Origin: Lachnospiraceae bacterium | Lineage (GTDB): Bacteria; Bacillota; Clostridia; Lachnospirales; Lachnospiraceae | Length of the DNA: 64,000 nt | Direction: 5' to 3' | Assembly: GCA_045126475.1 (NCBI GenBank) | Contig: JBGVOL010000067.1 | Coordinates: 18,105 to 82,104, forward strand | In this document: piece by piece, positions 1 to 64,000 of the stretch | Position numbering within the stretch: the stretch's first letter is position 1 | How the letters are laid out: the number at the start of each line of letters is the position of its first letter | The notes under the pieces: generated by a model | Databases searched by the model: none | What the model saw: only the letters and a program-made list of their open reading frames with translations | What the model was told of the DNA's origin: nothing | Translations under genes and position numbers: made by a program

Positions 1-312
1 GAAGTTCATATAAGACCTGCCTGTCCTCCTCTCCTTTATGGATGTAAGTATCTTAATTTCTCACGTTCAAATTCGGAGATGGATTTGATTACAAGACGTG
101 TTATCGCAAGACTTGAGGGGGAGAATGTGTCAGATGAGGTTTTACAGAAATATGCCGACCCTGAGACGGAGGAGTATGAGCGCATGGTAGAAGAAATCCG
201 CAAGGAGCTCAACTTTACATCACTTAGATTTAACAGACTTGACGACATGCTTGACGCAGTGGGAATCGACAAAGATAAGCTCTGCACATACTGCTGGAAC
301 GGAAAAGAATAA
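1..312 (+). CDS. 3' end of a PurF-family amidophosphoribosyltransferase-like gene (5' end outside window)
   Basis: Frame 1 is open from base 1 (EVHIRPACPPLLYGCKYLNFSRS...DKLCTYCWNGKE, stop 310-312). The listed 79..312 ORF is only an internal Met. The PRTase-like ACPP motif and Cys-containing tail are recognised from memory only. Confidence 0.5.
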   Translation, partial: EVHIRPACPPLLYGCKYLNFSRSNSEMDLITRRVIARLEGENVSDEVLQKYADPETEEYERMVEEIRKELNFTSLRFNRLDDMLDAVGIDKDKLCTYCWNGKE

Positions 313-319
313 TAAAAAT

Positions 320-372
320 AAGGCTGATACAGTATATAATTGAATTATATATTGTATCAGCCTTGAATTTTT
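320..372. terminator. bidirectional rho-independent terminator between convergent genes
   Basis: Near-perfect ~20-bp inverted repeat AAGGCTGATACAGTATATAAT / ATTATATATTGTATCAGCCTT with a 3-nt loop, an A-run upstream and a T-run downstream. Confidence 0.8.
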
Positions 373-1436
373 TAAGCCTCTTCAGCAATAACTTTGTTTT
401 TTCCGTTTCTCTTTGCTTTATACAGGAAAGAATCTGCACGGCTTATGGTTGTTATCGTGGATTCACCTTTATTGTGCATCGCAATTCCACAGGAGATAGT
501 TACCTGTATTTTTTTATCATTTGATTCAACAGAAGAGCCTGCAACATTTACACGGATAAACTCAAGAAGGGCTTTTGCAGTCTCATAGGAATTATTTCCT
601 GATACAGCTACAAGAAATTCTTCACCGCCCCATCTGCTTGCGTGTATATGGTCATTTTCACTCTGCTTTAAAATCTCGGCAACCTTCTTTAAAACTTCAT
701 CACCGATTGTGTGACCATAGGTGTCGTTTACACATTTAAAATCATCTATATCCAGAATGGCAACGGAAAAATTATTCTGTGAGACTGACTCTTCTTTGGC
801 AAGTTCTTCAAATATGGTGTTCATCCGGTAACGGTTGGCAAGACCTGTCAGCACGTCATATTCGGCTGTACGCTGGAGAAGAAGCTCGGTGGTAAGTCCC
901 ATATTCTGGTACAGATAGAGATAGAGGATAAGGAACATAAATACTATAAAGGCATTGATTGAATATACAACTTTTGCCGCTGAATCACTTATGGGTGTAG
1001 AAACTCCGGAGAAGTGTAAACTGTATGTTCTTATGATAAAGTAGCACAGTATAACACTGACAATCATAGGGATTGGATAAACCTTGGTTGTTTTAAATTT
1101 TTTGGAAATATAGTCGCAGTAGTAAATAATAGGAATCACAGCAAAGCAGTACAGCTGAAATCCGCACTCCCAACCCATGCAGATTGATGCAAGAAACATG
1201 TGAATGAGAACTTCTGCGTAAGTAACTATAAGATAGATAACTATGTTCTTAGGTATTACTTTGAACATGGCAAAGTAAATGGCCACACTTAATATGTTTA
1301 CGATAATCATTACAGGAACCCAGATTATTGTAAATGCAATTAAAAGTGCCGTATGTATGCACAGAAGAATAATATTTGTTCTTCGTGCCAGCGCTTCATT
1401 AAATTCGCTGATTTCAGAATTGATATTTGGTGTCAT
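372..1436 (-). CDS. membrane-anchored diguanylate cyclase (GGDEF domain)
   Basis: C-terminal DIDDFKCVNDTYGH and RWGGEEFLVAV motifs. The N-terminal ~200 aa has multiple hydrophobic helices. Start moved to MTPNINSE (ATG at 1436), which is preceded by AGAGGG; the ORF-track start at 1547 has no RBS. Confidence 0.85.
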   Translation of the reverse strand: MTPNINSEISEFNEALARRTNIILLCIHTALLIAFTIIWVPVMIIVNILSVAIYFAMFKVIPKNIVIYLIVTYAEVLIHMFLASICMGWECGFQLYCFAVIPIIYYCDYISKKFKTTKVYPIPMIVSVILCYFIIRTYSLHFSGVSTPISDSAAKVVYSINAFIVFMFLILYLYLYQNMGLTTELLLQRTAEYDVLTGLANRYRMNTIFEELAKEESVSQNNFSVAILDIDDFKCVNDTYGHTIGDEVLKKVAEILKQSENDHIHASRWGGEEFLVAVSGNNSYETAKALLEFIRVNVAGSSVESNDKKIQVTISCGIAMHNKGESTITTISRADSFLYKAKRNGKNKVIAEEA

Positions 1437-1621
1437 TTTATACCCTCTTTTTCCCGCACATAATATTACTCTGATTTTAACACTAAAAATGAGTATATGC
1501 AAGAACTCATGTGAAAGTTTTGTGAAAAATCGGCTAAAGTGTTTCATTATTTCAATTTATATGGTATAAATATGTGGTGCAAAAAAACATTATTAATAAA
1601 TAATATAGGAGAGGAAAAATA

Positions 1622-2770
1622 ATGAAAAAGAGATTACTTGCTATAGCATTATGTTTATGTACAGCTTTTTCGGCAGTAGCCTGTGGAAATAAGGATGGTA
1701 AAGAGGAGACAACCGGAAAAGAAAATAAGACAGAAGGAAAAATCACATTAGGTGAGTATAAGGGAATAAAGGTTGATGCAAGCCTTGCAACTGTTTCTGA
1801 TGAAGAAGTACAGAAGTATCTCCAGTCTGTACTTAATAATTGTGCAGAGACAGAGGAACTCACGGAAGGCGTACTTGAGAAGGATGGAACGGCAAAAATC
1901 AGTTACACATCTACTGTTGACGGTGCCGAGTATAAGAACGCAGAGGGAGCAAGCATTAACCTGACTGAAACAGGTTTTGATGTGGAAGGTTTTGTAGACG
2001 GACTTATTGGTCACAGCGTAGGCGAGACTGTAGAGTTGGACCTTGCACTTGCTGAAGACTTCAGTGATACAGAGGTTGCCGGTAAGAATATACATTTTTC
2101 AGTTACAATTGAGGCAAAGATAAATACAGTTGTTCCGGAATTTACAGATGACTTTGTAAAAGGTAAGTTTGATTATCTTGGCCTTGCTACACAGCAGGAT
2201 TTACTTGATTATCTCAGAAATGAAATTTTTGTCAACCAGATTTACAGCGAAATCTGGCAGGAGGTTCTTGATAGCGCAACAGTAGAAAGCTATGATTCGG
2301 ATGAACTTGAGACTATGGCAAAGGAGTGTGCGGAGTATCAGGAGTATATGATTTATGCGTATACAGGATATGATCTTGCAACTTATCTTGGGGCAATAGG
2401 ACAGTCGGAAGAACAGTTCATGGATGAGATGAGAGAGGCTGCAAAGAATTACCTTAAGCAGGAGATGCTTGTGAAGGCAATTGCAAAAGAGGAAGGCATT
2501 GAGATCACAGATGAATTGTATCAGCAGAAGATGCTTGAGTATGCGAAGTCATACGGTTATGATACTGTTGCAGAGTTTGAAGAAGCAAACGCTGAGAAGA
2601 TGACAAGGGAAGATTTCGAATATGAAATTCTTGCTTACGAAGTTATAGATAATGTGTGCAAGAGCGTTGAATTCGTTGAGAATTTAGGCTTAAGAAGTGA
2701 GAAGGAAACATCATCTGAGGGAGAAACAACAGAGGGTGTTTCGGAAGACACAACAGCAGGTGAAGAGTAA
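1622..2770 (+). CDS. lipoprotein with trigger-factor/FKBP-PPIase-like domains
   Basis: Signal peptide plus lipobox (LCLCTAFSAVAC-GN). Trigger-factor-like layout (GKITLGEYKGIKVDASLATVSDEEVQKYLQ, FKBP-like GHSVGETVELDL, C-terminal helical region). Acidic tail. Confidence 0.6.
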   Translation: MKKRLLAIALCLCTAFSAVACGNKDGKEETTGKENKTEGKITLGEYKGIKVDASLATVSDEEVQKYLQSVLNNCAETEELTEGVLEKDGTAKISYTSTVDGAEYKNAEGASINLTETGFDVEGFVDGLIGHSVGETVELDLALAEDFSDTEVAGKNIHFSVTIEAKINTVVPEFTDDFVKGKFDYLGLATQQDLLDYLRNEIFVNQIYSEIWQEVLDSATVESYDSDELETMAKECAEYQEYMIYAYTGYDLATYLGAIGQSEEQFMDEMREAAKNYLKQEMLVKAIAKEEGIEITDELYQQKMLEYAKSYGYDTVAEFEEANAEKMTREDFEYEILAYEVIDNVCKSVEFVENLGLRSEKETSSEGETTEGVSEDTTAGEE

Positions 2771-3085
2771 ATGATTCCATTACTTACAGCACAGGCTGTG
2801 GAGAAAAAGTGCAGTTTTGAGCATGTGATTCTTCTGGGTAATTATGAGCTGTGTTACAGCCTCGGTGTAATTGCGAAGGCAGCAGGCCTTGAAAAGGAGA
2901 AAGAATTTTCAAATGTCGGTGAACTGAAAGCTAAAGTTTTAAAACAGGCAGAAGGTTACGCACCAAAAGAAGTTGCCATGGAACGCCTTTTGCGTATCAC
3001 AAAAGAGATGGATGCATACACAGATGACTATAACGATCAGATGTATGAACTGTATTCAATGGGATACGCCAAAGGTACAGTATAA
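2771..3085 (+). CDS. hypothetical protein, 104 aa
   Basis: ATG directly abuts the upstream stop (TAAATG) and a strong terminator follows. No recognisable motif. Confidence 0.4.
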   Translation: MIPLLTAQAVEKKCSFEHVILLGNYELCYSLGVIAKAAGLEKEKEFSNVGELKAKVLKQAEGYAPKEVAMERLLRITKEMDAYTDDYNDQMYELYSMGYAKGTV

Positions 3086-3092
3086 TCAAAAA

Positions 3093-3137
3093 GAGACTGC
3101 CGCATTATAAAAAAATAATGCGGCAGTCTTTTTTTGG
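3093..3137 (+). terminator. rho-independent terminator
   Basis: AGACTGCCGCATTAT / ATAATGCGGCAGTCT stem followed by TTTTTTT. Confidence 0.85.
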
Positions 3138-3170
3138 TGATATAATGCTGGAAAAAGTATTTGAGAGGTT

Positions 3171-4349
3171 GTGCACATGATAAGGTTGATTGGTAAATAT
3201 ATTATTAAGAAGAAAAATGCAGAGGAATCTGAACAGATGACCAGACAGATATACGGGACTATCTGCAGTATTACAGGGATTATGCTGAATGTGCTGCTGT
3301 TTGCGGGAAAATATTTTGCAGGAGTAATAAGCGGTTCCATTGCAATTACGGCTGATGCATTTAATAACCTGTCGGATGCCGGCTCATCATTTATAACTCT
3401 TGTAGGCTTTAGGTTTGCAGGTAAGAAGCCTGATGTTGACCATCCCTTCGGACATGGAAGATTTGAGTATATATCGGGATTTATTGTATCGCTGGCTATA
3501 CTGATGATGGGATTTGAACTTGCAAAGTCTTCTGTTTCAAAGATTATTAATCCGGAACCGGTGGATACAAGCAGTGTGGCGATGATTATTCTGGTGGTAT
3601 CAATTGCCGTAAAGCTTTACATGGTTTTGTATAACAGAACCGTTGGCAAAAAAATAAATTCATCAGCTATGAAATCAACCGCCATGGACAGCTTCAGCGA
3701 TGCATTGGCGACAACATTTGTACTGGTATCCATGATTGTGATGAAATTTGCAGAGGTAAACATAGACGGATACACAGGCGTGCTTGTGGCTGCGTTTATT
3801 CTGTTTACAGGTTACAATGCTGCGAAGGATACAATAAATCCTCTTCTCGGAAAGAATCCTGAACCGGAATTTGTGGAAGCTGTGAAGAATATAGTTATGA
3901 GCCACGAGAAGGTTGTGGGAATACATGACATGGTCGTTCACGATTACGGACCGGGCAGAGTTATGGTTTCACTTCATGCGGAGGTGCCGGGAAATGGGGA
4001 TATATTTGAACTCCATGACGCAATCGACCACATAGAGAGGGAACTCGGAGAAGAGCTTGGATGTGAAGCAGTTATACATATGGACCCTATAGAAACGGAT
4101 AATGAAGTTGTAAAACAGGTCAGGGAGAAGGTTGAGAAGAGTATAAAACTTTTGATGGACGGTGCGGGAATACATGACTTTAGAATGGTTCAGGGTCCTA
4201 CCCATACCAATGTGATTTTTGATGTAGTTGTTCCTTATAATATAAAGGAGAGCAACGAGGAGATAAAGCAGAAAGTGTGTCAGATGGTACAGATTATCGA
4301 CAATACATATTATGCGGTTGTAAATGTTGACAGGTCTTATGTCAACTGA
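3171..4349 (+). CDS. cation diffusion facilitator (CDF) family metal efflux transporter
   Basis: Six hydrophobic helices, HPFGHGRFEY motif, and a C-terminal cytoplasmic domain (VHDYGPGRVMVSLHAEV, HMDP). Confidence 0.85.
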   Translation: MHMIRLIGKYIIKKKNAEESEQMTRQIYGTICSITGIMLNVLLFAGKYFAGVISGSIAITADAFNNLSDAGSSFITLVGFRFAGKKPDVDHPFGHGRFEYISGFIVSLAILMMGFELAKSSVSKIINPEPVDTSSVAMIILVVSIAVKLYMVLYNRTVGKKINSSAMKSTAMDSFSDALATTFVLVSMIVMKFAEVNIDGYTGVLVAAFILFTGYNAAKDTINPLLGKNPEPEFVEAVKNIVMSHEKVVGIHDMVVHDYGPGRVMVSLHAEVPGNGDIFELHDAIDHIERELGEELGCEAVIHMDPIETDNEVVKQVREKVEKSIKLLMDGAGIHDFRMVQGPTHTNVIFDVVVPYNIKESNEEIKQKVCQMVQIIDNTYYAVVNVDRSYVN

Positions 4350-4393
4350 AATACAGCTGTAATTAAATCAACAGGAAAGGATGGCATGACACG

Positions 4394-5275
4394 ATGAAAG
4401 AAAAATTTCTTTTTTTAAAAAACCTTAGATTAAGTCGTTTTGCAATGTTGACGGTGGCGGGAATAATCAATGCTTTTGGCATAACGATTTTTCTTTCACC
4501 GGTTAAATTATATGACAGCGGAATTTCGGGAACATCTATGCTTCTGGCACAGATTACACCGGAAGCATTTTCACTGTCAATCTTTCTTCTTTTGTTGAAT
4601 GTACCTTTGTTTTTGTACGGTCTTAAGAAGCAGGGACCTGAGTTTACCGTATATGCCATATATACGGTAGCAATATATTCTGTGGTGGCATGGCTTATTA
4701 CGGATGTGCTACCTGTGGATGTTAGTATAGCGTCACCTCTTGCCGGAACGGATTTGCTTTTGTGCGCAGTCTTCGGAGGTCTTATATCAGGTGTGGGAAG
4801 CGGTCTTGCCATTAGATTCGGCGGTGCCATGGACGGAATAGAAGTTATGGCTGTAATATTTGCAAAGAAGATAGGAATTACGGTTGGAACATTTGTCATG
4901 ATGTACAATGTGGTACTCTACATTGTGTGTGGTTTTGTGATTCACAGCTGGATACTTCCGCTTTATTCAATCGTTACATATGCGGCGGCGTTAAAGACGG
5001 TAGACTTTATTGTAGAGGGTATAAGCCGTTCTAAATCAGCTATGATTGTCACGGCTCATCCAAAGCATGTTTTCGAAGCATTGTCAAAAGAATTTGAATG
5101 CGGCATGACAATGCTTGATGCCAAGGGCGGATATTCGAATTCAGAGGTAACAATGATTTATTTCGTAGTAAACAGATTTCAGATTACAAAGATGAAGGAT
5201 ATAGTTCATGGAATTGACCCGAAAGCATATATAACCATCAGTGATGTGGCTGATGTATTTAAGTCAAACAGTTAA
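4394..5275 (+). CDS. YitT-family membrane protein (with DUF2179-like C-terminal domain)
   Basis: N-terminal polytopic region (AGIINAFGITIFLSPVKLYDSGISG) and a C-terminal soluble domain (MIYFVVNRFQITKMKDIVHGIDPKAYITISDV). Confidence 0.8.
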   Translation: MKEKFLFLKNLRLSRFAMLTVAGIINAFGITIFLSPVKLYDSGISGTSMLLAQITPEAFSLSIFLLLLNVPLFLYGLKKQGPEFTVYAIYTVAIYSVVAWLITDVLPVDVSIASPLAGTDLLLCAVFGGLISGVGSGLAIRFGGAMDGIEVMAVIFAKKIGITVGTFVMMYNVVLYIVCGFVIHSWILPLYSIVTYAAALKTVDFIVEGISRSKSAMIVTAHPKHVFEALSKEFECGMTMLDAKGGYSNSEVTMIYFVVNRFQITKMKDIVHGIDPKAYITISDVADVFKSNS

Positions 5276-5837
5276 CAGAGCCACCGCATAGTTCGGCTTC
5301 TGCTTTATCATGAGTTACCAGCAGGACAGTTTTACCGACGGTCCTGCTTTTTATATACTCAATAACAATCTTTTTTGTATCATCATCAAGACCGGTAAAT
5401 GGTTCGTCCAGAAGAAGAATATCGTAGTCGGCAAGTAACGCTCTTGCTATTGCCACACGCTGTCTCTCTCCACCGCTTAAATGACGGACTTTTTTATGCT
5501 CATATCCTTCAAGTACGAGAGCCTTCAGGCAGCCGGCAATATCACATGCAGAAAGCTTAGAATTGGCAAGCTTGATATTTTTGAAAACACTTATGGAATC
5601 AATGAGGCGGTCGTCCTGAAAAACCATCGAAAAAACCGGATTGTCATGGGAATATGAAACACTTCCTGACGACGGAGTAAGAAGACCAGCGATAAGGAAG
5701 AGCAGAGTCGTTTTTCCTCTTCCTGAAGGCGACATTACAGCAGAAAATTCTCCGGCAGTAAATTTTGCGGAGAAGTTCTCAAAAACAGCCTTTTCACCAT
5801 ATGAAAAAGATATATTGTCAATGGAAATATAATTCAT
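5259..5837 (-). CDS. ABC transporter ATP-binding protein (nitrate/sulfonate/taurine-type importer)
   Basis: Walker A SPSGRGKTT, signature LSGGERQRVAIARAL, Walker B ILLLDEPFTGLD. Short (192 aa). The 3' end overlaps the convergent YitT gene by 17 nt. Confidence 0.85.
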   Translation of the reverse strand: MNYISIDNISFSYGEKAVFENFSAKFTAGEFSAVMSPSGRGKTTLLFLIAGLLTPSSGSVSYSHDNPVFSMVFQDDRLIDSISVFKNIKLANSKLSACDIAGCLKALVLEGYEHKKVRHLSGGERQRVAIARALLADYDILLLDEPFTGLDDDTKKIVIEYIKSRTVGKTVLLVTHDKAEAELCGGSVNCLT

Positions 5838-5859
5838 AATCGTACCTTTCTGCGTGAAA

Positions 5860-6627
5860 TCACCTACGCTCTATAAGTTTTGCGGTGAATTTAATGACAG
5901 ATTCACATAAAATACTTAATAACACAATAACTATTGTCCATGCAAAAAGCTCAGGTGTCATAAGATATAGTTTGGCTTTATAAAGCTCATTTCCGATGGA
6001 ATTTTTTGCAAGACCTATTATCTCAGCAGCGACGCCTGCCTTCCACGCCATTCCCGTTGCCAGCGAACATGCGGACAATATGAAGGGAAGTGTGGCGGGA
6101 ACATAAATATATACAAATTTCTTTAGGGCTGAAATGCGGAAAAGCTCTGCCATTTCAAGAAGCTTAATGTCAGTCTGCATTATGCCTGTAAGGGTATTTA
6201 TATATAGTGTGGGAAGAACTATTACTGTAGGAATAAGAATTGACAAATCCTCGGCATCTGTCCACAAAAGCGCCAATATAACAAAGGAGGCAACGGGAAC
6301 AGATTTCAAAACTCTTATGGGAAACCACAGAATAGTTTTAACAACAGAGCAGAAATAAGATAGCACTGCCAGAAGTATTCCTGCTGCGGCACCTATTATA
6401 AAGCCTGTACCTATATGTAAAAGAGATGCGGATACACTTGACCAGAACTGTTTATCGGTAAGTAAATCATTAAACAGAACGGTCAGTACCCTGCCCGGTG
6501 TCGGGAGAAAAATCTCTTTGTCTATGGCGTCCGCAGCCAATTGCCATATAACGAGCCATATGACAACTGATGCGGTGAAGGATATATATTTATAATATTT
6601 TTTTTCAGGTTTACCAAGCTTAGTCAA
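5860..6627 (-). CDS. ABC transporter permease (SsuC/TauC-like)
   Basis: Six hydrophobic helices, an EAA-like loop (MAELFRISALKKFVYIYVPATLP), and operon position between the ATPase and the binding protein. Confidence 0.8.
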   Translation of the reverse strand: MTKLGKPEKKYYKYISFTASVVIWLVIWQLAADAIDKEIFLPTPGRVLTVLFNDLLTDKQFWSSVSASLLHIGTGFIIGAAAGILLAVLSYFCSVVKTILWFPIRVLKSVPVASFVILALLWTDAEDLSILIPTVIVLPTLYINTLTGIMQTDIKLLEMAELFRISALKKFVYIYVPATLPFILSACSLATGMAWKAGVAAEIIGLAKNSIGNELYKAKLYLMTPELFAWTIVIVLLSILCESVIKFTAKLIERR

Positions 6628-7621
6628 TATAGAACATTCCTTCCTCTATCTTGCCGCCGACGGCAGCTGGGTTCTGGTCGTAGATAACCTTAAGATATGA
6701 AAGTACTTTTTCTTTCATATCATCACCGGTAATGTATGTCACGTTGCAGTAAGGTATTGCTTTTTTAGCAATGGCAGCCTTAAATATATCAAAGGATTCA
6801 AGAAGTGCGGCGGTATCATCAATGTTGGCTGATGCATATGATGTTGAAGCCTTGTATTCATCTAAAAATGCATTGAAGGCTTCTTTATTTTTTTCAATAA
6901 AATCTTTGCGGGCTACGAGCACACCTGTGACAACGGTACCGTCGTTAAGCTTTTCCCATTCCTTTGTTACATCAAGGGCAATGCGGTAAGTGTCATTGCT
7001 GTTTAATGCCACTGTTGTGTAAGGCTGTGGAAGCATTGCCACGGCATCAGGATTCTGTGTTAAAGCGGCAAGTACTTCGGGAGCCTCTGATTTGTACTGT
7101 ATGTCAACATCACTGTCAGGGTTAATTCCTGCAGAAGTCAATAAAAATCTGAGAGTATATTCAGGTGTAGTACCCTGACCTGTGGAATATATGGTCTTTC
7201 CCTTTAAGTCCTGAACACTGTTTACAGCTTCACCGGCTTCGACAATGTAAAGAACACCGAGAGTATTAACTGCAACAGTTACAATTTCACCCTCTGTCTT
7301 ATTGTAAAGAACGCTTGCAAGATTGCAGGGAACCGCAGCGACATCCAAATCACCTTTGATAAGTCCTGTACTGATTTCGTCGGCTGTTCCGGCAATTGTG
7401 TAATGGTATGTATTTACGGATTTTTCTGCATCGGAATCAGAAAGAAGCTTAATCATACCGATAGCTGTAGGGCCTTTCATGCAACCGATATTTATATCTG
7501 CAGATACAACCTGTTTTTGTGTGCCTTGTTCATTTTGTGGTTTGTCGTTATTTCCACAGCCTGTCATAACAGAAAGAAATGTACATAAGGCCATGGTCAG
7601 AGATAATATCTTTTTTTTCAT
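6620..7621 (-). CDS. ABC transporter substrate-binding lipoprotein (NMT1/SsuA-like)
   Basis: Start moved to MKKKILSLTMALCTFLSVMTGC-GNN (ATG at 7621), a signal peptide plus lipobox. The listed longer ORF adds an implausible N-terminal extension. Overlaps the permease start by 8 nt. Confidence 0.75.
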   Translation of the reverse strand: MKKKILSLTMALCTFLSVMTGCGNNDKPQNEQGTQKQVVSADINIGCMKGPTAIGMIKLLSDSDAEKSVNTYHYTIAGTADEISTGLIKGDLDVAAVPCNLASVLYNKTEGEIVTVAVNTLGVLYIVEAGEAVNSVQDLKGKTIYSTGQGTTPEYTLRFLLTSAGINPDSDVDIQYKSEAPEVLAALTQNPDAVAMLPQPYTTVALNSNDTYRIALDVTKEWEKLNDGTVVTGVLVARKDFIEKNKEAFNAFLDEYKASTSYASANIDDTAALLESFDIFKAAIAKKAIPYCNVTYITGDDMKEKVLSYLKVIYDQNPAAVGGKIEEGMFYID

Positions 7622-7717
7622 TGTAAGTGTCCTCCTGCCTATAATATTAAAATTAATATACGAAAAGTATACCAAAATCACACAATTATTACAACATAAA
7701 CGAAAATACGCCATAAA

Positions 7718-7746
7718 TTGACAAAAACCATGTTGTAATGTATAAT
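7718..7746 (+). promoter_or_regulatory. sigma-A-type promoter for the hydrogenase-like MCP gene
   Basis: Consensus TTGACA (7718-7723), 17-nt spacer, consensus TATAAT (7741-7746), about 70 nt upstream of the ATG at 7819. Confidence 0.6.
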
Positions 7747-7818
7747 ATTTCAAGATGATTGCGTGAGCACAATTGAATAAATAACATTATATCATAATAA
7801 AATAGGAGGGTGTAATTT

Positions 7819-9774
7819 ATGTCTAAAACTATTAATGACGGACTGGTGTATACCAACGAAAAGTGTGTTGCGTGTAATAAGTGTATTTCTGCCTGCCCTG
7901 TGCCGGGAGCTAACTACGCAGTTATTGATGCAGACGGAAATTCAAGAATTGAAGTTGACGGAGAGGCTTGTATTGCGTGTGGTGCATGTATGGACGCGTG
8001 TAAGCATGAGGCGAGAGCATTCAGGGATGACACGGAGAGGTTTTTCGAGGATTTAAAGAAGGGAACCAGGATTTCCCTGCTGCTGGCACCGGCTTTTATG
8101 GCAAATTATCCGGCTGAGTATGAGAAGTATCTTGGAATACTTAAGGCGGCAGGCGTGAATCGTATTATAAGTATATCTTTTGGCGCAGATATCACAACAT
8201 GGGCATATATTAACTATATTACAAAGAATAATTTTACAGGAGGAATATCACAGCCATGTCCTGCAGTTGTAGGATATATTGAAAAGTATATTCCGGAACT
8301 GCTTCCGAGACTTATGCCTGTGCACAGTCCGATGATGTGCGGCGCAATTTATGCAAAAAAATATATGGGCATATCGGATAAGCTTGCGTTTATAAGCCCA
8401 TGCATAGCGAAGAAAAATGAGATTGATGACCCGAACTGCGGCGGATATATTTCGTACAATATTACATTCGATCATCTGGTTAAATATATTAAGGAGCATA
8501 AACTCACCGGTCAGCAGCTTGCCAAGGACGAGATTGAATATGGACTTGGTTCTGTTTATCCGATGCCGGGCGGACTTAAGGAGAATGTTTACTGGTTTCT
8601 GGGTGATGAAATATTGGTTCGTCAGGTGGAGGGTGAAAAGCATATGTATGAGTATCTTAGGGAATACAGTGAGAGGGTAAAGAAGAGTAAACCTCTCCCG
8701 TTTATGGTGGATGCCTTAAACTGTTCTCAGGGATGTCTGTACGGGACGGGCGTCGAAGATACAAAAGCCCAAGGTGATGATACGCTGATGAATCTCTGGA
8801 AGATTCGTGAAAACAGTAAAACAAAGCGGGGTGCATGGGGAAAGGATCTCACTCCGAAGAAAAGGCTGGATGCATTTAATGCTCAGTTCAAAAACCTAAG
8901 ACTTGAAGACTTTATAAGAAAATATTCAGACAGGTCAAAAGAGGTGGCACTTGCTGAGCCGTCAGCGGCAGAGATTAATGCTATATTTGATGCTATGCAT
9001 AAGAATGTGGAGTCAAAGAAACATATTGACTGCTCGGCATGCGGTTATGAGGATTGTCATTCTATGGCAAAGGCGATATATAACGGAATAAACTGCAAGG
9101 AGAATTGTGTTCATTATGCAAAGGATCTTGCAGAACTTGAGACAAAGAAAGCAGTTGAACTTAAGGATGAGATAGAAAAACAGACGGAGGATAGACTAAA
9201 GAGAGCACAAAGGATAGACGAGATTATGGGCGATATTTCAACAGATTTTGAGACTTTGCTCAATTCTCTTGAGGGCTTAAGTCAAGGCAATGAAGGAAAT
9301 GCGGAAGAAAGTACGGAAATTGCCAATAATATGCATGATGTCAGCAAAGCAAGCGAAGAGATGATAAATCTGTTTGGCAGAATCGCGGAATTCCTTGTGA
9401 TGATTGAAGGAAATAATGATGCGATTTTTGGCATTGCCTCAAAGACAAATCTTTTGTCACTCAATGCTTCAATTGAGGCTGCAAGGGCAGGAGAGGCAGG
9501 AAGAGGTTTTGCGGTAGTTGCGGGACAGATTAAAGACCTTTCGGATTCGAGCCGAAATGCAGCACAGGATTCAAACCAGAATTCTGTGGAGATACGAAAA
9601 TTTATGGAGAATCTAAAAGAGCAGGCAGATTTGTTAGGAAGTCTTGTAAAGGAAATCAATGACCGTGTCAGCAATCTTGCCGCTGCTACGGAGGAAATCT
9701 CAGCGAGCTCAAAGGTTGTGGAAGATATGTCAAGAAGCATACAGGATAAATTGGAAGAGTTAGTGAAGATGTAA
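7819..9774 (+). CDS. cytoplasmic chemoreceptor: 2x[4Fe-4S] ferredoxin + [FeFe]-hydrogenase large-subunit-like domain fused to an MCP signalling domain
   Basis: Ferredoxin motifs [12 protein letters not shown] and [12 protein letters not shown]. Hydrogenase-like motifs [31 protein letters not shown]-terminal MCP hairpin tip [31 protein letters not shown]. No hydrophobic helices. Confidence 0.8.
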
Positions 9775-9805
9775 TATTTTCAAATACGCATATTGATACG
9801 GAAAT

Positions 9806-9848
9806 AAATACGGAAATATATCAGAATGTTTGATATATTTCCGTATTT
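9806..9848 (+). terminator. hairpin terminator after the hydrogenase-like MCP gene
   Basis: AAATACGGAAATATATCA / TGATATATTTCCGTATTT 18-bp perfect stem with a 7-nt loop. The T-tract is weak. Confidence 0.55.
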
Positions 9849-9866
9849 GAGCTATAATTAGCGGAA

Positions 9867-10685
9867 ATGGATATGACAGCGGCAATGAATGAAACAACCC
9901 AGGCAATTACCGGAATTGCAACGGCATCAGGCAATGCCCAGAATTTATCAGGAAAGGTATACAGACAGGCGAGGGAGAATGCTGATAATGCGTCTCGTAT
10001 TAGGAATCATGCAGATGAGGTGAAGGAAAGAAATCAAAAAATGAAAAGCCGGACCATGGAGCTTACCGGGCGTATTGCTGCAGATGTAAGCAATCAGATT
10101 GAGGAAGTAAGAAAAGTTGAACGTATTGTGAAGTTGACAGATGCAATTTTGGAGATTTCGGAGCAGACACAGTTACTTGCGTTGAATGCCAGTATTGAAG
10201 CTGCAAGAGCCGGCGAAGGCGGAAGAGGCTTTGCGGTTGTGGCAGATGAAATTGGTAAACTGGCGGAAGAGACAACTAGGACAGCACAGGCAATTGTAGA
10301 GATAAATCAGTTTACTCTTGATGCTGTGAATGGTCTTTCTGATGCGTCAAAGGATATGATTGCATTTATTCAGAATGATATACAGGGTGATTATGAGAAG
10401 ATGGTTACCGTTGGTGAGGATTATAGTGCAGATGCCCTTGGTTTTATGGAGCAGATGGAACAATTTAGCCAATTGTCGCAAAATCTTAATAATGAACTGT
10501 CTGAGATTGAAAATGATATAAGCCAGATTATGGCGGTTGTGAAAGAGGAGACTGCAAGTATTACTGATGTGACTAATAATGCAGAGAATATAAGTAATAA
10601 AATGAATGTAGTAAATGAAAGCAGTAAGACCAATGGCGAGATTGTAAATGAGTTAGAGGAGGTACTTTCCAAATTTACACTTTAG
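9867..10685 (+). CDS. methyl-accepting chemotaxis protein consisting of the signalling domain only (no sensor or TM region)
   Basis: [34 protein letters not shown] hairpin tip flanked by heptad-rich arms. 272 aa with no hydrophobic helices. Weak RBS, and it starts 19 nt after the upstream terminator, so it may be a truncated remnant. Confidence 0.6.
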
Positions 10686-10698
10686 ATAATAGTAAATA

Positions 10699-10816
10699 AA
10701 AACTGTAAATTCGTGTTAAAATTAGAAGATAAAAAGTGTAAAATCGTGCAAAAATATGTTTATAAAAACTGTAAATCCGGTATTGATATTTTTATGCTAA
10801 GACTGTAAAATGTAAT
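10699..10816. repeat. four direct copies of an AAAACTGTAAA(T/A)-type box at 33-34-bp spacing
   Basis: AAAACTGTAAATTCGTG (10699), AAAAGTGTAAAATCGTG (10732), AAAACTGTAAATCCGGT (10765), AAGACTGTAAAATGTAAT (10799). Lies in the intergenic region upstream of the 10862 gene. Confidence 0.6.
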
Positions 10817-10861
10817 AAACATAGCTGCTGTTTAATGTATTTTGCGTAATGGGAGGTAAAG

Positions 10862-12208
10862 ATGTTCAAGAGAAAGATATACAGTGATATTTTAAAGTGG
10901 AAGGAAGAGTCAGAAGGAACATCGGCACTGCTTATCGAAGGAGCAAGGCGTATTGGAAAGAGCACAGTCGTTGAGGAATTTGCCAGAAATGAATATAAAG
11001 ACTATGTAATTATTGATTTTTCCATAGCAGAACAGGCACTGAAAGATAACTTTGATAATATTGGAAATATAGACACATTTTTTCGAAATTTTTTTCTTAT
11101 AGTGGGGAAGACACTGCCTCAAAGAGAGTCGGTTATTGTTTTTGATGAGGTTCAATTTTTTCCAAAGGCGAGACAGGCGATTAAACATTTGGTAAAAGAT
11201 GGAAGGTTTGATTATATTGAAACGGGTTCTTTAATTTCAATTAATAAAAATGTGAAAGATATTCTGATTCCGTCTGAAGAGGAAAGTATGCAAATGTACC
11301 CTATGGATTTTGAGGAATTTCTCTGGGCTATAGGAAATAATGTTTATGCTGATGTCATCAGGGATGCATTCATTAATAGGAAACCGTTGGGAGCAGATAA
11401 TCATAGAAGGATAATGCAGACATTTAGAAACTATATGGCTGTAGGTGGAATGCCACAGGCGGTGAGTGCATATGTGGACGGAAAGGATTTTGCATATATA
11501 GACAGAGTGAAAAGGAATATATTAAAGTTATATATAAAAGATTTACAAAAACATGATGAGGACGATAGCGATAGGGCTGGTGCGGTGTTTAAGTCACTCC
11601 CGGAACAACTGTCAAATCATAATCATATATTCAAAATGTCAACTGTTGATGCAAATGCAAGAACCAGAAACTGCAAAAGTGCAATTGATTTCCTGGACCA
11701 ATCCATGATAGTGAACAACTGCATAAATGTAACACAGCCGGAAGTAGCTTTGGAACTATACGCAGACAGGTCCAGATTCAAAATGTTTATGGGTGATACG
11801 GGCCTTTTAGTAACATATATTTTGCAAAATAGTAAAGAGGCTCCTGAGAAGCTGTATCGCTCACTTGTTTTGGATGATATTGATATAAATCAGGGAATGA
11901 TATTTGAAAATATGGTGGCTCAGATGTTGAAAGCGTCGGGTTATGATTTGTATTTCCACGAATATGCTTTTAAGGCTGCAGAAAATGAGTCGGAGAAGCG
12001 TTATGAGATTGATTTCTTAATTGTAAAGGGTAAACGGATTGTTCCAATCGAAGTTAAATCCTCCGATTATAAAAGTCACAAGTCGTTTGACTACTTTAAG
12101 GAGAAATATCAGCTGAAAATGAATGAGAGATATATGATATATACAAAAGATCTGGAATGGAAGGACAATATTTTATTCATGCCAATCTATATGACTATGT
12201 GCTTATAA
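10862..12208 (+). CDS. AAA-family ATPase with DUF4143-like C-terminal domain
   Basis: N-terminal ALLIEGARRIGKST Walker A, VIVFDEVQ Walker B, and a C-terminal YEIDFLIVKGKRIVPIEVKSS restriction-endonuclease-like fold motif typical of this family. Confidence 0.75.
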   Translation: MFKRKIYSDILKWKEESEGTSALLIEGARRIGKSTVVEEFARNEYKDYVIIDFSIAEQALKDNFDNIGNIDTFFRNFFLIVGKTLPQRESVIVFDEVQFFPKARQAIKHLVKDGRFDYIETGSLISINKNVKDILIPSEEESMQMYPMDFEEFLWAIGNNVYADVIRDAFINRKPLGADNHRRIMQTFRNYMAVGGMPQAVSAYVDGKDFAYIDRVKRNILKLYIKDLQKHDEDDSDRAGAVFKSLPEQLSNHNHIFKMSTVDANARTRNCKSAIDFLDQSMIVNNCINVTQPEVALELYADRSRFKMFMGDTGLLVTYILQNSKEAPEKLYRSLVLDDIDINQGMIFENMVAQMLKASGYDLYFHEYAFKAAENESEKRYEIDFLIVKGKRIVPIEVKSSDYKSHKSFDYFKEKYQLKMNERYMIYTKDLEWKDNILFMPIYMTMCL

Positions 12209-12261
12209 ATAGTAAATACGAAAACCTTATGTAATAACGATTGAACATGTGAGGAAGAACA

Positions 12262-12786
12262 ATGGATATTAAGATTCTTGATAAAGAAGTTTATAAGGGC
12301 AAAAAATATTCTTTTGAGTATCTGACACCGGGATACTATGATTTAATAGTGAAAGATATGACATTCAGTTTTGTATACAAAGAATACGAAAAAGCCCGGA
12401 AAAAGGGTTTTGAAGATGAGCTGCTGGGTGATTGGTTAGAAGCTCCTGTTTTGTATGGTGCTTATATAAACGGAGAATTGGCCGGTATCATTGAAGGAAG
12501 TATAGAGGGATGGAATAACCGTTTCCGCATAAGTAACATCCTGGTGTTTGATGGCTATAGGCATAATCAGGTCGGAACGAGGCTGATTCAGCATATGATC
12601 AATGAAGCCAGAGAAATGGGTGCCAGAATGGTTGTTTTGGAAACTCAGAGCTGCAATATACCGGCAATTCACTGTTATATGAAAAATGGATTTAAAATCA
12701 TAGGTTTTGATACGCATTCATATTCCAATAATGACATAGAAAAATGTGAAGTACGAATAGAAATGGGGATAGAACTAAAAAAATGA
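12262..12786 (+). CDS. GNAT-family N-acetyltransferase
   Basis: Acetyl-CoA binding motif RHNQVGTRLIQHMINEAREMGARMVVLETQSCNIPAIHCYMKNGFKI. Confidence 0.75.
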   Translation: MDIKILDKEVYKGKKYSFEYLTPGYYDLIVKDMTFSFVYKEYEKARKKGFEDELLGDWLEAPVLYGAYINGELAGIIEGSIEGWNNRFRISNILVFDGYRHNQVGTRLIQHMINEAREMGARMVVLETQSCNIPAIHCYMKNGFKIIGFDTHSYSNNDIEKCEVRIEMGIELKK

Positions 12787-12879
12787 TATTATTTTTGAAG
12801 GTGGAATTTTTGAATTGAAATTAAGAGTAGCAATTAAGTAAGAACGATAAATTATTATGTTAAAGAAGGAACTGTAAGG

Positions 12880-13500
12880 ATGGAATGTAAAGCGTACTTA
12901 GATAATCCGTGCAAGGCATCAAGTCTGCCTTTTTGGAAAACGAACGCAATGGAGATTCCCAAGGGCATAAGGATTTTATTGGATGAAGATTTGCAGAGTG
13001 TTGATACTGATGAATATACAGATGAAAAATATTTTAAGTTGATTCATCGTTTGAACGGTGTAGAGAGACCTCTGCTTGATAGTGATTTTAGAATGGTTTC
13101 TGCAGATGTGCTGGAATATGTAAAACATATAGAAGAATGCTATGACGATATAGGCATTTCATTTGAGGAGCTTACAAGATACAAATTCCATGAAGTCTAC
13201 GATTCAAGTTTGTGGGTTGCGGTAAAGAGTTGTGATGACAACAGAATTGTTGCAAGCGGAATAGCTGAACTTGACACCTTTATTAAAGAAGGTATTTTAG
13301 AATGGATTCAGGTTTCAAAGGATTATCGAGGCAAGGGTCTGGGAAAGTTTATTGTAAAAGAATTACTATGGAGGATGAAAGGTAAAGCAGATTTTGTTAC
13401 TGTTTCCGGAAAAGTTGATAATTCTTCTAATCCTAAGGTTTTGTATGAAAGTTGTGGGTTTGCCGATGGAGAAATATGGCATATATTGACCAGAAGGTAA
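12880..13500 (+). CDS. GNAT-family N-acetyltransferase with N-terminal extension
   Basis: WIQVSKDYRGKGLGKFIVKELL...NPKVLYESCGF motif in the C-terminal half. Confidence 0.7.
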   Translation: MECKAYLDNPCKASSLPFWKTNAMEIPKGIRILLDEDLQSVDTDEYTDEKYFKLIHRLNGVERPLLDSDFRMVSADVLEYVKHIEECYDDIGISFEELTRYKFHEVYDSSLWVAVKSCDDNRIVASGIAELDTFIKEGILEWIQVSKDYRGKGLGKFIVKELLWRMKGKADFVTVSGKVDNSSNPKVLYESCGFADGEIWHILTRR

Positions 13501-13617
13501 ATTCGGCATTTCGGAATATTTTCTGAAAAGTAAATGGAGGTAATATCTATGACGTTGCTTTATTTATAAAATTTGAAAATTTGCAATATATAATGTCGAA
13601 AAAATGGAGGAAATATA

Positions 13618-14028
13618 ATGGAATTTTCAATTAAAGAATACACAGAGTACAACGAAGAGGAAATATTGAATCTGTATCGGAGCGTGGGCTGGTCTAATTA
13701 TTTTAATAACCCGTTAATGCTTAAAAACGCATATGCACACTCTTTGAAAGTATTAGGTGCGTATTCAGAAGACAAACTCCTTGGAATTATAAGAGTTGTT
13801 GGAGACGGATACTCTATTGTACACATTCAGGATATTTTGATTCTGCCGGAGTATCAACGTAGCGGAATAGGCACAGCTTTAATAAAAAGAATTCTTGAAA
13901 TGTATAAGGATGTTTACCAGAAGTCGTTGCTTACTGACAATACAGAGAAGACCGTTCAATTCTATAAATCCCTTGGATTTGAAATGGATACAGATATTGA
14001 ATGTAGAGCGTTTATGAAAATGTATTAA
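13618..14028 (+). CDS. GNAT-family N-acetyltransferase
   Basis: ILILPEYQRSGIGTALIKRILE...QFYKSLGFE. Good RBS (GGAGG). Confidence 0.8.
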   Translation: MEFSIKEYTEYNEEEILNLYRSVGWSNYFNNPLMLKNAYAHSLKVLGAYSEDKLLGIIRVVGDGYSIVHIQDILILPEYQRSGIGTALIKRILEMYKDVYQKSLLTDNTEKTVQFYKSLGFEMDTDIECRAFMKMY

Positions 14029-14055
14029 AAATTCAGGTATTTATAAAAACGTGGA

Positions 14056-14086
14056 CACTCTCAGGTGGAAACCTGGGAGTGCTTTT
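14056..14086 (+). terminator. rho-independent terminator after the GNAT genes
   Basis: CACTCTCAGG / CCTGGGAGTG stem (one G-U pair), 6-nt loop, then CTTTT. Confidence 0.5.
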
Positions 14087-14445
14087 GATATAACGGAGAA
14101 TGGTACAGAGAACCTTTGAAAAAATTGAGATTGAGAATGTATTTTACTTTAAATAAAAGTGAGGGAATAAAATTGGAATATGTTAAATTGACAGAAGAAA
14201 ATATTACTGAAGTAGTTCATAATTACGTCGACTATTATAACAACTGTGAACGACGAGCATCATATGCATTTTTACAAGAAATTGGGATTCTATGCGGCGA
14301 GTAATCTGGCGATGATGGGAAAGCATGGTTTGGAAGTAAGGTAATATGGGAAGTTGAATTGAGTCAAACATGAAAAAGAGCCATGATTTCAAATTGACGC
14401 TTAGAATACTTTTCTTTATCAATCAATGAAAAGCAGAAATCGACA

Positions 14446-14640
14446 ATGAGGGCAACGTTATGTTTTTTGTATATGAAAGCTGGCAGAGAAGATAAAGCAA
14501 ATAAACTTGCCTCAGAACTTCCGCATACCAGAGAGAGTAGAGAAGTTATTCAGCCCCTTATCCAACAGGGATTAAGCAACTCGGAAATAGATGAAAATAT
14601 AAAAAATATTCTTTTAGGAGATGGAAAAGGGATTTGGTAG
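14446..14640 (+). pseudogene. 3'-terminal remnant of a decayed gene (copy A)
   Basis: 64-aa ORF with no credible N-terminal domain. Stop-riddled sequence and short ORF fragments lie upstream (14116-14445). Its tail REVIQPLIQQGLSNSEIDENIKNILLGDGKGIW recurs at 18289-18394. Confidence 0.4.
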
Positions 14641-14880
14641 AATTCTGAATACATTTCAAAAAGGAATAAAAGTTATCATGAACCGGTGAGATTACAAAGA
14701 GTAGTTTCGCTGGTTTTTTGCTTAGTAAAAAGGTTAAAGGTTCTTTTGACCCCCGGGACCAAAGGTGTACAAACATGGGTCATAGGGATACCCTAAAACA
14801 AACGACATAGGAGTTTGGGAGTGTCAGCCGAGTTGACAATGCAACTCAAGGCGTATCCTGTTCTTCTTTATTTTGTAGTA

Positions 14881-15015
14881 TGGTCAATGGTCATGACACT
14901 TGACCAAATCTCTTGAAAACTGCATAAAATCAAGGAATTTTAGATGTCAATCGTGTTGACATCTATTTTTTTATGGTCAAAAGCATTGACACATTTTGTC
15001 AACGTGATTGACCAT
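14881..15015. promoter_or_regulatory. array of operator-like palindromes built on GTCAA/TTGAC
   Basis: TGGTCAA-N12-TTGACCA (14881-14906). GATGTCAA-tcgtg-TTGACATC (14943-14963). ATGGTCAA-aagca-TTGACA-catt-TGTCAA-cgtga-TTGACCAT (14973-15015). Ten TTGAC/GTCAA pentamers occur within ~270 bp. Confidence 0.5.
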
Positions 15016-15170
15016 ATTTTTTCCCCAATTTTTGAAAAAAATATGAAGATTTTTTGAAATCAGCTTTTTCGAACCCTAAGTACTTAATGAGAAACGAAAA
15101 TAGGTCTAACTCAAGAATCAATCTCATAGTATTGAAAAAGAAAGAAAGGCAGAGGAGGTGGAGATTCCGC

Positions 15171-15395
15171 TTGAATAAGAGAAAATTGAATTATCGATTT
15201 CATAATCCGAATTCGGCGGAGGATACCGCTGGCTTCTTGTGTAAGCTTTTGATTGAAGCAAATGCAGGCAAGGTGGAACGTGCGATTGAAGAGGCTGCAT
15301 CAAGGTGTGCAGAGGAGAGTGAGTACATAGCAGAACCGGGGGATATAGAAACGGTGGAGGAACAGGTGAACATAAGACGTAGAAGAGCAAGGTAG
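15171..15395 (+). CDS. small hypothetical protein (~74 aa), start uncertain
   Basis: GGAGGTGGAG lies 7 nt before an in-frame TTG at 15171. Product is (M)NKRKLNYRFHNPNSAEDTAGFLCKLLIEANAGKVERAIEEAA..., followed by a GCAAGG/CCTTGC hairpin. The listed 15054 start lacks an RBS. Confidence 0.35.
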   Translation: MNKRKLNYRFHNPNSAEDTAGFLCKLLIEANAGKVERAIEEAASRCAEESEYIAEPGDIETVEEQVNIRRRRAR

Positions 15396-15650
15396 GGATG
15401 CCTTGCTTTTGTATTGTATAAAAAGTGAAATTGAAACTAAAAAACAATTTTACTTTCTACTGAAATTTAAGCATTTTAAACGAAAACTTAAATAGAAACT
15501 CAAATAATTGCATAAAATTTAAGACTCTATTTGAGTTCCTGAACGATTTTAGAGATTTTATTGAAGTGGTTATGAGTGTAGAAAATACGGTGTCAAAATT
15601 TATTAAAGATAATTTCAAACAAAAATATGAGACAAAATCTCAAATATATG

Positions 15651-15678
15651 TTGCAAAACGAGAAAAACGGGATATAAT
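15651..15678 (+). promoter_or_regulatory. sigma-A-type promoter of the ATPase/RloB cassette
   Basis: TTGCAA (15651-15656), 16-nt spacer, TATAAT (15673-15678), 25 nt upstream of the ATG at 15704 (RBS GGAGGG). Confidence 0.5.
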
Positions 15679-15703
15679 ATAGATAGAATGGAGGGTAAAA
15701 GAT

Positions 15704-16927
15704 ATGTTATGTCAGTTTACTGTGAAGAATTACAAGAGTATAAGAGATGAAGTGACCTTTGATATGCAAGCAGCAGCAATCTCAGAGCATGAAGATAGAA
15801 TAATCAAAGACCAGGATGGTGAGATGTATTTACCGGTGTCTGCCATTTACGGTCCTAATGGTGGAGGAAAATCCAATGTTCTGGCAGCGTTACACACATT
15901 GGTTGCAAAAATTCTGCGCCCGTTGTATGCGACAGAAGACAACGAAGATAAGGTTCTTTTACAAAAAAGAATTATTGTTGAGCCATTTGCTTTTTCAAAT
16001 AGCAAAAATGAACCAACAGAGTTTGAACTGTTTTTCCGTACAAAGTCTGCAGAGTACAGGTATATCTTGCATGTGAAACGTGATGTGGTTATATATGAGA
16101 GCTTGGACAGAGTGAAGCTTGAGACCGGAAGACGTTCTGCATTATTCACAAGAGACGATAAAGGGATTGTTTTAAAGGGTGCATTTGCAAAACTGAAAGT
16201 CAGTGATGATTTATCAAAGACACTTACCTTGCTTTCCTACTTGGGTATCGCTTATAAGGAAAATGCAGTTGTTAATGATGTATTGAATTGGTTCCAGTTC
16301 GGTGTGAATTTCTTGAATTATGGTAATCCTATTCAGGAGCTTAGAATGGCAATATCCACATCAGAAGATGTGAAGCATCTGATGCTTGAAATGATTCAGG
16401 AAATGAATTTGGACATCGTTGATTTTAGAGTGGAAGAAAAAGAGAATGATAGGATAGAAGTGTTCACAAAACACCTTGTGGATGACGTGGAAACAGAGCT
16501 TAGTTTATCCGATGAATCCAGCGGAACAAAGAAGTTGTTTGGTCTGCTTCCTTTTATTGCGGCAAGTTTGCTTGATGGAACTGTGCTTGTAATTGATGAA
16601 TTGGATGCGAAAATTCATCCGGTGTTGTTGCGTCATATTATCATGATGTTTAATGATATGAACATCAACAGACACAAAGCACAGCTTATTTTCACATCTC
16701 ATGATTTATCGACCATGAACAGCGAAGTGTTCCGCAGAGATGAGATTTGGTTTGTGGCAAAGGGAAATGCACAAAATTCCAAACTATACTCGTTGGTAGA
16801 GTTCAAGAATGAAAAGGGTGAGTCTGTCAGAAAGGATGCAAAGTTTGATAAGCAGTATCTTGAAGGTAAGTACGGCGCTGATCCATACCTCAGAAGAATT
16901 ATAGATTGGGGGAAAGTCAATGCCTAA
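15704..16927 (+). CDS. AAA_15/AAA_21-type ABC-like ATPase (AbiLi/RloA-like defence ATPase)
   Basis: FTVKNYKSIRDEV N-terminus, Walker A GPNGGGKSNVL, Walker B/D-loop VLVIDELDAKIHPVLL, FTSHD, C-terminal YLEGKYGADP. Confidence 0.8.
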   Translation: MLCQFTVKNYKSIRDEVTFDMQAAAISEHEDRIIKDQDGEMYLPVSAIYGPNGGGKSNVLAALHTLVAKILRPLYATEDNEDKVLLQKRIIVEPFAFSNSKNEPTEFELFFRTKSAEYRYILHVKRDVVIYESLDRVKLETGRRSALFTRDDKGIVLKGAFAKLKVSDDLSKTLTLLSYLGIAYKENAVVNDVLNWFQFGVNFLNYGNPIQELRMAISTSEDVKHLMLEMIQEMNLDIVDFRVEEKENDRIEVFTKHLVDDVETELSLSDESSGTKKLFGLLPFIAASLLDGTVLVIDELDAKIHPVLLRHIIMMFNDMNINRHKAQLIFTSHDLSTMNSEVFRRDEIWFVAKGNAQNSKLYSLVEFKNEKGESVRKDAKFDKQYLEGKYGADPYLRRIIDWGKVNA

Positions 16928-17615
16928 AAAAGCCGGAATGGAGAAATGGAAAAAGAAACGTCGTCAAGAATACTTGGAGATGAAACAATATAGATATTAC
17001 ATCTTCTGCGAGGGACAACAGACAGAACCATTATATTTTGCAGCCTTTAAGAAACTGATTGAGGAAAATCCAATCTATAAGGATATGGTTTTGATAGAGA
17101 TTGAACCTTGCCAGGCAGAAACCATGCGAGTAATCGGCATGGCAGAGGATTATGTAAAGAAAAATAAAATCAATAAGGGGCAAATCTGGTGCGTTTATGA
17201 CAAGGATAGTTTTCCGGCAGAGCACTTTAATGGTGTTGTGGAACGCGCAGAGAGTTTAAACAAAGAAAATCCGGAATTACAGTATCATACCGCATGGAGT
17301 AATGAGTGTATTGAGTTCTGGTTCCTGCTTCACTTTGCATATTACACGGCTAATAACCATAGAACGGAGTATATATCGTTCTTGAATGAAAAGTTCAAGG
17401 AATTGGGGATTGGTAAGTATCAGAAGAACATGAATAATATCTTTGAGATTCTGATGGAGTATGGTAATCCGAAGCTGGCGATTCGATATGCGAAGCGAAT
17501 TATAAAGGATGGAACAGGTAAAACACCGACAGAGATTGCGCCGGGAACTAAGGTGTATGAGTTGGTAGAGGAACTGGCAAAGTATTTGCCGGGGGAAATA
17601 AATATGTGCATCTAA
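16920..17615 (+). CDS. RloB-like (Toprim-related) protein, AbiLii-like partner
   Basis: YYIFCEGQQTEPLYF, VWCVYDKD and AWSNECIEFWFLLHF motifs. The start overlaps the ATPase stop by 8 nt (ATGCCTAA), suggesting translational coupling. Confidence 0.8.
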   Translation: MPKKAGMEKWKKKRRQEYLEMKQYRYYIFCEGQQTEPLYFAAFKKLIEENPIYKDMVLIEIEPCQAETMRVIGMAEDYVKKNKINKGQIWCVYDKDSFPAEHFNGVVERAESLNKENPELQYHTAWSNECIEFWFLLHFAYYTANNHRTEYISFLNEKFKELGIGKYQKNMNNIFEILMEYGNPKLAIRYAKRIIKDGTGKTPTEIAPGTKVYELVEELAKYLPGEINMCI

Positions 17616-17631
17616 CGGAGAGTTATAAAAA

Positions 17632-18255
17632 ATGATAGAGCAAAAAATGAAGAATAGAAAAACACGAACTCAGAAAGAAAGAATGGAAATAAAAAGGTTA
17701 AAGGAAGAAAATTACAGATTGAGAGAAATAAATGCTGATTTAGTGGGAAAACTTGGAGAAAATAAGAAAAATGATAAGTCGATGAGTTCTTGTCCGAGTA
17801 GAAAGCAAGTGTTATATACATATATATATGATAGTGTGGTTTCTTCTTTGATACTAGTATTTTTATATTGGCTAGCAATTAACGGGTATGATAATTTTAA
17901 TTTACCTTATAACTGCTCTTTGATTTTGATAGTTATGGTTTCATTAAAGTGTATATTAGGCAATAAAAAGCTAAATTTTAAAGTAGTAATAAGAGTTATT
18001 GTAAATGATTTATTAAAGCCGTTTGGGGCAATGCTTTTAGGTCTATTTTTATGTATATATTGTTTGGGGAAAGAATGGAGAAGTGCATTCGGTTATGCTT
18101 TGGATGTTGCAAATATGGGAGTTTTAATTATTTTTGTTATTGCTGTAGTAATAGCTATTTTTTTAACAACTTATGCAATATTATTCCTAAAAAAACAATA
18201 TAGAAAACTTTATGTGATAATAAAACGCATGATGAAGCAGAGATGCTGCAAATGA
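17632..18255 (+). CDS. hypothetical membrane protein: basic coiled-coil N-terminus plus ~4 TM helices
   Basis: GGAGAG RBS 16 nt after the RloB stop. N-terminus KNRKTRTQKERMEIKRLKEENYRLREINADL, then four hydrophobic segments. Very AT-rich codons. Confidence 0.55.
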   Translation: MIEQKMKNRKTRTQKERMEIKRLKEENYRLREINADLVGKLGENKKNDKSMSSCPSRKQVLYTYIYDSVVSSLILVFLYWLAINGYDNFNLPYNCSLILIVMVSLKCILGNKKLNFKVVIRVIVNDLLKPFGAMLLGLFLCIYCLGKEWRSAFGYALDVANMGVLIIFVIAVVIAIFLTTYAILFLKKQYRKLYVIIKRMMKQRCCK

Positions 18256-18288
18256 AACAAGATTTAATATCAAAATAGACAAGATATA

Positions 18289-18394
18289 ATTTCGGGAAGT
18301 AATCCAGCTACTTATTCAGCAAGAACTTGACAATTCGAAAAATGATGAAAATATCAAAAGTATACTTCTTGGTAATTGGAAAGGAATTTGGTAG
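18289..18394 (+). pseudogene. 3'-terminal remnant of a decayed gene (copy B, paralogue of 14446..14640)
   Basis: An in-frame stop lies two codons upstream. It reads REVIQLLIQQELDNSKNDENIKSILLGNWKGIW*, roughly two-thirds identical by eye at nucleotide level to 14536-14640. Confidence 0.4.
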
Positions 18395-18470
18395 ATTTTA
18401 GGATAAAGATAGAATAACTGTAAATCCCCTGCATACAATTTAGAAAACAAGTATTCCGAGGGGACTACTT

Positions 18471-18731
18471 TTGAAAGGATATATTGAGGAGCGTGCTATC
18501 GATATAGCACATTACATAATAGCCAATAATGCCACGGTCAGGCAGGCAGCAAAAAAATTCGGCGTCAGTAAGTCAACCGTACATAAGGATGTAGCAGACC
18601 GCCTTGCAGGGATTCATCCGGCTCTGGCGGCGGAAGCGAGAAAAGTTCTCGACCAGAATAAGGCAGAACGTCATATTCGCGGTGGCATGGCAACGAAGGA
18701 CAGGTACCTAAGAGAAAAAAGTGCAGAATAG
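18471..18731 (+). CDS. spoIIID: sporulation transcriptional regulator SpoIIID
   Basis: IEERAIDIAHYIIANNATVRQAAKKFGVSKSTVHKDV...AERHIRGG matches the SpoIIID HTH family. TTG start. Followed by mbl as in B. subtilis. Confidence 0.9.
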   Translation: MKGYIEERAIDIAHYIIANNATVRQAAKKFGVSKSTVHKDVADRLAGIHPALAAEARKVLDQNKAERHIRGGMATKDRYLREKSAE

Positions 18732-18740
18732 AAAAAGGAG

Positions 18741-18770
18741 AAGAGCGTCTTGTTAACAAGGCGCTCTTTT
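18741..18770 (+). terminator. rho-independent terminator after spoIIID
   Basis: AGAGCGTCTTG / CAAGGCGCTCT stem (one G-U pair), TTAA loop, then TTTTG. Confidence 0.6.
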
Positions 18771-19250
18771 GTGTTCTCCTTCATTAAATGAAAAGGAGTG
18801 GATATGAAGAATGAAAAACATGTATGCAATCTGCAATTGCAACCGATATATAGGAACTCACATGTAATTGTGAGATTAATTCTAGGGGGCATGACAGCTT
18901 GTTCGGCTGTCATGCAGAGTTATGAAAATGTTAAGTTGCATACTATCTTTTTAATAGTATGGTTATAATATAAAGGTAAATTGTGTTGAAAGTGTGTTTT
19001 AAAAATGAAAAAAATATGTTTTATTCATTTTGTTGAAATTACTGCTTTTGAGGATTGATTTATAGACAGAAATGTAAAGAAAAGAGACAAAAATGACGAT
19101 ATATAATTCGAAACTGAAAATTTCCTTAAAAAGTTCTTTCATATTTTAAAGTTATTGTATATAATAAAATGGTTCATTGTGACTAAGTAATTAATTATGC
19201 ATATGGTGCAAGACAATAAATTGTGTTAAGGATTTTGAAAGGAGTTTAAT

Positions 19251-20243
19251 ATGATAGCAACAGATATCGGTATAGATTTGGGAACAGCGAGTATTCTCGT
19301 ATATATCAAGGGCAAGGGCGTAGTTTTAAAGGAGCCTTCAGTAGTTGCATTTGACAGGGATACAAACAAGATAAAGGCAATCGGTGAGGAAGCCAGACTT
19401 ATGATTGGTAGAACACCGGGAAATATTGTTGCAGTAAGACCACTTCGTCAGGGAGTAATTTCCGATTATACAGTTACGGAAAAGATGCTTAAGCATTTCA
19501 TTACAAAGGCCATCGGAAAGAGAATGATTAGAAAGCCTAGAATCAGTGTTTGTGTACCTAGTGGTGTCACAGAAGTAGAGAAGAAGGCGGTTGAGGATGC
19601 AACATATCAGGCAGGTGCAAGAGAAGTGGCTATTATCGAGGAGCCTATTGCAGCAGCAATCGGTGCAGGCATTGACATTGCAAAGCCTTGTGGAAATATG
19701 ATAGTAGATATCGGCGGCGGTACTACAGATATAGCAGTTATTTCACTTGGCGGAACTGTAGTCAGCACATCCATAAAGGTTGCCGGCGATGACTTTGATG
19801 AAGCTATTGTTCGTTACATGAGAAAGAAACACAATCTTTTAATTGGTGAGAGAACTGCCGAGGAGATAAAGATAAAAATCGGTGCTGCATTCCCAAGAGC
19901 AGAAGTTGCCACACTTGACGTAAGAGGACGTAATCTTGTAACAGGTCTTCCAAAGACAATAACAGTTACATCAGAGGAGACAGAAGAGGCACTTCGCGAG
20001 ACTACTTCACAGATAGTAGAAGCTGTTCACGGCGTACTTGAGAAAACTCCACCTGAACTTGCAGCAGATATCGCTGACAGAGGTATCGTGCTTACAGGAG
20101 GCGGAAGCCTTCTTCAGGGACTTGAGGAGTTGATTGAGGATAAGACCGGTATCAATACAATGACTGCGGAAGATCCGATGACTGCCGTAGCTATCGGTAC
20201 AGGAAAATACATTGAGTTTTTAACTGACCATACGGTAAGCTAG
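19251..20243 (+). CDS. mbl: MreB-family rod-shape/actin-like protein (Mbl by synteny)
   Basis: DIGIDLGTASILVY, MIVDIGGGTTDIAVISLGG, GIVLTGGGSLLQGL. Position spoIIID-mbl-flhO-flhP as in B. subtilis. Confidence 0.9.
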   Translation: MIATDIGIDLGTASILVYIKGKGVVLKEPSVVAFDRDTNKIKAIGEEARLMIGRTPGNIVAVRPLRQGVISDYTVTEKMLKHFITKAIGKRMIRKPRISVCVPSGVTEVEKKAVEDATYQAGAREVAIIEEPIAAAIGAGIDIAKPCGNMIVDIGGGTTDIAVISLGGTVVSTSIKVAGDDFDEAIVRYMRKKHNLLIGERTAEEIKIKIGAAFPRAEVATLDVRGRNLVTGLPKTITVTSEETEEALRETTSQIVEAVHGVLEKTPPELAADIADRGIVLTGGGSLLQGLEELIEDKTGINTMTAEDPMTAVAIGTGKYIEFLTDHTVS

Positions 20244-20270
20244 TCGGAACATTTCCTGAAAGGAGAAAGA

Positions 20271-21047
20271 ATGGTTAGAGGACTGTATACTGCTTATACA
20301 GGAATGGTTAACCAGCAGAAGAGACTGGACACCATTACTAATAATCTTGCCAATGCCTCAACAACAGGTTACAAGCGTGAGGGTGCTACAGCCAGAGCGT
20401 TTGACGAGTATATGGGTGTAAGGGTAAATGACCGTACATCTGCATATCAGATTACACCTATAGGTAACATGAGCCTTGGTGTTAAGATTGGCGAGAACTA
20501 CACAGACTATTCACAGGGATCTCTCAGAAATACGGAGAATACCTATGATTTAGCATTAGAGGGAAACGGATTTTTCTCTATATCATTCACCAACAAGCAG
20601 GGCGAACAATCGATAAAGTATACCAGGGATGGTAATTTTACATTAGATGCAGAAGGTGCTCTTCGTACCACTGACGGAGATTATGTTCAGGGCGAAGGCG
20701 GCGATATATACATTCCGACGGAGGCGGTGCAGGTAGCCATAACAACAAGCGGCGACATTTATGCCGACGGAGAGTATATTGATACGATTAAAATAGTAGA
20801 TTTTGAGAATTATGATTATCTTAAGAAGTACGGTGAAAACATGTATGATGCAGTTGACGGAGCTGTGGAGACAGAGCCCAGAGCCGTAGTTCAGCAGGGA
20901 TATCTTGAAGCTTCAAATATTAATGCAGTAAGCGAAATGGTAGAGATGATTACTATTACAAGAGCTTACGAAGCAAACCAGAAAGCAGTCCAGACAGCCG
21001 ATACCATGATTGAGAAGGCTGTTAATGAAGTTGGCAGACTGGGATAA
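20271..21047 (+). CDS. flhO: flagellar basal-body rod protein, FlgF/FlgG family (FlhO position)
   Basis: N-terminal LYTAYTGMVNQQKRLDTITNNLANASTTGYK and C-terminal GYLEASNINAVSEMVEMITITRAYEANQK rod-protein motifs. Confidence 0.8.
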   Translation: MVRGLYTAYTGMVNQQKRLDTITNNLANASTTGYKREGATARAFDEYMGVRVNDRTSAYQITPIGNMSLGVKIGENYTDYSQGSLRNTENTYDLALEGNGFFSISFTNKQGEQSIKYTRDGNFTLDAEGALRTTDGDYVQGEGGDIYIPTEAVQVAITTSGDIYADGEYIDTIKIVDFENYDYLKKYGENMYDAVDGAVETEPRAVVQQGYLEASNINAVSEMVEMITITRAYEANQKAVQTADTMIEKAVNEVGRLG

Positions 21048-21066
21048 AAGATAGGAGGCAGTTAGT

Positions 21067-21888
21067 ATGATGAGAGCACTTTGGACAGCTGCATCCGGTA
21101 TGACTTCACAGCAGACCAATGTAGATGTTATTGCAAACAATTTATCAAATGTTAATACAACGGGTTATAAGACCCAGACAGCACAGTTTAAGACATTGTT
21201 GTATCAGACAATACAGTCAAAGACAACAAGTGCAAACGGGGAGTCAAAGCCTGTGGGAGCGCAGGTTGGTCTTGGCGTAAGAAATGCGTCTATCACAACA
21301 AGCTTCAGACAGGGTTCATTGACACAGACAGACCTCAATACAGATTTTGCCATTGACGGAAAGGCATTCTTTGCGGTGCAGAACCTCGACGGTGAAACTG
21401 TGTATACGAGAAATGGTTCGTTTAACTGGGCTATCGGAGATGAGAACGGTGGCGTGATGCTCTGTACATCAGAAGGTTTTCCGGTTCTTGATACAAACGG
21501 ACTTCCGATTGAACTTGGAACGGAATACAATACAAGTAAAGTAACAATCGATGCAGATGGTAATGTCTGCTATCCTGATGAGAATAATAATCCTCAGCCA
21601 ATCGGCATGCAGATAGGACTTGTGCAGTTTTCAAATCCGAATGGTCTTGAGAAGTCGTCAGGCAGTACATATAAGCAGTCAGATGCGTCAGGCGAGCCTA
21701 TGATGGAAGTTGATGATGATACGCTGCAGAAGTCTAAGATTCGTCAGGGATACCTTGAGGCGTCAAATGTGCAGACGGTTGACGAGATGGTTAACCTTAT
21801 TGTTGCACAGAGAGCATATGAGATGAATTCAAAGGCAATTCAGGCAGCAGATGAGATGCTTGGACAGGCTAACCAGCTTAAGCGATAG
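21067..21888 (+). CDS. flgG: flagellar distal rod protein FlgG (FlhP position)
   Basis: MRALWTAASGMTSQQTNVDVIANNLSNVNTTGYK and GYLEASNVQTVDEMVNLIVAQRAYEMNSKAIQ. Confidence 0.85.
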   Translation: MMRALWTAASGMTSQQTNVDVIANNLSNVNTTGYKTQTAQFKTLLYQTIQSKTTSANGESKPVGAQVGLGVRNASITTSFRQGSLTQTDLNTDFAIDGKAFFAVQNLDGETVYTRNGSFNWAIGDENGGVMLCTSEGFPVLDTNGLPIELGTEYNTSKVTIDADGNVCYPDENNNPQPIGMQIGLVQFSNPNGLEKSSGSTYKQSDASGEPMMEVDDDTLQKSKIRQGYLEASNVQTVDEMVNLIVAQRAYEMNSKAIQAADEMLGQANQLKR

Positions 21889-21902
21889 TTAGGAGGTAAA
21901 AT

Positions 21903-22277
21903 ATGAGTATGTCATTAGATGGTTTATACAACCAGTACAGTGATTTATATACTTCCGCTTCGGCAAAAAATTCTGCGGCAGCAGATAAACTTAAAGATAC
22001 ATTATCCAAAACAGACTACTCAAAGAGCAATGATGATGAGCTCATGGAAGTCTGCAGGGAATTTGAATCATATTTTATCGAGCAGACATATAAGGCACTT
22101 GAAAAAATGGTTCCTGAGAGTGAGGAAGGCAGCGGAATGTCAACATATATGGACTATTTTGGTGATATGCTGACACAGGAGTATGCCAAGAACACAGCCG
22201 AGAGCAACAACGGAAAAGGTCTCGGAATAGCGCAGATGCTCTATGAGCAGATGAAGCGCAACTACGGAATTGAGTAA
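21903..22277 (+). CDS. rod-binding protein (FlgJ N-terminal-domain-like, no muramidase domain)
   Basis: EVCREFESYFIEQTYKALEKM ... GLGIAQMLYEQMKRNY, typical of the Rod_binding domain. Confidence 0.7.
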   Translation: MSMSLDGLYNQYSDLYTSASAKNSAAADKLKDTLSKTDYSKSNDDELMEVCREFESYFIEQTYKALEKMVPESEEGSGMSTYMDYFGDMLTQEYAKNTAESNNGKGLGIAQMLYEQMKRNYGIE

Positions 22278-22310
22278 GCTTCGGATTATTGTACGAGCGA
22301 TTTGACATAG

Positions 22311-22365
22311 AGAGCTGCGTTTTTATTCTGTGCACATACTCCGCAATGAATAAAAACGCAGCTCT
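22311..22365 (+). terminator. long hairpin after the rod operon (probable terminator)
   Basis: AGAGCTGCGTTTTTATTC / GAATAAAAACGCAGCTCT perfect 18-bp stem with a 19-nt loop. No clean T-tract. Confidence 0.5.
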
Positions 22366-22624
22366 ATGTTTAAATATGTGTTTTAGGTAATTCATTGTAA
22401 AAACGGTTGAAAAAACAAAAACAAGAAAAAAGCCGAAATGCCAAGGCTGAAACTACGGTTACAAATATAAAAACTAAGTAATTAATCATATTTTTCTAAA
22501 TGAATCACGGCTGTCGCCGTATAAATCCCGAAATAAAAGATTTAAACCAAAGCAGATTCTCATTTAAAGCTTTTATTTCCGGATTTGCATAGCTATATAA
22601 ATTGTAAATATTAGGAGGTTTCCC

Positions 22625-24859
22625 ATGGATATTGTGGAGGGATATGTAGAGAAAATTGTATATAGAAACTCTGATAACGGATACACGGTTCTCTCCGTAG
22701 ATTATGAAGGTGATGAGATTACCTGCGTGGGAACCTTTCAATATATAAATGAAGGCGAATATGTCGTACTTGAAGGACATTTCAAGACACATGCTTCTTA
22801 CGGAGAACAGCTTGTAGTGGAAAAGTATGAAATAAAGGTACCGGAGGATGAACAGGCTGTTGTGAGATACCTCGGTTCGGGAGCAATTAAAGGCGTCGGA
22901 CCTGCTCTGGCAGACAGAATTGTACGAAGATTTAAGGATGATACCTTTAGAATAATAGAGGAGGAGCCGGAGAGGCTTTCAGAGGTAAAGGGTATAAGTA
23001 AGCGCATGGCTATAGAGATAGCAAGCCAGCTTGAAGAGAAAAAAGACATGAGAAAAGCCATGATATTTCTTCAGCAATACGGAATATCCATGACACTTGC
23101 GGTAAAAATATACAGCAGATACGGTCAGGATATGTACAGGATAATTAAAGAAAATCCGTATAAGCTGGCAGATGATATATCCGGCGTAGGTTTTAAGATA
23201 GCCGATGAGATAGCCGAAAAGGCAGGAATAAGCAGAGATTCGGATTTCAGAATAAAGAGTGCCATACAGTATCTGCTGGCGCAGGCGGGAGCAAACGGTC
23301 ACGCATGTCTGCCGGTTGAGCAGCTTGAAAACATGGCATCACAGATGCTTCTTCTTGAAGATATTGACATGGAGAAGTATCTTATGGACATGCAGCTTGA
23401 AAAGCGGGTTGTCATAAAGAAAAAAGAATTTGAAGACGGCGAACACCAGATGGTATACAGCTCAAATTATTATTATACAGAGCTTAATATTGCAACAATG
23501 CTGTCAAATCTAAATATCAGAGATAATATTCCCAAGGAAAGAATTTTAAAAAAACTTGAAAAAATAGAGTCAGAGGCAGGGATTGAGCTGGATGAACTTC
23601 AAAGACAAGCAGTGATTGAGGCTGTCAACAGCGGAATAATGATTATTACCGGAGGTCCGGGTACAGGAAAAACGACGACTATAAACACGATTATCAAGAT
23701 GTTTGAGTCGGAAGGAATGGAGATAATGCTTGGCGCACCTACAGGCCGTGCGGCAAAGAGAATGACAGAGGCCACGGGTACACCGGCACAGACTGTCCAC
23801 AGAATGCTTGAGTTAAGCGGAGTACCGGATGAAAATAATACAACTGCCATGAGATTTGAGAAAAATGAGCAGAATCCCCTGGAGGCAGATGCAATCATTA
23901 TTGATGAGATGTCCATGGTTGACATGTTTCTCATGCATGCGCTTCTAAAGGCAATACCTGTGGGAACAAGACTTATCCTTGTGGGGGATGTAAACCAGCT
24001 TCCGTCGGTGGGGCCGGGAAATGTGCTTAAGGATATTATCGCGTCTCATATGTTTAATGTTGTGATGCTTACGAAAATATTCAGACAGGCAACTCAGAGT
24101 GACATAGTTATTAATGCACATAAAATAAATAACGGTGAGAAGGTGAGTCTTGACAATAACAGCAAAGACTTTTTATTTGTTAAACGCCTTGAGGCTAATC
24201 AGGTTATCGGTGCTACGCTGACACTTGTAAGGGAAAAACTTCCGAAGTATGTGAATGCGGATGTTATGGATGTGCAGGTGCTGACTCCTATGCGAAAGGG
24301 TGTCCTTGGAGTAGAAAATCTCAATGCCGTACTTCAACAGAACCTTAATCCTAAAAGTGACAAAAAGCGTGAGAAGGAGACAACTGACGGAATATTCCGC
24401 GAGGGCGACAAGGTCATGCAGATAAAGAATAATTATCAGATGGAATGGGAAGTACGGGGAAGACACGGCATAGTGACAGAAAGAGGAATGGGTGTTTTTA
24501 ACGGTGATGTAGGTATTATCAGAACCATAAATACATACATGGAAAATCTTGAAGTGGAATTTGATGATGGAAAGTTTGTTACTTACAGTTTCAAGCAGCT
24601 TGATGAATTGGAACTTGCCTATGCAGTGACTATTCATAAGTCACAGGGAAGTGAGTATCCGGCGGTTGTGCTTCCGCTTCTGTCGGGACCGAGAATGCTT
24701 ATGAACAGAAATTTGTTGTATACGGCAGTTACAAGAGCAAAGAAATGCGTAACAATTGTGGGGACAGGAGCGGCTGTTGATGAGATGATTGCAAATATCA
24801 ATGAACAAAAGAGGTATTCGGGACTGGTGGACAGACTCAGGGAAATAGACAGGATGTGA
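22625..24859 (+). CDS. recD2: RecD2-type SF1B DNA helicase (YrrC-like)
   Basis: N-terminal OB/HhH region, Walker A ITGGPGTGKTT, IIIDEMSMVD, LVGDVNQLPSVGPG, C-terminal AVTIHKSQGSEYPAVV...LYTAVTRAK. Confidence 0.85.
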   Translation: MDIVEGYVEKIVYRNSDNGYTVLSVDYEGDEITCVGTFQYINEGEYVVLEGHFKTHASYGEQLVVEKYEIKVPEDEQAVVRYLGSGAIKGVGPALADRIVRRFKDDTFRIIEEEPERLSEVKGISKRMAIEIASQLEEKKDMRKAMIFLQQYGISMTLAVKIYSRYGQDMYRIIKENPYKLADDISGVGFKIADEIAEKAGISRDSDFRIKSAIQYLLAQAGANGHACLPVEQLENMASQMLLLEDIDMEKYLMDMQLEKRVVIKKKEFEDGEHQMVYSSNYYYTELNIATMLSNLNIRDNIPKERILKKLEKIESEAGIELDELQRQAVIEAVNSGIMIITGGPGTGKTTTINTIIKMFESEGMEIMLGAPTGRAAKRMTEATGTPAQTVHRMLELSGVPDENNTTAMRFEKNEQNPLEADAIIIDEMSMVDMFLMHALLKAIPVGTRLILVGDVNQLPSVGPGNVLKDIIASHMFNVVMLTKIFRQATQSDIVINAHKINNGEKVSLDNNSKDFLFVKRLEANQVIGATLTLVREKLPKYVNADVMDVQVLTPMRKGVLGVENLNAVLQQNLNPKSDKKREKETTDGIFREGDKVMQIKNNYQMEWEVRGRHGIVTERGMGVFNGDVGIIRTINTYMENLEVEFDDGKFVTYSFKQLDELELAYAVTIHKSQGSEYPAVVLPLLSGPRMLMNRNLLYTAVTRAKKCVTIVGTGAAVDEMIANINEQKRYSGLVDRLREIDRM

Positions 24860-24885
24860 GAGAAAGGAATGGGTGAGACGCCGGG

Positions 24886-25626
24886 GTGGATTTAGACAAA
24901 GTTATATATGGGGTTAAAAAGATAAGCGGTATAGCAATGGATGTGGTCTTTCCGAAAAGTTGTCCTATGTGTGATGAGGTCATGGAAAGGGGAAGGCTCA
25001 TTTGTAAAAAATGCGAGCCTAAGCTAGTGTATATTGCTGAACCAAAGTGCAAGAAGTGTGGAAAACAGATTGACAGTGATGAAGCGGAATACTGTGAGGA
25101 CTGCGGGAAGACGAATCATTATTACAGGAAAGGAATAGCAGCATTTCAATACAATGACATGGTAAGCCATTCCATATACAGGTTCAAATATCATAACAGA
25201 AGAACATATGCGGAATTTTACGGAAGTGCAATTGCGGCAAAATACAGAGAAGAAATAGAGCGGTGGCATGCGGATGTCATAATACCTGTTCCCATACATG
25301 AGCGGAAGATGATAAAAAGGGGATACAATCAGGCAGAGCTTATAGCAAAGGAACTGGGAAAAAATCTCGGTATAAAAGTTGACGGAAATTATTTAAAAAG
25401 AGTGGTTAATACACGGCCACAGAAAGAGATGAGCAGAAGCGAAAGAAAGAAAAATATGGAAAAGGCTTTTAAAATAAGTAATTCTGTAGTAAAATATAGG
25501 AAGATTATTTTAGTGGACGATATATATACGACAGGGAGTACAGTGGACGCATGTGCGAAGGTATTGCTGGCTGCCGGAGCTTGTGAGGCTAATTGCGTGT
25601 GCCTGTCTATAGGTCAGGGAATTTAA
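24886..25626 (+). CDS. comFC: ComF-family protein (ComFC-like phosphoribosyltransferase-fold protein)
   Basis: N-terminal zinc-finger cysteines (CPMCDEV...CKKC, CKKCGK...CEDC) and a C-terminal PRT motif ILVDDIYTTGSTV. The start (GTG 24886 or ATG 24937) is uncertain. Confidence 0.8.
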   Translation: MDLDKVIYGVKKISGIAMDVVFPKSCPMCDEVMERGRLICKKCEPKLVYIAEPKCKKCGKQIDSDEAEYCEDCGKTNHYYRKGIAAFQYNDMVSHSIYRFKYHNRRTYAEFYGSAIAAKYREEIERWHADVIIPVPIHERKMIKRGYNQAELIAKELGKNLGIKVDGNYLKRVVNTRPQKEMSRSERKKNMEKAFKISNSVVKYRKIILVDDIYTTGSTVDACAKVLLAAGACEANCVCLSIGQGI

Positions 25627-25648
25627 AAAACTTAAGGAGGTAAAAGAC

Positions 25649-26056
25649 ATGGAGGTAAGAAACTGTAAAGGCTGCGGAAGACTTTTTAATTATATCGGAG
25701 GAGTGCCGTTATGCGGTGATTGTAAAGCAAAGCTTGAAGACAAATTTGTTGAGGTAAAAAGATATATAGAGGATAATAAGCATGCAACCATACCTGAAGT
25801 ATCCGAGGCTATGGATGTAAGCCAGAGACAGATTACACAGTGGATACGAGAGGAAAGACTGGCGTTTGCCGACGATTCGGCTATAACATTAAACTGTGAA
25901 GCATGTGGTGCACCTGTCAGAACGGGACGCTACTGCGAGGCATGTAAGACGGAAATGTCAAGGAATTTTGGCAATATGTATAAGAGTGCGGCTACACCAC
26001 CGTCTCCGACAAAGGATAAGAGAGAGCCTGCAAGAATGAGATACCTTGACGATTAA
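25649..26056 (+). CDS. yvyF: flagellar operon zinc-ribbon protein (YvyF family)
   Basis: CKGCGRLFNYIGGVPLCGDCK...VKRYIEDNKHATIPEVSEAMDVSQRQITQWIREERL. Position comFC-yvyF-flgM as in B. subtilis. Confidence 0.75.
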   Translation: MEVRNCKGCGRLFNYIGGVPLCGDCKAKLEDKFVEVKRYIEDNKHATIPEVSEAMDVSQRQITQWIREERLAFADDSAITLNCEACGAPVRTGRYCEACKTEMSRNFGNMYKSAATPPSPTKDKREPARMRYLDD

Positions 26057-26089
26057 AATTTAACAAAAAAAACGGACATGCAGATGACA

Positions 26090-26125
26090 GCCGGAAGGAG
26101 GAAAAAGACTCCCTCCGGTTGTTTT
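26090..26125 (+). terminator. rho-independent terminator after yvyF
   Basis: CCGGAAGGAG / CTCCCTCCGG stem (one mismatch) followed by TTGTTTT. Confidence 0.55.
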
Positions 26126-26146
26126 AACAAAAATTATAAAAAGATG

Positions 26147-26173
26147 TAAAGAAAAAAATATTTCGACCGATAA
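26147..26173 (+). promoter_or_regulatory. sigma-D (sigma-28) type promoter of the flgM operon
   Basis: TAAA (26147-26150), 15-nt spacer, ACCGATAA (26166-26173). The B. subtilis SigD consensus is TAAA-N15-GCCGATAT. Confidence 0.55.
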
Positions 26174-26227
26174 TATATACAGAAAGCTAATCAGGGCAAC
26201 CTGATAATAAACAAGGAGGCGATGTAT

Positions 26228-26500
26228 ATGCGTATAGATGCTTACAACCAGATATCTCAGATTTATGGGGTTAACGGTAAGATGAAAACATCACAGGCAA
26301 GCCGCGTATCTAAGACCGATAAGGTTGAAATCTCAAGCTTCGGCAGGGATTTACAGATAGCAAAGCAGGCTGTAGCAAACAGCCCTGACGTACGTACAGA
26401 CAAAGTAGAGCAGCTTAAGAGCCAGATTAAGAACGGCACTTATAATGTTGATGCTGACAGCTTTGCAGAGATGCTCCTGCAAAAGTTTTCTGAAATCTAG
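26228..26500 (+). CDS. flgM: anti-sigma-28 factor FlgM
   Basis: Small protein with C-terminal DKVEQLKSQIKNGTYNVDADSFAEMLL. Start set to the second ATG (26228), 8 nt after AGGAGG. Confidence 0.85.
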   Translation: MRIDAYNQISQIYGVNGKMKTSQASRVSKTDKVEISSFGRDLQIAKQAVANSPDVRTDKVEQLKSQIKNGTYNVDADSFAEMLLQKFSEI

Positions 26501-26519
26501 ATGGGAGAGGTAGTATAAA

Positions 26520-27032
26520 GTGGCAAGTTTAATTGATGAACTTATAGATGTTCTCGGAAAAGAAGAAAAAGAATATCAGGACTTGATACTACTCTCCCGG
26601 GAAAAAACTCCCGTGTTGGTTAAGGGAGATTTGGAGAAACTTCAGAAGATAACGGATGCAGAGCAGTTCGTTATAGGGAAAATAAATAAGTTAGAGAAAA
26701 GGAGAACAGAGGTAGTAACAGATATAGCTCTTGTTCTCGGAAAAAACAAGGATACACTTAAAGTAACAGAGATAGCAGAATTGTTGAACAGTCAGCCGGA
26801 AGAACAGAAGAGGCTTCTGGAAATCTACGACAAGCTTAAAGATACCCTGAATAAGATTCAGACAGTAAATGACCTTAACAGGGAACTGGTCAATGAATCA
26901 CTTGATTTTATCAAGTACAATCTGGATCTTTTTAAGAGTGCTTATCAGGAACCGGTGACAGGAAATTATACAAAGGAAGCATCCAATGCTTCAACCGTTC
27001 CCGGTGCAGGAGTATTCGATGCGAAACAGTAA
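26520..27032 (+). CDS. flgN: FlgN-like flagellar export chaperone (YvyG position)
   Basis: All-helical 170-aa protein (LIDELIDVLGKEEKEYQDLILLSREK) between flgM and flgK. GTG start after GGGAGAGG. Confidence 0.65.
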   Translation: MASLIDELIDVLGKEEKEYQDLILLSREKTPVLVKGDLEKLQKITDAEQFVIGKINKLEKRRTEVVTDIALVLGKNKDTLKVTEIAELLNSQPEEQKRLLEIYDKLKDTLNKIQTVNDLNRELVNESLDFIKYNLDLFKSAYQEPVTGNYTKEASNASTVPGAGVFDAKQ

Positions 27033-27047
27033 AGGCGGTGCAGACTT

Positions 27048-28964
27048 ATGTCACTTATGACAAGTATGTGGGTCGGAGTATCAGGATTACGCGCCCAGCA
27101 GAATGCCATAAATACCACATCTCATAACCTGGCAAATATATATTCCGATGGTTATGTAAGACAGCAGGTAAGCATGGCTGACAATACATATCAGAATTTG
27201 GGTCTTACACAGGCAAATACGAAACAGTTGGGTCTCGGTGTTGTGTCAGCAGAAACACGGCATATAAGAGACCTTTTATTAGATAGAGCGTTCCGTGAAG
27301 AGGGAGGACGGTACGGCTTCTATACTGCAAGATATGAAGCAGCAGAAGAAGTACAGGATATCCTTGGAGAAACAGAAGGAGTTCAGTTTCAGGAATCCTT
27401 AAAGGACCTTTGGAATGCAATCAGCGAGGTGGCAAAGACACCGGACAGCCTTGTTGCACGCTCAGGACTTGTAATGAGTGCAGAGGCATTTATAAGCAGA
27501 GCAAACGGTATTTATCAGGAACTTATCGACTATCAGCAGAAAATAGATAAAAAAGTAACCGATACGGTAGATAAGATAAACAGTCTTGCAGACAAGATAT
27601 ATGCTTTAAGCGAAAAAATATCAGTGGTTGAGGCGGCAAAGGTTGAGACTGCAGCAGATTTAAGAGACCAGAGGGATCTGGCACTTGATGAACTGGGAAA
27701 ACTGGTGAAGATAACATATAGTGAAGACGAAAACGGATATATGAACGTCCGGGCTGAAGGACAGGAATTTATATCAAAAGCAGGTGTGTGGCATATGGAA
27801 CTGGCACATCTTGAAGGAGATGAAGGTTCTACGTATTTGTCTCCCGTATGGCCACAGCTTGACGGAGGACCTGTTTTTAACCTGAAGGAAGCAATTACAC
27901 CTCAGAAGAATAACGATATCGGAGAACTGAAAGGATATCTTCTTGCAAGAGGCGGATATGTTGCAAATTATAAAGATATTCCTGTTAAACCGGAGAGACA
28001 GAATTATCCTGACGGGGATGCAGGCACAGCCCAGTTCAGGGCGGATCTTGAGAATTACTATAATGTAGAAGCAGTTGAATACAACAAAAATGTTGGCAAT
28101 ACAGTAGTAATGAAGTCTCAGGCCATGTTAGACCAGCTTGTAAACAAGATAGTAACGCTGGTAAATGATATACTTTCACCTACAAAGAAAATTGATACAG
28201 GTGGCGGACTGACGGTTACAGTTCCGGCGGGAACATGCATTAACAATGTGGATGACTCATTGAAGGAAGCACTGAAAAAAGCAGTGGATAACGGCACAGC
28301 CACAGTCGACAGATTTGGTGTGCTGCAAAATCCCGGAGGAGTGACTGTTACAATCGCAGCGGATGCAGAGCTTACAATTCTTGATATGGATAAAACATCT
28401 TACGGAACAGACCCAGATAAGACACCGGGAACAGAGCTTTTTGTGAGAAATAACCAGCCTGAAAGATATACAAAGGTAACAGGCGCCGACGGAACAGAGT
28501 ATTATGTTTATAATAAAAACGACGATTTTGGCGATGAGTCTTTATATACTCTCGGAAATTTAGGAATTAATGAAAAGGTTCTTGATGATTACTCATATCT
28601 TCCGTTTAAAACAAAAGAGGAAGATGTGGATTTACAGATGGGAGAGAGACTTCTGGCAGCGTGGGATTCGGCGGATGTATGTATTGACCCGAACAACACC
28701 ACAAAGAAAGATATTAACGATTATTACAGTGCTATGGTTGGTATAATCGGCAATGACGGATATATGTATAATGCCGTTGCGGAAAGCCAGTCAAGTCTTA
28801 TATCTTCCATAGACGAGAAAAGGGAGTCAAAGCAGGGAGTTACATCAGAAGAAGAACTTACAAATCTGATAAAATTCCAGAATGCGTACAATGCTTCATC
28901 AAGATATATTACAACTATAGCAGATATGATAGATACACTTATCAACAAGGTTGGCAACTGGTAA
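27048..28964 (+). CDS. flgK: flagellar hook-associated protein 1 (FlgK), long form
   Basis: N-terminal VGVSGLRAQQNAINTTSHNLANIYSDGYVRQ and C-terminal EELTNLIKFQNAYNASSRYITTIADMIDTLINK. Confidence 0.85.
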   Translation: MSLMTSMWVGVSGLRAQQNAINTTSHNLANIYSDGYVRQQVSMADNTYQNLGLTQANTKQLGLGVVSAETRHIRDLLLDRAFREEGGRYGFYTARYEAAEEVQDILGETEGVQFQESLKDLWNAISEVAKTPDSLVARSGLVMSAEAFISRANGIYQELIDYQQKIDKKVTDTVDKINSLADKIYALSEKISVVEAAKVETAADLRDQRDLALDELGKLVKITYSEDENGYMNVRAEGQEFISKAGVWHMELAHLEGDEGSTYLSPVWPQLDGGPVFNLKEAITPQKNNDIGELKGYLLARGGYVANYKDIPVKPERQNYPDGDAGTAQFRADLENYYNVEAVEYNKNVGNTVVMKSQAMLDQLVNKIVTLVNDILSPTKKIDTGGGLTVTVPAGTCINNVDDSLKEALKKAVDNGTATVDRFGVLQNPGGVTVTIAADAELTILDMDKTSYGTDPDKTPGTELFVRNNQPERYTKVTGADGTEYYVYNKNDDFGDESLYTLGNLGINEKVLDDYSYLPFKTKEEDVDLQMGERLLAAWDSADVCIDPNNTTKKDINDYYSAMVGIIGNDGYMYNAVAESQSSLISSIDEKRESKQGVTSEEELTNLIKFQNAYNASSRYITTIADMIDTLINKVGNW

Positions 28965-29009
28965 GATTAGAAATCAATGGCAGAGATGCCGGAGAAGGAG
29001 GAGCAGGCT

Positions 29010-30491
29010 ATGGCAAATTCATTTTTTGGATTGCATATTGGAACATCAGGATTATATGCGGCCAATACATGGCTTAATATAACGGCCAATAATATTTCAA
29101 ATGAACAGACAAAAGGATATTCGAGACAGACAGCCACACAGCAGGCTTCAAAGGCACTCCGCGTATACCAGAGATACGGTGAGATTGGAAGTGGTGTGGA
29201 GGTAAGCGACATCACAAGAGTCAGGGATGAGTATTATGACGTAAAGTACTGGAATAACCAGTGCAAGTATGGTGACAGTACAACGAAAGCATATTATCTT
29301 ATGCAGATTGAAGACTATTTTGCTGATGACGGTAAGTCGGGATTTACCACAGAATTCAGCGGCTTTTATAACAGCCTTGATGAACTTTCAAAGACACCTG
29401 CCGATTTGTCGGCAAGAAGTTCAATGCTCAATTATGCAGAAAACTTTCTCGAATATATGAGCACCATTAAGACAAATCTTCAGAATACTCAGGCAGACCT
29501 CAATGCCGAGATATACAGTAATGTTGACAAGATTAACTCATTGTCAAAGGAAATCGCCATAATTAATAAACAGATAAATGTTATTGAGCTTCAGGGCGCA
29601 AATGCCAATGAACTTCGTGACAAAAGGTCACTTCTTGTAGATGAACTTTCGTCAATTGTTGAGGTAGATACTCATGAAGTGTTTTATGAAAACGGAAAAT
29701 CAGAGTACTACGTGACTATCTGCGGAAAATCACTTGTTAATAATTATGACTGTTTTACACTTGAGACAAAGGCAAGAGAGGAAAAGGCAGATGAAGATGA
29801 CCTTGTAGGACTTTATGATATAAAGTGGAGTTACGGTGAAGATTTTGACCCGGCAGCTTCGGGAACAAGGGGAACCCTCTCGGCACTTATACTGCTGAGA
29901 GACGGTAATAACAGCGTTGCGGAAGCAGGCAACCCGGTGGCGGAGAAAGTTGATTTCAAGGGTATACCTTATTATATTGATGAGATAGATAAGTTCCTTG
30001 ATAAGTTTACGGAGACAATTAATGAGGTTCATGCTAAGGGAGTTAATCTTTATGATGAACCTACGACAGACATACCATTCTTTATACAGGATAAATCAGG
30101 CAAGTACATTGTAAATCCTGAGATAATGGAAGATCCGATGAAGCTTGCCACAAGTACATACGGCACGGCTGAAATCAGTGCATCTGACATTGTGGATGAA
30201 CTGGTGAATACAAAGAATTATAAGAATTTTGACGGCGGAACGGCGAAGGAAGCTCTTAATACTATTATTACGGAGTTATCCATAGATTCAAAAAAAGCAC
30301 AGTCACAGGAGAAAAATTATACTAACTTCCAAAAACTTATACAGAACCAGAGATTGTCAATCATGGGTGTTGATAAAGATGAGGAAGCAATGAATCTGGT
30401 AAAGTATCAGGAAGCATATGATTTGTCGGCAAAGGTTATTCAGATTATGTCTGAAATATACGATAAACTTATAAATGAAACAGGATTATAG
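29010..30491 (+). CDS. second FlgK-family hook-associated protein
   Basis: FFGLHIGTSGLYAANTWLNITANNISNEQTKGYSRQ and EEAMNLVKYQEAYDLSAKVIQIMSEIYDKLINE. Start moved to MANSFFG (29010), 6 nt after GGAGGAG. Confidence 0.75.
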   Translation: MANSFFGLHIGTSGLYAANTWLNITANNISNEQTKGYSRQTATQQASKALRVYQRYGEIGSGVEVSDITRVRDEYYDVKYWNNQCKYGDSTTKAYYLMQIEDYFADDGKSGFTTEFSGFYNSLDELSKTPADLSARSSMLNYAENFLEYMSTIKTNLQNTQADLNAEIYSNVDKINSLSKEIAIINKQINVIELQGANANELRDKRSLLVDELSSIVEVDTHEVFYENGKSEYYVTICGKSLVNNYDCFTLETKAREEKADEDDLVGLYDIKWSYGEDFDPAASGTRGTLSALILLRDGNNSVAEAGNPVAEKVDFKGIPYYIDEIDKFLDKFTETINEVHAKGVNLYDEPTTDIPFFIQDKSGKYIVNPEIMEDPMKLATSTYGTAEISASDIVDELVNTKNYKNFDGGTAKEALNTIITELSIDSKKAQSQEKNYTNFQKLIQNQRLSIMGVDKDEEAMNLVKYQEAYDLSAKVIQIMSEIYDKLINETGL

Positions 30492-30512
30492 AATGGATAA
30501 GGAGGAAACAGG

Positions 30513-31955
30513 ATGCGTATTACAAACAGTATTATGATAAATAATTCGCTAAATAATATCAGCAAGAATAAAACACTTTCTGATAAACTTAATACACAGC
30601 TTTCTACGACAAAAAAGATACAGCGTCCTTCGGAGGACCCTATCGTAGCTATTCGCGCACTGAGACTTCGCTCCACATACAATGAAATTGAACAGTATCT
30701 TGATAAGAATATATCGGATGCAAGGTCGTGGATGGAGACAACACAGGAGGCTATTGAAAGTATCAATTCAGTTCTTACGGATATTTCGGGGTATTGCAAT
30801 CAGGGTGTAAACGGGTATAATACAGTTGAGGAGAGAAATACTCTTATTACGACCTTGAAGCAGCTTCGTGATCAGATATATTCCGATGGTAACGCCAATC
30901 TTGTTGACAGAACATTGTTCACGGGATACAAGACAGACGCCGACCTGACATTCAGGGATGATGAGCCGAATACAAAATACGAGATGACTCAGGAATTTAC
31001 GGCAGATGATATAAAAAATACTAACCGTATTCTGGGACTTGACATATCTACCATAAACGGAAATGTATCAGGCTCAAGCATATACAATAACCAGCATCAC
31101 GTAATTAATCTGGGGTATACTGAGATTGACTCTGTATCGGAGATTACAATAGGTAATACAACATACAGTCTCGGAGCAGGAAATCTTATTGAACTGACAA
31201 ATACAAATCCGACAGTATACAGAACCGTTCCGGCAGGCTCCATTGCATATGTGAAGGAAACGGGAGAAATCCTTCTTGGAAGTAATGCCTTTAATGCAAT
31301 GTCGGCAGGCGAAAATATGTCGGTTACATACAGTAAGACGGGTTTTGATACAGGAGAATTAAGACCGGAGCATTACTTTACATGTACTAACGTTACAAAA
31401 GGCGTCTCATATACAAAGAAGGATATGCCGATTAATTATACCATTAATTTCAATCAGACAATTACCATAAATACTCAGGCACAGAATGTACTTCCTCATG
31501 CTATTGCAAGAGACCTTGATGAGATAATCAACAGTGTTGTGACTGCGGTTGATGTGCAGACAAAAATTGATTCCCTTAATAAAAGACTGGAAACAGAACA
31601 GGACGGGACAACAATTAAGAATATCAACTATATGCTTGATGTGTTGAAACTTGAGTTGTCATATGCGGAAGATAATATGAAGAACTGCTTTTCAGCAGGT
31701 ATTACGGAATATAAGAAGCATCAGGAAAAACTCAGCACAGAGCTTTCAGATATAGGTGCGAGACTTATAAGACTGTCACTGAATGAAGAAAGACTTACAA
31801 CTCAGAAACTCAATGTAGAGGATTTGAAGAGTAAGAATGAAGAGATAGAGGAAGAGGAAGTGGCAGTAGAATGGGCGGCAGCACAGGCAGTATACGATGC
31901 GTCACTTGCTACATCGGCAAAGGTAGTTCAGAAGTCATTGCTAGATTTCTTATAA
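30513..31955 (+). CDS. flgL: flagellar hook-associated protein 3 (FlgL), enlarged (480 aa)
   Basis: MRITNSIMINNSLNNISKNKTLSDKLNTQLSTTKKIQRPSEDPIVAIRALRLRS, a flagellin-like N-terminus typical of FlgL. Confidence 0.8.
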   Translation: MRITNSIMINNSLNNISKNKTLSDKLNTQLSTTKKIQRPSEDPIVAIRALRLRSTYNEIEQYLDKNISDARSWMETTQEAIESINSVLTDISGYCNQGVNGYNTVEERNTLITTLKQLRDQIYSDGNANLVDRTLFTGYKTDADLTFRDDEPNTKYEMTQEFTADDIKNTNRILGLDISTINGNVSGSSIYNNQHHVINLGYTEIDSVSEITIGNTTYSLGAGNLIELTNTNPTVYRTVPAGSIAYVKETGEILLGSNAFNAMSAGENMSVTYSKTGFDTGELRPEHYFTCTNVTKGVSYTKKDMPINYTINFNQTITINTQAQNVLPHAIARDLDEIINSVVTAVDVQTKIDSLNKRLETEQDGTTIKNINYMLDVLKLELSYAEDNMKNCFSAGITEYKKHQEKLSTELSDIGARLIRLSLNEERLTTQKLNVEDLKSKNEEIEEEEVAVEWAAAQAVYDASLATSAKVVQKSLLDFL

Positions 31956-31971
31956 AATAGGAGGAAAAAAG

Positions 31972-32427
31972 ATGAAGGTAAATACGAAAATATTTGGGGA
32001 AATTGAAGTGGATGAGAGCAGATTCCTGCAGTTTGAGGATGGTATATTGGGCTTTCCTGAACTTAAGAGATTCATGCTTATTCATGATGAGGAGAGCAGT
32101 GGAAAAAACCTTATATCATGGATGCAGTCAATAGATGAGCCGGGTTTTGCAATGCCGGTCATTGATCCGCTTCGTGTATGTCCGGATTACAATCCGGAGG
32201 TGGAAGATGAACTTTTAAAACCACTTGGTGAGATTAAGGGAGAAGAGATACTTGTTCTTACTACGGTTACTGTCCCTGCTGAAATTGAGAAGATGACTTC
32301 AAATCTTAAGGCTCCGTTTATTATCAATACTGATAACCTTAAGGCATGTCAGATAATACTTGAGGATGAAAAATATCTTATAAAATACCCAATCTATGAG
32401 GTACTTAAAGGTAAAAAGGAAAAATAG
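31972..32427 (+). CDS. fliW: flagellar assembly factor FliW (CsrA antagonist)
   Basis: FGEIEVDESRFLQFEDGILGFPELKRFMLI, NLKAPFIIN. Lies immediately upstream of csrA. Confidence 0.9.
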   Translation: MKVNTKIFGEIEVDESRFLQFEDGILGFPELKRFMLIHDEESSGKNLISWMQSIDEPGFAMPVIDPLRVCPDYNPEVEDELLKPLGEIKGEEILVLTTVTVPAEIEKMTSNLKAPFIINTDNLKACQIILEDEKYLIKYPIYEVLKGKKEK

Positions 32428-32439
32428 GGAGGGAAGAAT

Positions 32440-32658
32440 ATGTTAGCATTATCAAGAAAAAAGGATGAAGCCATTGTTATAAACAACAATGTTGAGATTA
32501 CAATTATTGAGATAAAAGGTGATCAGGTAAAGCTTGGCATATCAGCGCCAAAGTCAGTGCCGATTTATCGTAAAGAGGTATATTTACAGATTCAGGAAGC
32601 TAACAAGGCAGCGGCTAATGAAGGAGCAATGGAGGCACTTAAGAATCTGTTGAAGTAG
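32440..32658 (+). CDS. csrA: carbon storage regulator CsrA
   Basis: MLALSRKKDEAIVINNNVEITIIEIKGDQVKLGISAPKSVPIYRKEVY. Confidence 0.95.
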   Translation: MLALSRKKDEAIVINNNVEITIIEIKGDQVKLGISAPKSVPIYRKEVYLQIQEANKAAANEGAMEALKNLLK

Positions 32659-32683
32659 TTTGTCATAATTTTTTTTAAAAATA

Positions 32684-32711
32684 TAATTTTTTTTGGCAGC
32701 GATGCCGATAA
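32684..32711 (+). promoter_or_regulatory. possible sigma-D promoter upstream of flaG-fliD-fliS
   Basis: Good -10 GCCGATAA (32704-32711) but only a TAAT at the -35 position (16-nt spacer). B. subtilis has a SigD promoter at the equivalent place. Confidence 0.3.
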
Positions 32712-32758
32712 AGGGATTAAAGGTAACGATTAATTTAGTTTTCCAAGGAGGGATTAAC

Positions 32759-33106
32759 ATGGCAATCGAAGGAGTAAAAAATGTACAGGCAGCGGGCTAT
32801 CAGGCTTCGCAGACAGCAACAAAGCCGGTAGAGCAGGTTAGCATTGGAATACCTGATACAGCGGTGGACACACAGCGCAGGGAAGCGTCAAATGAGCAGA
32901 TTAAGAAGGCTGTATCAGATATGAATAAGAGAATGTCAAACACATCATGTCAGTTTGGCGTTCATGAGGGTACAGGAAGAGTTACCATAAAAATAATTGA
33001 CAAAGATACAAAAGATGTAATAAAGGAGTTTCCGGCAGAAAAAACGCTGGAGATGATAGAAAAAGCATGGGAGCTTGCGGGCATCATGGTTGATGAAAAA
33101 CGCTAG
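32759..33106 (+). CDS. flaG: flagellar protein FlaG
   Basis: Start moved to MAIEGVK (32759) after AAGGAGGG. C-terminal FGVHEGTGRVTIKIIDKDTKDVIKEFP is the FlaG signature. Confidence 0.75.
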   Translation: MAIEGVKNVQAAGYQASQTATKPVEQVSIGIPDTAVDTQRREASNEQIKKAVSDMNKRMSNTSCQFGVHEGTGRVTIKIIDKDTKDVIKEFPAEKTLEMIEKAWELAGIMVDEKR

Positions 33107-33118
33107 GAGGTGACCTAG

Positions 33119-35104
33119 ATGGCAATGCGTTTATCAGGTTTAGTGTCAGGTATGGATACGGATGCGATGATTGAAGAGCTGGTATCGGCATACAGCACTA
33201 AAAAAGACAAAATATTTAAACAGAAAAAAACACTTGAATATAAGCAGGATGCGTGGAAAGAGATGAACACAAAGATTTACGGTTTCTATACCGGAAAGCT
33301 CAGCAATATGCAGCTTACATCAAACTACGCATTAAAGACCACAAAGTCATCCAATGAAGATAAAGCTACAGTTACGGCTGCTTCCAATGCGGTAAACGGA
33401 ACACAGGAGCTTAAGATTAAGCAGCTTGCAAAGACAGGATATCTTACAGGCGCAGCCATAAAGACATCTGCCGGAAGTGAAGTGACTGCGGCAACAAAGC
33501 TCAGTGAACTTGGTATATCCGACAGCAAGATAAATGTAACTGTCGGTGAAGAGACAAAGACAATAGATATTAAGGGAACAATGAGCATAAAAGAGCTTCA
33601 GGCATCATTCTCAGATGCAGGGCTTACAGCAAACTTTGATGAGCAGAACGGAAGATTTTTTATAAGCTCTAAGACCGGAGGAGTAAAAGCTGACTTTATC
33701 ATGACGGGAGCAGGAAAGACCGGTAATGACACTCTTACAAAACTTGGTCTGAGCACTGTATCGAAGTCTGTGATAGACGGTTACAGAGCATATGCTGCGG
33801 AAAATGATGCGGCAAAGATAGAGAGTGATGCCAAGACCGACTATGTGGCAGAAGTTCTTCGTAAGGCTAATGAGGCAAATAAAGCAAGAATTACCGAACT
33901 CAATGAAAAGGCAGCAACTGACGCCGGACTTACTCAGGATGAGACAGATGAGCTTGACCTGCTTAAAAGTCAGGTTACAGAGATATCAGAGCTTCTTGCG
34001 GAGAGAGATTTCACTGCAATGGAAGAGTATGTAACAGTTGCACTTGGGGAAACTCTTGATTATTCAGAGAGCAATGCAGATTATCAGAAATATGTTGACT
34101 TATATCAGTCAGAGGCAGAATATGCACAGAATATGGTGGACTACGCTGACCTTTATGAGAAGAGCAAGACAAAGGTAGGCCTTACGACTGATGAGCAGAC
34201 GAAGTATGATGAGCTTGTGGCAAAATACGGTCAGCTTTACAATGACGGCGCTATAAAAATTGACGGTCAGGATGCCATTGTAGAGTTAAACGGTGCCGAG
34301 TTTACATCAAATACAAATACATTACAGATAAATGGTCTTACAATCAATGCAAAAGCAGTTACGGCAGATGACGAGATTATTACAATTACTACCGATACGG
34401 ATGTTGATGCTATTTATAACAAGATTAAGGACTTCTTCAAAGAGTACAACGAGCTTATGACAGAGATGTCGACAAAGTACAATGCGGCATCGGCAGGCGA
34501 TTATGAGCCGTTGACAGAAGAAGAAGAGGATGAGTTGTCTGATAAGCAGATTGAGAAGTGGGAAAAGATTTTGACAACTGCGGCTCTAAGAAGAGATTCT
34601 ACACTCAGCAGTGTAATGTCTTCGATGAAGACCGTTATGATGAAGGGATATGAGATAAACGGGAAGAATTACACACTTTCATCATTTGGTATTAAGACAA
34701 TGAGTTACTTTAATGCAGAGGATAATGAGAAGGCAAACTTCCACATTGACGGAGATAAGGACGACGAGAGCGTATCAGGAAATACTGATAAGCTTAGGGC
34801 AGCACTTGCATCAGACCCGGAGAATACCATAGAGTTCTTTTCTTCACTTATGAAAGACCTTTACAAAACATTGTCGGACAAGATGGCTAAGTCAACATCG
34901 ACTCACAGTGCATTTAAGATATACAATGACAAGACAATGACAACACAGATGAACAGTTATACTAAGAAGATTAGCGAGTGGGAGAAAAAGATAGATGATT
35001 ACAGAGATAAATATGTTAAGAAGTTCTCTGCAATGGAAACTGCCATGGCGAAGCTTCAGTCGCAGACATCTGCGATGTCGTCATTTTTCGGCACAGGAGG
35101 CTGA
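33119..35104 (+). CDS. fliD: flagellar filament cap protein FliD
   Basis: RLSGLVSGMDTDAMIEELVSAYSTKKDK N-terminus, and C-terminal KKFSAMETAMAKLQSQTSAMSSFF. Confidence 0.9.
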   Translation: MAMRLSGLVSGMDTDAMIEELVSAYSTKKDKIFKQKKTLEYKQDAWKEMNTKIYGFYTGKLSNMQLTSNYALKTTKSSNEDKATVTAASNAVNGTQELKIKQLAKTGYLTGAAIKTSAGSEVTAATKLSELGISDSKINVTVGEETKTIDIKGTMSIKELQASFSDAGLTANFDEQNGRFFISSKTGGVKADFIMTGAGKTGNDTLTKLGLSTVSKSVIDGYRAYAAENDAAKIESDAKTDYVAEVLRKANEANKARITELNEKAATDAGLTQDETDELDLLKSQVTEISELLAERDFTAMEEYVTVALGETLDYSESNADYQKYVDLYQSEAEYAQNMVDYADLYEKSKTKVGLTTDEQTKYDELVAKYGQLYNDGAIKIDGQDAIVELNGAEFTSNTNTLQINGLTINAKAVTADDEIITITTDTDVDAIYNKIKDFFKEYNELMTEMSTKYNAASAGDYEPLTEEEEDELSDKQIEKWEKILTTAALRRDSTLSSVMSSMKTVMMKGYEINGKNYTLSSFGIKTMSYFNAEDNEKANFHIDGDKDDESVSGNTDKLRAALASDPENTIEFFSSLMKDLYKTLSDKMAKSTSTHSAFKIYNDKTMTTQMNSYTKKISEWEKKIDDYRDKYVKKFSAMETAMAKLQSQTSAMSSFFGTGG

Positions 35105-35141
35105 TAATAGATTTAATAAATAATAAAAGAGGTGTTTGAGT

Positions 35142-35528
35142 ATGGCATTACAAAATGGATATTCTAATTATGCAAACAACAAAATAATGACTGCTTCACC
35201 GGCTCAGCTTACTCTGATGCTCTATGACGGCGCAATAAAGTTTTGCAATATTGCGATTGCGGGAATCGAAGCAAATGATATTGAGAAGGCTCACAACAAT
35301 ATAAGAAAAGTGGAGAAGATTATTGAGGAGTTTAGAAATACTCTTGATTTCAAGTATCCTGTAGCAAAGGATTTTGACAGAGTGTATGAGTATCTTATAT
35401 ACAGACTCCGTCAGGCAAATATTCACAAGGACAAGGAGATGCTTGAGGAAGTATTGAAGCATTTGCGTACAATGCGTGGAACATGGGAAGAGGTAATGAA
35501 GAGTGCAAAGCAGAAAGACAGAGCATAG
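35142..35528 (+). CDS. fliS: flagellin-specific chaperone FliS
   Basis: YANNKIMTASPAQLTLMLYDGAIKFCNIA...VYEYLIYRLRQANI. ATG at 35142 lies 7 nt after AGAGGTG. Confidence 0.9.
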   Translation: MALQNGYSNYANNKIMTASPAQLTLMLYDGAIKFCNIAIAGIEANDIEKAHNNIRKVEKIIEEFRNTLDFKYPVAKDFDRVYEYLIYRLRQANIHKDKEMLEEVLKHLRTMRGTWEEVMKSAKQKDRA

Positions 35529-35994
35529 TTACATAGATATTTTGCAGCAGAGCCTTGAGAAAAAATCTAAAGTCTTGGACCGGATTATGGAGGCAAACAA
35601 GGAGCATGCGGTGATTGCTGCAGCCGAAAAGTTTGATCCGGAGGCATTTGACGAGGTATTTGACAAGAAGGATGCTCTTATAAAGGAACTTGAGCAGCTT
35701 GACAGAGGCTTTAATACCGTTTATGCAAGGGTGAAAGAGGAACTGACAGGCAACAAGGAGGCGTACAGGGAACAGATTGCCACCCTGCAGCGTCTTATCA
35801 GTGAAATTACCGACAAGTCAGTTGCCATACAGGTAGAGGAAAAGCGAAATCAGGAAGCTCTTATGGGACGTATGGATTTGCTTAAGCGTGAAGTGCATCA
35901 GGCAAAAAATACCAAAAAGATTGCAGCGAATTATTATAAAAACATGAGTGGACTGAACGTTGTGGAACCACAGTTCATGGATAGAAAGAAATAG
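35503..35994 (+). CDS. helical flagellar protein in the FliT position (FliT/FlgN-like)
   Basis: All-helical, charged 163-aa ORF directly after fliS, as fliT is in B. subtilis. No diagnostic motif. The start (GTG 35503 or TTG 35545) is uncertain. Confidence 0.45.
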   Translation: MQSRKTEHSYIDILQQSLEKKSKVLDRIMEANKEHAVIAAAEKFDPEAFDEVFDKKDALIKELEQLDRGFNTVYARVKEELTGNKEAYREQIATLQRLISEITDKSVAIQVEEKRNQEALMGRMDLLKREVHQAKNTKKIAANYYKNMSGLNVVEPQFMDRKK

Positions 35995-36182
35995 GGGACG
36001 GTTCCGGTGTATCGAGGAGCGTCCCCGTGTATCAATCAAAAGAAATCTATGCTGAATACAAATTACACTACAACAGCAGGAGATTTCTTTTTTGTATTAT
36101 AGCAAGCTGCAGGAGCAACAGTGATACAGGGGGACGCTCCTTGATACAGGGGGACACTCCCCGATACAGAGGAACCGTCCCC
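35994..36182. repeat. GC-rich nested inverted/direct repeat element abutting the RBS of the first glycosyltransferase gene
   Basis: Left arm GGGGACGGTTCCGGTGTATCGAGGAGCGTCCCCGTGTATCA (35994-36034). Right arm TGATACAGGGGGACGCTCCTTGATACAGGGGGACACTCCCCGATACAGAGGAACCGTCCCC (36122-36182), which is three ~20-nt direct units. Outer 12 nt are perfectly complementary. Confidence 0.7.
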
Positions 36183-36195
36183 AAGGAGGTAGGCA

Positions 36196-38133
36196 ATGAA
36201 AAAATACACATTAACAATATCAATACTGGCATCAAACAGAAAGGATACTCTGCCGAAAACATTGGAGTCCATAAAGCCAATCCTTGATAATGTATCAAGT
36301 GAGCTTATAATTGTAGACACAGGCTGCGATGAGGATTTGCTTGAGATTATCAGAAAATATACGGACAAGATTGAGAAGTTTACATGGTGCAATGACTTCT
36401 CAAAAGCGAGAAACGTGGGCATAGAGAAAGCTCAGGGCGACTGGTTTATGTTCATAGATGATGATGAGTGGTTTGAGGATGTAACACAGTTTATAGAGTT
36501 TTTTAACAGTAAAGAAAAGGATAAATATAACTACGCAAAATATATAGTCAGAAACTATGATGATTTTGAAGGAACTGCATGGATGGACTCGGTTGCAGGC
36601 CGTATGTTCCGCTTGTTTGAGGGAACGAAATTCATAGATGCAATCCACGAAAGACCGGTAAATATAGCCGGACCTACAAAAGATTTTACCGCATACGCAC
36701 ATCACTACGGATATGTATTCAAATCAGACGAGGAAAAACAGGCTCATCTTAAAAGAAATATGACGCTTATCAAATCGCAGGTTGAGAAGGAACCTCATAT
36801 AGTGCGTCATTACTGCCATCTTACCCAGGAATACAACACTATAAAAGATTATGACAATTCATTGAAGTACGCATATGAAGGTATTGAAAAAGCGGATATG
36901 TCAATCAGTGACAATCAGAAAGATTTGGTTGGCCTTTTCGGAAATGTGGTGTGGGTGCTTGTAAATCAGAGTAAGCATGAGGAAGTCCTGGAAAAATCAA
37001 AGGAATATATGGCAAGCCCATATATGAATAAGCTTGGAGAGATGGCACTTTACGGCTTCTGCGCCATAGCGGAATATTTATTGCATCATTATGATAAGGC
37101 CGTAGAATGTGTTGATGAATTTATAGAGAGATATGATTATCTTGACGTCCATGTAGCAGAAAGATTTGAGATGGATGCCATACTTATTACGTCTGCCATG
37201 GAGAAGACAAACTACATAAGAGTTGTGGGAATAGGTATGACGGCAGCTGCTACGATACACGACGAAGGTGCTTTAAAAAGATTTGCTAAGCTCCTTGATT
37301 TTTCAGAATTGAAGTCTATTGTAGACGGAGCATTCTGTATGGAATATATAGTGGACATGATGAAAGAAACAGCGGAGCAGGACATGTATGCTGACATTGT
37401 TCAGAATATATCAAGTCATAGTTGCTATCTTGGAAATATAATTAACAGGATAATAGCTGTCAGGGAGGAAGACTATGAGGCCTTCTTAAAGGTAGCAGAC
37501 ATCATGGAAAAAACAACCATAAATCACGGTTATGTTCAATATCTTAGAATTATTTCCACTGCGAACCATGGTGATACAGACAAATTGCAGGAATTGTACG
37601 AAAAGGCGGTTCATGACATTTCGGATATAGTTGATGTGGACCATGAATTCTGGCAGATAGCTAAAGACAACGACATTGCTGTAGGGGCGATGATAGAAAA
37701 GCAACCTATATACAGATTTAACAATGCAGTAGACCAGTGGGTAGCGGACGCCAAGATAAAGAAACTCATAGAAAAAGTACAGGATTTATCGGCAGTACTC
37801 CCGGGTGACGGCATACATATGAAGTATTTTGGTGTAAAGATTGCTGAAGCATTTCTTATAAGGAAACGTCTTGAGGATATCTCTTTAGAAGAACTCAGGG
37901 CAGAGATAAAGAAGTATTATGTGGCTGTCATAAGCTTCTACAGGGGAATATACAAGGAAGTTGTATTTGACATGTACAGCAGTATCCTGTCGAAAAACTG
38001 CCAGGCAGCATTGCTTATGATGAAAATGGAAGAGGAAGACGACAAAGAGGAACTGCAAAAAATGATTTGCAATGTAAGCACACTTATGCCGGTTCTTGGC
38101 AAGGTAATGGACAAGTACGCAGAGTTAACATAA
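36196..38133 (+). CDS. GT2 glycosyltransferase with long helical (TPR-like) C-terminal region; GmaR/CD0240-like candidate flagellin glycosyltransferase, paralogue 1 (645 aa)
   Basis: LTISILASNRKDTLPKTLESIKPILDNVSSELIIVDTGCDED...WCNDFSKARNVGIEKAQGDWFMFIDDDEWFED (GT2 DxD region). Located between fliT and the flagellin genes. Confidence 0.75.
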   Translation: MKKYTLTISILASNRKDTLPKTLESIKPILDNVSSELIIVDTGCDEDLLEIIRKYTDKIEKFTWCNDFSKARNVGIEKAQGDWFMFIDDDEWFEDVTQFIEFFNSKEKDKYNYAKYIVRNYDDFEGTAWMDSVAGRMFRLFEGTKFIDAIHERPVNIAGPTKDFTAYAHHYGYVFKSDEEKQAHLKRNMTLIKSQVEKEPHIVRHYCHLTQEYNTIKDYDNSLKYAYEGIEKADMSISDNQKDLVGLFGNVVWVLVNQSKHEEVLEKSKEYMASPYMNKLGEMALYGFCAIAEYLLHHYDKAVECVDEFIERYDYLDVHVAERFEMDAILITSAMEKTNYIRVVGIGMTAAATIHDEGALKRFAKLLDFSELKSIVDGAFCMEYIVDMMKETAEQDMYADIVQNISSHSCYLGNIINRIIAVREEDYEAFLKVADIMEKTTINHGYVQYLRIISTANHGDTDKLQELYEKAVHDISDIVDVDHEFWQIAKDNDIAVGAMIEKQPIYRFNNAVDQWVADAKIKKLIEKVQDLSAVLPGDGIHMKYFGVKIAEAFLIRKRLEDISLEELRAEIKKYYVAVISFYRGIYKEVVFDMYSSILSKNCQAALLMMKMEEEDDKEELQKMICNVSTLMPVLGKVMDKYAELT

Positions 38134-38143
38134 AGGAGAATGT

Positions 38144-39232
38144 ATGAAAGAATACAAGCTGACCATATCAATATTAGCTTCAAACAGGAAGGATACACTT
38201 CCAAAAACTCTTGAATCCATAAAGTCTATTCTTGATAATGTATCAAGTGAACTTATTGTGACGGATACGGGATGTGATGAGGAACTTCTTTTGCATATAA
38301 GAAAATACACTCAGAATATAATTAAGTTTACATGGTGTAATGATTTCTCCAAAGCGAGAAATGTGGGACTTAGGGAAGCAAAGGGAGAATGGTTTCTGTT
38401 TCTGGATGATGATGAGTGGTTTGAAGATGTACATGAGATTATAGACTTCTTTAACAGTGGTGATTGTGATAATTACGATAAAATAGAATACTTACAGAGA
38501 AATTATCACACTATGGAAGGTGTGTCATGGACAGACAATCCTGTTGACAGAGGAGCACGTATTACGGAAGGTATACAGTTTGTCGATGCAATCCATGAAC
38601 ATCTGAATACAGTCGGAGGAAGGATAAAGAGATTTTCTTCTTGCGTTCATCACTACGGATATGTGTTTAAGACAGATGAAGAGAAGAGGAAACATATAGA
38701 AAGAAACCTGACACTGTTAAAACGACAGGCGGAAGAACGACCAAATGACTGCAGGACATATGCTCATATCATCCAGGAATATATCGGGACAGATGACTAT
38801 GAGGAAATCCTTAGGTGGAGTGAAAGAGCGTTAGATAAGACGGACTATTTTAATATAAATAATTACAGATATATAGGTGCATTTTACTGCATGAACGTAT
38901 ATGCGAAGATAAAATTGGGACAGACAGAATGTGCTGTAAATACCGCAGAAAATGTATTAGGATTAGAATATATATCAGGACTGTCAAAGGGAATGATGTA
39001 CTATCTTATATGTACAATGCAGGGCAGCAGAGGTATCGAAGGACACATCTGCACAGACAGAAAGCTTGTGTCATATGTCAACGGATATTTATCCTTGAGA
39101 AAATATTACATGGAAAATCCGCAAAAGCTGTATGACGAATCTACAATATACATAAAGCATGCCTTTGATGATGACAAGGTAGGGGATATGCTTCGTGTGG
39201 GTCGTATTTTAACCCAAAAGTATGCGGGATAG
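38144..39232 (+). CDS. GT2 glycosyltransferase, paralogue 2 (362 aa)
   Basis: The N-terminal ~100 aa are nearly identical to paralogue 1 (KLTISILASNRKDTLPKTLESIKSILDNVSSELIVTDTGCDEE...FLDDDEWFED). The C-terminal region is shorter and divergent. Confidence 0.75.
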   Translation: MKEYKLTISILASNRKDTLPKTLESIKSILDNVSSELIVTDTGCDEELLLHIRKYTQNIIKFTWCNDFSKARNVGLREAKGEWFLFLDDDEWFEDVHEIIDFFNSGDCDNYDKIEYLQRNYHTMEGVSWTDNPVDRGARITEGIQFVDAIHEHLNTVGGRIKRFSSCVHHYGYVFKTDEEKRKHIERNLTLLKRQAEERPNDCRTYAHIIQEYIGTDDYEEILRWSERALDKTDYFNINNYRYIGAFYCMNVYAKIKLGQTECAVNTAENVLGLEYISGLSKGMMYYLICTMQGSRGIEGHICTDRKLVSYVNGYLSLRKYYMENPQKLYDESTIYIKHAFDDDKVGDMLRVGRILTQKYAG

Positions 39233-39242
39233 GAAGGTAAAT

Positions 39243-40466
39243 ATGAATTGTAAACTGACCATTTCAATATTGGCTTCAAACAGGAAGGATACATTGCCAA
39301 GAACATTGGAATCCATTAAACCTATTCTTGATAATGTTTCAAGTGAACTTATAGTGACAGACACCGGCTGCGACGAGGAGCTGGTTTCTTACATAAGAAA
39401 ATATACCGACAAGATAATCAAATATACATGGAATGATGACTTCTCGGAAGCCAGAAATGTGGGGCTTAATGCTGCGCAGGGTGAGTGGTTTATGTTTATT
39501 GATGATGATGAGTGGTTTGAAGATGTGGCACCAATCATAGAATTCTTTAATAAAGAAGATGACGGAACATACAATAAGCTCCAGTATATGGTGCGTAATT
39601 ACCATACAAGAGACGGAGAAAAATGGAGCGAGATGATGGTGGACAGGGGTTTTAGAACAGGTGATGGTGTTAAATTCATAGAGCCGGTACATGAGCATGT
39701 GAATATTGTCGGAGGAACAGTAAAACGCTTTTACTGCTTTGCTCACCATTTCGGTTATGTGTTTGACAGTGACGAGGACAAGAAAAAACATGCCATGAGA
39801 AATATTCCGTTAGTCAAAAAACAACTGGAAACAGATCTTAATGATAGCAGAGCATATGCGCAGCTTTTGCAGGAATATAACAGTATAGAAGAATATGAGA
39901 AAGCATTTGCATACGCAGAGATGGCACTGGAATGTGTGGATTTTGAGAATAAGGCAAACAGAAGACACATAAGCGGTTTTCTTGCAGAAAAGGTGTTTGC
40001 AACACAGCAGATGGGGGACATGGAAACAGCAGTAAAGTACGCATATGAGGCACTGGAATATGAAAACTTAAGTAACACAGGTAAGGCTTATATATATATG
40101 TATCTTAACGCAGCATGCATGGAGAGCGGTGATAAGGATAAGGCCTTATATTATGGTGAGAAATATTTTAGGACGATAGATTATTTAAATGAAAATAGAA
40201 ATATCCGCTTTGATGAAGAGACAGTGCTCGTAGGTGAAGTGTTTAACGAAGAAATATTTTTTAAGGTTTTTTACATAGCACTTGAAACAGCAGCAATGAA
40301 ACAGGATGAAGAGACGTGCCTGTACATAATGAGTCATGCGGACCCAAGCCGGAAGATTAAGTACCTTGACAATGGATTATGGATATCGGATTTGGCAAAG
40401 CTTATGCTTAAAAGTGAGCATAAAGAACTGTATGGGGATACATTTAAAATGTTTATGAAAAAATAG
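39243..40466 (+). CDS. GT2 glycosyltransferase, paralogue 3 (407 aa)
   Basis: Start moved to MNCKLTISILASNRKDTLPRTLESIKPILDNVSSELIVTDTGCDEE (ATG at 39243 after AGGAAGG). Same GT2 core with a divergent helical C-terminus. Confidence 0.75.
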   Translation: MNCKLTISILASNRKDTLPRTLESIKPILDNVSSELIVTDTGCDEELVSYIRKYTDKIIKYTWNDDFSEARNVGLNAAQGEWFMFIDDDEWFEDVAPIIEFFNKEDDGTYNKLQYMVRNYHTRDGEKWSEMMVDRGFRTGDGVKFIEPVHEHVNIVGGTVKRFYCFAHHFGYVFDSDEDKKKHAMRNIPLVKKQLETDLNDSRAYAQLLQEYNSIEEYEKAFAYAEMALECVDFENKANRRHISGFLAEKVFATQQMGDMETAVKYAYEALEYENLSNTGKAYIYMYLNAACMESGDKDKALYYGEKYFRTIDYLNENRNIRFDEETVLVGEVFNEEIFFKVFYIALETAAMKQDEETCLYIMSHADPSRKIKYLDNGLWISDLAKLMLKSEHKELYGDTFKMFMKK

Positions 40467-40509
40467 AAAAAATCTCTTGCAAAAAAATAAAAAATTTTGT
40501 AAAATAATC

Positions 40510-40536
40510 TAAAGAATCAATTTGTTGTGTCGATAT
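40510..40536 (+). promoter_or_regulatory. sigma-D (sigma-28) promoter of flagellin gene 1
   Basis: TAAA (40510-40513), exactly 15 nt, GTCGATAT (40529-40536). About 180 nt upstream of the ATG. Confidence 0.7.
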
Positions 40537-40647
40537 ATAGAGTAACAAGATAGAGAAACAGTCATACAAATCCTAGGGCGTGTGAAAGATTTCTGTATTT
40601 TGTTGTCGGAACTTTTACATAACAATGATTATTTAACAATTCAACAA

Positions 40648-40710
40648 ACAGCAAGGATGCTGTTTCAACAAAAATCTATGCGGCTCAGACCGCAGGATAA
40701 TTCAAGGAGG
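40648..40710 (+). promoter_or_regulatory. CsrA-type GGA motifs in the flagellin-1 leader
   Basis: Hairpin ACAGCA-AGGA-TGCTGT presents GGA in its loop (40648-40663). A second motif follows the GCGG/CCGC stem (CAGGAT, 40693-40698). The third overlaps the SD AAGGAGG (40704-40710). Confidence 0.5.
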
Positions 40711-40717
40711 AATTATT

Positions 40718-42163
40718 ATGGTAGTACAGCACAACATGACAGCGATGAACGCTAACAGAATGCTTGGTCTTACAACAGCCCAGCAGTCAAAGGCAACTGA
40801 AAAGTTATCATCTGGTTACAGAATCAACAGAGCAGCTGATGATGCAGCAGGTCTTTCTATCAGTGAGAAGATGAGAAAGCAGATTAACGGTCTTGACAGA
40901 GCTTCTACAAACGCAGAAGACGGTGTATCAGCAGTTCAGACAGCAGAAGGTGCGTTGAACGAAGTTCAGGACATGCTTCAGAGAATGAACGAGTTGGCAG
41001 TACAGGCAGCTAACGGTACAAACTCAGCAAATGACCGTGCATATCTTCAGTCAGAAATTGATCAGTTAGTAACTGAAATTGATCGTGTATCTGAGACAAC
41101 AAAGTTCAACGAGACATACCTCTTAAAGGGTGACGGCATTGGCGGTAAGTATGTAGAACTTGGAACAACAACTGGAATTACTGGAAGCTTTGCAGTAACA
41201 GGTGATCAGACAGGGGCGGCTACAGGAAAAGATTACTCTACAGATAGAGATGTAAAACTTAAGGCAACGAATGACCTTCAGTTTGGTGCAGAAGCAACAC
41301 AGAGTGTTACAGTAGCGGGTGCTTCATACCAGCTTAAAGATTATGCAGATCTTGAAGAACTGACTAGTGCAATTAGTAGTAACTCTAAAGTAAACAGTGT
41401 TGATATTGAGTATAAGAATAACGTAAGTGCATCGACAACAGATACAGCATATTCACTCACAAATACAAATAAGTCAACAACTGTTTCTGGTACAGTAACA
41501 TTTAAGGTTGCATCAAATACAACAACAGCTGCTACAGGACCATCAACTATTACAATTAACGATACAGAAAGCATAAGCATTAGTTTTACATTGGCAACAA
41601 AGATTGGAACTGACGGAAATATTGAGTTTGACGAGGAAACAACAAACCAGAACATTAAGACAGCTCTTAAGAATAAGAATATCAGCTATACAGAAGCTGA
41701 TGGTGTATTCTCTGTTAAACTCGGTGGTACTGTTACAGTAAATGCTGCAACTAAGGTTGATAACCTTGACTTTAACTTACATGTTGGTGCAGATTCATCT
41801 AATACAAACAAGATTGGTGTAAGCATCGCATCTATGAGTGCAGACGGACTTGGTATCTCTGGCGTTAGTGTATCATCTGAGAAGAATGCAACAAATGCTA
41901 TCGATGTAATAGCGGATGCTATCCAGAAGGTATCTAAGCAGAGATCAGACCTTGGTGCTGTTCAGAACAGACTTGAACACACAATCAACAACTTAGACAA
42001 CGTAGTAGAGAATACAACATCTGCTGAATCTCGTATCCGTGATACAGATATGGCAGAGCAGATGGTTAAGTACAGCAACTTAAATATCCTTGGACAGGCA
42101 GGTCAGTCAATGCTTGCACAGGCTAACCAGTCAAATCAGGGTGTACTCTCATTACTTGGCTAA
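40718..42163 (+). CDS. fliC: flagellin 1 (481 aa)
   Basis: MVVQHNMTAMNANRMLG...LSSGYRINRAADDAAGLSISEKMR...LQRMNELAVQAANGT and C-terminal RSDLGAVQNRLEHTINNLDN...MLAQANQSNQGVLSLLG. Ser/Thr-rich central domain. Confidence 0.95.
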   Translation: MVVQHNMTAMNANRMLGLTTAQQSKATEKLSSGYRINRAADDAAGLSISEKMRKQINGLDRASTNAEDGVSAVQTAEGALNEVQDMLQRMNELAVQAANGTNSANDRAYLQSEIDQLVTEIDRVSETTKFNETYLLKGDGIGGKYVELGTTTGITGSFAVTGDQTGAATGKDYSTDRDVKLKATNDLQFGAEATQSVTVAGASYQLKDYADLEELTSAISSNSKVNSVDIEYKNNVSASTTDTAYSLTNTNKSTTVSGTVTFKVASNTTTAATGPSTITINDTESISISFTLATKIGTDGNIEFDEETTNQNIKTALKNKNISYTEADGVFSVKLGGTVTVNAATKVDNLDFNLHVGADSSNTNKIGVSIASMSADGLGISGVSVSSEKNATNAIDVIADAIQKVSKQRSDLGAVQNRLEHTINNLDNVVENTTSAESRIRDTDMAEQMVKYSNLNILGQAGQSMLAQANQSNQGVLSLLG

Positions 42164-42212
42164 TCAAAATCACATAAGTAAGCCGTACATGCAATTGTAT
42201 GGCAGGGCTTTA

Positions 42213-42250
42213 AATCGCACGAGCAGAAAATCGCTCGTGCGATTTTTTTT
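42213..42250 (+). terminator. rho-independent terminator of flagellin 1
   Basis: ATCGCACGAGC / GCTCGTGCGAT stem followed by TTTTTTTT. Confidence 0.85.
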
Positions 42251-42271
42251 ACACAAAATTTCATATTGATG

Positions 42272-42298
42272 TAAATTAAAAAGAAGAAGTGCCGATAT
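42272..42298 (+). promoter_or_regulatory. sigma-D promoter of flagellin gene 2
   Basis: TAAA (42272-42275), 15 nt, GCCGATAT (42291-42298): a perfect match to the SigD consensus. Confidence 0.75.
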
Positions 42299-42400
42299 AA
42301 AATACAGAAGGTTATATGATATGTGGTATTGCCTAGGGTACGTTACATTCATATACCGGTCATGCTTTAATGCGTGACGATGCTAAAACAAATAGAAACG

Positions 42401-42462
42401 GGCGATAAGGATGTTGCCTATGTAGTCCATGCAGTATAAACTGCAGGATATATTCAAGGAGG
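42401..42462 (+). promoter_or_regulatory. CsrA-type GGA motifs in the flagellin-2 leader
   Basis: GGCGA-TAAGGATG-TTGCC hairpin, TGCAG/CTGCA stem followed by GGAT, and SD AAGGAGG (42456-42462). Confidence 0.45.
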
Positions 42463-42469
42463 AATAATT

Positions 42470-43927
42470 ATGGTAGTACAACACAATTTAACGGCTATGA
42501 ATGCCAACAGAATGCTTGGCCTTACAACAAGCAAACAGTCAAAAGCAACAGAGAAGTTATCATCTGGCTACAGAATCAACAGAGCAGCAGATGATGCAGC
42601 AGGACTTTCTATCAGTGAGAAGATGAGAAAGCAGATGAGAGGTCTTGACAGAGCTTCCACAAACGCTGAAGATGGTGTCTCATGTGTGCAGACAGCAGAA
42701 GGTGCGTTGAATGAAGTTCAGGACATGCTTCAGAGAATGAATGAGCTGGCAGTACAGGCAGCCAATGGTACAAACTCAGAGAATGACCGTTCATACCTTC
42801 AGTCGGAGATTGACCAGTTAGTAACTGAGATTGACCGTGTATCTGAGACAACAAAGTTCAATGAGACATACCTCTTAAAAGGTGACGGTGTTGGCGGAAA
42901 GTATGTAGAACTCGGTACGACTGACGATTGTACCAGTATTACATGTGCTACTGCAGATGACCAGACACCAGCGGCTACCGGAAAGGACTATTCTACAGAC
43001 AGGGATATAAGACTTATTGCCAATAACACCATACAGTTTGGTGAAGAGGCAACAGAGAGTATTACGGTTGCAGGCACCTCATACCAGCTTAAGGATTACG
43101 CAGACCTTGAAGATTTAACAAACGCTATCAGCAGTAACTCAAAGGTTAACAGCGTTGATATTGAGTACAAGAATAATGTAAGCGCGTCAAAAGGTACAGG
43201 CGGAAATGGGGATTTCACCCTTACACATACCAATAAGTCATCTACGGTATCAGGTACGGTAACATTTAAGGTTGCTTCAAATACTACAGCAAATGCCAGT
43301 GATTTATCACATATTGTAATTGATGATACACAGAATATTGCTATTGACTTTACTCTGGCTACGAAGATTGGTAACGATGGAAATATTGAGTTTGATGAAG
43401 CTACAACAAATCAGAACATCAAATCGGCTCTTAAGAATATGAACATAAGCTATACAGAAGCTGATGGTGTATTTTCAATCAATCTTGGAGGAACTGTTAC
43501 TGTAAATGCTGCGACTAAGGTGGATGATTTGGAGTTCAATCTTCATGTAGGTGCTGATTCATCAGGTGCCAATAAGATTGGCGTCAACATTGCATCTATG
43601 AGCGCAGACGGACTTGGTATTTCAGGCATAAGCGTTTCTTCTGAGAGAAACGCAACGGATGCTATCGATGTAATAGCAAATGCTATTCAGATGGTGTCAA
43701 AGCAGAGGTCTGATCTCGGTGCTATCCAGAACAGACTTGAGCACACAATCAACAACTTAGATAACATAGTAGAGAATACAACAGCTGCTGAATCTCGTAT
43801 CCGTGATACAGATATGGCAGAGCAGATGGTTGAGTACAGCAACTTAAATATCCTTGGACAGGCAGGTCAGTCAATGCTTGCACAGGCTAACCAGTCAAAT
43901 CAGGGAGTACTCTCATTACTTGGCTAA
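42470..43927 (+). CDS. fliC: flagellin 2 (485 aa)
   Basis: Same conserved N- and C-terminal flagellin domains as flagellin 1. The central domain is related to flagellin 1 but heavily substituted. Confidence 0.95.
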   Translation: MVVQHNLTAMNANRMLGLTTSKQSKATEKLSSGYRINRAADDAAGLSISEKMRKQMRGLDRASTNAEDGVSCVQTAEGALNEVQDMLQRMNELAVQAANGTNSENDRSYLQSEIDQLVTEIDRVSETTKFNETYLLKGDGVGGKYVELGTTDDCTSITCATADDQTPAATGKDYSTDRDIRLIANNTIQFGEEATESITVAGTSYQLKDYADLEDLTNAISSNSKVNSVDIEYKNNVSASKGTGGNGDFTLTHTNKSSTVSGTVTFKVASNTTANASDLSHIVIDDTQNIAIDFTLATKIGNDGNIEFDEATTNQNIKSALKNMNISYTEADGVFSINLGGTVTVNAATKVDDLEFNLHVGADSSGANKIGVNIASMSADGLGISGISVSSERNATDAIDVIANAIQMVSKQRSDLGAIQNRLEHTINNLDNIVENTTAAESRIRDTDMAEQMVEYSNLNILGQAGQSMLAQANQSNQGVLSLLG

Positions 43928-43997
43928 CAAATACTATAGATTATAATCTGATTGTTGATGTGCAATAATTGTGATTATATTCCTAGGTAAAGTGACA

Positions 43998-44024
43998 GAA
44001 CCCCGCCAAAATGGCGGGGTTTTG
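43998..44024 (+). terminator. rho-independent terminator of flagellin 2
   Basis: AACCCCGCC-AAAAT-GGCGGGGTT followed by TTG. Confidence 0.85.
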
Positions 44025-44063
44025 TTAGCAAAAGAAAAAATACATTTTTTTACAAAAAAACTA

Positions 44064-44090
44064 TAAAGTAAAAAAAAACACTGCCGATAT
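44064..44090 (+). promoter_or_regulatory. sigma-D promoter of flagellin gene 3
   Basis: TAAA (44064-44067), 15 nt, GCCGATAT (44083-44090): a perfect match to the consensus. Confidence 0.75.
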
Positions 44091-44185
44091 ATATGACATG
44101 AAGATGAAATAACAGCTTTAAATCACCTAGGGCAGATTGAAAGTGTTATCTTATCCATAACTGCAAGGAAGCGGAAAATTAAATC

Positions 44186-44249
44186 GGGCAAGGATGCTGA
44201 AACTAAAAAAATATTAAAGAAGGAATCTAAAAAAGGATTTTCAAGGAGG
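44186..44249 (+). promoter_or_regulatory. CsrA-type GGA motifs in the flagellin-3 leader
   Basis: GCA-AGGA-TGC mini-hairpin, then AGGAAT, AAGGAT and SD AAGGAGG (44243-44249). Confidence 0.4.
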
Positions 44250-44256
44250 AATTATT

Positions 44257-45711
44257 ATGGTAGTACAGCATAACCTTACAGCAATGAACGCAAACAGAAT
44301 GCTCGGTTTAACAACAGGCAAGCAGACAAAGGCAACAGAGAAGTTATCTTCCGGATACAGAATAAATAGAGCTGCAGATGATGCAGCAGGTCTCTCAATC
44401 AGTGAGAAAATGAGAAAGCAGATAAGAGGTCTTGACCAGGCTTCATCAAATGCAGAGGACGGAGTTTCTTGTGTACAGACAGCAGAAGGCGCACTTAATG
44501 AAGTACAGGATATGCTCCAGAGAATGAACGAACTTGCAGTACAGGCAGCTAATGGTACAAATTCGGAAAATGACCGCACATATATACAGTCAGAGATTGA
44601 CCAGCTTATTACAGAAATTGACCGTGTATCAGAGACAACAAAGTTCAATGAGACATACCTTTTAAAAGGTGATGGAATCGGTGGTAAATATACAGATATA
44701 GGCACAATAAGTGTGACAACAGGCGGAAGTATTTCTAAAAGCGCTGATCAGCAGGGAACTGTAGCGGGTCAGGATTACAAGACTGACAGAGATGCGGTGC
44801 TTGTTGCAGGTAATGATGTAAGATATGGTAAGAATGCAACTGAGACAATCGTGGTCGGTGGTATAGCATATGATCTCAAGGAGTATAAGGATCTTGATGA
44901 ACTTGCAGGGGCAATCAGCAGTAATAAAAAAATAAACAGTGTAGACCTAGTGTATAAAGATGGTGTATCAGCAGTAGCAAATACAGCAAAGGATGACTTT
45001 ACACTTACAAATACAAATAAGACAACAACTGTGTCAGGAGATATTACATTTAAGGTAACATCAAACTATACTGGAACATCAAAAGCAGCATCAATAGATA
45101 TTGAAGATGATGTTAAGATGACTGTAGACTTTACCCTTGCGACAAAAGTGGCAAAGGACGGAGGACTTGAGTTTGATGAGCAGACAACAATTAACAATAT
45201 TAAAGCAAATCTTGAGGCGAAGGGTTACAGTTATACAGAAAGTGATGGTGTATTTGTGGTTAAGGCAAAGGCTACAATGACCATAAATGCCGCATCTCAG
45301 GTTGATGATTTGAAGTTTAATCTTCATGTAGGTGCAGATGGAACATCAACAAATAAGATTGAAGTAAAGGTCGTTGCTCTAAGCTCAGATGGCCTCGGAA
45401 TATCGGGCTTAAATGTTGAGTCTGAAAAGAATGCAACTGATGCCATAAATATTATCGCAGATGCACTTCAGACTGTATCAAAACAGAGATCAGACCTTGG
45501 TGCTGCACAGAACAGATTAGAGCATACAATAAACAACCTTGATAATATTGTAGAAAATACAACAGCAGCCGAGTCACGTATCCGTGATACAGATATGGCA
45601 GAGCAGATGGTTGAGTACAGTAACCTTAATATCTTAGCGCAGGCAGGTCAGTCAATGCTTGCACAGGCTAATCAGTCAAATCAGGGAGTGCTCTCATTAC
45701 TTCAGGGTTAA
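44257..45711 (+). CDS. fliC: flagellin 3 (484 aa), most divergent central domain
   Basis: Conserved termini (MVVQHNLTAMNANRMLG..., ...MLAQANQSNQGVLSLLQG). The central ~200 aa differ clearly from flagellins 1 and 2. Confidence 0.95.
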   Translation: MVVQHNLTAMNANRMLGLTTGKQTKATEKLSSGYRINRAADDAAGLSISEKMRKQIRGLDQASSNAEDGVSCVQTAEGALNEVQDMLQRMNELAVQAANGTNSENDRTYIQSEIDQLITEIDRVSETTKFNETYLLKGDGIGGKYTDIGTISVTTGGSISKSADQQGTVAGQDYKTDRDAVLVAGNDVRYGKNATETIVVGGIAYDLKEYKDLDELAGAISSNKKINSVDLVYKDGVSAVANTAKDDFTLTNTNKTTTVSGDITFKVTSNYTGTSKAASIDIEDDVKMTVDFTLATKVAKDGGLEFDEQTTINNIKANLEAKGYSYTESDGVFVVKAKATMTINAASQVDDLKFNLHVGADGTSTNKIEVKVVALSSDGLGISGLNVESEKNATDAINIIADALQTVSKQRSDLGAAQNRLEHTINNLDNIVENTTAAESRIRDTDMAEQMVEYSNLNILAQAGQSMLAQANQSNQGVLSLLQG

Positions 45712-45737
45712 TATAAAATAAAAGAATCAGTTCATAA

Positions 45738-45769
45738 AGCTTCACTTTTGAATAGAGTGGAGCTTTTTT
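45738..45769 (+). terminator. rho-independent terminator of flagellin 3
   Basis: AGCTTCACT / AGTGGAGCT stem (one G-U pair) followed by TTTTTTG. Confidence 0.6.
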
Positions 45770-45785
45770 GTTAGTCTAAAAAACT

Positions 45786-45811
45786 ATAAATTATATAAAA
45801 AATGGTCGATA
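45786..45811 (+). promoter_or_regulatory. sigma-D-like promoter in front of the glycan island
   Basis: TAAA (45786-45789), 14-nt spacer (one short of consensus), GTCGATAT (45804-45811). This is the same -10 variant as flagellin 1, 33 nt before the ATG at 45845. Confidence 0.5.
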
Positions 45812-45844
45812 TATACTATATGATTTATAGTTGAGGAGGTAGTT

Positions 45845-46615
45845 ATGAAGGTTGTAATATTAGCAGGTGGTTACGGAACAAGAATTTCAGAGGAGTCCCA
45901 CTTACGACCAAAGCCCATGATTGAAGTAGGTGAGAAACCTATTATATGGCATATAATGAAAATGTATGCTCATTATGGCTTTGATGAATTCGTTATATGC
46001 GCCGGATATAAGCAGCAGATTATAAAGGAATGGTTTTCAAATTATTTTCTTTATAACAGCGATATTACCTTTGATTTTACTGACAATAATAGGATGATAG
46101 TTCATAATAATGTTGCGGAACCTTGGAAAGTAACTATTATTGACACTGGAATAAATACTATGACAGGTGGACGAATCAAGAGAATACAGAAGTTTATAGG
46201 CGACGAGACATTTTTAATGACATATGGTGATGGCGTGTCAGATGTAGACATAAGAAATGTTGTGGAGTTTCATAAAAAGAAAGGGGGTTATGCGACTCTT
46301 ACCGCAGTACAGCCTGAGGGTAGATTTGGAAATATTGATATTGAAAATGGTAAGATTAAGTCGTTTAGGGAGAAAGATAAGCACGATATGGGGTGGATAA
46401 ATGGTGGTTTTATGGTGTTAGAACCTAGTGTTTTTAATTATATTAGTGGTGATAGCACTATATTTGAACAAGAACCATTGGAAAAAATGGCTAATGAAGG
46501 ACAGCTTAATAGTTTTAAGCATTATGGATTTTGGCAGTGTATGGACACGATGAGGGATCATGAAAAATTGGAAGAATTATGGGCAGCCGGGATTGCCCCG
46601 TGGAAGGTTTGGTAG
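45845..46615 (+). CDS. rfbF: glucose-1-phosphate cytidylyltransferase (RfbF/DdhA-type)
   Basis: Co-linear by memory with Salmonella RfbF: MKVVILAGGYGTRISEE..PKPMIEVGEKPIIWHIMKMY...MTGGRIKR...TYGDGVSDVDI...INGGFMVLEPSV...FWQCMDTMRD...APWKVW. Confidence 0.9.
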   Translation: MKVVILAGGYGTRISEESHLRPKPMIEVGEKPIIWHIMKMYAHYGFDEFVICAGYKQQIIKEWFSNYFLYNSDITFDFTDNNRMIVHNNVAEPWKVTIIDTGINTMTGGRIKRIQKFIGDETFLMTYGDGVSDVDIRNVVEFHKKKGGYATLTAVQPEGRFGNIDIENGKIKSFREKDKHDMGWINGGFMVLEPSVFNYISGDSTIFEQEPLEKMANEGQLNSFKHYGFWQCMDTMRDHEKLEELWAAGIAPWKVW

Positions 46616-46736
46616 GGGGGGCTTTGAATAATATTTAAACTTTTGAATGAATATGTAAATAAAGTCAAGTGGTAATAGTGACTTTTTATGAAAAACTGAT
46701 ATAATTAAATAGAGAGAAAAAAGGAGGAAAGTACAT

Positions 46737-47561
46737 ATGGCAACAAAAATAATTGCAGAAATTGGAATTAATCATAACGGAGATATAAGTCTTGCTAAAA
46801 AAATGATAGATTTGGCTGTGATAGCAGGTTGTGATGCAGTAAAGTTTCAGAAGAGAACAGTGGATAAAGTATATACAAAGGAATATTTGGATGGATACAG
46901 AGAGAGTCCATGGGGAACAACACAAAGAGAGCAAAAAGAAGGTCTGGAGTTTTCTTATGATGAGTACAGTGAGATTGACAGATATTGTAAAGAAAAAAAG
47001 ATAGATTGGTTTGCTTCAGCGTGGGATATAGATTCACAGAAATTTTTGCAAAAATTTGATTTGAAGTATAATAAAGTAGCATCAGCAATGCTTACAAATG
47101 ATGAACTTTTAGAGGAAATAGCAAAAGAAGGCAGATATACATATATTGCTACAGGTATGAGCACATATGAGGAAATTGATCATGCAGTTGAGGTATTCAA
47201 CAAAAAAAATTGTCCGTATGAAATTATGCACTGTAACAGCACATATCCTATGAAGAATCAAGATGCTAATATAAGTTTAATTCCTGTTTTGAGAGAAAGA
47301 TATAGATGTAATATAGGATATAGCGGTCATGAGTCAGGATATTTAGCAAGCCTTGTTGCAGTTTCTTTGGGAGCAACATCAATCGAAAGGCATATTACAA
47401 TGGACAAGAATATGTATGGAAGTGATCAGAAAGCATCGATTGAACCATCAGAACTGATTTTAATGGTTAAAGAAATACGTGAGATAGAAAAGATACTTGG
47501 AGATGGTCAAAAAGTATTATCTGAAGCAGAAAATGAAGTAAAGAAGAAGTTAAGAGGTTAG
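46737..47561 (+). CDS. NeuB-family (sialic/ulosonic acid synthase-like) enzyme lacking the C-terminal SAF domain
   Basis: IIAEIGINHNGDISLAKKMIDLAVIAGCDAVKFQKR...HCNSTYP...GYSGHE...IERHIT. The protein ends (274 aa) where NeuB/PseI/LegI enzymes start their SAF/antifreeze-like domain. Confidence 0.75.
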   Translation: MATKIIAEIGINHNGDISLAKKMIDLAVIAGCDAVKFQKRTVDKVYTKEYLDGYRESPWGTTQREQKEGLEFSYDEYSEIDRYCKEKKIDWFASAWDIDSQKFLQKFDLKYNKVASAMLTNDELLEEIAKEGRYTYIATGMSTYEEIDHAVEVFNKKNCPYEIMHCNSTYPMKNQDANISLIPVLRERYRCNIGYSGHESGYLASLVAVSLGATSIERHITMDKNMYGSDQKASIEPSELILMVKEIREIEKILGDGQKVLSEAENEVKKKLRG

Positions 47562-47562
47562 G

Positions 47563-48615
47563 ATGATAAAACTTGTAGTTTTTGATATTGACGGAGTTCT
47601 TACTGATGGTACAGTTATTATAGGTGAGGATGGTCATGAACAGAAAAAGATTAATTTAAGAGATATAGATGCAGTATACCAAATTCATAGGCAGGGTTTT
47701 AAAATTGCTGCGATTACAGGAGAAGAAACAAGTATAGTTGGATATTTTGAAAAAAGATTTCCATGGGAGCATTTTGTTAAAGGGTGCAAAAATAAAGTTG
47801 ATGCGCTTAAAAAAATATGTGATAAGTGTGATGTAAAAGCAGATGAAATATGTTATGTAGGTGATGGAAAATATGATATTGAGCCGCTTTGTTTTGCAGG
47901 TATCGGAATATGCCCATCAGATGCTATAGATGATGCAAAAAAAAATGCTGATATAATATTAAAATCATCTAGCGGTACAGGCGGATTATGGGAAATCATT
48001 TCTATATTACATGACATAAATGATGAAAATAGTGCAGGTAACTACTTCTTTGATAGAGTTTTTAAACATGCAGAGATTTTTAAAAAGATGTCATCAGATG
48101 TTGATATGAGAGATAAGGTAATGAAGGTTGCAGAGAATGTTATTAACATTCAGAAAAATGGAGGACAGGTTTTTCTTTGTGGAAATGGAGGGAGTGCAGC
48201 TGATGCACAACATATTGCAACTGAATTTATTAGTAGATTTTATAAGGACAGACCTGCTATGAATGCGGAAGCATTATCGGTCAATACATCTACACTCACG
48301 GCTGTTAGTAATGACTACAGTTACGATAGAGTTTTTGTAAGACAATTGCAAGCTAAAGCCAGAACAGGGGATATGCTTATCGGAATATCTACCAGTGGTA
48401 AGTCAAAGAATGTTATTGAAGCATTAAGATATGCAAAAAATAATGGTGTATTTACGGTTATGCTTATGGGAGAATTTTGTTATAGGGAACTAGATGAAAT
48501 TTGTGATGTTATAATAAAAGTTCCATCAATAGATACACCTAGAATTCAGGAAGCCCATATTTTTATCGGGCATTTGATTGCAGAATATGTGGAATATGTT
48601 CTATATGGAAACTGA
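47563..48615 (+). CDS. fusion protein: KdsC/YrbI-type HAD sugar-phosphate phosphatase (N) + GmhA-type SIS phosphosugar isomerase (C)
   Basis: N-half VVFDIDGVLTDG...AAITGEE...YVGDGKYDIEPL. C-half FLCGNGGSAADAQHIATEF...NDYSYDRVF.RQ...GDMLIGISTSGKSKNVIEAL...RIQEAHIFIGHLI is co-linear with E. coli GmhA by memory. Confidence 0.8.
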   Translation: MIKLVVFDIDGVLTDGTVIIGEDGHEQKKINLRDIDAVYQIHRQGFKIAAITGEETSIVGYFEKRFPWEHFVKGCKNKVDALKKICDKCDVKADEICYVGDGKYDIEPLCFAGIGICPSDAIDDAKKNADIILKSSSGTGGLWEIISILHDINDENSAGNYFFDRVFKHAEIFKKMSSDVDMRDKVMKVAENVINIQKNGGQVFLCGNGGSAADAQHIATEFISRFYKDRPAMNAEALSVNTSTLTAVSNDYSYDRVFVRQLQAKARTGDMLIGISTSGKSKNVIEALRYAKNNGVFTVMLMGEFCYRELDEICDVIIKVPSIDTPRIQEAHIFIGHLIAEYVEYVLYGN

Positions 48616-48627
48616 AGGAGTTAGAGA

Positions 48628-50373
48628 ATGATAAAGGTTTCAGATTATGTATATGAATTTTTAAAGGAAAAGAAAGTCGAACATGTTTTTATGCTTCCAG
48701 GTGGTGGAGCCATGCATCTGGTTGATTCTCTCGGAAAGTCAGGAATTAATTATATATGTTTCCAGCATGAACAGGGCGCTTCAATTGCAGCAGAGGCTTA
48801 TGGACAGCATACTAACAAGCCGGGGGTGGTTTTAACTACATCAGGTCCCGGAGCGACAAATGCTATTACGGGTGTTACAGCGGGATGGATTGATTCTACG
48901 CCAATGATTGTTATATCTGGACAGGCAAAAAGATGCGATTTGGTAGGAAGCAAGGGAGTTAGACAAATAGGATCTCAAGAAGTACAGGTAGTAGATATGG
49001 TTAAGTCTATTACAAAATATGCTGTAGAGGTAATGAATCCAATAGATATCAAATACCATCTGGAAAGGGCATATTATGAGGCTACAACTGGAAGACCGGG
49101 GCCTGTATGGCTGTCTATTCCTTTAGACGTTCAAGGGGCATTTGTTGATAAGAATGGTCTTAGAGGATATGAACAAGTATATAAAAATAATCAGGAAGAT
49201 TTTGACGAGAAAATAAATCATATAGTTAATTGTATTTATAATTCCAGAAAACCGCTTATCATAGCGGGAAATGGTATTAAGTTATCAGGAGCTACAAGGG
49301 AATTTTATAAGTTTATAGAAAAATTAAATATTCCTGTGATTACTACATGGAAAACTATTGATATGTTTGATGAAAATTATAAATTGTATATTGGCCATCC
49401 TGGAATAATGGGTGACAGAGCAACTAATAAGCTGATTCAAGAAGCAGACTTGCTCATATCAATTGGAAGCAGATTAGACACAAGTATTACAGCATTTGAT
49501 GAGCCAAACTTTGCAAAAAATGCAAAAAAAATTATTATTGATATAGATGAAAATGAAATAAAAAGAATGAACATGGAAAAAGAGGTTTGGATGGCATGTG
49601 ATGCAAAGTGTGTTCTGTTAGCTCTAAATTCCAAGATTGGAGGAAAGTTTAATGTAAACCAATGGTTAGATTATTGCAGACAAATGAGAAAAAAGTACCC
49701 TGTTATAACGTCAAAACATAGGGATACAGGGAATTATGTCAGTGCATATTATTTTATTGAAGAATTATGTAGACTTTTAAGGGATGATGATGTTATAGTG
49801 CCAGAAAGCTCTGGAGCAGCAGGAGAAATAACATATCAGGCATTTAAGATAAAACAAGGACAGAAGATGAAAAATGCAGCAGGACTTGGCTCTATGGGAT
49901 TTGGACTTCCGTATGCAATAGGTTCGTGCATTGCCAATGATAAAAGAAGAACTATTCTTATAAATGGAGATGGTGCGTTTCAATTAAATATTCAAGAACT
50001 AGAGACGTTGCACAGGCTAGCACTTCCTGTAAAAATTTTTATTTGGAATAATAATGGGTATGCAAGCATTAGAAGTATGCAGAGAGGGAATTTTGATGGA
50101 CATTATGTTGCTAGCAATGAAGAGAGTGGATTCTCAGTTCCAAATTGTACAAAAATTGCTGCTGCTTATGGATTTGAAACTTGCACAATATCAGATAATG
50201 ATGAAATGTTAGAAAAATTGCCACGAATTCTCGCTGATGATAGAATGATATTATGTGAAGTTATTATTTCTCCTGATGAAACCGTTTGGCCAAGAGTAAA
50301 AGCTAAAATCTTACCGGATGGAGGTATGAAATCAGGAGCTTTAGAAGATATGTGGCCATATGAGGAGAATTAG
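48628..50373 (+). CDS. thiamine-diphosphate-dependent enzyme, acetolactate-synthase-like fold
   Basis: N-terminal PYR domain (FMLPGGGAMHLVD...TSGPGATNAITGVTAGWIDSTPMIVISGQ) and C-terminal ThDP motif (GLGSMGFGLPYAIG...INGDGAFQLNIQEL...IWNNNGY). Confidence 0.8.
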   Translation: MIKVSDYVYEFLKEKKVEHVFMLPGGGAMHLVDSLGKSGINYICFQHEQGASIAAEAYGQHTNKPGVVLTTSGPGATNAITGVTAGWIDSTPMIVISGQAKRCDLVGSKGVRQIGSQEVQVVDMVKSITKYAVEVMNPIDIKYHLERAYYEATTGRPGPVWLSIPLDVQGAFVDKNGLRGYEQVYKNNQEDFDEKINHIVNCIYNSRKPLIIAGNGIKLSGATREFYKFIEKLNIPVITTWKTIDMFDENYKLYIGHPGIMGDRATNKLIQEADLLISIGSRLDTSITAFDEPNFAKNAKKIIIDIDENEIKRMNMEKEVWMACDAKCVLLALNSKIGGKFNVNQWLDYCRQMRKKYPVITSKHRDTGNYVSAYYFIEELCRLLRDDDVIVPESSGAAGEITYQAFKIKQGQKMKNAAGLGSMGFGLPYAIGSCIANDKRRTILINGDGAFQLNIQELETLHRLALPVKIFIWNNNGYASIRSMQRGNFDGHYVASNEESGFSVPNCTKIAAAYGFETCTISDNDEMLEKLPRILADDRMILCEVIISPDETVWPRVKAKILPDGGMKSGALEDMWPYEEN

Positions 50374-50382
50374 CATAGTGAT

Positions 50383-51414
50383 ATGAAAAAAAATAAATGG
50401 ATAACAATATGGAGTTATGCTCAAAGAAAAACTACTTTTACTCGCTGGGAAAATCAGAATAGTTTTGAAATCAGATTTAAAAATAATATTGAAGGAACTA
50501 AAGTTAGAATAAGATTCAGCAATTGGTATGGTGTTCACGACACAGGCATTAAAAGTGTATATATGTTGTATGAGGGTCGTAGATACGTTACAAAATGTAA
50601 TAATGAAGAAAGATTTAGGGTTTTTCCTGATAGCGATTTAACATCAGATTATATTGAAATACATGTGGTCCCAGGAACAAATATAGGTGTGGTGGTAGAA
50701 TTTGAAAGTTTTATTAGGCCAGACTCCGGAAATACATTTGATGGTTGTATAGCAATGATTCTTCAGTCTGTAGATGTGTATACAGATAGTAAGGTGTCGG
50801 GGGTAGCATTTTTTGGAGATAGTATAACTCATAGAAGAAAATGGACAGAGCCACTTATAGATATGTGGTACGAGAAGTACAGAGGGATGATTGTAGCTTA
50901 TGAGGTGTCGATAGATGGTTCCAGGCTGTTAAAAGATTCACCGAAAGAATGTGATAACACGTTGGGTTTTTCGGCAAGAGCAAGATTTAGTCATGACATA
51001 CTAAAAAATAATGGTATTACACATATTTTTTTTGAATTAGGATTAAATGACTTGTCGCTTGAAGATATTGATAATACGTTGTCAGTGGATAATTTGATTA
51101 AAGAGATGAAAGAAATTGTTAATATGGCTCACGAACACAACATTATGGTAATTGGGATGACAATCACACCTCGAAGAGAAGACCATATATATGATTATAA
51201 AAGAAATAATATGAGAAAAAAAGTAAACGAAATAATATTGAATGGGCACATCTTTGATAAAGTAATAGATATATCTGGATTGCTTGGAAATGAGGATGAT
51301 ACTCAGTTGAGTCCTGAGTATGGATGTGAAGACGGAGTTCATTTGAATAATAAAGCAGGAGAATTTCTGTCAAAGTATATTTATAACAATATATCAGAAG
51401 ATATTCTCTTCTAA
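50383..51414 (+). CDS. SGNH/GDSL-type hydrolase with N-terminal beta-rich domain
   Basis: Block I AFFGDSITH, block III GLNDL, block V DGVHLN. Confidence 0.7.
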   Translation: MKKNKWITIWSYAQRKTTFTRWENQNSFEIRFKNNIEGTKVRIRFSNWYGVHDTGIKSVYMLYEGRRYVTKCNNEERFRVFPDSDLTSDYIEIHVVPGTNIGVVVEFESFIRPDSGNTFDGCIAMILQSVDVYTDSKVSGVAFFGDSITHRRKWTEPLIDMWYEKYRGMIVAYEVSIDGSRLLKDSPKECDNTLGFSARARFSHDILKNNGITHIFFELGLNDLSLEDIDNTLSVDNLIKEMKEIVNMAHEHNIMVIGMTITPRREDHIYDYKRNNMRKKVNEIILNGHIFDKVIDISGLLGNEDDTQLSPEYGCEDGVHLNNKAGEFLSKYIYNNISEDILF

Positions 51415-51429
51415 AGGAGAACAGAGATA

Positions 51430-52539
51430 ATGAAGAAGGTAATACTATATGGTGCAGGCACTCAAAATTTGCGAATGGCATTTCAGCCTATAGTTTCAGC
51501 GGGATATGAGGTTTTTGCAATTGTTGATAAAGATAGACAAAAACAAGGGAAAGACTTTTATGGTGTAGAAATCAATGCACCAGAAATAATAAAAAGTATT
51601 AAAGAAAATGCAGATGATTATCAGATAGTGGTTACCATTAGAACAGAAGAAACTGTACTTGAAGTAAAAGAATATTTAAAACAGATTACGAGTATTCGTG
51701 TTTATTCATTTAGTGAGTTTATTGAAAATGAAAAGCTAAACAGTAAGATTAAGAGATTTTCCTGCGTTATGTTTCATTTGGTAGATCACTGTAATATGTC
51801 TTGTGTTAGATGTTCGCACTTTTCACCATTGGCAAAGAAAAACGGGTATTATTTGTCACTTGATGAGTTTGAAAGAGATATTAAAAGGCTGAAGATACTT
51901 ACAAATGGAGATATAGATGAGATTCAGTTATCGGGTGGAGAACCATTACTGCATCCTCAAGTACATATTTTCCCTTATATTGTGCATAAGTATTTTCCGG
52001 ATACTCAGATAATAATTATAACAAATTCAATAAAAATTAAAGATATGGGTCGGGACTTTTTTGATTCATGCAGAGCAAATAAAGTAAATATATGGATATC
52101 CAGATATCCAATTGGATTGGATTATGGTGCAATAATGAAGAGATTGGAGGAAGAGGAAATATATGCTATCTTCGGAAATTCTGGAAATTCAGACAATAAG
52201 CCGAAAGAGATGTGGGGTTTACCAATGAAACTTGATGGTGGGCTTGATGGAAGAAAGAATTTTGATTGTTGCCTTTGCATGCAATATATTCTGAGAAACG
52301 GAATTATGTACCCATGTGCGAATAGTGCGTATATTGATTTGTTCAATGAATATTTCGATAAGAAATTACCAGGACCGCAAGTAAATGGTGTTGATATATA
52401 TAAAGTCAGGAATATGGAGGAATTGGCAAGAGAAATATCAAGGCCGGTTCCACTTTGTGACTATTGTGATGCAAAACACCGAAAAAGTGGAATACCATGG
52501 TGTGTGTCAAAGAAAGATATTGAAGAATGGACTATATAG
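51430..52539 (+). CDS. radical SAM enzyme (twitch/SPASM-like C-terminus) with N-terminal GxG Rossmann-like module
   Basis: N-module KKVILYGAGTQN...FAIVDKDRQKQGKDFYGVEINAPEII. Radical SAM triad HCNMSCVRC (CX3CX2C). Auxiliary CMQYILRNGIMYPC (C-X7-G-X4-C) and CDYCD. Confidence 0.8.
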   Translation: MKKVILYGAGTQNLRMAFQPIVSAGYEVFAIVDKDRQKQGKDFYGVEINAPEIIKSIKENADDYQIVVTIRTEETVLEVKEYLKQITSIRVYSFSEFIENEKLNSKIKRFSCVMFHLVDHCNMSCVRCSHFSPLAKKNGYYLSLDEFERDIKRLKILTNGDIDEIQLSGGEPLLHPQVHIFPYIVHKYFPDTQIIIITNSIKIKDMGRDFFDSCRANKVNIWISRYPIGLDYGAIMKRLEEEEIYAIFGNSGNSDNKPKEMWGLPMKLDGGLDGRKNFDCCLCMQYILRNGIMYPCANSAYIDLFNEYFDKKLPGPQVNGVDIYKVRNMEELAREISRPVPLCDYCDAKHRKSGIPWCVSKKDIEEWTI

Positions 52540-52549
52540 TGGAGGTTAT

Positions 52550-53716
52550 ATGAGTGTAGAAGAAAAAGCTGTTAGCATTGTAGGGGAAAAATATTTATTG
52601 GGATATGAATTTTATAGAAATCAAGGAATGAAAAGTTTTTTTCAAATTAAGAGGGAACAATATAAATATATGTGTATATTTGGAGCCGGAGTTCTCGGAA
52701 CTACATTGTGCAGATGGCTTAAGAATAATGGAATAGAGGTTGATTATTTCTGTGATAATAATAGAGATAGGGACAGCGCGAGAATTATGGATATTCCTTA
52801 TATAACATTTGAAGAACTTGAAGAGATTAAAAATGATGTATATGTTATGGTTTCTGTAACAAATAAGGGATGCGGTAAGAAGTATAATGAAGAGATAAAT
52901 AATCAGTTAAAAGGATTTCCGAATGTTATGCCTAATATATTGCAGTTTATTGGCTTTTATACTAATGACTATAAACTAAATTATGATATATGTATAAAGT
53001 ATGTAGAGAAAATAGTATCAACGCTGGAAGACAATAAGTCAAAAGAATTATTTCTTGAAAATCTAAAATACAAATTTATATCAGATGGTGAACCTGTTTC
53101 ATACAATACTTTGGAGAAGTTCTATAGTCCTGTTCAATACTTTTCGGAAGAATATTATAAAAATACTTCAGATGCGGTTATTGTAGACTGTGGAGCATAT
53201 AAAGGAGATACACTTTTGGAGTATATTAACCTTTTTGGAGATGAATTCACAGAATATCATTGTTTTGAAATGGATGTTGAAGCATTAGAAAAATTAAAAG
53301 TAAATGTGTCAAAACTTCCTTTGAAGATAAAGAGTAAAGTTAAGATACATCCATATGGTGTGTACAAAGAAAGAGGAGAAGCCTATTATGATATATCCAC
53401 GGAAACATTGGCATCTTGTATAAGTGAAACTGGTCAAATGAAGGCTAAATTGATTTCATTGGATGAGGAATTATATGAAAACAGGGTGACTATGATAAAT
53501 ATGGATATAGAAGGCTCTGAGTTATCGGCCCTTCAAGGTGCTGATAAAATTATTAAAAGGTGTAAGCCAATGCTTGCAATAAGTATATACCACTCTACGG
53601 AGCAATTTTTAGGTGTACCATTTTATCTGATGAATAAGTACCCATTTTATAAATACTATATGGGACTACATACTACTATAACAGATGACTGTGTATTATA
53701 TGCGGTTCCAAAGTAA
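52550..53716 (+). CDS. FkbM-family methyltransferase with N-terminal GxG Rossmann-like module
   Basis: Start moved to MSVEEK (ATG at 52550, GGAGG 5 nt upstream). N-module YMCIFGAGVLG...DYFCDNNRDRDSARIMDIPYITFEEL. FkbM motifs VIVDCGAYKGDT and INMDIEGSELSALQGA. Confidence 0.75.
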   Translation: MSVEEKAVSIVGEKYLLGYEFYRNQGMKSFFQIKREQYKYMCIFGAGVLGTTLCRWLKNNGIEVDYFCDNNRDRDSARIMDIPYITFEELEEIKNDVYVMVSVTNKGCGKKYNEEINNQLKGFPNVMPNILQFIGFYTNDYKLNYDICIKYVEKIVSTLEDNKSKELFLENLKYKFISDGEPVSYNTLEKFYSPVQYFSEEYYKNTSDAVIVDCGAYKGDTLLEYINLFGDEFTEYHCFEMDVEALEKLKVNVSKLPLKIKSKVKIHPYGVYKERGEAYYDISTETLASCISETGQMKAKLISLDEELYENRVTMINMDIEGSELSALQGADKIIKRCKPMLAISIYHSTEQFLGVPFYLMNKYPFYKYYMGLHTTITDDCVLYAVPK

Positions 53717-53737
53717 GTTTAGTTAGGAGGAATTCTT

Positions 53738-54748
53738 ATGGTAAAACGAGATAGGTTAGAATATTCTAATTTGAGAACTAGATTAGAAGAAGCGGTTCCA
53801 TTGCCCGCACCATTTGTTGTTTTTTTAGATCCATGTGGTGCCTGCAATTTTTTTTGTAAGTTTTGTCCATGCAATAATAGCGATTTCATGAGAGAACAGA
53901 GGCATGAAAAAATGTCCATGGAATTATTCTATAAAATTCTTAATGACCTTGAAGAATTCACTGAAAAGGTAAAAGTTATAAATTTGTATGGATTTGGAGA
54001 GCCACTGTTACATCCTCAATATATTGAAATGATAAAAGAGATAAAGGATAGAAATATTTGTCGAGAACTTAGGTGTACTACAAACGGATTTCTTTTATCG
54101 GAGCAAATGAACAAAAAACTAGTAGAGGCAGGAATTGATATGGTTAGAATATCGGTAGAGGCTCTAAATAGTAAAGATTATTTAGACATTTGTAATGTGA
54201 AGATAGATTTTGAACAATTTGTCAGAAACATAAAAAATTTGTATGAAATAAGCAGAGGAACAAGTACAAAGGTTTCTGTTAAAATTTTAAATGTTGCTCT
54301 TAAAGATGACAATGATGCCAACAGATTTTATGATATTTTTGAACCTATATCAGATTATACATATATTCAGGATACTACACAGGCATGGTCTGAGTTTGAT
54401 GCCTATGTACCTGAGAATAATTATAGTGCAGGTAACATTGGAGATATGAAAGATGAGGACAAAATATGCTCGTTTGCTTTAACTAATATGGCCATTCATT
54501 CAAATGGAAGTGTGGGTGTATGTCCTCAAGATTGGAAATTTGCAACCGAATATGGAAGTGTTAAAAACACATCGCTTAAAGATTTATGGGATTCAAATAA
54601 GCTTTTGGGATTTAGAGTTGCACATTTAAGTGGAAATAGGAGAAAAATTCCATATTGCAAAGATTGTGATGTTTGCGTGTCTAATGATGATGTAAGAAAA
54701 AGTGCAGACATAATAATTAAAAGATTAAAAGATAATAAAAATAGGTGA
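53738..54748 (+). CDS. radical SAM/SPASM-type enzyme (no N-module)
   Basis: FLDPCGACNFFCKFCP (CX3CX2C). C-terminal CSFALTNMAIHSNGSVGVC (C-X12-G-X4-C) and PYCKDCDVC. Confidence 0.8.
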   Translation: MVKRDRLEYSNLRTRLEEAVPLPAPFVVFLDPCGACNFFCKFCPCNNSDFMREQRHEKMSMELFYKILNDLEEFTEKVKVINLYGFGEPLLHPQYIEMIKEIKDRNICRELRCTTNGFLLSEQMNKKLVEAGIDMVRISVEALNSKDYLDICNVKIDFEQFVRNIKNLYEISRGTSTKVSVKILNVALKDDNDANRFYDIFEPISDYTYIQDTTQAWSEFDAYVPENNYSAGNIGDMKDEDKICSFALTNMAIHSNGSVGVCPQDWKFATEYGSVKNTSLKDLWDSNKLLGFRVAHLSGNRRKIPYCKDCDVCVSNDDVRKSADIIIKRLKDNKNR

Positions 54749-54753
54749 AGTGT

Positions 54754-55602
54754 ATGACAGCATTTGAACAGATGACGAAGATAATCGAAAGGCTAATACA
54801 AGATGGCTGCAAAAATTTTATTATTTACCCATATGGTATACCAGGTAAAGCTGTGCATAGAATTCTTATTGAAAAGTATGGTATAGAGCCGGTAGCAATT
54901 ATTGATGAAAAAAAAGCAACGGATGATGGTAAAATATGTAAATCAGAGCATCTTGATAGTATTGATGGAGGGGTAGTTCTTGTAGCAACAAAAAATCCTG
55001 AATGTTTGAAAGAAATTAAAGAAAAAGTAAAGGAAAAAGGTCAACGGTTCAGAGTTGAAGATGTATTACCTGTCGAGGTTGGCAGACATACATGGGGGGA
55101 AGGTATATTACCAGAATGCTCTGGATTTACAATAGAGAGAATAGGTTCTTTTTGTAGTTTCGCTAAGGGTTCGTGTGTAGTTGGAAATCATCAGATTGAT
55201 ACTGTATCCTCTAGTGCTTTATTCAATGGAATTAATTTAGATGGTGCAGATATTTTTAAGGAAAAGTGTGAAAATGTAAAACTTGGGGATATGACAGACG
55301 TAAAGAGATGTATCATAGGAAATGATGTTTGGCTTGGACGCAATGTAATTGTGTGCAATGGTGCAATAATAGGAGATGGAGTTGTGGCGGCGGCAGGAGC
55401 TGTTATAACGAAAGATGTTCCGGACTATGCGATTGTAGGCGGGGTTCCGGCGAAAATCATAAAGTATAGATATTCAGAAGAACAGATAAAAAAGTTGAAG
55501 AAAATAAAATGGTGGGATTGGAGCGATGAAAAGATTGTAGATAATTTTGAAGATTTTCATAATATAGAACGATTTTTAGATAAGCATTACCGAGATGAAT
55601 AA
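54754..55602 (+). CDS. CatB/Vat-type (XAT) hexapeptide acetyltransferase with N-terminal Rossmann-like module
   Basis: N-module NFIIYPYGIPGKAVHRIL...VAIIDEKKATDDGK. LbH repeats IGNDVWLGRNVIVCNGAIIGDGVVAAAGAVITKDVPDYAIVGGVPAKIIKYRY and tail KIKWWDWSDEKI. Start taken at ATG 54754 (AGGTGA upstream); GTG 54745 is possible. Confidence 0.8.
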   Translation: MTAFEQMTKIIERLIQDGCKNFIIYPYGIPGKAVHRILIEKYGIEPVAIIDEKKATDDGKICKSEHLDSIDGGVVLVATKNPECLKEIKEKVKEKGQRFRVEDVLPVEVGRHTWGEGILPECSGFTIERIGSFCSFAKGSCVVGNHQIDTVSSSALFNGINLDGADIFKEKCENVKLGDMTDVKRCIIGNDVWLGRNVIVCNGAIIGDGVVAAAGAVITKDVPDYAIVGGVPAKIIKYRYSEEQIKKLKKIKWWDWSDEKIVDNFEDFHNIERFLDKHYRDE

Positions 55603-55629
55603 AAAGTACATATGAAAGGAAAATAAAAA

Positions 55630-56727
55630 ATGAATATATTTGGAGAGCCTAGAACAAAGGCAGATATAATAAAACATGAGAAGTTGTTTTTGTGGGGAGC
55701 AGGATTTGCCTGCACAATGACGGTAAATTGTTTTGGAAAAGAGAAAGTTAACGGAATATTTGATAATGATGAGAGGAAATGGGGCGAAAAGCTCTGTGGT
55801 ATTGACATAATATCACCACAAAAATTAGAAGAATATAAAAATGATGATTATGTAATAGTAATTTCAACTAATGGATACGAATATGAGATAGCAGAAGGTA
55901 TAAAAGAAAAATGGAATGTTCCACAGGATAGGATTTACTGCAATTCAAACGATATACTTGAGGAATGTAGATATTTACCAAGGATTATAGAAGAAAATAT
56001 GGATAGGATATTTGCGGTAAAGGAGATGCTGGCAGATAATGATTCAAAAGAATTTTATATGAATTTTATAAAAGCGTGTTATAACAGAAATCCGTTTTTG
56101 TTTAGGGATAACAAAAGTGCAGTTGATGCTTACGAATACGCTACTGATATGGCATCTGTTGGACTGAAAGGTGGAGAAACAATTCTTGATTGTGGTGCAT
56201 TCATTGGAGATACAGCAAGATTATTTATGGGCAAGACAAAAAATAATTGTAAAATATATTGTTTTGAACCTGTTGTAGAAAATTGTAAAGAGATGGAGAA
56301 GTGGATAAAAGAAGAAAAGATAGATAATGTTTTTGTGCACAATGTAGGTGTGGGGGAGAAAAAACATAAAGACTATGTTTACTCCAATGAGGAAGTTACA
56401 ACTATGGGTGCAGTGGGGGATAACAGATTTAGAGCAGACAATCCGGTTGTAAATGAAATACTGGTAGATACTATTGATAATTTGGCAGAAGGAATAGCGG
56501 TCGACTATATAAAAATGGATATTGAGGGAGCTGAAATGGCAGCAATAAGAGGTGGAAAAAACACTATACTAAAAAATAAACCACAAATGCTAATTAGTGG
56601 ATATCACAGAATAGCGGATATGTGGGAGATTCCAGAATATGTTATTGGATTATGCAGTGAGTACAAGATATTTTTAGGTCATCAGCCACACGCACCGTTT
56701 GAGCCGGAGTTTATGTTTGTAAGATAG
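55630..56727 (+). CDS. second FkbM-family methyltransferase with N-terminal GxG Rossmann-like module
   Basis: N-module KLFLWGAGFAC...NGIFDNDERKWGEKLCGIDIISPQKL. FkbM motifs ILDCGAFIGDT and IKMDIEGAEMAAIRGG. Confidence 0.75.
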   Translation: MNIFGEPRTKADIIKHEKLFLWGAGFACTMTVNCFGKEKVNGIFDNDERKWGEKLCGIDIISPQKLEEYKNDDYVIVISTNGYEYEIAEGIKEKWNVPQDRIYCNSNDILEECRYLPRIIEENMDRIFAVKEMLADNDSKEFYMNFIKACYNRNPFLFRDNKSAVDAYEYATDMASVGLKGGETILDCGAFIGDTARLFMGKTKNNCKIYCFEPVVENCKEMEKWIKEEKIDNVFVHNVGVGEKKHKDYVYSNEEVTTMGAVGDNRFRADNPVVNEILVDTIDNLAEGIAVDYIKMDIEGAEMAAIRGGKNTILKNKPQMLISGYHRIADMWEIPEYVIGLCSEYKIFLGHQPHAPFEPEFMFVR

Positions 56728-56737
56728 GAGAATACGT

Positions 56738-57808
56738 ATGAAAAAAATGGGAATAGCGACGTTATACTTTTACAATAATTTTGGCTCAGTACTTCAGGCG
56801 TATGCTCTGAAAAATGTTTTAGAAGGAATGAACGTGGACGTTGAGTTTTTGCCGTATAAGCCGGCTATTCCTAATGTGAAGTATTTTCAAGATACGAAGC
56901 TTCAGAAAAAGTATTTTGAGAAAGGTCAGAAATTTGATGCGTTTAGGAATAAAATTTTAAATATAAAGGATGGAGATATTCGTGAGTCAAATTTACTAAA
57001 CAAGGAGTTAGATGGCTACATAGTAGGAAGCGATATAGTATGGGGAAGGGAATTTTCAAACTTGGATCCTGTTTATTTCTTGGATTTTGTTGATAAAGGT
57101 AAAGTACGTGCAACGTATGCTGCAAGTATGATTTTTAATAGTAATGGATTGCCAGAAAATGATGCAATATACGAAAAATATATACCAAAGTTTGATTACT
57201 TATCTGTTAGGGAACAATCAAGTGTTCCATACATTCAAAAACTTACAGAAAAGAAAGTATATACTGTGTTGGATCCTACACTTCTACTTAATAGTAGTCA
57301 GTATGATTCTATAGCTGATTGCACGTGCGGCAGAGAACAAAAATCGCCATATCTTTTATCGTATTTTTTAACACATGATCCTGCGGTAGTAGATTACACA
57401 AATATGATTGCAAAAAAGTTAGGCTTAAGGGTAGTTCATTTTTTTGCGGATTATCCTAAAAGGGTGTTTGATGAAAATGCAGGGGATTTCACTTTTGTAG
57501 GACCATCAGAATTTTTGGGTTTGGTAAAAAATGCCGCGTGTATTTTTACAAATTCATTCCATGGAACATGTTTCTCAATTATATATCGTAAACCCTTTTA
57601 TACATATACAGCAAAGAGGAGTTTGTTATCTAGAGTTGATAATATGGCGGAAAGATTAGATATAAAAGCACGTTGCTTTACAGATTTTAGGGATTTGAAT
57701 AAGGTTACATTGGATATTGATTACACAGAGGTAGAAAGAAGAATTGAAGTTGAAAAGAAATACTCTTTGGAATATTTAAGAAGTGTTGTGGAGGGGTTGT
57801 ATGTATAA
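56738..57808 (+). CDS. polysaccharide pyruvyl transferase family protein
   Basis: N-terminus MGIATLYFYNNFGSVLQAYALKNVLEGM and overall layout typical of PS_pyruv_trans proteins in Firmicute glycan loci (recognition by memory). Confidence 0.7.
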   Translation: MKKMGIATLYFYNNFGSVLQAYALKNVLEGMNVDVEFLPYKPAIPNVKYFQDTKLQKKYFEKGQKFDAFRNKILNIKDGDIRESNLLNKELDGYIVGSDIVWGREFSNLDPVYFLDFVDKGKVRATYAASMIFNSNGLPENDAIYEKYIPKFDYLSVREQSSVPYIQKLTEKKVYTVLDPTLLLNSSQYDSIADCTCGREQKSPYLLSYFLTHDPAVVDYTNMIAKKLGLRVVHFFADYPKRVFDENAGDFTFVGPSEFLGLVKNAACIFTNSFHGTCFSIIYRKPFYTYTAKRSLLSRVDNMAERLDIKARCFTDFRDLNKVTLDIDYTEVERRIEVEKKYSLEYLRSVVEGLYV

Positions 57809-58205
57809 TGGAGTTTATGATCAAGAGCAGTTTGCCTATATGTATGATACTTTAACAAAGTGGTTAAATGTAAAGATAAATAAAGGATCATTGGGAAAAT
57901 GTCTTATAAATAAAAACATTAATAAGATATATATATATGGTTTGGGTAATATAGGAAAAATGGCTTATGATGATATAGTCACCGAACAGGTTGAGGTAAA
58001 GTCGTTTGTTGATAAGAAATATAAAAAATACGTAGATGGATATAAGGGAATTCAAGTTATTGGAATCGAAAAATTAGGAGAACTGGATGAGGATACATAT
58101 ATCCTTGTGACGCCAGAGTATTATTTTAACGATATACTAAATGATTTAAGGGAAGGGGGAATACCATTGGATAAAATAATTACAATACCAATGGTAATTG
58201 TCTGA
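57801..58205 (+). CDS. stand-alone copy of the GxG Rossmann-like module (134 aa)
   Basis: KIYIYGLGNIGKMAYDDIV...KSFVDKKYKKYVDGYKGIQVIGIEKLGELDEDTYILVT. ATG at 57801 after GGAGGGG. Overlaps the upstream stop (ATGTATAA) and the downstream start (TGATG). Confidence 0.5.
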   Translation: MYNGVYDQEQFAYMYDTLTKWLNVKINKGSLGKCLINKNINKIYIYGLGNIGKMAYDDIVTEQVEVKSFVDKKYKKYVDGYKGIQVIGIEKLGELDEDTYILVTPEYYFNDILNDLREGGIPLDKIITIPMVIV

Positions 58206-59545
58206 TGAGAGATATTACATTAAAAGAATTTATGGAAAAGATACAATCTGAAAACAAGAAGATTGTATGTTTTGGAACAGGTCTTATGCTGGAAGATGCA
58301 ATGAGGAATAAAGATATTCTTGAAAGAATAGTTTATCTTGTAGATAATAATAGAGAAAAACAGGGAAGAAATCTGTTGGTTTTTGGAAGAGAATATAGCG
58401 TGTATTCGCCGGAGGAAATTGTTGAGAGATTAGATGAACAAACCGTGATTCTAATAACATCGGGGTATTACAAAGAGATATTAAATCAGTTGGAAACAAT
58501 GAATGGAATTGATAATACAGAAATTTATTCCTATCCTGAAATACGTGTGAATTTAAAAAAAGGGAGCGAAGAGTTTTTTGAAAAAAGAATTCTTGATGAA
58601 TGCTTAAAAGAGTATGATGAATTACTGGTACAGTTTGGAATAGATAAAGATAAAAAAAACAGGCTTATAGAAGAGAAAAAGAAATATATATTAGGTTCAA
58701 GTGTATCAGAACGCCCAGTTGTACTTCCGAGAATAATGATTATGCCTACAACAAAGTGTAATCTTAGGTGTAAAGGATGTTCGTCGCTTCTTCCTTTATT
58801 CGATAAACCATGTGATGTTGAAATAGATAAAATAATCACTGATTTAAACAGTTTTTTTGCGGCTATTGATCAATGTATAAGGATTACTATCGGGGGTGAG
58901 CCTTTTTTATATCCTCGTTTAAAGGAGGTTCTGGAATATCTTATAGATGAACAGAAGGTGCTTGGCATTATTATGATTACAAATAGTACCATTTTGCCCA
59001 AAACTGAGATAATTGAACTAATGAAGAATAAAAAGGTAATGGTTGAGGTAAGTGATTATGGTCATCTTGAGAAAATGAGTCGGCTCATTACTTTGTTGGA
59101 AAAAAATGATGTTTATTTTAAAGTTTTGACAGAGCAGAAATGGACAGACATGGGAGGCGTGCAGTATAGAAATAGAACACAAGAGGAACTGAGATTTTCA
59201 TATTTAAATTGTGAACAAAGTAGAATAATTAAAGGCGTGCACGATGGAAAGTTTTTTACGTGTGCAAGATGCGCCAGAATGCTTGCATTAGGAGTATTTA
59301 AATCCGAGAGAGATTATTTTGATTTGAGTGACGATTCTGAATATATAAGAGGAAGAATAAAAGAAATGTACAGTTATGATTATGCTGATGCCTGCAATTA
59401 TTGTGATTTGGGAAGTTTGCCGACGAAGGTTATTGATGCAGGTGTACAACTTAATGGTAGTATAGAAAAGTCAGCATACACTATTGTGAATAGAGAAGAA
59501 TATGAAAGGTTAAAAAGTGAATCGGTATTAAGAGGAAGACAATAA
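58205..59545 (+). CDS. radical SAM enzyme (twitch/SPASM-like) with N-terminal GxG Rossmann-like module
   Basis: N-module KIVCFGTGLML...VYLVDNNREKQGRNLLVFGREYSVYSPEEI. Triad KCNLRCKGC. Auxiliary CEQSRIIKGVHDGKFFTC (C-X11-G-X4-C), CARC and CNYCD. Confidence 0.8.
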   Translation: MRDITLKEFMEKIQSENKKIVCFGTGLMLEDAMRNKDILERIVYLVDNNREKQGRNLLVFGREYSVYSPEEIVERLDEQTVILITSGYYKEILNQLETMNGIDNTEIYSYPEIRVNLKKGSEEFFEKRILDECLKEYDELLVQFGIDKDKKNRLIEEKKKYILGSSVSERPVVLPRIMIMPTTKCNLRCKGCSSLLPLFDKPCDVEIDKIITDLNSFFAAIDQCIRITIGGEPFLYPRLKEVLEYLIDEQKVLGIIMITNSTILPKTEIIELMKNKKVMVEVSDYGHLEKMSRLITLLEKNDVYFKVLTEQKWTDMGGVQYRNRTQEELRFSYLNCEQSRIIKGVHDGKFFTCARCARMLALGVFKSERDYFDLSDDSEYIRGRIKEMYSYDYADACNYCDLGSLPTKVIDAGVQLNGSIEKSAYTIVNREEYERLKSESVLRGRQ

Positions 59546-59547
59546 AT

Positions 59548-61692
59548 ATGAATAATATGTCGTATTATAGTGCTGAACAGAAGCAGGTAATTGAACTGTT
59601 TAGAAATGGATTAAAAAAATATATTGATAAAAATATAGTTCTATATGGTATTGGAAGGAATACAGATGCTATTGTTGGAGAGGTAAAAGAATATAACATA
59701 ATGGGGTTAATGGATGTTTCTTCTACAGGACAAACTGTTTATGGAATGAAAGTCTTGGATGAGAGTGAGGTTATTAAATTAAAAGCAATCGTGGTTATAG
59801 TTGCAAGAGATTCAGTAATACCAATAATTTATAGCAGAATTAAGCATTTGAAAGAAAATGGAATCATTATAGTTGACTATGCAGGTAGATGTATAAATGA
59901 GTCGGAGAAATATGAGAATGATTTTCTAGAATATTGGAGTATTACAGAAGACGACCTTTTAAAAGAAATCGATAAGCATAAGGTGATTTCCTTTGATTTG
60001 TTTGATACACTTATAATGAGAAAGATTCTTAATCCGGATAATGTTTTTGAATTGGTAGAGAGAGTATTGCCTTTTGATGAAAATAAAAAAAGGGGGTTTT
60101 CTAAAATACGTCGAAAAACGGGAAAAGAATTAAGAGGGTGTCCTGACATAAATGAAATTTATAAAGAAATGGAAAAGTATGGGTTTGACACAAAAATACT
60201 TGAAGAAGGAAAGAAAATAGAAATAGATATAGAAAAAAAAATGCTTTGTCAAAGGAAAAAGATGGTTGAAATATTTGAGTATGCAGTTAATACAGGAAAA
60301 CAAGTATATATTGTTTCAGATATGTACTTGAATAAGAGTATTATTGAGAATATAGTGAATTCGTTAGGAATAACAGGATATTTGAACATTCTTGTTTCTT
60401 GCGAATATGGCAAAAGTAAGGAAAGTGGAGAATTATATAGGGAGTTAAAAAAGGAATCAGGTAGTGGACAAATACTTCATATTGGTGACAATAGAATTGT
60501 CGATGGAGAATTGGCAGAAAAGGAGGGGATAGATTCATTTTTGATTTATAGTGCATATGATATTTTTATGGCATCTTCGATGAATAAATTGCTAGTTGAT
60601 ATAAACAGTTTGGAAGAAAAGATAATATTGGGATTGCTGGCAGAGAACTTATTTAACAATCCATTTGTACTTTCTGATAGTAAGGGTAAAGTATGTATTA
60701 ATGATTTTAAACTATTTGGAAAAGCAATTATTGGTCCAATTATGGGGGAGTTCGTACATTGGCTTGTTTGTCAGGTAAATGAAAGTAAACAAGATGAGCT
60801 TTTGCTACCATCAAGAGATGGATATCTTATAAAAGTGTTGTTAGATAGTTTAAAATGTAAAAAAAACTTTTCATATAGTTATTTTAAAAGCTCCAGACGA
60901 ACGGTGTCAGTGGCAGCTACAAAAAACATGGCAGATATATTAGGATTACTAGAAAGAAAATACAATGGCACTTATGGAGATTTTCTTTATGACAGATTTG
61001 GCGTAGAACCATGTAGAGATGATGATATGAGAAATAAAATTATTGTGTGGGACAGGGACTATAGCAGCGTCAAAAAATATATATTGTCTTATGCAGAAAG
61101 TATATTAAAAAATGCTAGTAAGGAAAGAGATAATTATAATAAATATTTAAAGAAAAATAATATTATGCATGGAAGGTCATACGCTATATTTGATTTTATT
61201 GCTGGCGGAACGGTACAGCATTATTTAGAAAAAATTATTGGAAATAGGCTTGAGGGCTTTTATTTTGCAACAATGAATCTTCCTAATCGCTGGTTTGGCG
61301 TTGGAGATATAAAAAGTGCCTATGGTAATATATGTTCATATGGAGGTAAAAGCTATATAGAGAAGTATTATCTTTTACTTGAGGGTATTATGACGGATGA
61401 AAATGCTACACTTATACGTGTGGAAGATTCTGGAGAAATGGTATATGAAGAGAAAAAAAATAATAATTATAAAAATATTGCTTTGATTCAAGCAGGAATA
61501 GTAGATTATGTAAATGAACAAGATGAAATAAAACGGTTAATGGATGATTGGAAATTGTCATTCGAAATGTCTGATAAAATATTTGGGCAGATATTTGAAA
61601 ACGGATGCGTTGTCAGTGAGGATATTAAGAAAAGTTTTGAGAATGACGATAAATACATGGGGATAAAGACATATAGAATGTGGAGTAAGTAG
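59548..61692 (+). CDS. large multidomain protein: GxG Rossmann-like module + HAD-like hydrolase domain + ~350-aa domain of unknown function
   Basis: N-module NIVLYGIGRNT...MGLMDVSSTGQTVYGMKVLDESEV. HAD motif I ISFDLFDTLIMRK, motif III-like ILHIGDN. The C-terminal half has no recognisable motif. Confidence 0.55.
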   Translation: MNNMSYYSAEQKQVIELFRNGLKKYIDKNIVLYGIGRNTDAIVGEVKEYNIMGLMDVSSTGQTVYGMKVLDESEVIKLKAIVVIVARDSVIPIIYSRIKHLKENGIIIVDYAGRCINESEKYENDFLEYWSITEDDLLKEIDKHKVISFDLFDTLIMRKILNPDNVFELVERVLPFDENKKRGFSKIRRKTGKELRGCPDINEIYKEMEKYGFDTKILEEGKKIEIDIEKKMLCQRKKMVEIFEYAVNTGKQVYIVSDMYLNKSIIENIVNSLGITGYLNILVSCEYGKSKESGELYRELKKESGSGQILHIGDNRIVDGELAEKEGIDSFLIYSAYDIFMASSMNKLLVDINSLEEKIILGLLAENLFNNPFVLSDSKGKVCINDFKLFGKAIIGPIMGEFVHWLVCQVNESKQDELLLPSRDGYLIKVLLDSLKCKKNFSYSYFKSSRRTVSVAATKNMADILGLLERKYNGTYGDFLYDRFGVEPCRDDDMRNKIIVWDRDYSSVKKYILSYAESILKNASKERDNYNKYLKKNNIMHGRSYAIFDFIAGGTVQHYLEKIIGNRLEGFYFATMNLPNRWFGVGDIKSAYGNICSYGGKSYIEKYYLLLEGIMTDENATLIRVEDSGEMVYEEKKNNNYKNIALIQAGIVDYVNEQDEIKRLMDDWKLSFEMSDKIFGQIFENGCVVSEDIKKSFENDDKYMGIKTYRMWSK

Positions 61693-61700
61693 AGGTATAT

Positions 61701-62390
61701 ATGGAGCTTTCACTTGGAACAGATCAACTTAAAACATTTTTAAAATATCAGTTAGAGAATCATTTTCCGGATGGTTTAACAGAAAAAGGGTTTGGAGGAA
61801 AAGATATTGATCGTGCTATGGATATGGCATTATATAGATTAGAGAAATGTTTTAGAGCAGTGATTTTACCTGCATATAGTGATGATAGGGGAAATACATT
61901 TTTTAATCATTTACATTCGGATCAATATGCCCAGTTTTTGTATTTTTTTATGAATTCGTTATGGAAGGAATCGGAAAATAAACTAATATGCGATAAGGTT
62001 ATGTTACTTTTAAGGGATTTGAATGGCATTTTTATGACATATAAGTGCGAGATGCCTGATATTTTTTTGCTATTGCACGCAGTAGGAACGGTGATAGGAA
62101 ATGTTAAGTTTTCCGATTATCTTGTAATTCTTCAGAACGTAACCATAAATACTGGAGTAGATAATCTTGGCGCCCTGAAAATAGGAAAGGGTGTTACATT
62201 TTGTGCGGGATCAAAAGTTATTGGTGATGAACCGATAGGTGACAGAGTGAATGTTGGTGTAGATGCAGTTATTTATAAGACTAGAGTTGATAATGATAAA
62301 AGTGTTATCAGAGCATATGATGGTAGTATACAGATAAAAAAGAGTAATTTTTGCATGGCGCAGAGACATTTTAGAGATGAGATAGTGTAG
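61701..62390 (+). CDS. left-handed beta-helix acyltransferase (serine-acetyltransferase/WcaB-like)
   Basis: Helical N-terminal half followed by hexapeptide-type repeats (IGNVKFSDYLVILQNVTINTGVDNLGALKIGKGVTFCAGSKVIGDEPIGDRVNVGVDAVI). Confidence 0.6.
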   Translation: MELSLGTDQLKTFLKYQLENHFPDGLTEKGFGGKDIDRAMDMALYRLEKCFRAVILPAYSDDRGNTFFNHLHSDQYAQFLYFFMNSLWKESENKLICDKVMLLLRDLNGIFMTYKCEMPDIFLLLHAVGTVIGNVKFSDYLVILQNVTINTGVDNLGALKIGKGVTFCAGSKVIGDEPIGDRVNVGVDAVIYKTRVDNDKSVIRAYDGSIQIKKSNFCMAQRHFRDEIV

Positions 62391-62444
62391 CATTTTGACC
62401 GGGGAATTCTTATAGAGCTAAAACTAATTATGAGGAGATGTAAT

Positions 62445-64000
62445 ATGGATAGAAAGCAATATAACGAACAGTTAGATAAAGTTGAAAGAATGATTGACAA
62501 ATCGGAATATGTTGATAAATCAGTTTTTGAAGTTCTTGATGAGTTGTATGCTTTTAAGCCTGTATCTACCAGATATCATCAGCTAAAATGTAAAGCTCTA
62601 ATGAAAAATGGTGATATTTCAAATCTTTTGACAATGTATGGTGAGTTGTACAGTAAGGAAGCTGTGTATGAAGGAAATATAGAATTATGGCAGCAGTTAA
62701 TAGAGGTAATGCACCTTCAAAATAATGAAATGGAGGCTGAGAGGCAGACTTATCTACTTAACAAACTTTTATTTAATAATAAGAATTCAATAACAGAAAA
62801 GGAGTTGGATGATGTCAAAAAAGAGTTTATTAATGGTAATGAGAGTGTAGGTGTAGTTGCAAAAATGGAACAAAAATACTTTTCTTCTAATCAACAGCTT
62901 TTGGCTATGATTACATATTTGTATGGATGCCTTATGTATGAAGGTTATCGTGATAAAGAAAGAGAAAAACAGTATTATAACACGGATAATATGTTATATA
63001 TGAGTGAACGTATAAGTGATAAGTCGACAGTTATTATTATTTCGGATAAAGAAGACGAATCCGATTATGATATTTTATCCTATATGCTCCATAAGCTGGG
63101 AGTATCAGTGTATATGATATCTAAGCCAATAGAGATAGAGGGCGCATACAATCTTAAGGATACGGTTAGTATTAGTATAGATAACATTATTCAGTATGAT
63201 GATTGTGTAGTTATTCCATCTGTGTCAAATAATAGTGAAGATAAGATTAGTGAGCAGTGCAGGAATAACATTCCGTATTTAGTTGACTATATATGTAAAG
63301 AATATACAAATAAAGATTTTGCGATGGTAATTGGGCAGAATAAAAATCTTGAGAAACTTGGCAGTAACAAAGATATATCAAAAAGATTTACTAGATTAAG
63401 TTCCTATGAAGTAACTTATATGGAGGACAGAGTAGGATTTGCTAGGGCAGGAAATTACCTTTCATATATTGAAAATATGTTTGAGTGTCAGGTGAAGGAA
63501 CTTGTATATAGAAAGCCGACATGTAAATTTTCTATAGTTATTCCGGCAAGAAATTCATCAAAAACCCTAGAGTACACACTTAAAACCTGCCTTTCTCAGG
63601 ATTACCCAGGTGAGTATGAAATAGTGTTGAGTGATAATTCGTCACAAGGTAATGAACAGATATATGAACTGTATAAGGAGCTGAATGATAAGAAAATTGT
63701 ATATTATAGGACACCAAGACAGTTATCCTTATCAAAAAGTTTTGAGTATGCTTATTTGCAAACAAAAGGGGAGTTTGTCATTCCTGTTGGTTCGGATGAT
63801 GGAATATTTCCATGGGCATTACAGGCATTAGATGTAATCTTAAATAGCCGAGAATACGCTGATATTGTTGTTTGGGAAAGAGGCTTCTATGCATGGCCGG
63901 GATTTAACGGAGGACAGCAAAATCAGTTGGATATATTTAGGATTCAAGATAAGTTTGAAATAAATGTAGTTGATGTAAATAAAAAATCTATGTGGGATTT
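62445..64000 (+). CDS. large glycosyltransferase: ~370-aa N-terminal extension + GT2 domain (3' end outside window)
   Basis: Not in the ORF track because it runs off the window. My translation from ATG 62445 (GAGGAG RBS) has no stop to base 64000. The GT2 core is KFSIVIPARNSSKTLEYTLKTCLSQDYPGEYEIVLSDNSS...VIPVGSDDG. Confidence 0.7.
   Translation, partial: MDRKQYNEQLDKVERMIDKSEYVDKSVFEVLDELYAFKPVSTRYHQLKCKALMKNGDISNLLTMYGELYSKEAVYEGNIELWQQLIEVMHLQNNEMEAERQTYLLNKLLFNNKNSITEKELDDVKKEFINGNESVGVVAKMEQKYFSSNQQLLAMITYLYGCLMYEGYRDKEREKQYYNTDNMLYMSERISDKSTVIIISDKEDESDYDILSYMLHKLGVSVYMISKPIEIEGAYNLKDTVSISIDNIIQYDDCVVIPSVSNNSEDKISEQCRNNIPYLVDYICKEYTNKDFAMVIGQNKNLEKLGSNKDISKRFTRLSSYEVTYMEDRVGFARAGNYLSYIENMFECQVKELVYRKPTCKFSIVIPARNSSKTLEYTLKTCLSQDYPGEYEIVLSDNSSQGNEQIYELYKELNDKKIVYYRTPRQLSLSKSFEYAYLQTKGEFVIPVGSDDGIFPWALQALDVILNSREYADIVVWERGFYAWPGFNGGQQNQLDIFRIQDKFEINVVDVNKKSMWD

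Follow-up and report, generated by a model that had tools for sequence, protein, structure and literature searches.

Three radical SAM enzymes from two lineages are encoded in a flagellin glycosylation island within a 64,000-nucleotide stretch of a Lachnospiraceae contig (hereafter, the window). These enzymes probably catalyze dehydrogenase- or epimerase-type reactions on nucleotide-activated sugars. This is the best explanation of the protein folds, sequence motifs, homology, gene context and conservation described below, from which we infer the substrate, the outcome of the reaction and that flagellin is the final acceptor. The island suggests that the flagella of gut anaerobes are a site of unexplored radical sugar chemistry. 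The initial annotation of this region is confirmed in its observation and partly supported in its interpretation.

The late flagellar genes in the window, namely, FlgK/L, FliW, FlaG, FliD and FliS, are followed by three glycosyltransferase genes, three flagellin genes and, directly 3' of the latter, a sugar synthesis and tailoring operon of at least 17 genes, in agreement with the flagellin-glycan context that had been proposed. The features are:
36196-40466, forward strand: three GT2 glycosyltransferase genes (Pfam Glycos_transf_2)
40718-42163, 42470-43927 and 44257-45711, forward strand: three tandem flagellin genes (Pfam Flagellin_N and Flagellin_C; the third from the ORF translation)
45736-45766, forward strand: hairpin resembling a terminator, 3' of the third flagellin gene (stem of 13 bp, then a T-run)
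45845-46615, forward strand: glucose-1-phosphate cytidylyltransferase (TIGR02623, 416.9 bits; cut-off 300)
46737-47561, forward strand: short NeuB-like synthase (NeuB matches including Pfam NeuB)
47563-48615, forward strand: fusion of HAD (KdsC-like) and SIS (GmhA-like) domains (GmhA and KdsC matches, Pfam SIS_2)
48628-50373, forward strand: acetolactate-synthase-like TPP enzyme (TPP matches)
50383-51414, forward strand: GDSL/SGNH protein (GDSL match)
51430-52539, forward strand: rSAM1, 369 aa; N-terminal Rossmann-like domain of about 95 aa and SpeY-like twitch radical SAM core
52553-53716, forward strand: FkbM-family methyltransferase 1 (Pfam Methyltransf_21, TIGR01444); shared N-terminal domain (HMM E = 4.9e-12)
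53738-54748, forward strand: rSAM2, 336 aa; BtrN-like twitch radical SAM protein lacking the extra N-terminal domain
54745-55602, forward strand: hexapeptide-repeat acetyltransferase with a Vat/CatB-like C-terminal half; shared N-terminal domain (HMM E = 1.6e-3, also aligned)
55630-56727, forward strand: FkbM-family methyltransferase 2 (Pfam and NCBIfam matches); shared N-terminal domain (HMM E = 1.7e-13)
56738-57808, forward strand: polysaccharide pyruvyl transferase (Pfam PS_pyruv_trans, 117.9 bits); gene 1 of a four-gene module
57801-58205, forward strand: small stand-alone N-domain protein of about 134 aa (HMM E = 1.9e-13), C2185-like_N/PglD_N-like; module gene 2
58205-59545, forward strand: rSAM3, 446 aa; SpeY-like twitch radical SAM core preceded by an N-terminal Rossmann-like domain and a two-helix linker (module gene 3)
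59548-61692, forward strand: 714-aa HAD protein; N-domain (HMM E = 2.3e-4), HAD-like domain and C-terminal region of about 400 aa; module gene 4
61701-62390, forward strand: serine-acetyltransferase/WcaB-like acetyltransferase (NCBIfam EpsC, CysE and WcaB matches, all sub-threshold)
62430-64000, forward strand: ORF cut by the window end, with a GT2 domain in its C-terminal part (Pfam Glycos_transf_2, 51.3 bits)

Because the last of these ORFs runs off the end of the window, the operon extends beyond it. The hairpin is suggestive of a boundary, with a separate sugar operon starting after the flagellin genes, although such sites in total do not exceed the shuffled expectation. The intergenic gaps across the rSAM-containing stretch (47561-62390) range from -8 to 27 nt, and the interval 51430-59545 includes five genes besides those of the three radical SAM proteins. 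The first in-frame ATG of FkbM methyltransferase 1 (52385) would overlap rSAM1, and translation likely begins at 52553, an internal Met. Neither an SDR 4,6-dehydratase nor an aminotransferase is encoded in the window, which counts against deducing the precise sugar.

The flagellin glycosylation islands of Clostridium and Geobacillus have the same layout, with flagellin, glycosyltransferases, a NeuB-type synthase, a nucleotidyltransferase and FkbM methyltransferases (PMC5109656, PMC13317340). The word 'radical' is absent from both of these comparative papers. The island in the window lacks the standard Pse/Leg set (PseB/C/G/H or LegB/C/G) and instead encodes the short NeuB, the HAD-SIS fusion, the TPP enzyme and a CDP-glucose-forming enzyme.

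Exactly three radical SAM ORFs are present in the window, all above the gathering threshold of 29.5 bits for Pfam Radical_SAM (rSAM1, 35.7; rSAM2, 76.9; rSAM3, 31.9), and the family HMMs detect no fourth. The CX3CX2C triads occur precisely as originally quoted, on the forward strand: CNMSCVRC in rSAM1 (C121/C125/C128), CNFFCKFC in rSAM2 (C36/C40/C43) and CNLRCKGC in rSAM3 (C185/C189/C192). In the entire window, whose stop-to-stop ORFs amount to 39.7k residues, about one CxxxCxxC string would be expected by chance; there are five, the remaining two in short spurious ORFs. Within each family, the GGE motif is invariant. The C-terminal auxiliary-cluster motifs reported previously are real, with the four Cys conserved in 98-100% of the approximately 115-120 homologues per family (281/296/343/346 in rSAM1, 244/262/307/310 in rSAM2 and 336/353/397/400 in rSAM3), but the first ligand of rSAM1 is C281, not C283, which is retained in 34% of the homologues.

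The label SPASM had to be dropped. Four conserved Cys in each family are indicative of the twitch type, and the seven-Cys SPASM motif is absent from all three proteins, as judged by Cys conservation in the families; Pfam SPASM matches rSAM2 alone (41.2 bits). All three are predicted to be twitch-type enzymes with one auxiliary cluster, and none is a full SPASM protein. The three were also described as paralogous, which holds at the superfamily level, but they are distant relatives rather than recent paralogs. In BLASTP comparisons, they share 25-32% identity over 60-144 residues (E = 3e-6, 1e-3 and 9e-5), and in profile comparisons, rSAM1 and rSAM3 form one clade (E = 1.6e-24), with rSAM2 more distant (E = 4e-8 and 7e-6).

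The closest characterized relatives act on sugars or cyclitols, as the initial annotation anticipated for radical SAM enzymes with auxiliary clusters. SpeY, a twitch radical SAM dehydrogenase of spectinomycin biosynthesis (PDB 7WZV/7WZX/7X0B), is the top Foldseek match for the AF2 models of rSAM1 (pLDDT 94.6; 7wzv, E = 1.3e-12, TMt 0.67) and rSAM3 (pLDDT 93.8; E = 2.7e-13, TMt 0.69), with BtrN coming next for the AF2 models. The family profiles of rSAM1 (E = 1.4e-20) and rSAM3 (E = 3.6e-12) also match SpeY, with the auxiliary Cys, all four in the case of rSAM3, aligned. The partial-barrel radical SAM core, the twitch domain and the four Cys ligands at aligned positions are common to SpeY, rSAM1 and rSAM3, as would be the substrate class, a sugar or aminocyclitol secondary alcohol. 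However, identity is about 20%, and the N-terminal Rossmann-like domain of rSAM1 and rSAM3 as well as the helical linker of rSAM3 lie outside the alignment. The contexts differ as well: an anaerobic Firmicute flagellin-glycan operon versus an actinomycete antibiotic cluster, where the substrate of SpeY is a pseudodisaccharide, whereas that of rSAM1 and rSAM3 is probably a nucleotide sugar. By secondary-structure position, neither rSAM1 nor rSAM3 contains a conserved non-ligand Cys obviously placed as a hydrogen-atom donor. The core homologues of rSAM1 include fusions with glycosyltransferases (GT8, GT2, GT17).

For rSAM2, the nearest relative is BtrN, the 2-deoxy-scyllo-inosamine dehydrogenase of butirosin biosynthesis (PDB 4M7S/4M7T); the profile match spans the core and the twitch domain (E = 1.3e-19). 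The auxiliary Cys of rSAM2 align with C169/C187 and the CxxC pair of BtrN, with identical spacing (C-x17-C-x44-C-x2-C). Unlike BtrN, rSAM2 is about 70 residues longer and contains additional invariant Cys (C45, directly after the SAM-cluster triad, C108 and C152) at positions where BtrN has no Cys. TPP enzymes and NDP-sugar genes are recurrent neighbors of rSAM2 homologues. The 14-21% identity to SpeY and BtrN means that neither reaction type nor substrate is confidently transferable. In all three families, homologue names go no further than 'radical SAM protein' or 'hypothetical', and given that there is no characterized homologue, we infer both reaction and substrate.

Twitch and SPASM relatives also catalyze dehydration, decarboxylation and C-C or C-S chemistry, which counts against the assignment. 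The three enzymes might accordingly perform other radical sugar chemistry, such as 1,2-diol dehydration or deoxygenation of the AprD4, viperin or DesII type, BlsE-type decarboxylation, or C-C or ring rearrangement; a concrete version would be a radical SAM enzyme replacing E1/E3 deoxygenation in a yersiniose-like CDP-sugar pathway. BlsE, viperin, AbmM, DesII and AprD4 are indeed found among the weaker structural and profile matches. In one related locus (L085), rSAM2 homologues are located between NTP-transferase and SDR plus TPP genes; another locus (L087) harbors a yersiniose-like set in which DegT, SDR and a TPP enzyme accompany a cytidylyltransferase-like NTP transferase. We nevertheless consider such chemistry somewhat unlikely because these matches reach E-values of 1e-4 to 1e-6, against about 1e-12 to 1e-20 for SpeY and 1e-19 for BtrN, and because a fully Cys-ligated auxiliary cluster placed as in BtrN and SpeY fits electron acceptance.

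The HMM of the shared N-terminal domain matches exactly seven ORFs in the window, all in this operon and including rSAM1 and rSAM3. The domain displays a beta1-GxG, beta2-Asp pattern and is most similar to Methyltransf_14, PglD_N, C2185-like_N, CoA_binding and PDB 3nkl. Domains of the PglD_N, Methyltransf_14 and C2185-like_N type hold the nucleotide of an NDP-sugar substrate, and given that the best Pfam matches are to the N-terminal domains of PglD/NeuD and the C-terminal domains of sugar C-methyltransferases, a similar role in ligand binding is predicted here. Most matches to NDP-sugar-binding Pfam domains are sub-threshold, as in the small N-domain protein (PglD_N, 21.4 bits; C2185-like_N, 16.1 bits), but the rSAM3 domain scanned alone matches Methyltransf_14 above the gathering score. 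Precomputed PF22674 annotations also bear on this kinship, and the FkbM structure 2py6 is among the Foldseek matches of the rSAM3 model. We found no published description of this domain fused to radical SAM cores or to a HAD protein.

The module of pyruvyl transferase, small N-domain protein, rSAM3 and HAD protein of about 700 aa is conserved from Lachnospiraceae to a spirochaete. Every locus in which the rSAM3 orthologue is at least 45% identical contains it, among them those of a Termitinemataceae spirochaete and Peptoanaerobacter. The pyruvyl transferase adjoins rSAM3 orthologues in L001-L009, L083, L084 and L087, orthologues of the small protein (132-136 aa) are present in L001, L002, L083, L084 and L087, and those of the HAD protein (655-795 aa) follow rSAM3 in related loci. 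No PDB sequence relative of the HAD protein was found; its HAD_2 and TIGR01549 matches are weak, and no domain was recognized in its C-terminal region. In the spirochaete locus L083, neither flagellin nor NeuB is encoded within 10 kb of the module, which is therefore not flagellin-specific.

This observation would fit radical SAM enzymes that act on the glycan after its transfer to flagellin or a different polymer of the cell surface, for example capsule or wall polysaccharide, with the N-domain serving as an assembly or NAD/CoA-binding module. Consistent with such a role, relatives are present in Dysgonamonadaceae, Methanobacteriaceae and Prevotellaceae, which are considered non-motile; the N-domain shows similarity to Rex, too, and to the CoA-binding Rossmann domains of succinyl-CoA synthetase, its fold being one that binds NAD and CoA as well; and characterized pyruvyl transferases commonly use lipid-linked or polymer substrates. 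The operon, however, lies within the cluster of late flagellar genes, immediately behind those for flagellin, and the nearest named kin of the N-domain are NDP-sugar-binding domains, so that post-transfer action appears quite improbable. It is far less plausible still that these are peptide (RiPP) or cofactor maturases lying by chance in a glycan operon: SkfB, SuiB and anSME are among the structural matches, but NCBIfam matches to the tungsten-cofactor maturase, MoaA, HxsB/C, PapB, AlbA and CcpM fall far below the curated cut-offs (for example, 113 versus 380 bits and 73.7 versus 284 bits), no PqqD/RRE family is among the Pfam matches, the two-auxiliary-cluster SPASM motif is absent from all three, the Rossmann-like N-domain is common to methyltransferases and an acetyltransferase, the neighboring genes have to do with carbohydrates in every related locus examined, and the gaps of at most 27 nt leave no room for a precursor peptide ORF.

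Under the favored dehydrogenase/epimerase assignment, the CX3CX2C [4Fe-4S] cluster would reductively cleave SAM, and the resulting 5'-deoxyadenosyl radical would take a hydrogen from a carbon that carries a hydroxyl group in a nucleotide-activated sugar. The auxiliary [4Fe-4S] cluster with its four Cys could then oxidize the alpha-hydroxyalkyl radical to give a keto-sugar, as in the dehydrogenases BtrN and SpeY; alternatively, reduction of the radical from the opposite face would give an epimer, as in the epimerases NeoN and HygY, the latter a relative of SpeY from hygromycin B biosynthesis. Such abstraction of a carbinol hydrogen from a nucleotide-linked sugar, yielding a keto-sugar or an epimer, is the likely reaction; thus, of the several chemistries envisaged in the initial annotation, oxidation and epimerization are favored by homology, whereas C-methylation is unsupported, as the proteins have neither a B12 nor a HemN-type domain. 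In rSAM1 and rSAM3, but not in rSAM2, the N-domain may anchor the nucleotide. The keto or epimerized intermediates would pass to the neighboring tailoring enzymes, with two-carbon branching by the YerE-like TPP enzyme and further modification by the two FkbM methyltransferases, two acetyltransferases and the pyruvyl transferase, before GT2 enzymes attach the glycan to flagellin. rSAM3 presumably works inside the four-protein unit encoded by its module.

Multiple radical SAM genes in glycan loci are common among the relatives of this island, so that, contrary to the initial annotation, three in one operon are not unusual. Among the 83 related loci, 17 carry at least three twitch radical SAM genes and 10 at least four, with a maximum of eight in one locus. 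Many contigs carry all three families together, and flagellin genes adjoin six of the related loci (L001, L030, L033, L034, L036 and L043).

From position 45845 to the end of the window, the plus strand carries a single, tightly packed gene array. Upstream lie flagellar genes, namely those for FlgK, a second FlgK-like protein, an FlgL-like protein, FliW, FlaG, FliD, FliS and an FlgN-like protein, which are followed by three GT2 glycosyltransferase genes, three tandem flagellin genes and then the operon. The two FlgK-type hook-associated protein genes are arranged in tandem and, together with the FlgL-like gene, occupy 27048-31955; the flagellin paralogs, of 481-485 aa, are encoded at 40718-45711. 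The first two junctions have gaps of 133 and 121 nt, and thereafter, across 47561-62390, the gaps range from -8 to 27 nt. Because promoter and terminator scans gave counts not above the shuffled expectation, the operon boundaries rest on gene spacing. The genes, in order, are:

45845-46615, + strand: glucose-1-phosphate cytidylyltransferase
46737-47561, + strand: short NeuB-like synthase
47563-48615, + strand: fusion of a KdsC-like HAD domain and a GmhA-like SIS domain
48628-50373, + strand: acetolactate-synthase-like TPP enzyme
gene 5, + strand: GDSL protein
51430-52539, + strand: rSAM1, radical SAM ORF, 369 aa
gene 7, + strand: FkbM methyltransferase 1
53738-54748, + strand: rSAM2, radical SAM ORF, 336 aa
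gene 9, + strand: acetyltransferase
gene 10, + strand: FkbM methyltransferase 2
gene 11, + strand: pyruvyl transferase
gene 12, + strand: small N-domain protein (the N-domain is common to seven operon proteins)
58205-59545, + strand: rSAM3, radical SAM ORF, 446 aa
59548-61692, + strand: HAD protein, 714 aa
gene 15, + strand: second acetyltransferase
gene 16, + strand: GT2-domain protein

Within a flagellar cluster, sugar and glycosyltransferase genes thus directly adjoin flagellin genes, and by its gene content this layout appears to be a flagellin glycosylation island, in agreement with the flagellin-glycan setting proposed in the initial annotation. The cytidylyltransferase assignment is strong (416.9 bits against a cut-off of 300). 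The ORF at 62430-64000 (>520 aa), in which the first ~365 residues have no Pfam match and the C-terminal part is a GT2 domain according to a six-frame check, runs off the window, so the island continues past it and the full gene set of the operon is not visible. No RNA family was detected with Rfam at the gathering threshold in the whole window.

Several of the sugar genes have features of their own. The 274-aa NeuB-family synthase matches positions 2-274 of the 329-position NeuB model, scores under the NeuB and PseI equivalog cut-offs and apparently lacks the C-terminal SAF domain that is present in the 331-aa NeuB of L085, one of the related loci from other genomes (L001-L087). Similar short forms (274-288 aa, with a NeuB Pfam match only) are encoded in other related loci, including L001 (2425-3291) and L002 (1563-2387). 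The next gene joins a KdsC/KDN-9-P-phosphatase-like HAD and a GmhA-like SIS sugar-phosphate isomerase domain in a single protein, and this fusion is found together with the TPP enzyme and the short NeuB in L001, L006, L011 and L017, a grouping that suggests an ulosonic-acid pathway starting from a ketose phosphate. The window showed no gene of the CMP-NulO/Kdo synthetase type. The TPP enzyme itself scores under the cut-offs of all ALS equivalog models.

The three radical SAM ORFs carry the CX3CX2C strings originally reported for them, and all exceed the gathering threshold of 29.5 bits for Pfam Radical_SAM (PF04055), with 35.7, 76.9 and 31.9 bits for rSAM1, rSAM2 and rSAM3, respectively. Five CxxxCxxC motifs occur in the ORF translations of the window against about one expected by chance, three of them in these proteins, and family HMMs run over the 64 kb detected no radical SAM gene besides rSAM1-3. 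In alignments of each protein with ~115-120 database homologues, the triad is present in 100% of the rSAM1-family and rSAM3-family sequences; in the rSAM2 family, it is invariant in the curated alignment (A3) and 94% conserved in a broader set, the remainder being gaps. The GGE SAM-binding motif is invariant as well (G169-G170-E171 in rSAM1, G87-E88 in rSAM2, G231-E232 in rSAM3).

C-terminal to the core, exactly four cysteines per family are conserved at 98-100%: C281, C296, C343 and C346 in rSAM1; C244, C262, C307 and C310 in rSAM2; and C336, C353, C397 and C400 in rSAM3, all fitting the arrangement C-x14-17-C ... C-x2-C. The C-terminal auxiliary motifs previously noted therefore hold up, except that in rSAM1 the first cysteine assigned to the motif, C283, is only 34% conserved, and the candidate ligand in its place is C281. 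The seven-cysteine SPASM motif (CX9-15GX4C ... CX2CX5CX3C ... C) is absent from all three proteins, and rSAM1 and rSAM3 had no match in the Pfam SPASM scan. rSAM2 matches SPASM (PF13186) at 41.2 bits, with four invariant C-terminal cysteines plus C313 at 64%; the BtrN twitch domain would give such a match likewise. Because each family has four conserved cysteines and no seven-cysteine motif, all three enzymes are predicted to be of the twitch type with a single auxiliary cluster each, so that of the original twitch/SPASM designation, the twitch part is retained and the SPASM part is not.

Apart from the seven cluster ligands, rSAM2 has three further cysteines that are invariant or more than 90% conserved, C45, C108 and C152. 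C45 extends the triad to a CX3CX2CXC string, and C152, which comes after the segment 'RISVEAL' that we take to be a core beta-strand, could be the H-atom donor of an epimerase. Two other cysteines considered as epimerase markers, C214 of rSAM1 and C224 of rSAM3, are probably not catalytic, since the AlphaFold models put each of them at the N-terminal end of a barrel strand.

The description of the three genes as paralogs does not extend to recent duplication, which is ruled out by the low BLASTP identity among them (25-32% across 60-144 residues). Profile comparison groups rSAM1 with rSAM3 (E = 1.6e-24) and places rSAM2 further off. The AlphaFold models of rSAM1 and rSAM3 (pLDDT 94.6 and 93.8) both retrieved with Foldseek, as the top PDB match, 7WZV, named in the Foldseek description as 'Twitch Radical SAM Dehydrogenase SpeY' (E ~1e-12 to 1e-13, TMt 0.67-0.69), followed by far weaker matches to BtrN, anSME, MoaA, BlsE and viperins. 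The family profiles of rSAM1 and rSAM3 also match SpeY (E = 1.4e-20 and 3.6e-12), with the auxiliary cysteines of both families falling on those of SpeY, all four of them in the case of rSAM3. The rSAM2 family profile, in turn, matches BtrN (E = 1.3e-19); C169 and C187 of BtrN align with C244 and C262 of rSAM2, CxxC with CxxC, and the auxiliary cysteine spacing (x17, x44, x2) is the same in both. However, at 14-21% identity to the rSAMs, neither BtrN nor SpeY qualifies as an orthologue, and both belong to aminoglycoside/aminocyclitol clusters, whereas the operon described here lacks aminocyclitol genes and lies in a flagellin-glycan context.

None of the curated NCBIfam models is reached by rSAM1-3, with RiPP, cofactor and N_Twi_rSAM matches all far under the cut-offs: N_Twi_rSAM (NF033640) gives 31.6, 63.5 and 28.5 bits, respectively, against 170; the tungsten-cofactor maturase model W_rSAM_matur at best 113.3 (rSAM2) against 380; and MoaA at best 73.7 (rSAM2, with rSAM1 and rSAM3 lower) against 284, and NirJ/AhbD likewise falls under its equivalog cut-off. 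The B12-binding domain (PF02310) is not matched even at E <= 5, so that by this test the rSAMs are not class B (cobalamin-dependent) radical SAM methylases. Among the homologues of the three families, none has a functional name. The rSAM3 clade is sizeable and unstudied, with 282 representative clusters at E <= 1e-30 and 2137 at E <= 1e-10 in a full-library search. Literature searches for PDB entries 7WZV, 7WZX, 7X0B, 9DFU, 9DFN and 8WM2 or for SpeY/twitch returned nothing relevant.

The N-termini of rSAM1 and rSAM3 consist of an alpha/beta domain of ~95 aa (the N-domain). An HMM built from the rSAM1-family copies matched seven ORFs in the window, every one within the operon: rSAM1, the two FkbM methyltransferases, a hexapeptide acetyltransferase, a stand-alone protein of ~134 aa, rSAM3 and the 714-aa HAD protein. 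In an alignment, all seven share the beta1-GxG and beta2-Asp signature that is characteristic of Rossmann folds binding nucleotides, and in Pfam the domain falls between Methyltransf_14, PglD_N, C2185-like_N and CoA_binding. Scanned alone, the rSAM3 copy matches Methyltransf_14, a sugar C-methyltransferase C-terminal domain, at 25.9 bits against a gathering score of 23.5, and the precomputed Pfam label of homologues is C2185-like_N (PF22674). In structural comparisons, the N-domain is similar to 3nkl, Rex and CoA-binding Rossmann domains; the rSAM3 matches further include 2py6, an FkbM structure. Because NDP-sugar substrates are held by their nucleotide in PglD_N and in the TcaB9-type C-terminal domain, the N-domain probably anchors a common nucleotide-linked substrate. 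A cobalamin-binding role was also considered and rejected, given the lack of a B12-binding match and the occurrence of the domain on enzymes without a use for B12 (SAM methyltransferases, the acetyltransferase and the HAD protein).

The three rSAM families co-occur repeatedly in other loci, for example, in an Aminipila locus beside a flagellin gene (four rSAM genes) and in a Lachnospiraceae MAG from horse faeces (six); all three families are also encoded by Waltera acetigignens (L006). Of 83 loci collected around rSAM3 relatives, 27 encode at least two twitch-type rSAM ORFs, 17 at least three, 10 at least four and one eight; up to seven N-domain ORFs are found per related locus, and flagellin genes adjoin L001, L030, L033, L034, L036 and L043. 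Given this recurrence, three rSAM genes per glycan operon, which had been deemed unusual, are nothing of the kind in sequence space, although experimentally such operons are unexplored. Overall, the initial observation stands with these corrections, and its interpretation is supported in part.

In all loci whose rSAM3 orthologue shows 45% identity or more, the gene adjoins those for the pyruvyl transferase, the small N-domain protein and the ~700-aa HAD protein. This four-gene module is present in L001-L009 and L087 (Firmicutes), in Peptoanaerobacter stomatis (L084) and in a Termitinemataceae spirochaete (L083), where the gene order differs and no flagellin or NeuB genes are nearby. Most likely, the four proteins jointly install one modification, and the module is a compact, testable unit for the discovery of a new sugar modification. 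PDB sequence searches with the 714-aa HAD protein and the pyruvyl transferase gave no matches. The 714-aa protein, which is kept beside rSAM3 from Firmicutes to a spirochaete, has ~400 C-terminal residues without a Pfam, NCBIfam or PDB sequence match.

From the fold, motifs, homology, synteny and conservation of the three enzymes, we infer their substrate, reaction outcome and acceptor in a mechanism that, as a whole, seems reasonably probable. Each rSAM would reductively cleave SAM, and the resulting 5'-deoxyadenosyl radical would take the carbinol-carbon hydrogen of a nucleotide-linked sugar; the substrate radical would then either be oxidised to a ketone via the auxiliary cluster, the outcome in BtrN and SpeY, or be quenched to an epimer, the outcome in HygY and NeoN. 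The adjoining TPP enzyme and the methyl-, acetyl- and pyruvyltransferases would elaborate the product, which GT2 enzymes would attach to flagellin. rSAM2 homologues are repeatedly found beside TPP enzymes and NDP-sugar genes, and in L087 genes for a TPP enzyme, a cytidylyltransferase-like NTP transferase, a DegT-family protein and SDR enzymes occur together, a set that, we presume, resembles the CDP-yersiniose (YerE) branched-sugar pathway. The window lacks a CDP-glucose 4,6-dehydratase, although the cytidylyltransferase and the TPP enzyme are present; because there is no SDR dehydratase, a BtrN-like dehydrogenase could, hypothetically, supply the keto-sugar required by a YerE-like enzyme.

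Some other radical chemistry on the sugar is a rather unlikely alternative to this scheme, and action of the rSAMs on the glycan after its transfer, or on a different polymer, is still less probable. A RiPP or cofactor role, looked for through family placement and an adjacent precursor peptide gene, is hardly credible and was rejected, given the sub-cut-off NCBIfam maturase scores, the absence of RRE/PqqD families from the Pfam matches, the Rossmann-like character of the N-domain and gaps of -8 to 27 nt, which leave no space for a precursor gene in the rSAM-containing stretch of the array.

To our knowledge, all characterised carbohydrate-acting twitch radical SAM enzymes (BtrN, SpeY, HygY and NeoN) come from antibiotic pathways; here, this machinery appears to serve cell-surface glycoconjugate biosynthesis in commensal anaerobes, in loci with two to eight such genes and no functionally named protein. 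Twitch radical SAM carbohydrate enzymes as such are known, and the biological setting, the N-domain fusion and the conserved partner module are new. If the rSAMs use nucleotide sugars, they would form keto, epimeric or branched sugars by radical routes that are new, and the shared N-domain offers a simple handle for finding more tailoring enzymes of the same system. Lachnospiraceae flagellins are major gut antigens and TLR5 ligands, so the structures and genes of their glycans bear on host-microbe recognition. Our literature searches found no relevant work joining radical SAM with flagellin glycosylation, glycosylation islands, nonulosonic acids or nucleotide sugars, and two comparative studies of flagellin glycosylation islands in Gram-positive bacteria make no mention of radical SAM enzymes (PMC5109656, PMC13317340). 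Tentatively, gut and rumen anaerobes, chiefly Lachnospiraceae, might build flagellin sugars by plug-and-play tailoring, in which twitch radical SAM, FkbM methyltransferase, acetyltransferase and HAD modules each carry the ~95-aa nucleotide-anchor domain and all act on one nucleotide-linked sugar. Twitch radical SAM enzymes would replace the C-H activation steps of NAD-dependent SDR enzymes, the four-gene module would add a new pyruvate-derived substituent by radical chemistry, and the resulting sugar would be heavily tailored and of a kind so far unseen on any flagellin; this is a possible picture, and a doubtful one.

Extreme among the related loci are L041, a Lachnospiraceae MAG contig (JAMPFQ010000013.1) with eight twitch-type radical SAM ORFs in a span of ~22 kb, and L038, from a MAG of the presumably non-flagellated Dysgonamonadaceae, with five within 6 kb. 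In L086 (Desulfosporosinus hippei), a stand-alone 280-aa homologue of the rSAM1 core lies amid genes for an integrase, an SMC-like ATPase, TerB and HTH proteins, next to a GT2 gene, and these surroundings suggest a mobile or defence island more than a glycan operon. Three other homologues of this core (P0076, P0099 and P0119; 608-637 aa) are naturally fused to GT8, GT17-like and GT2 domains, and these fusions lend independent support to the predicted carbohydrate role.
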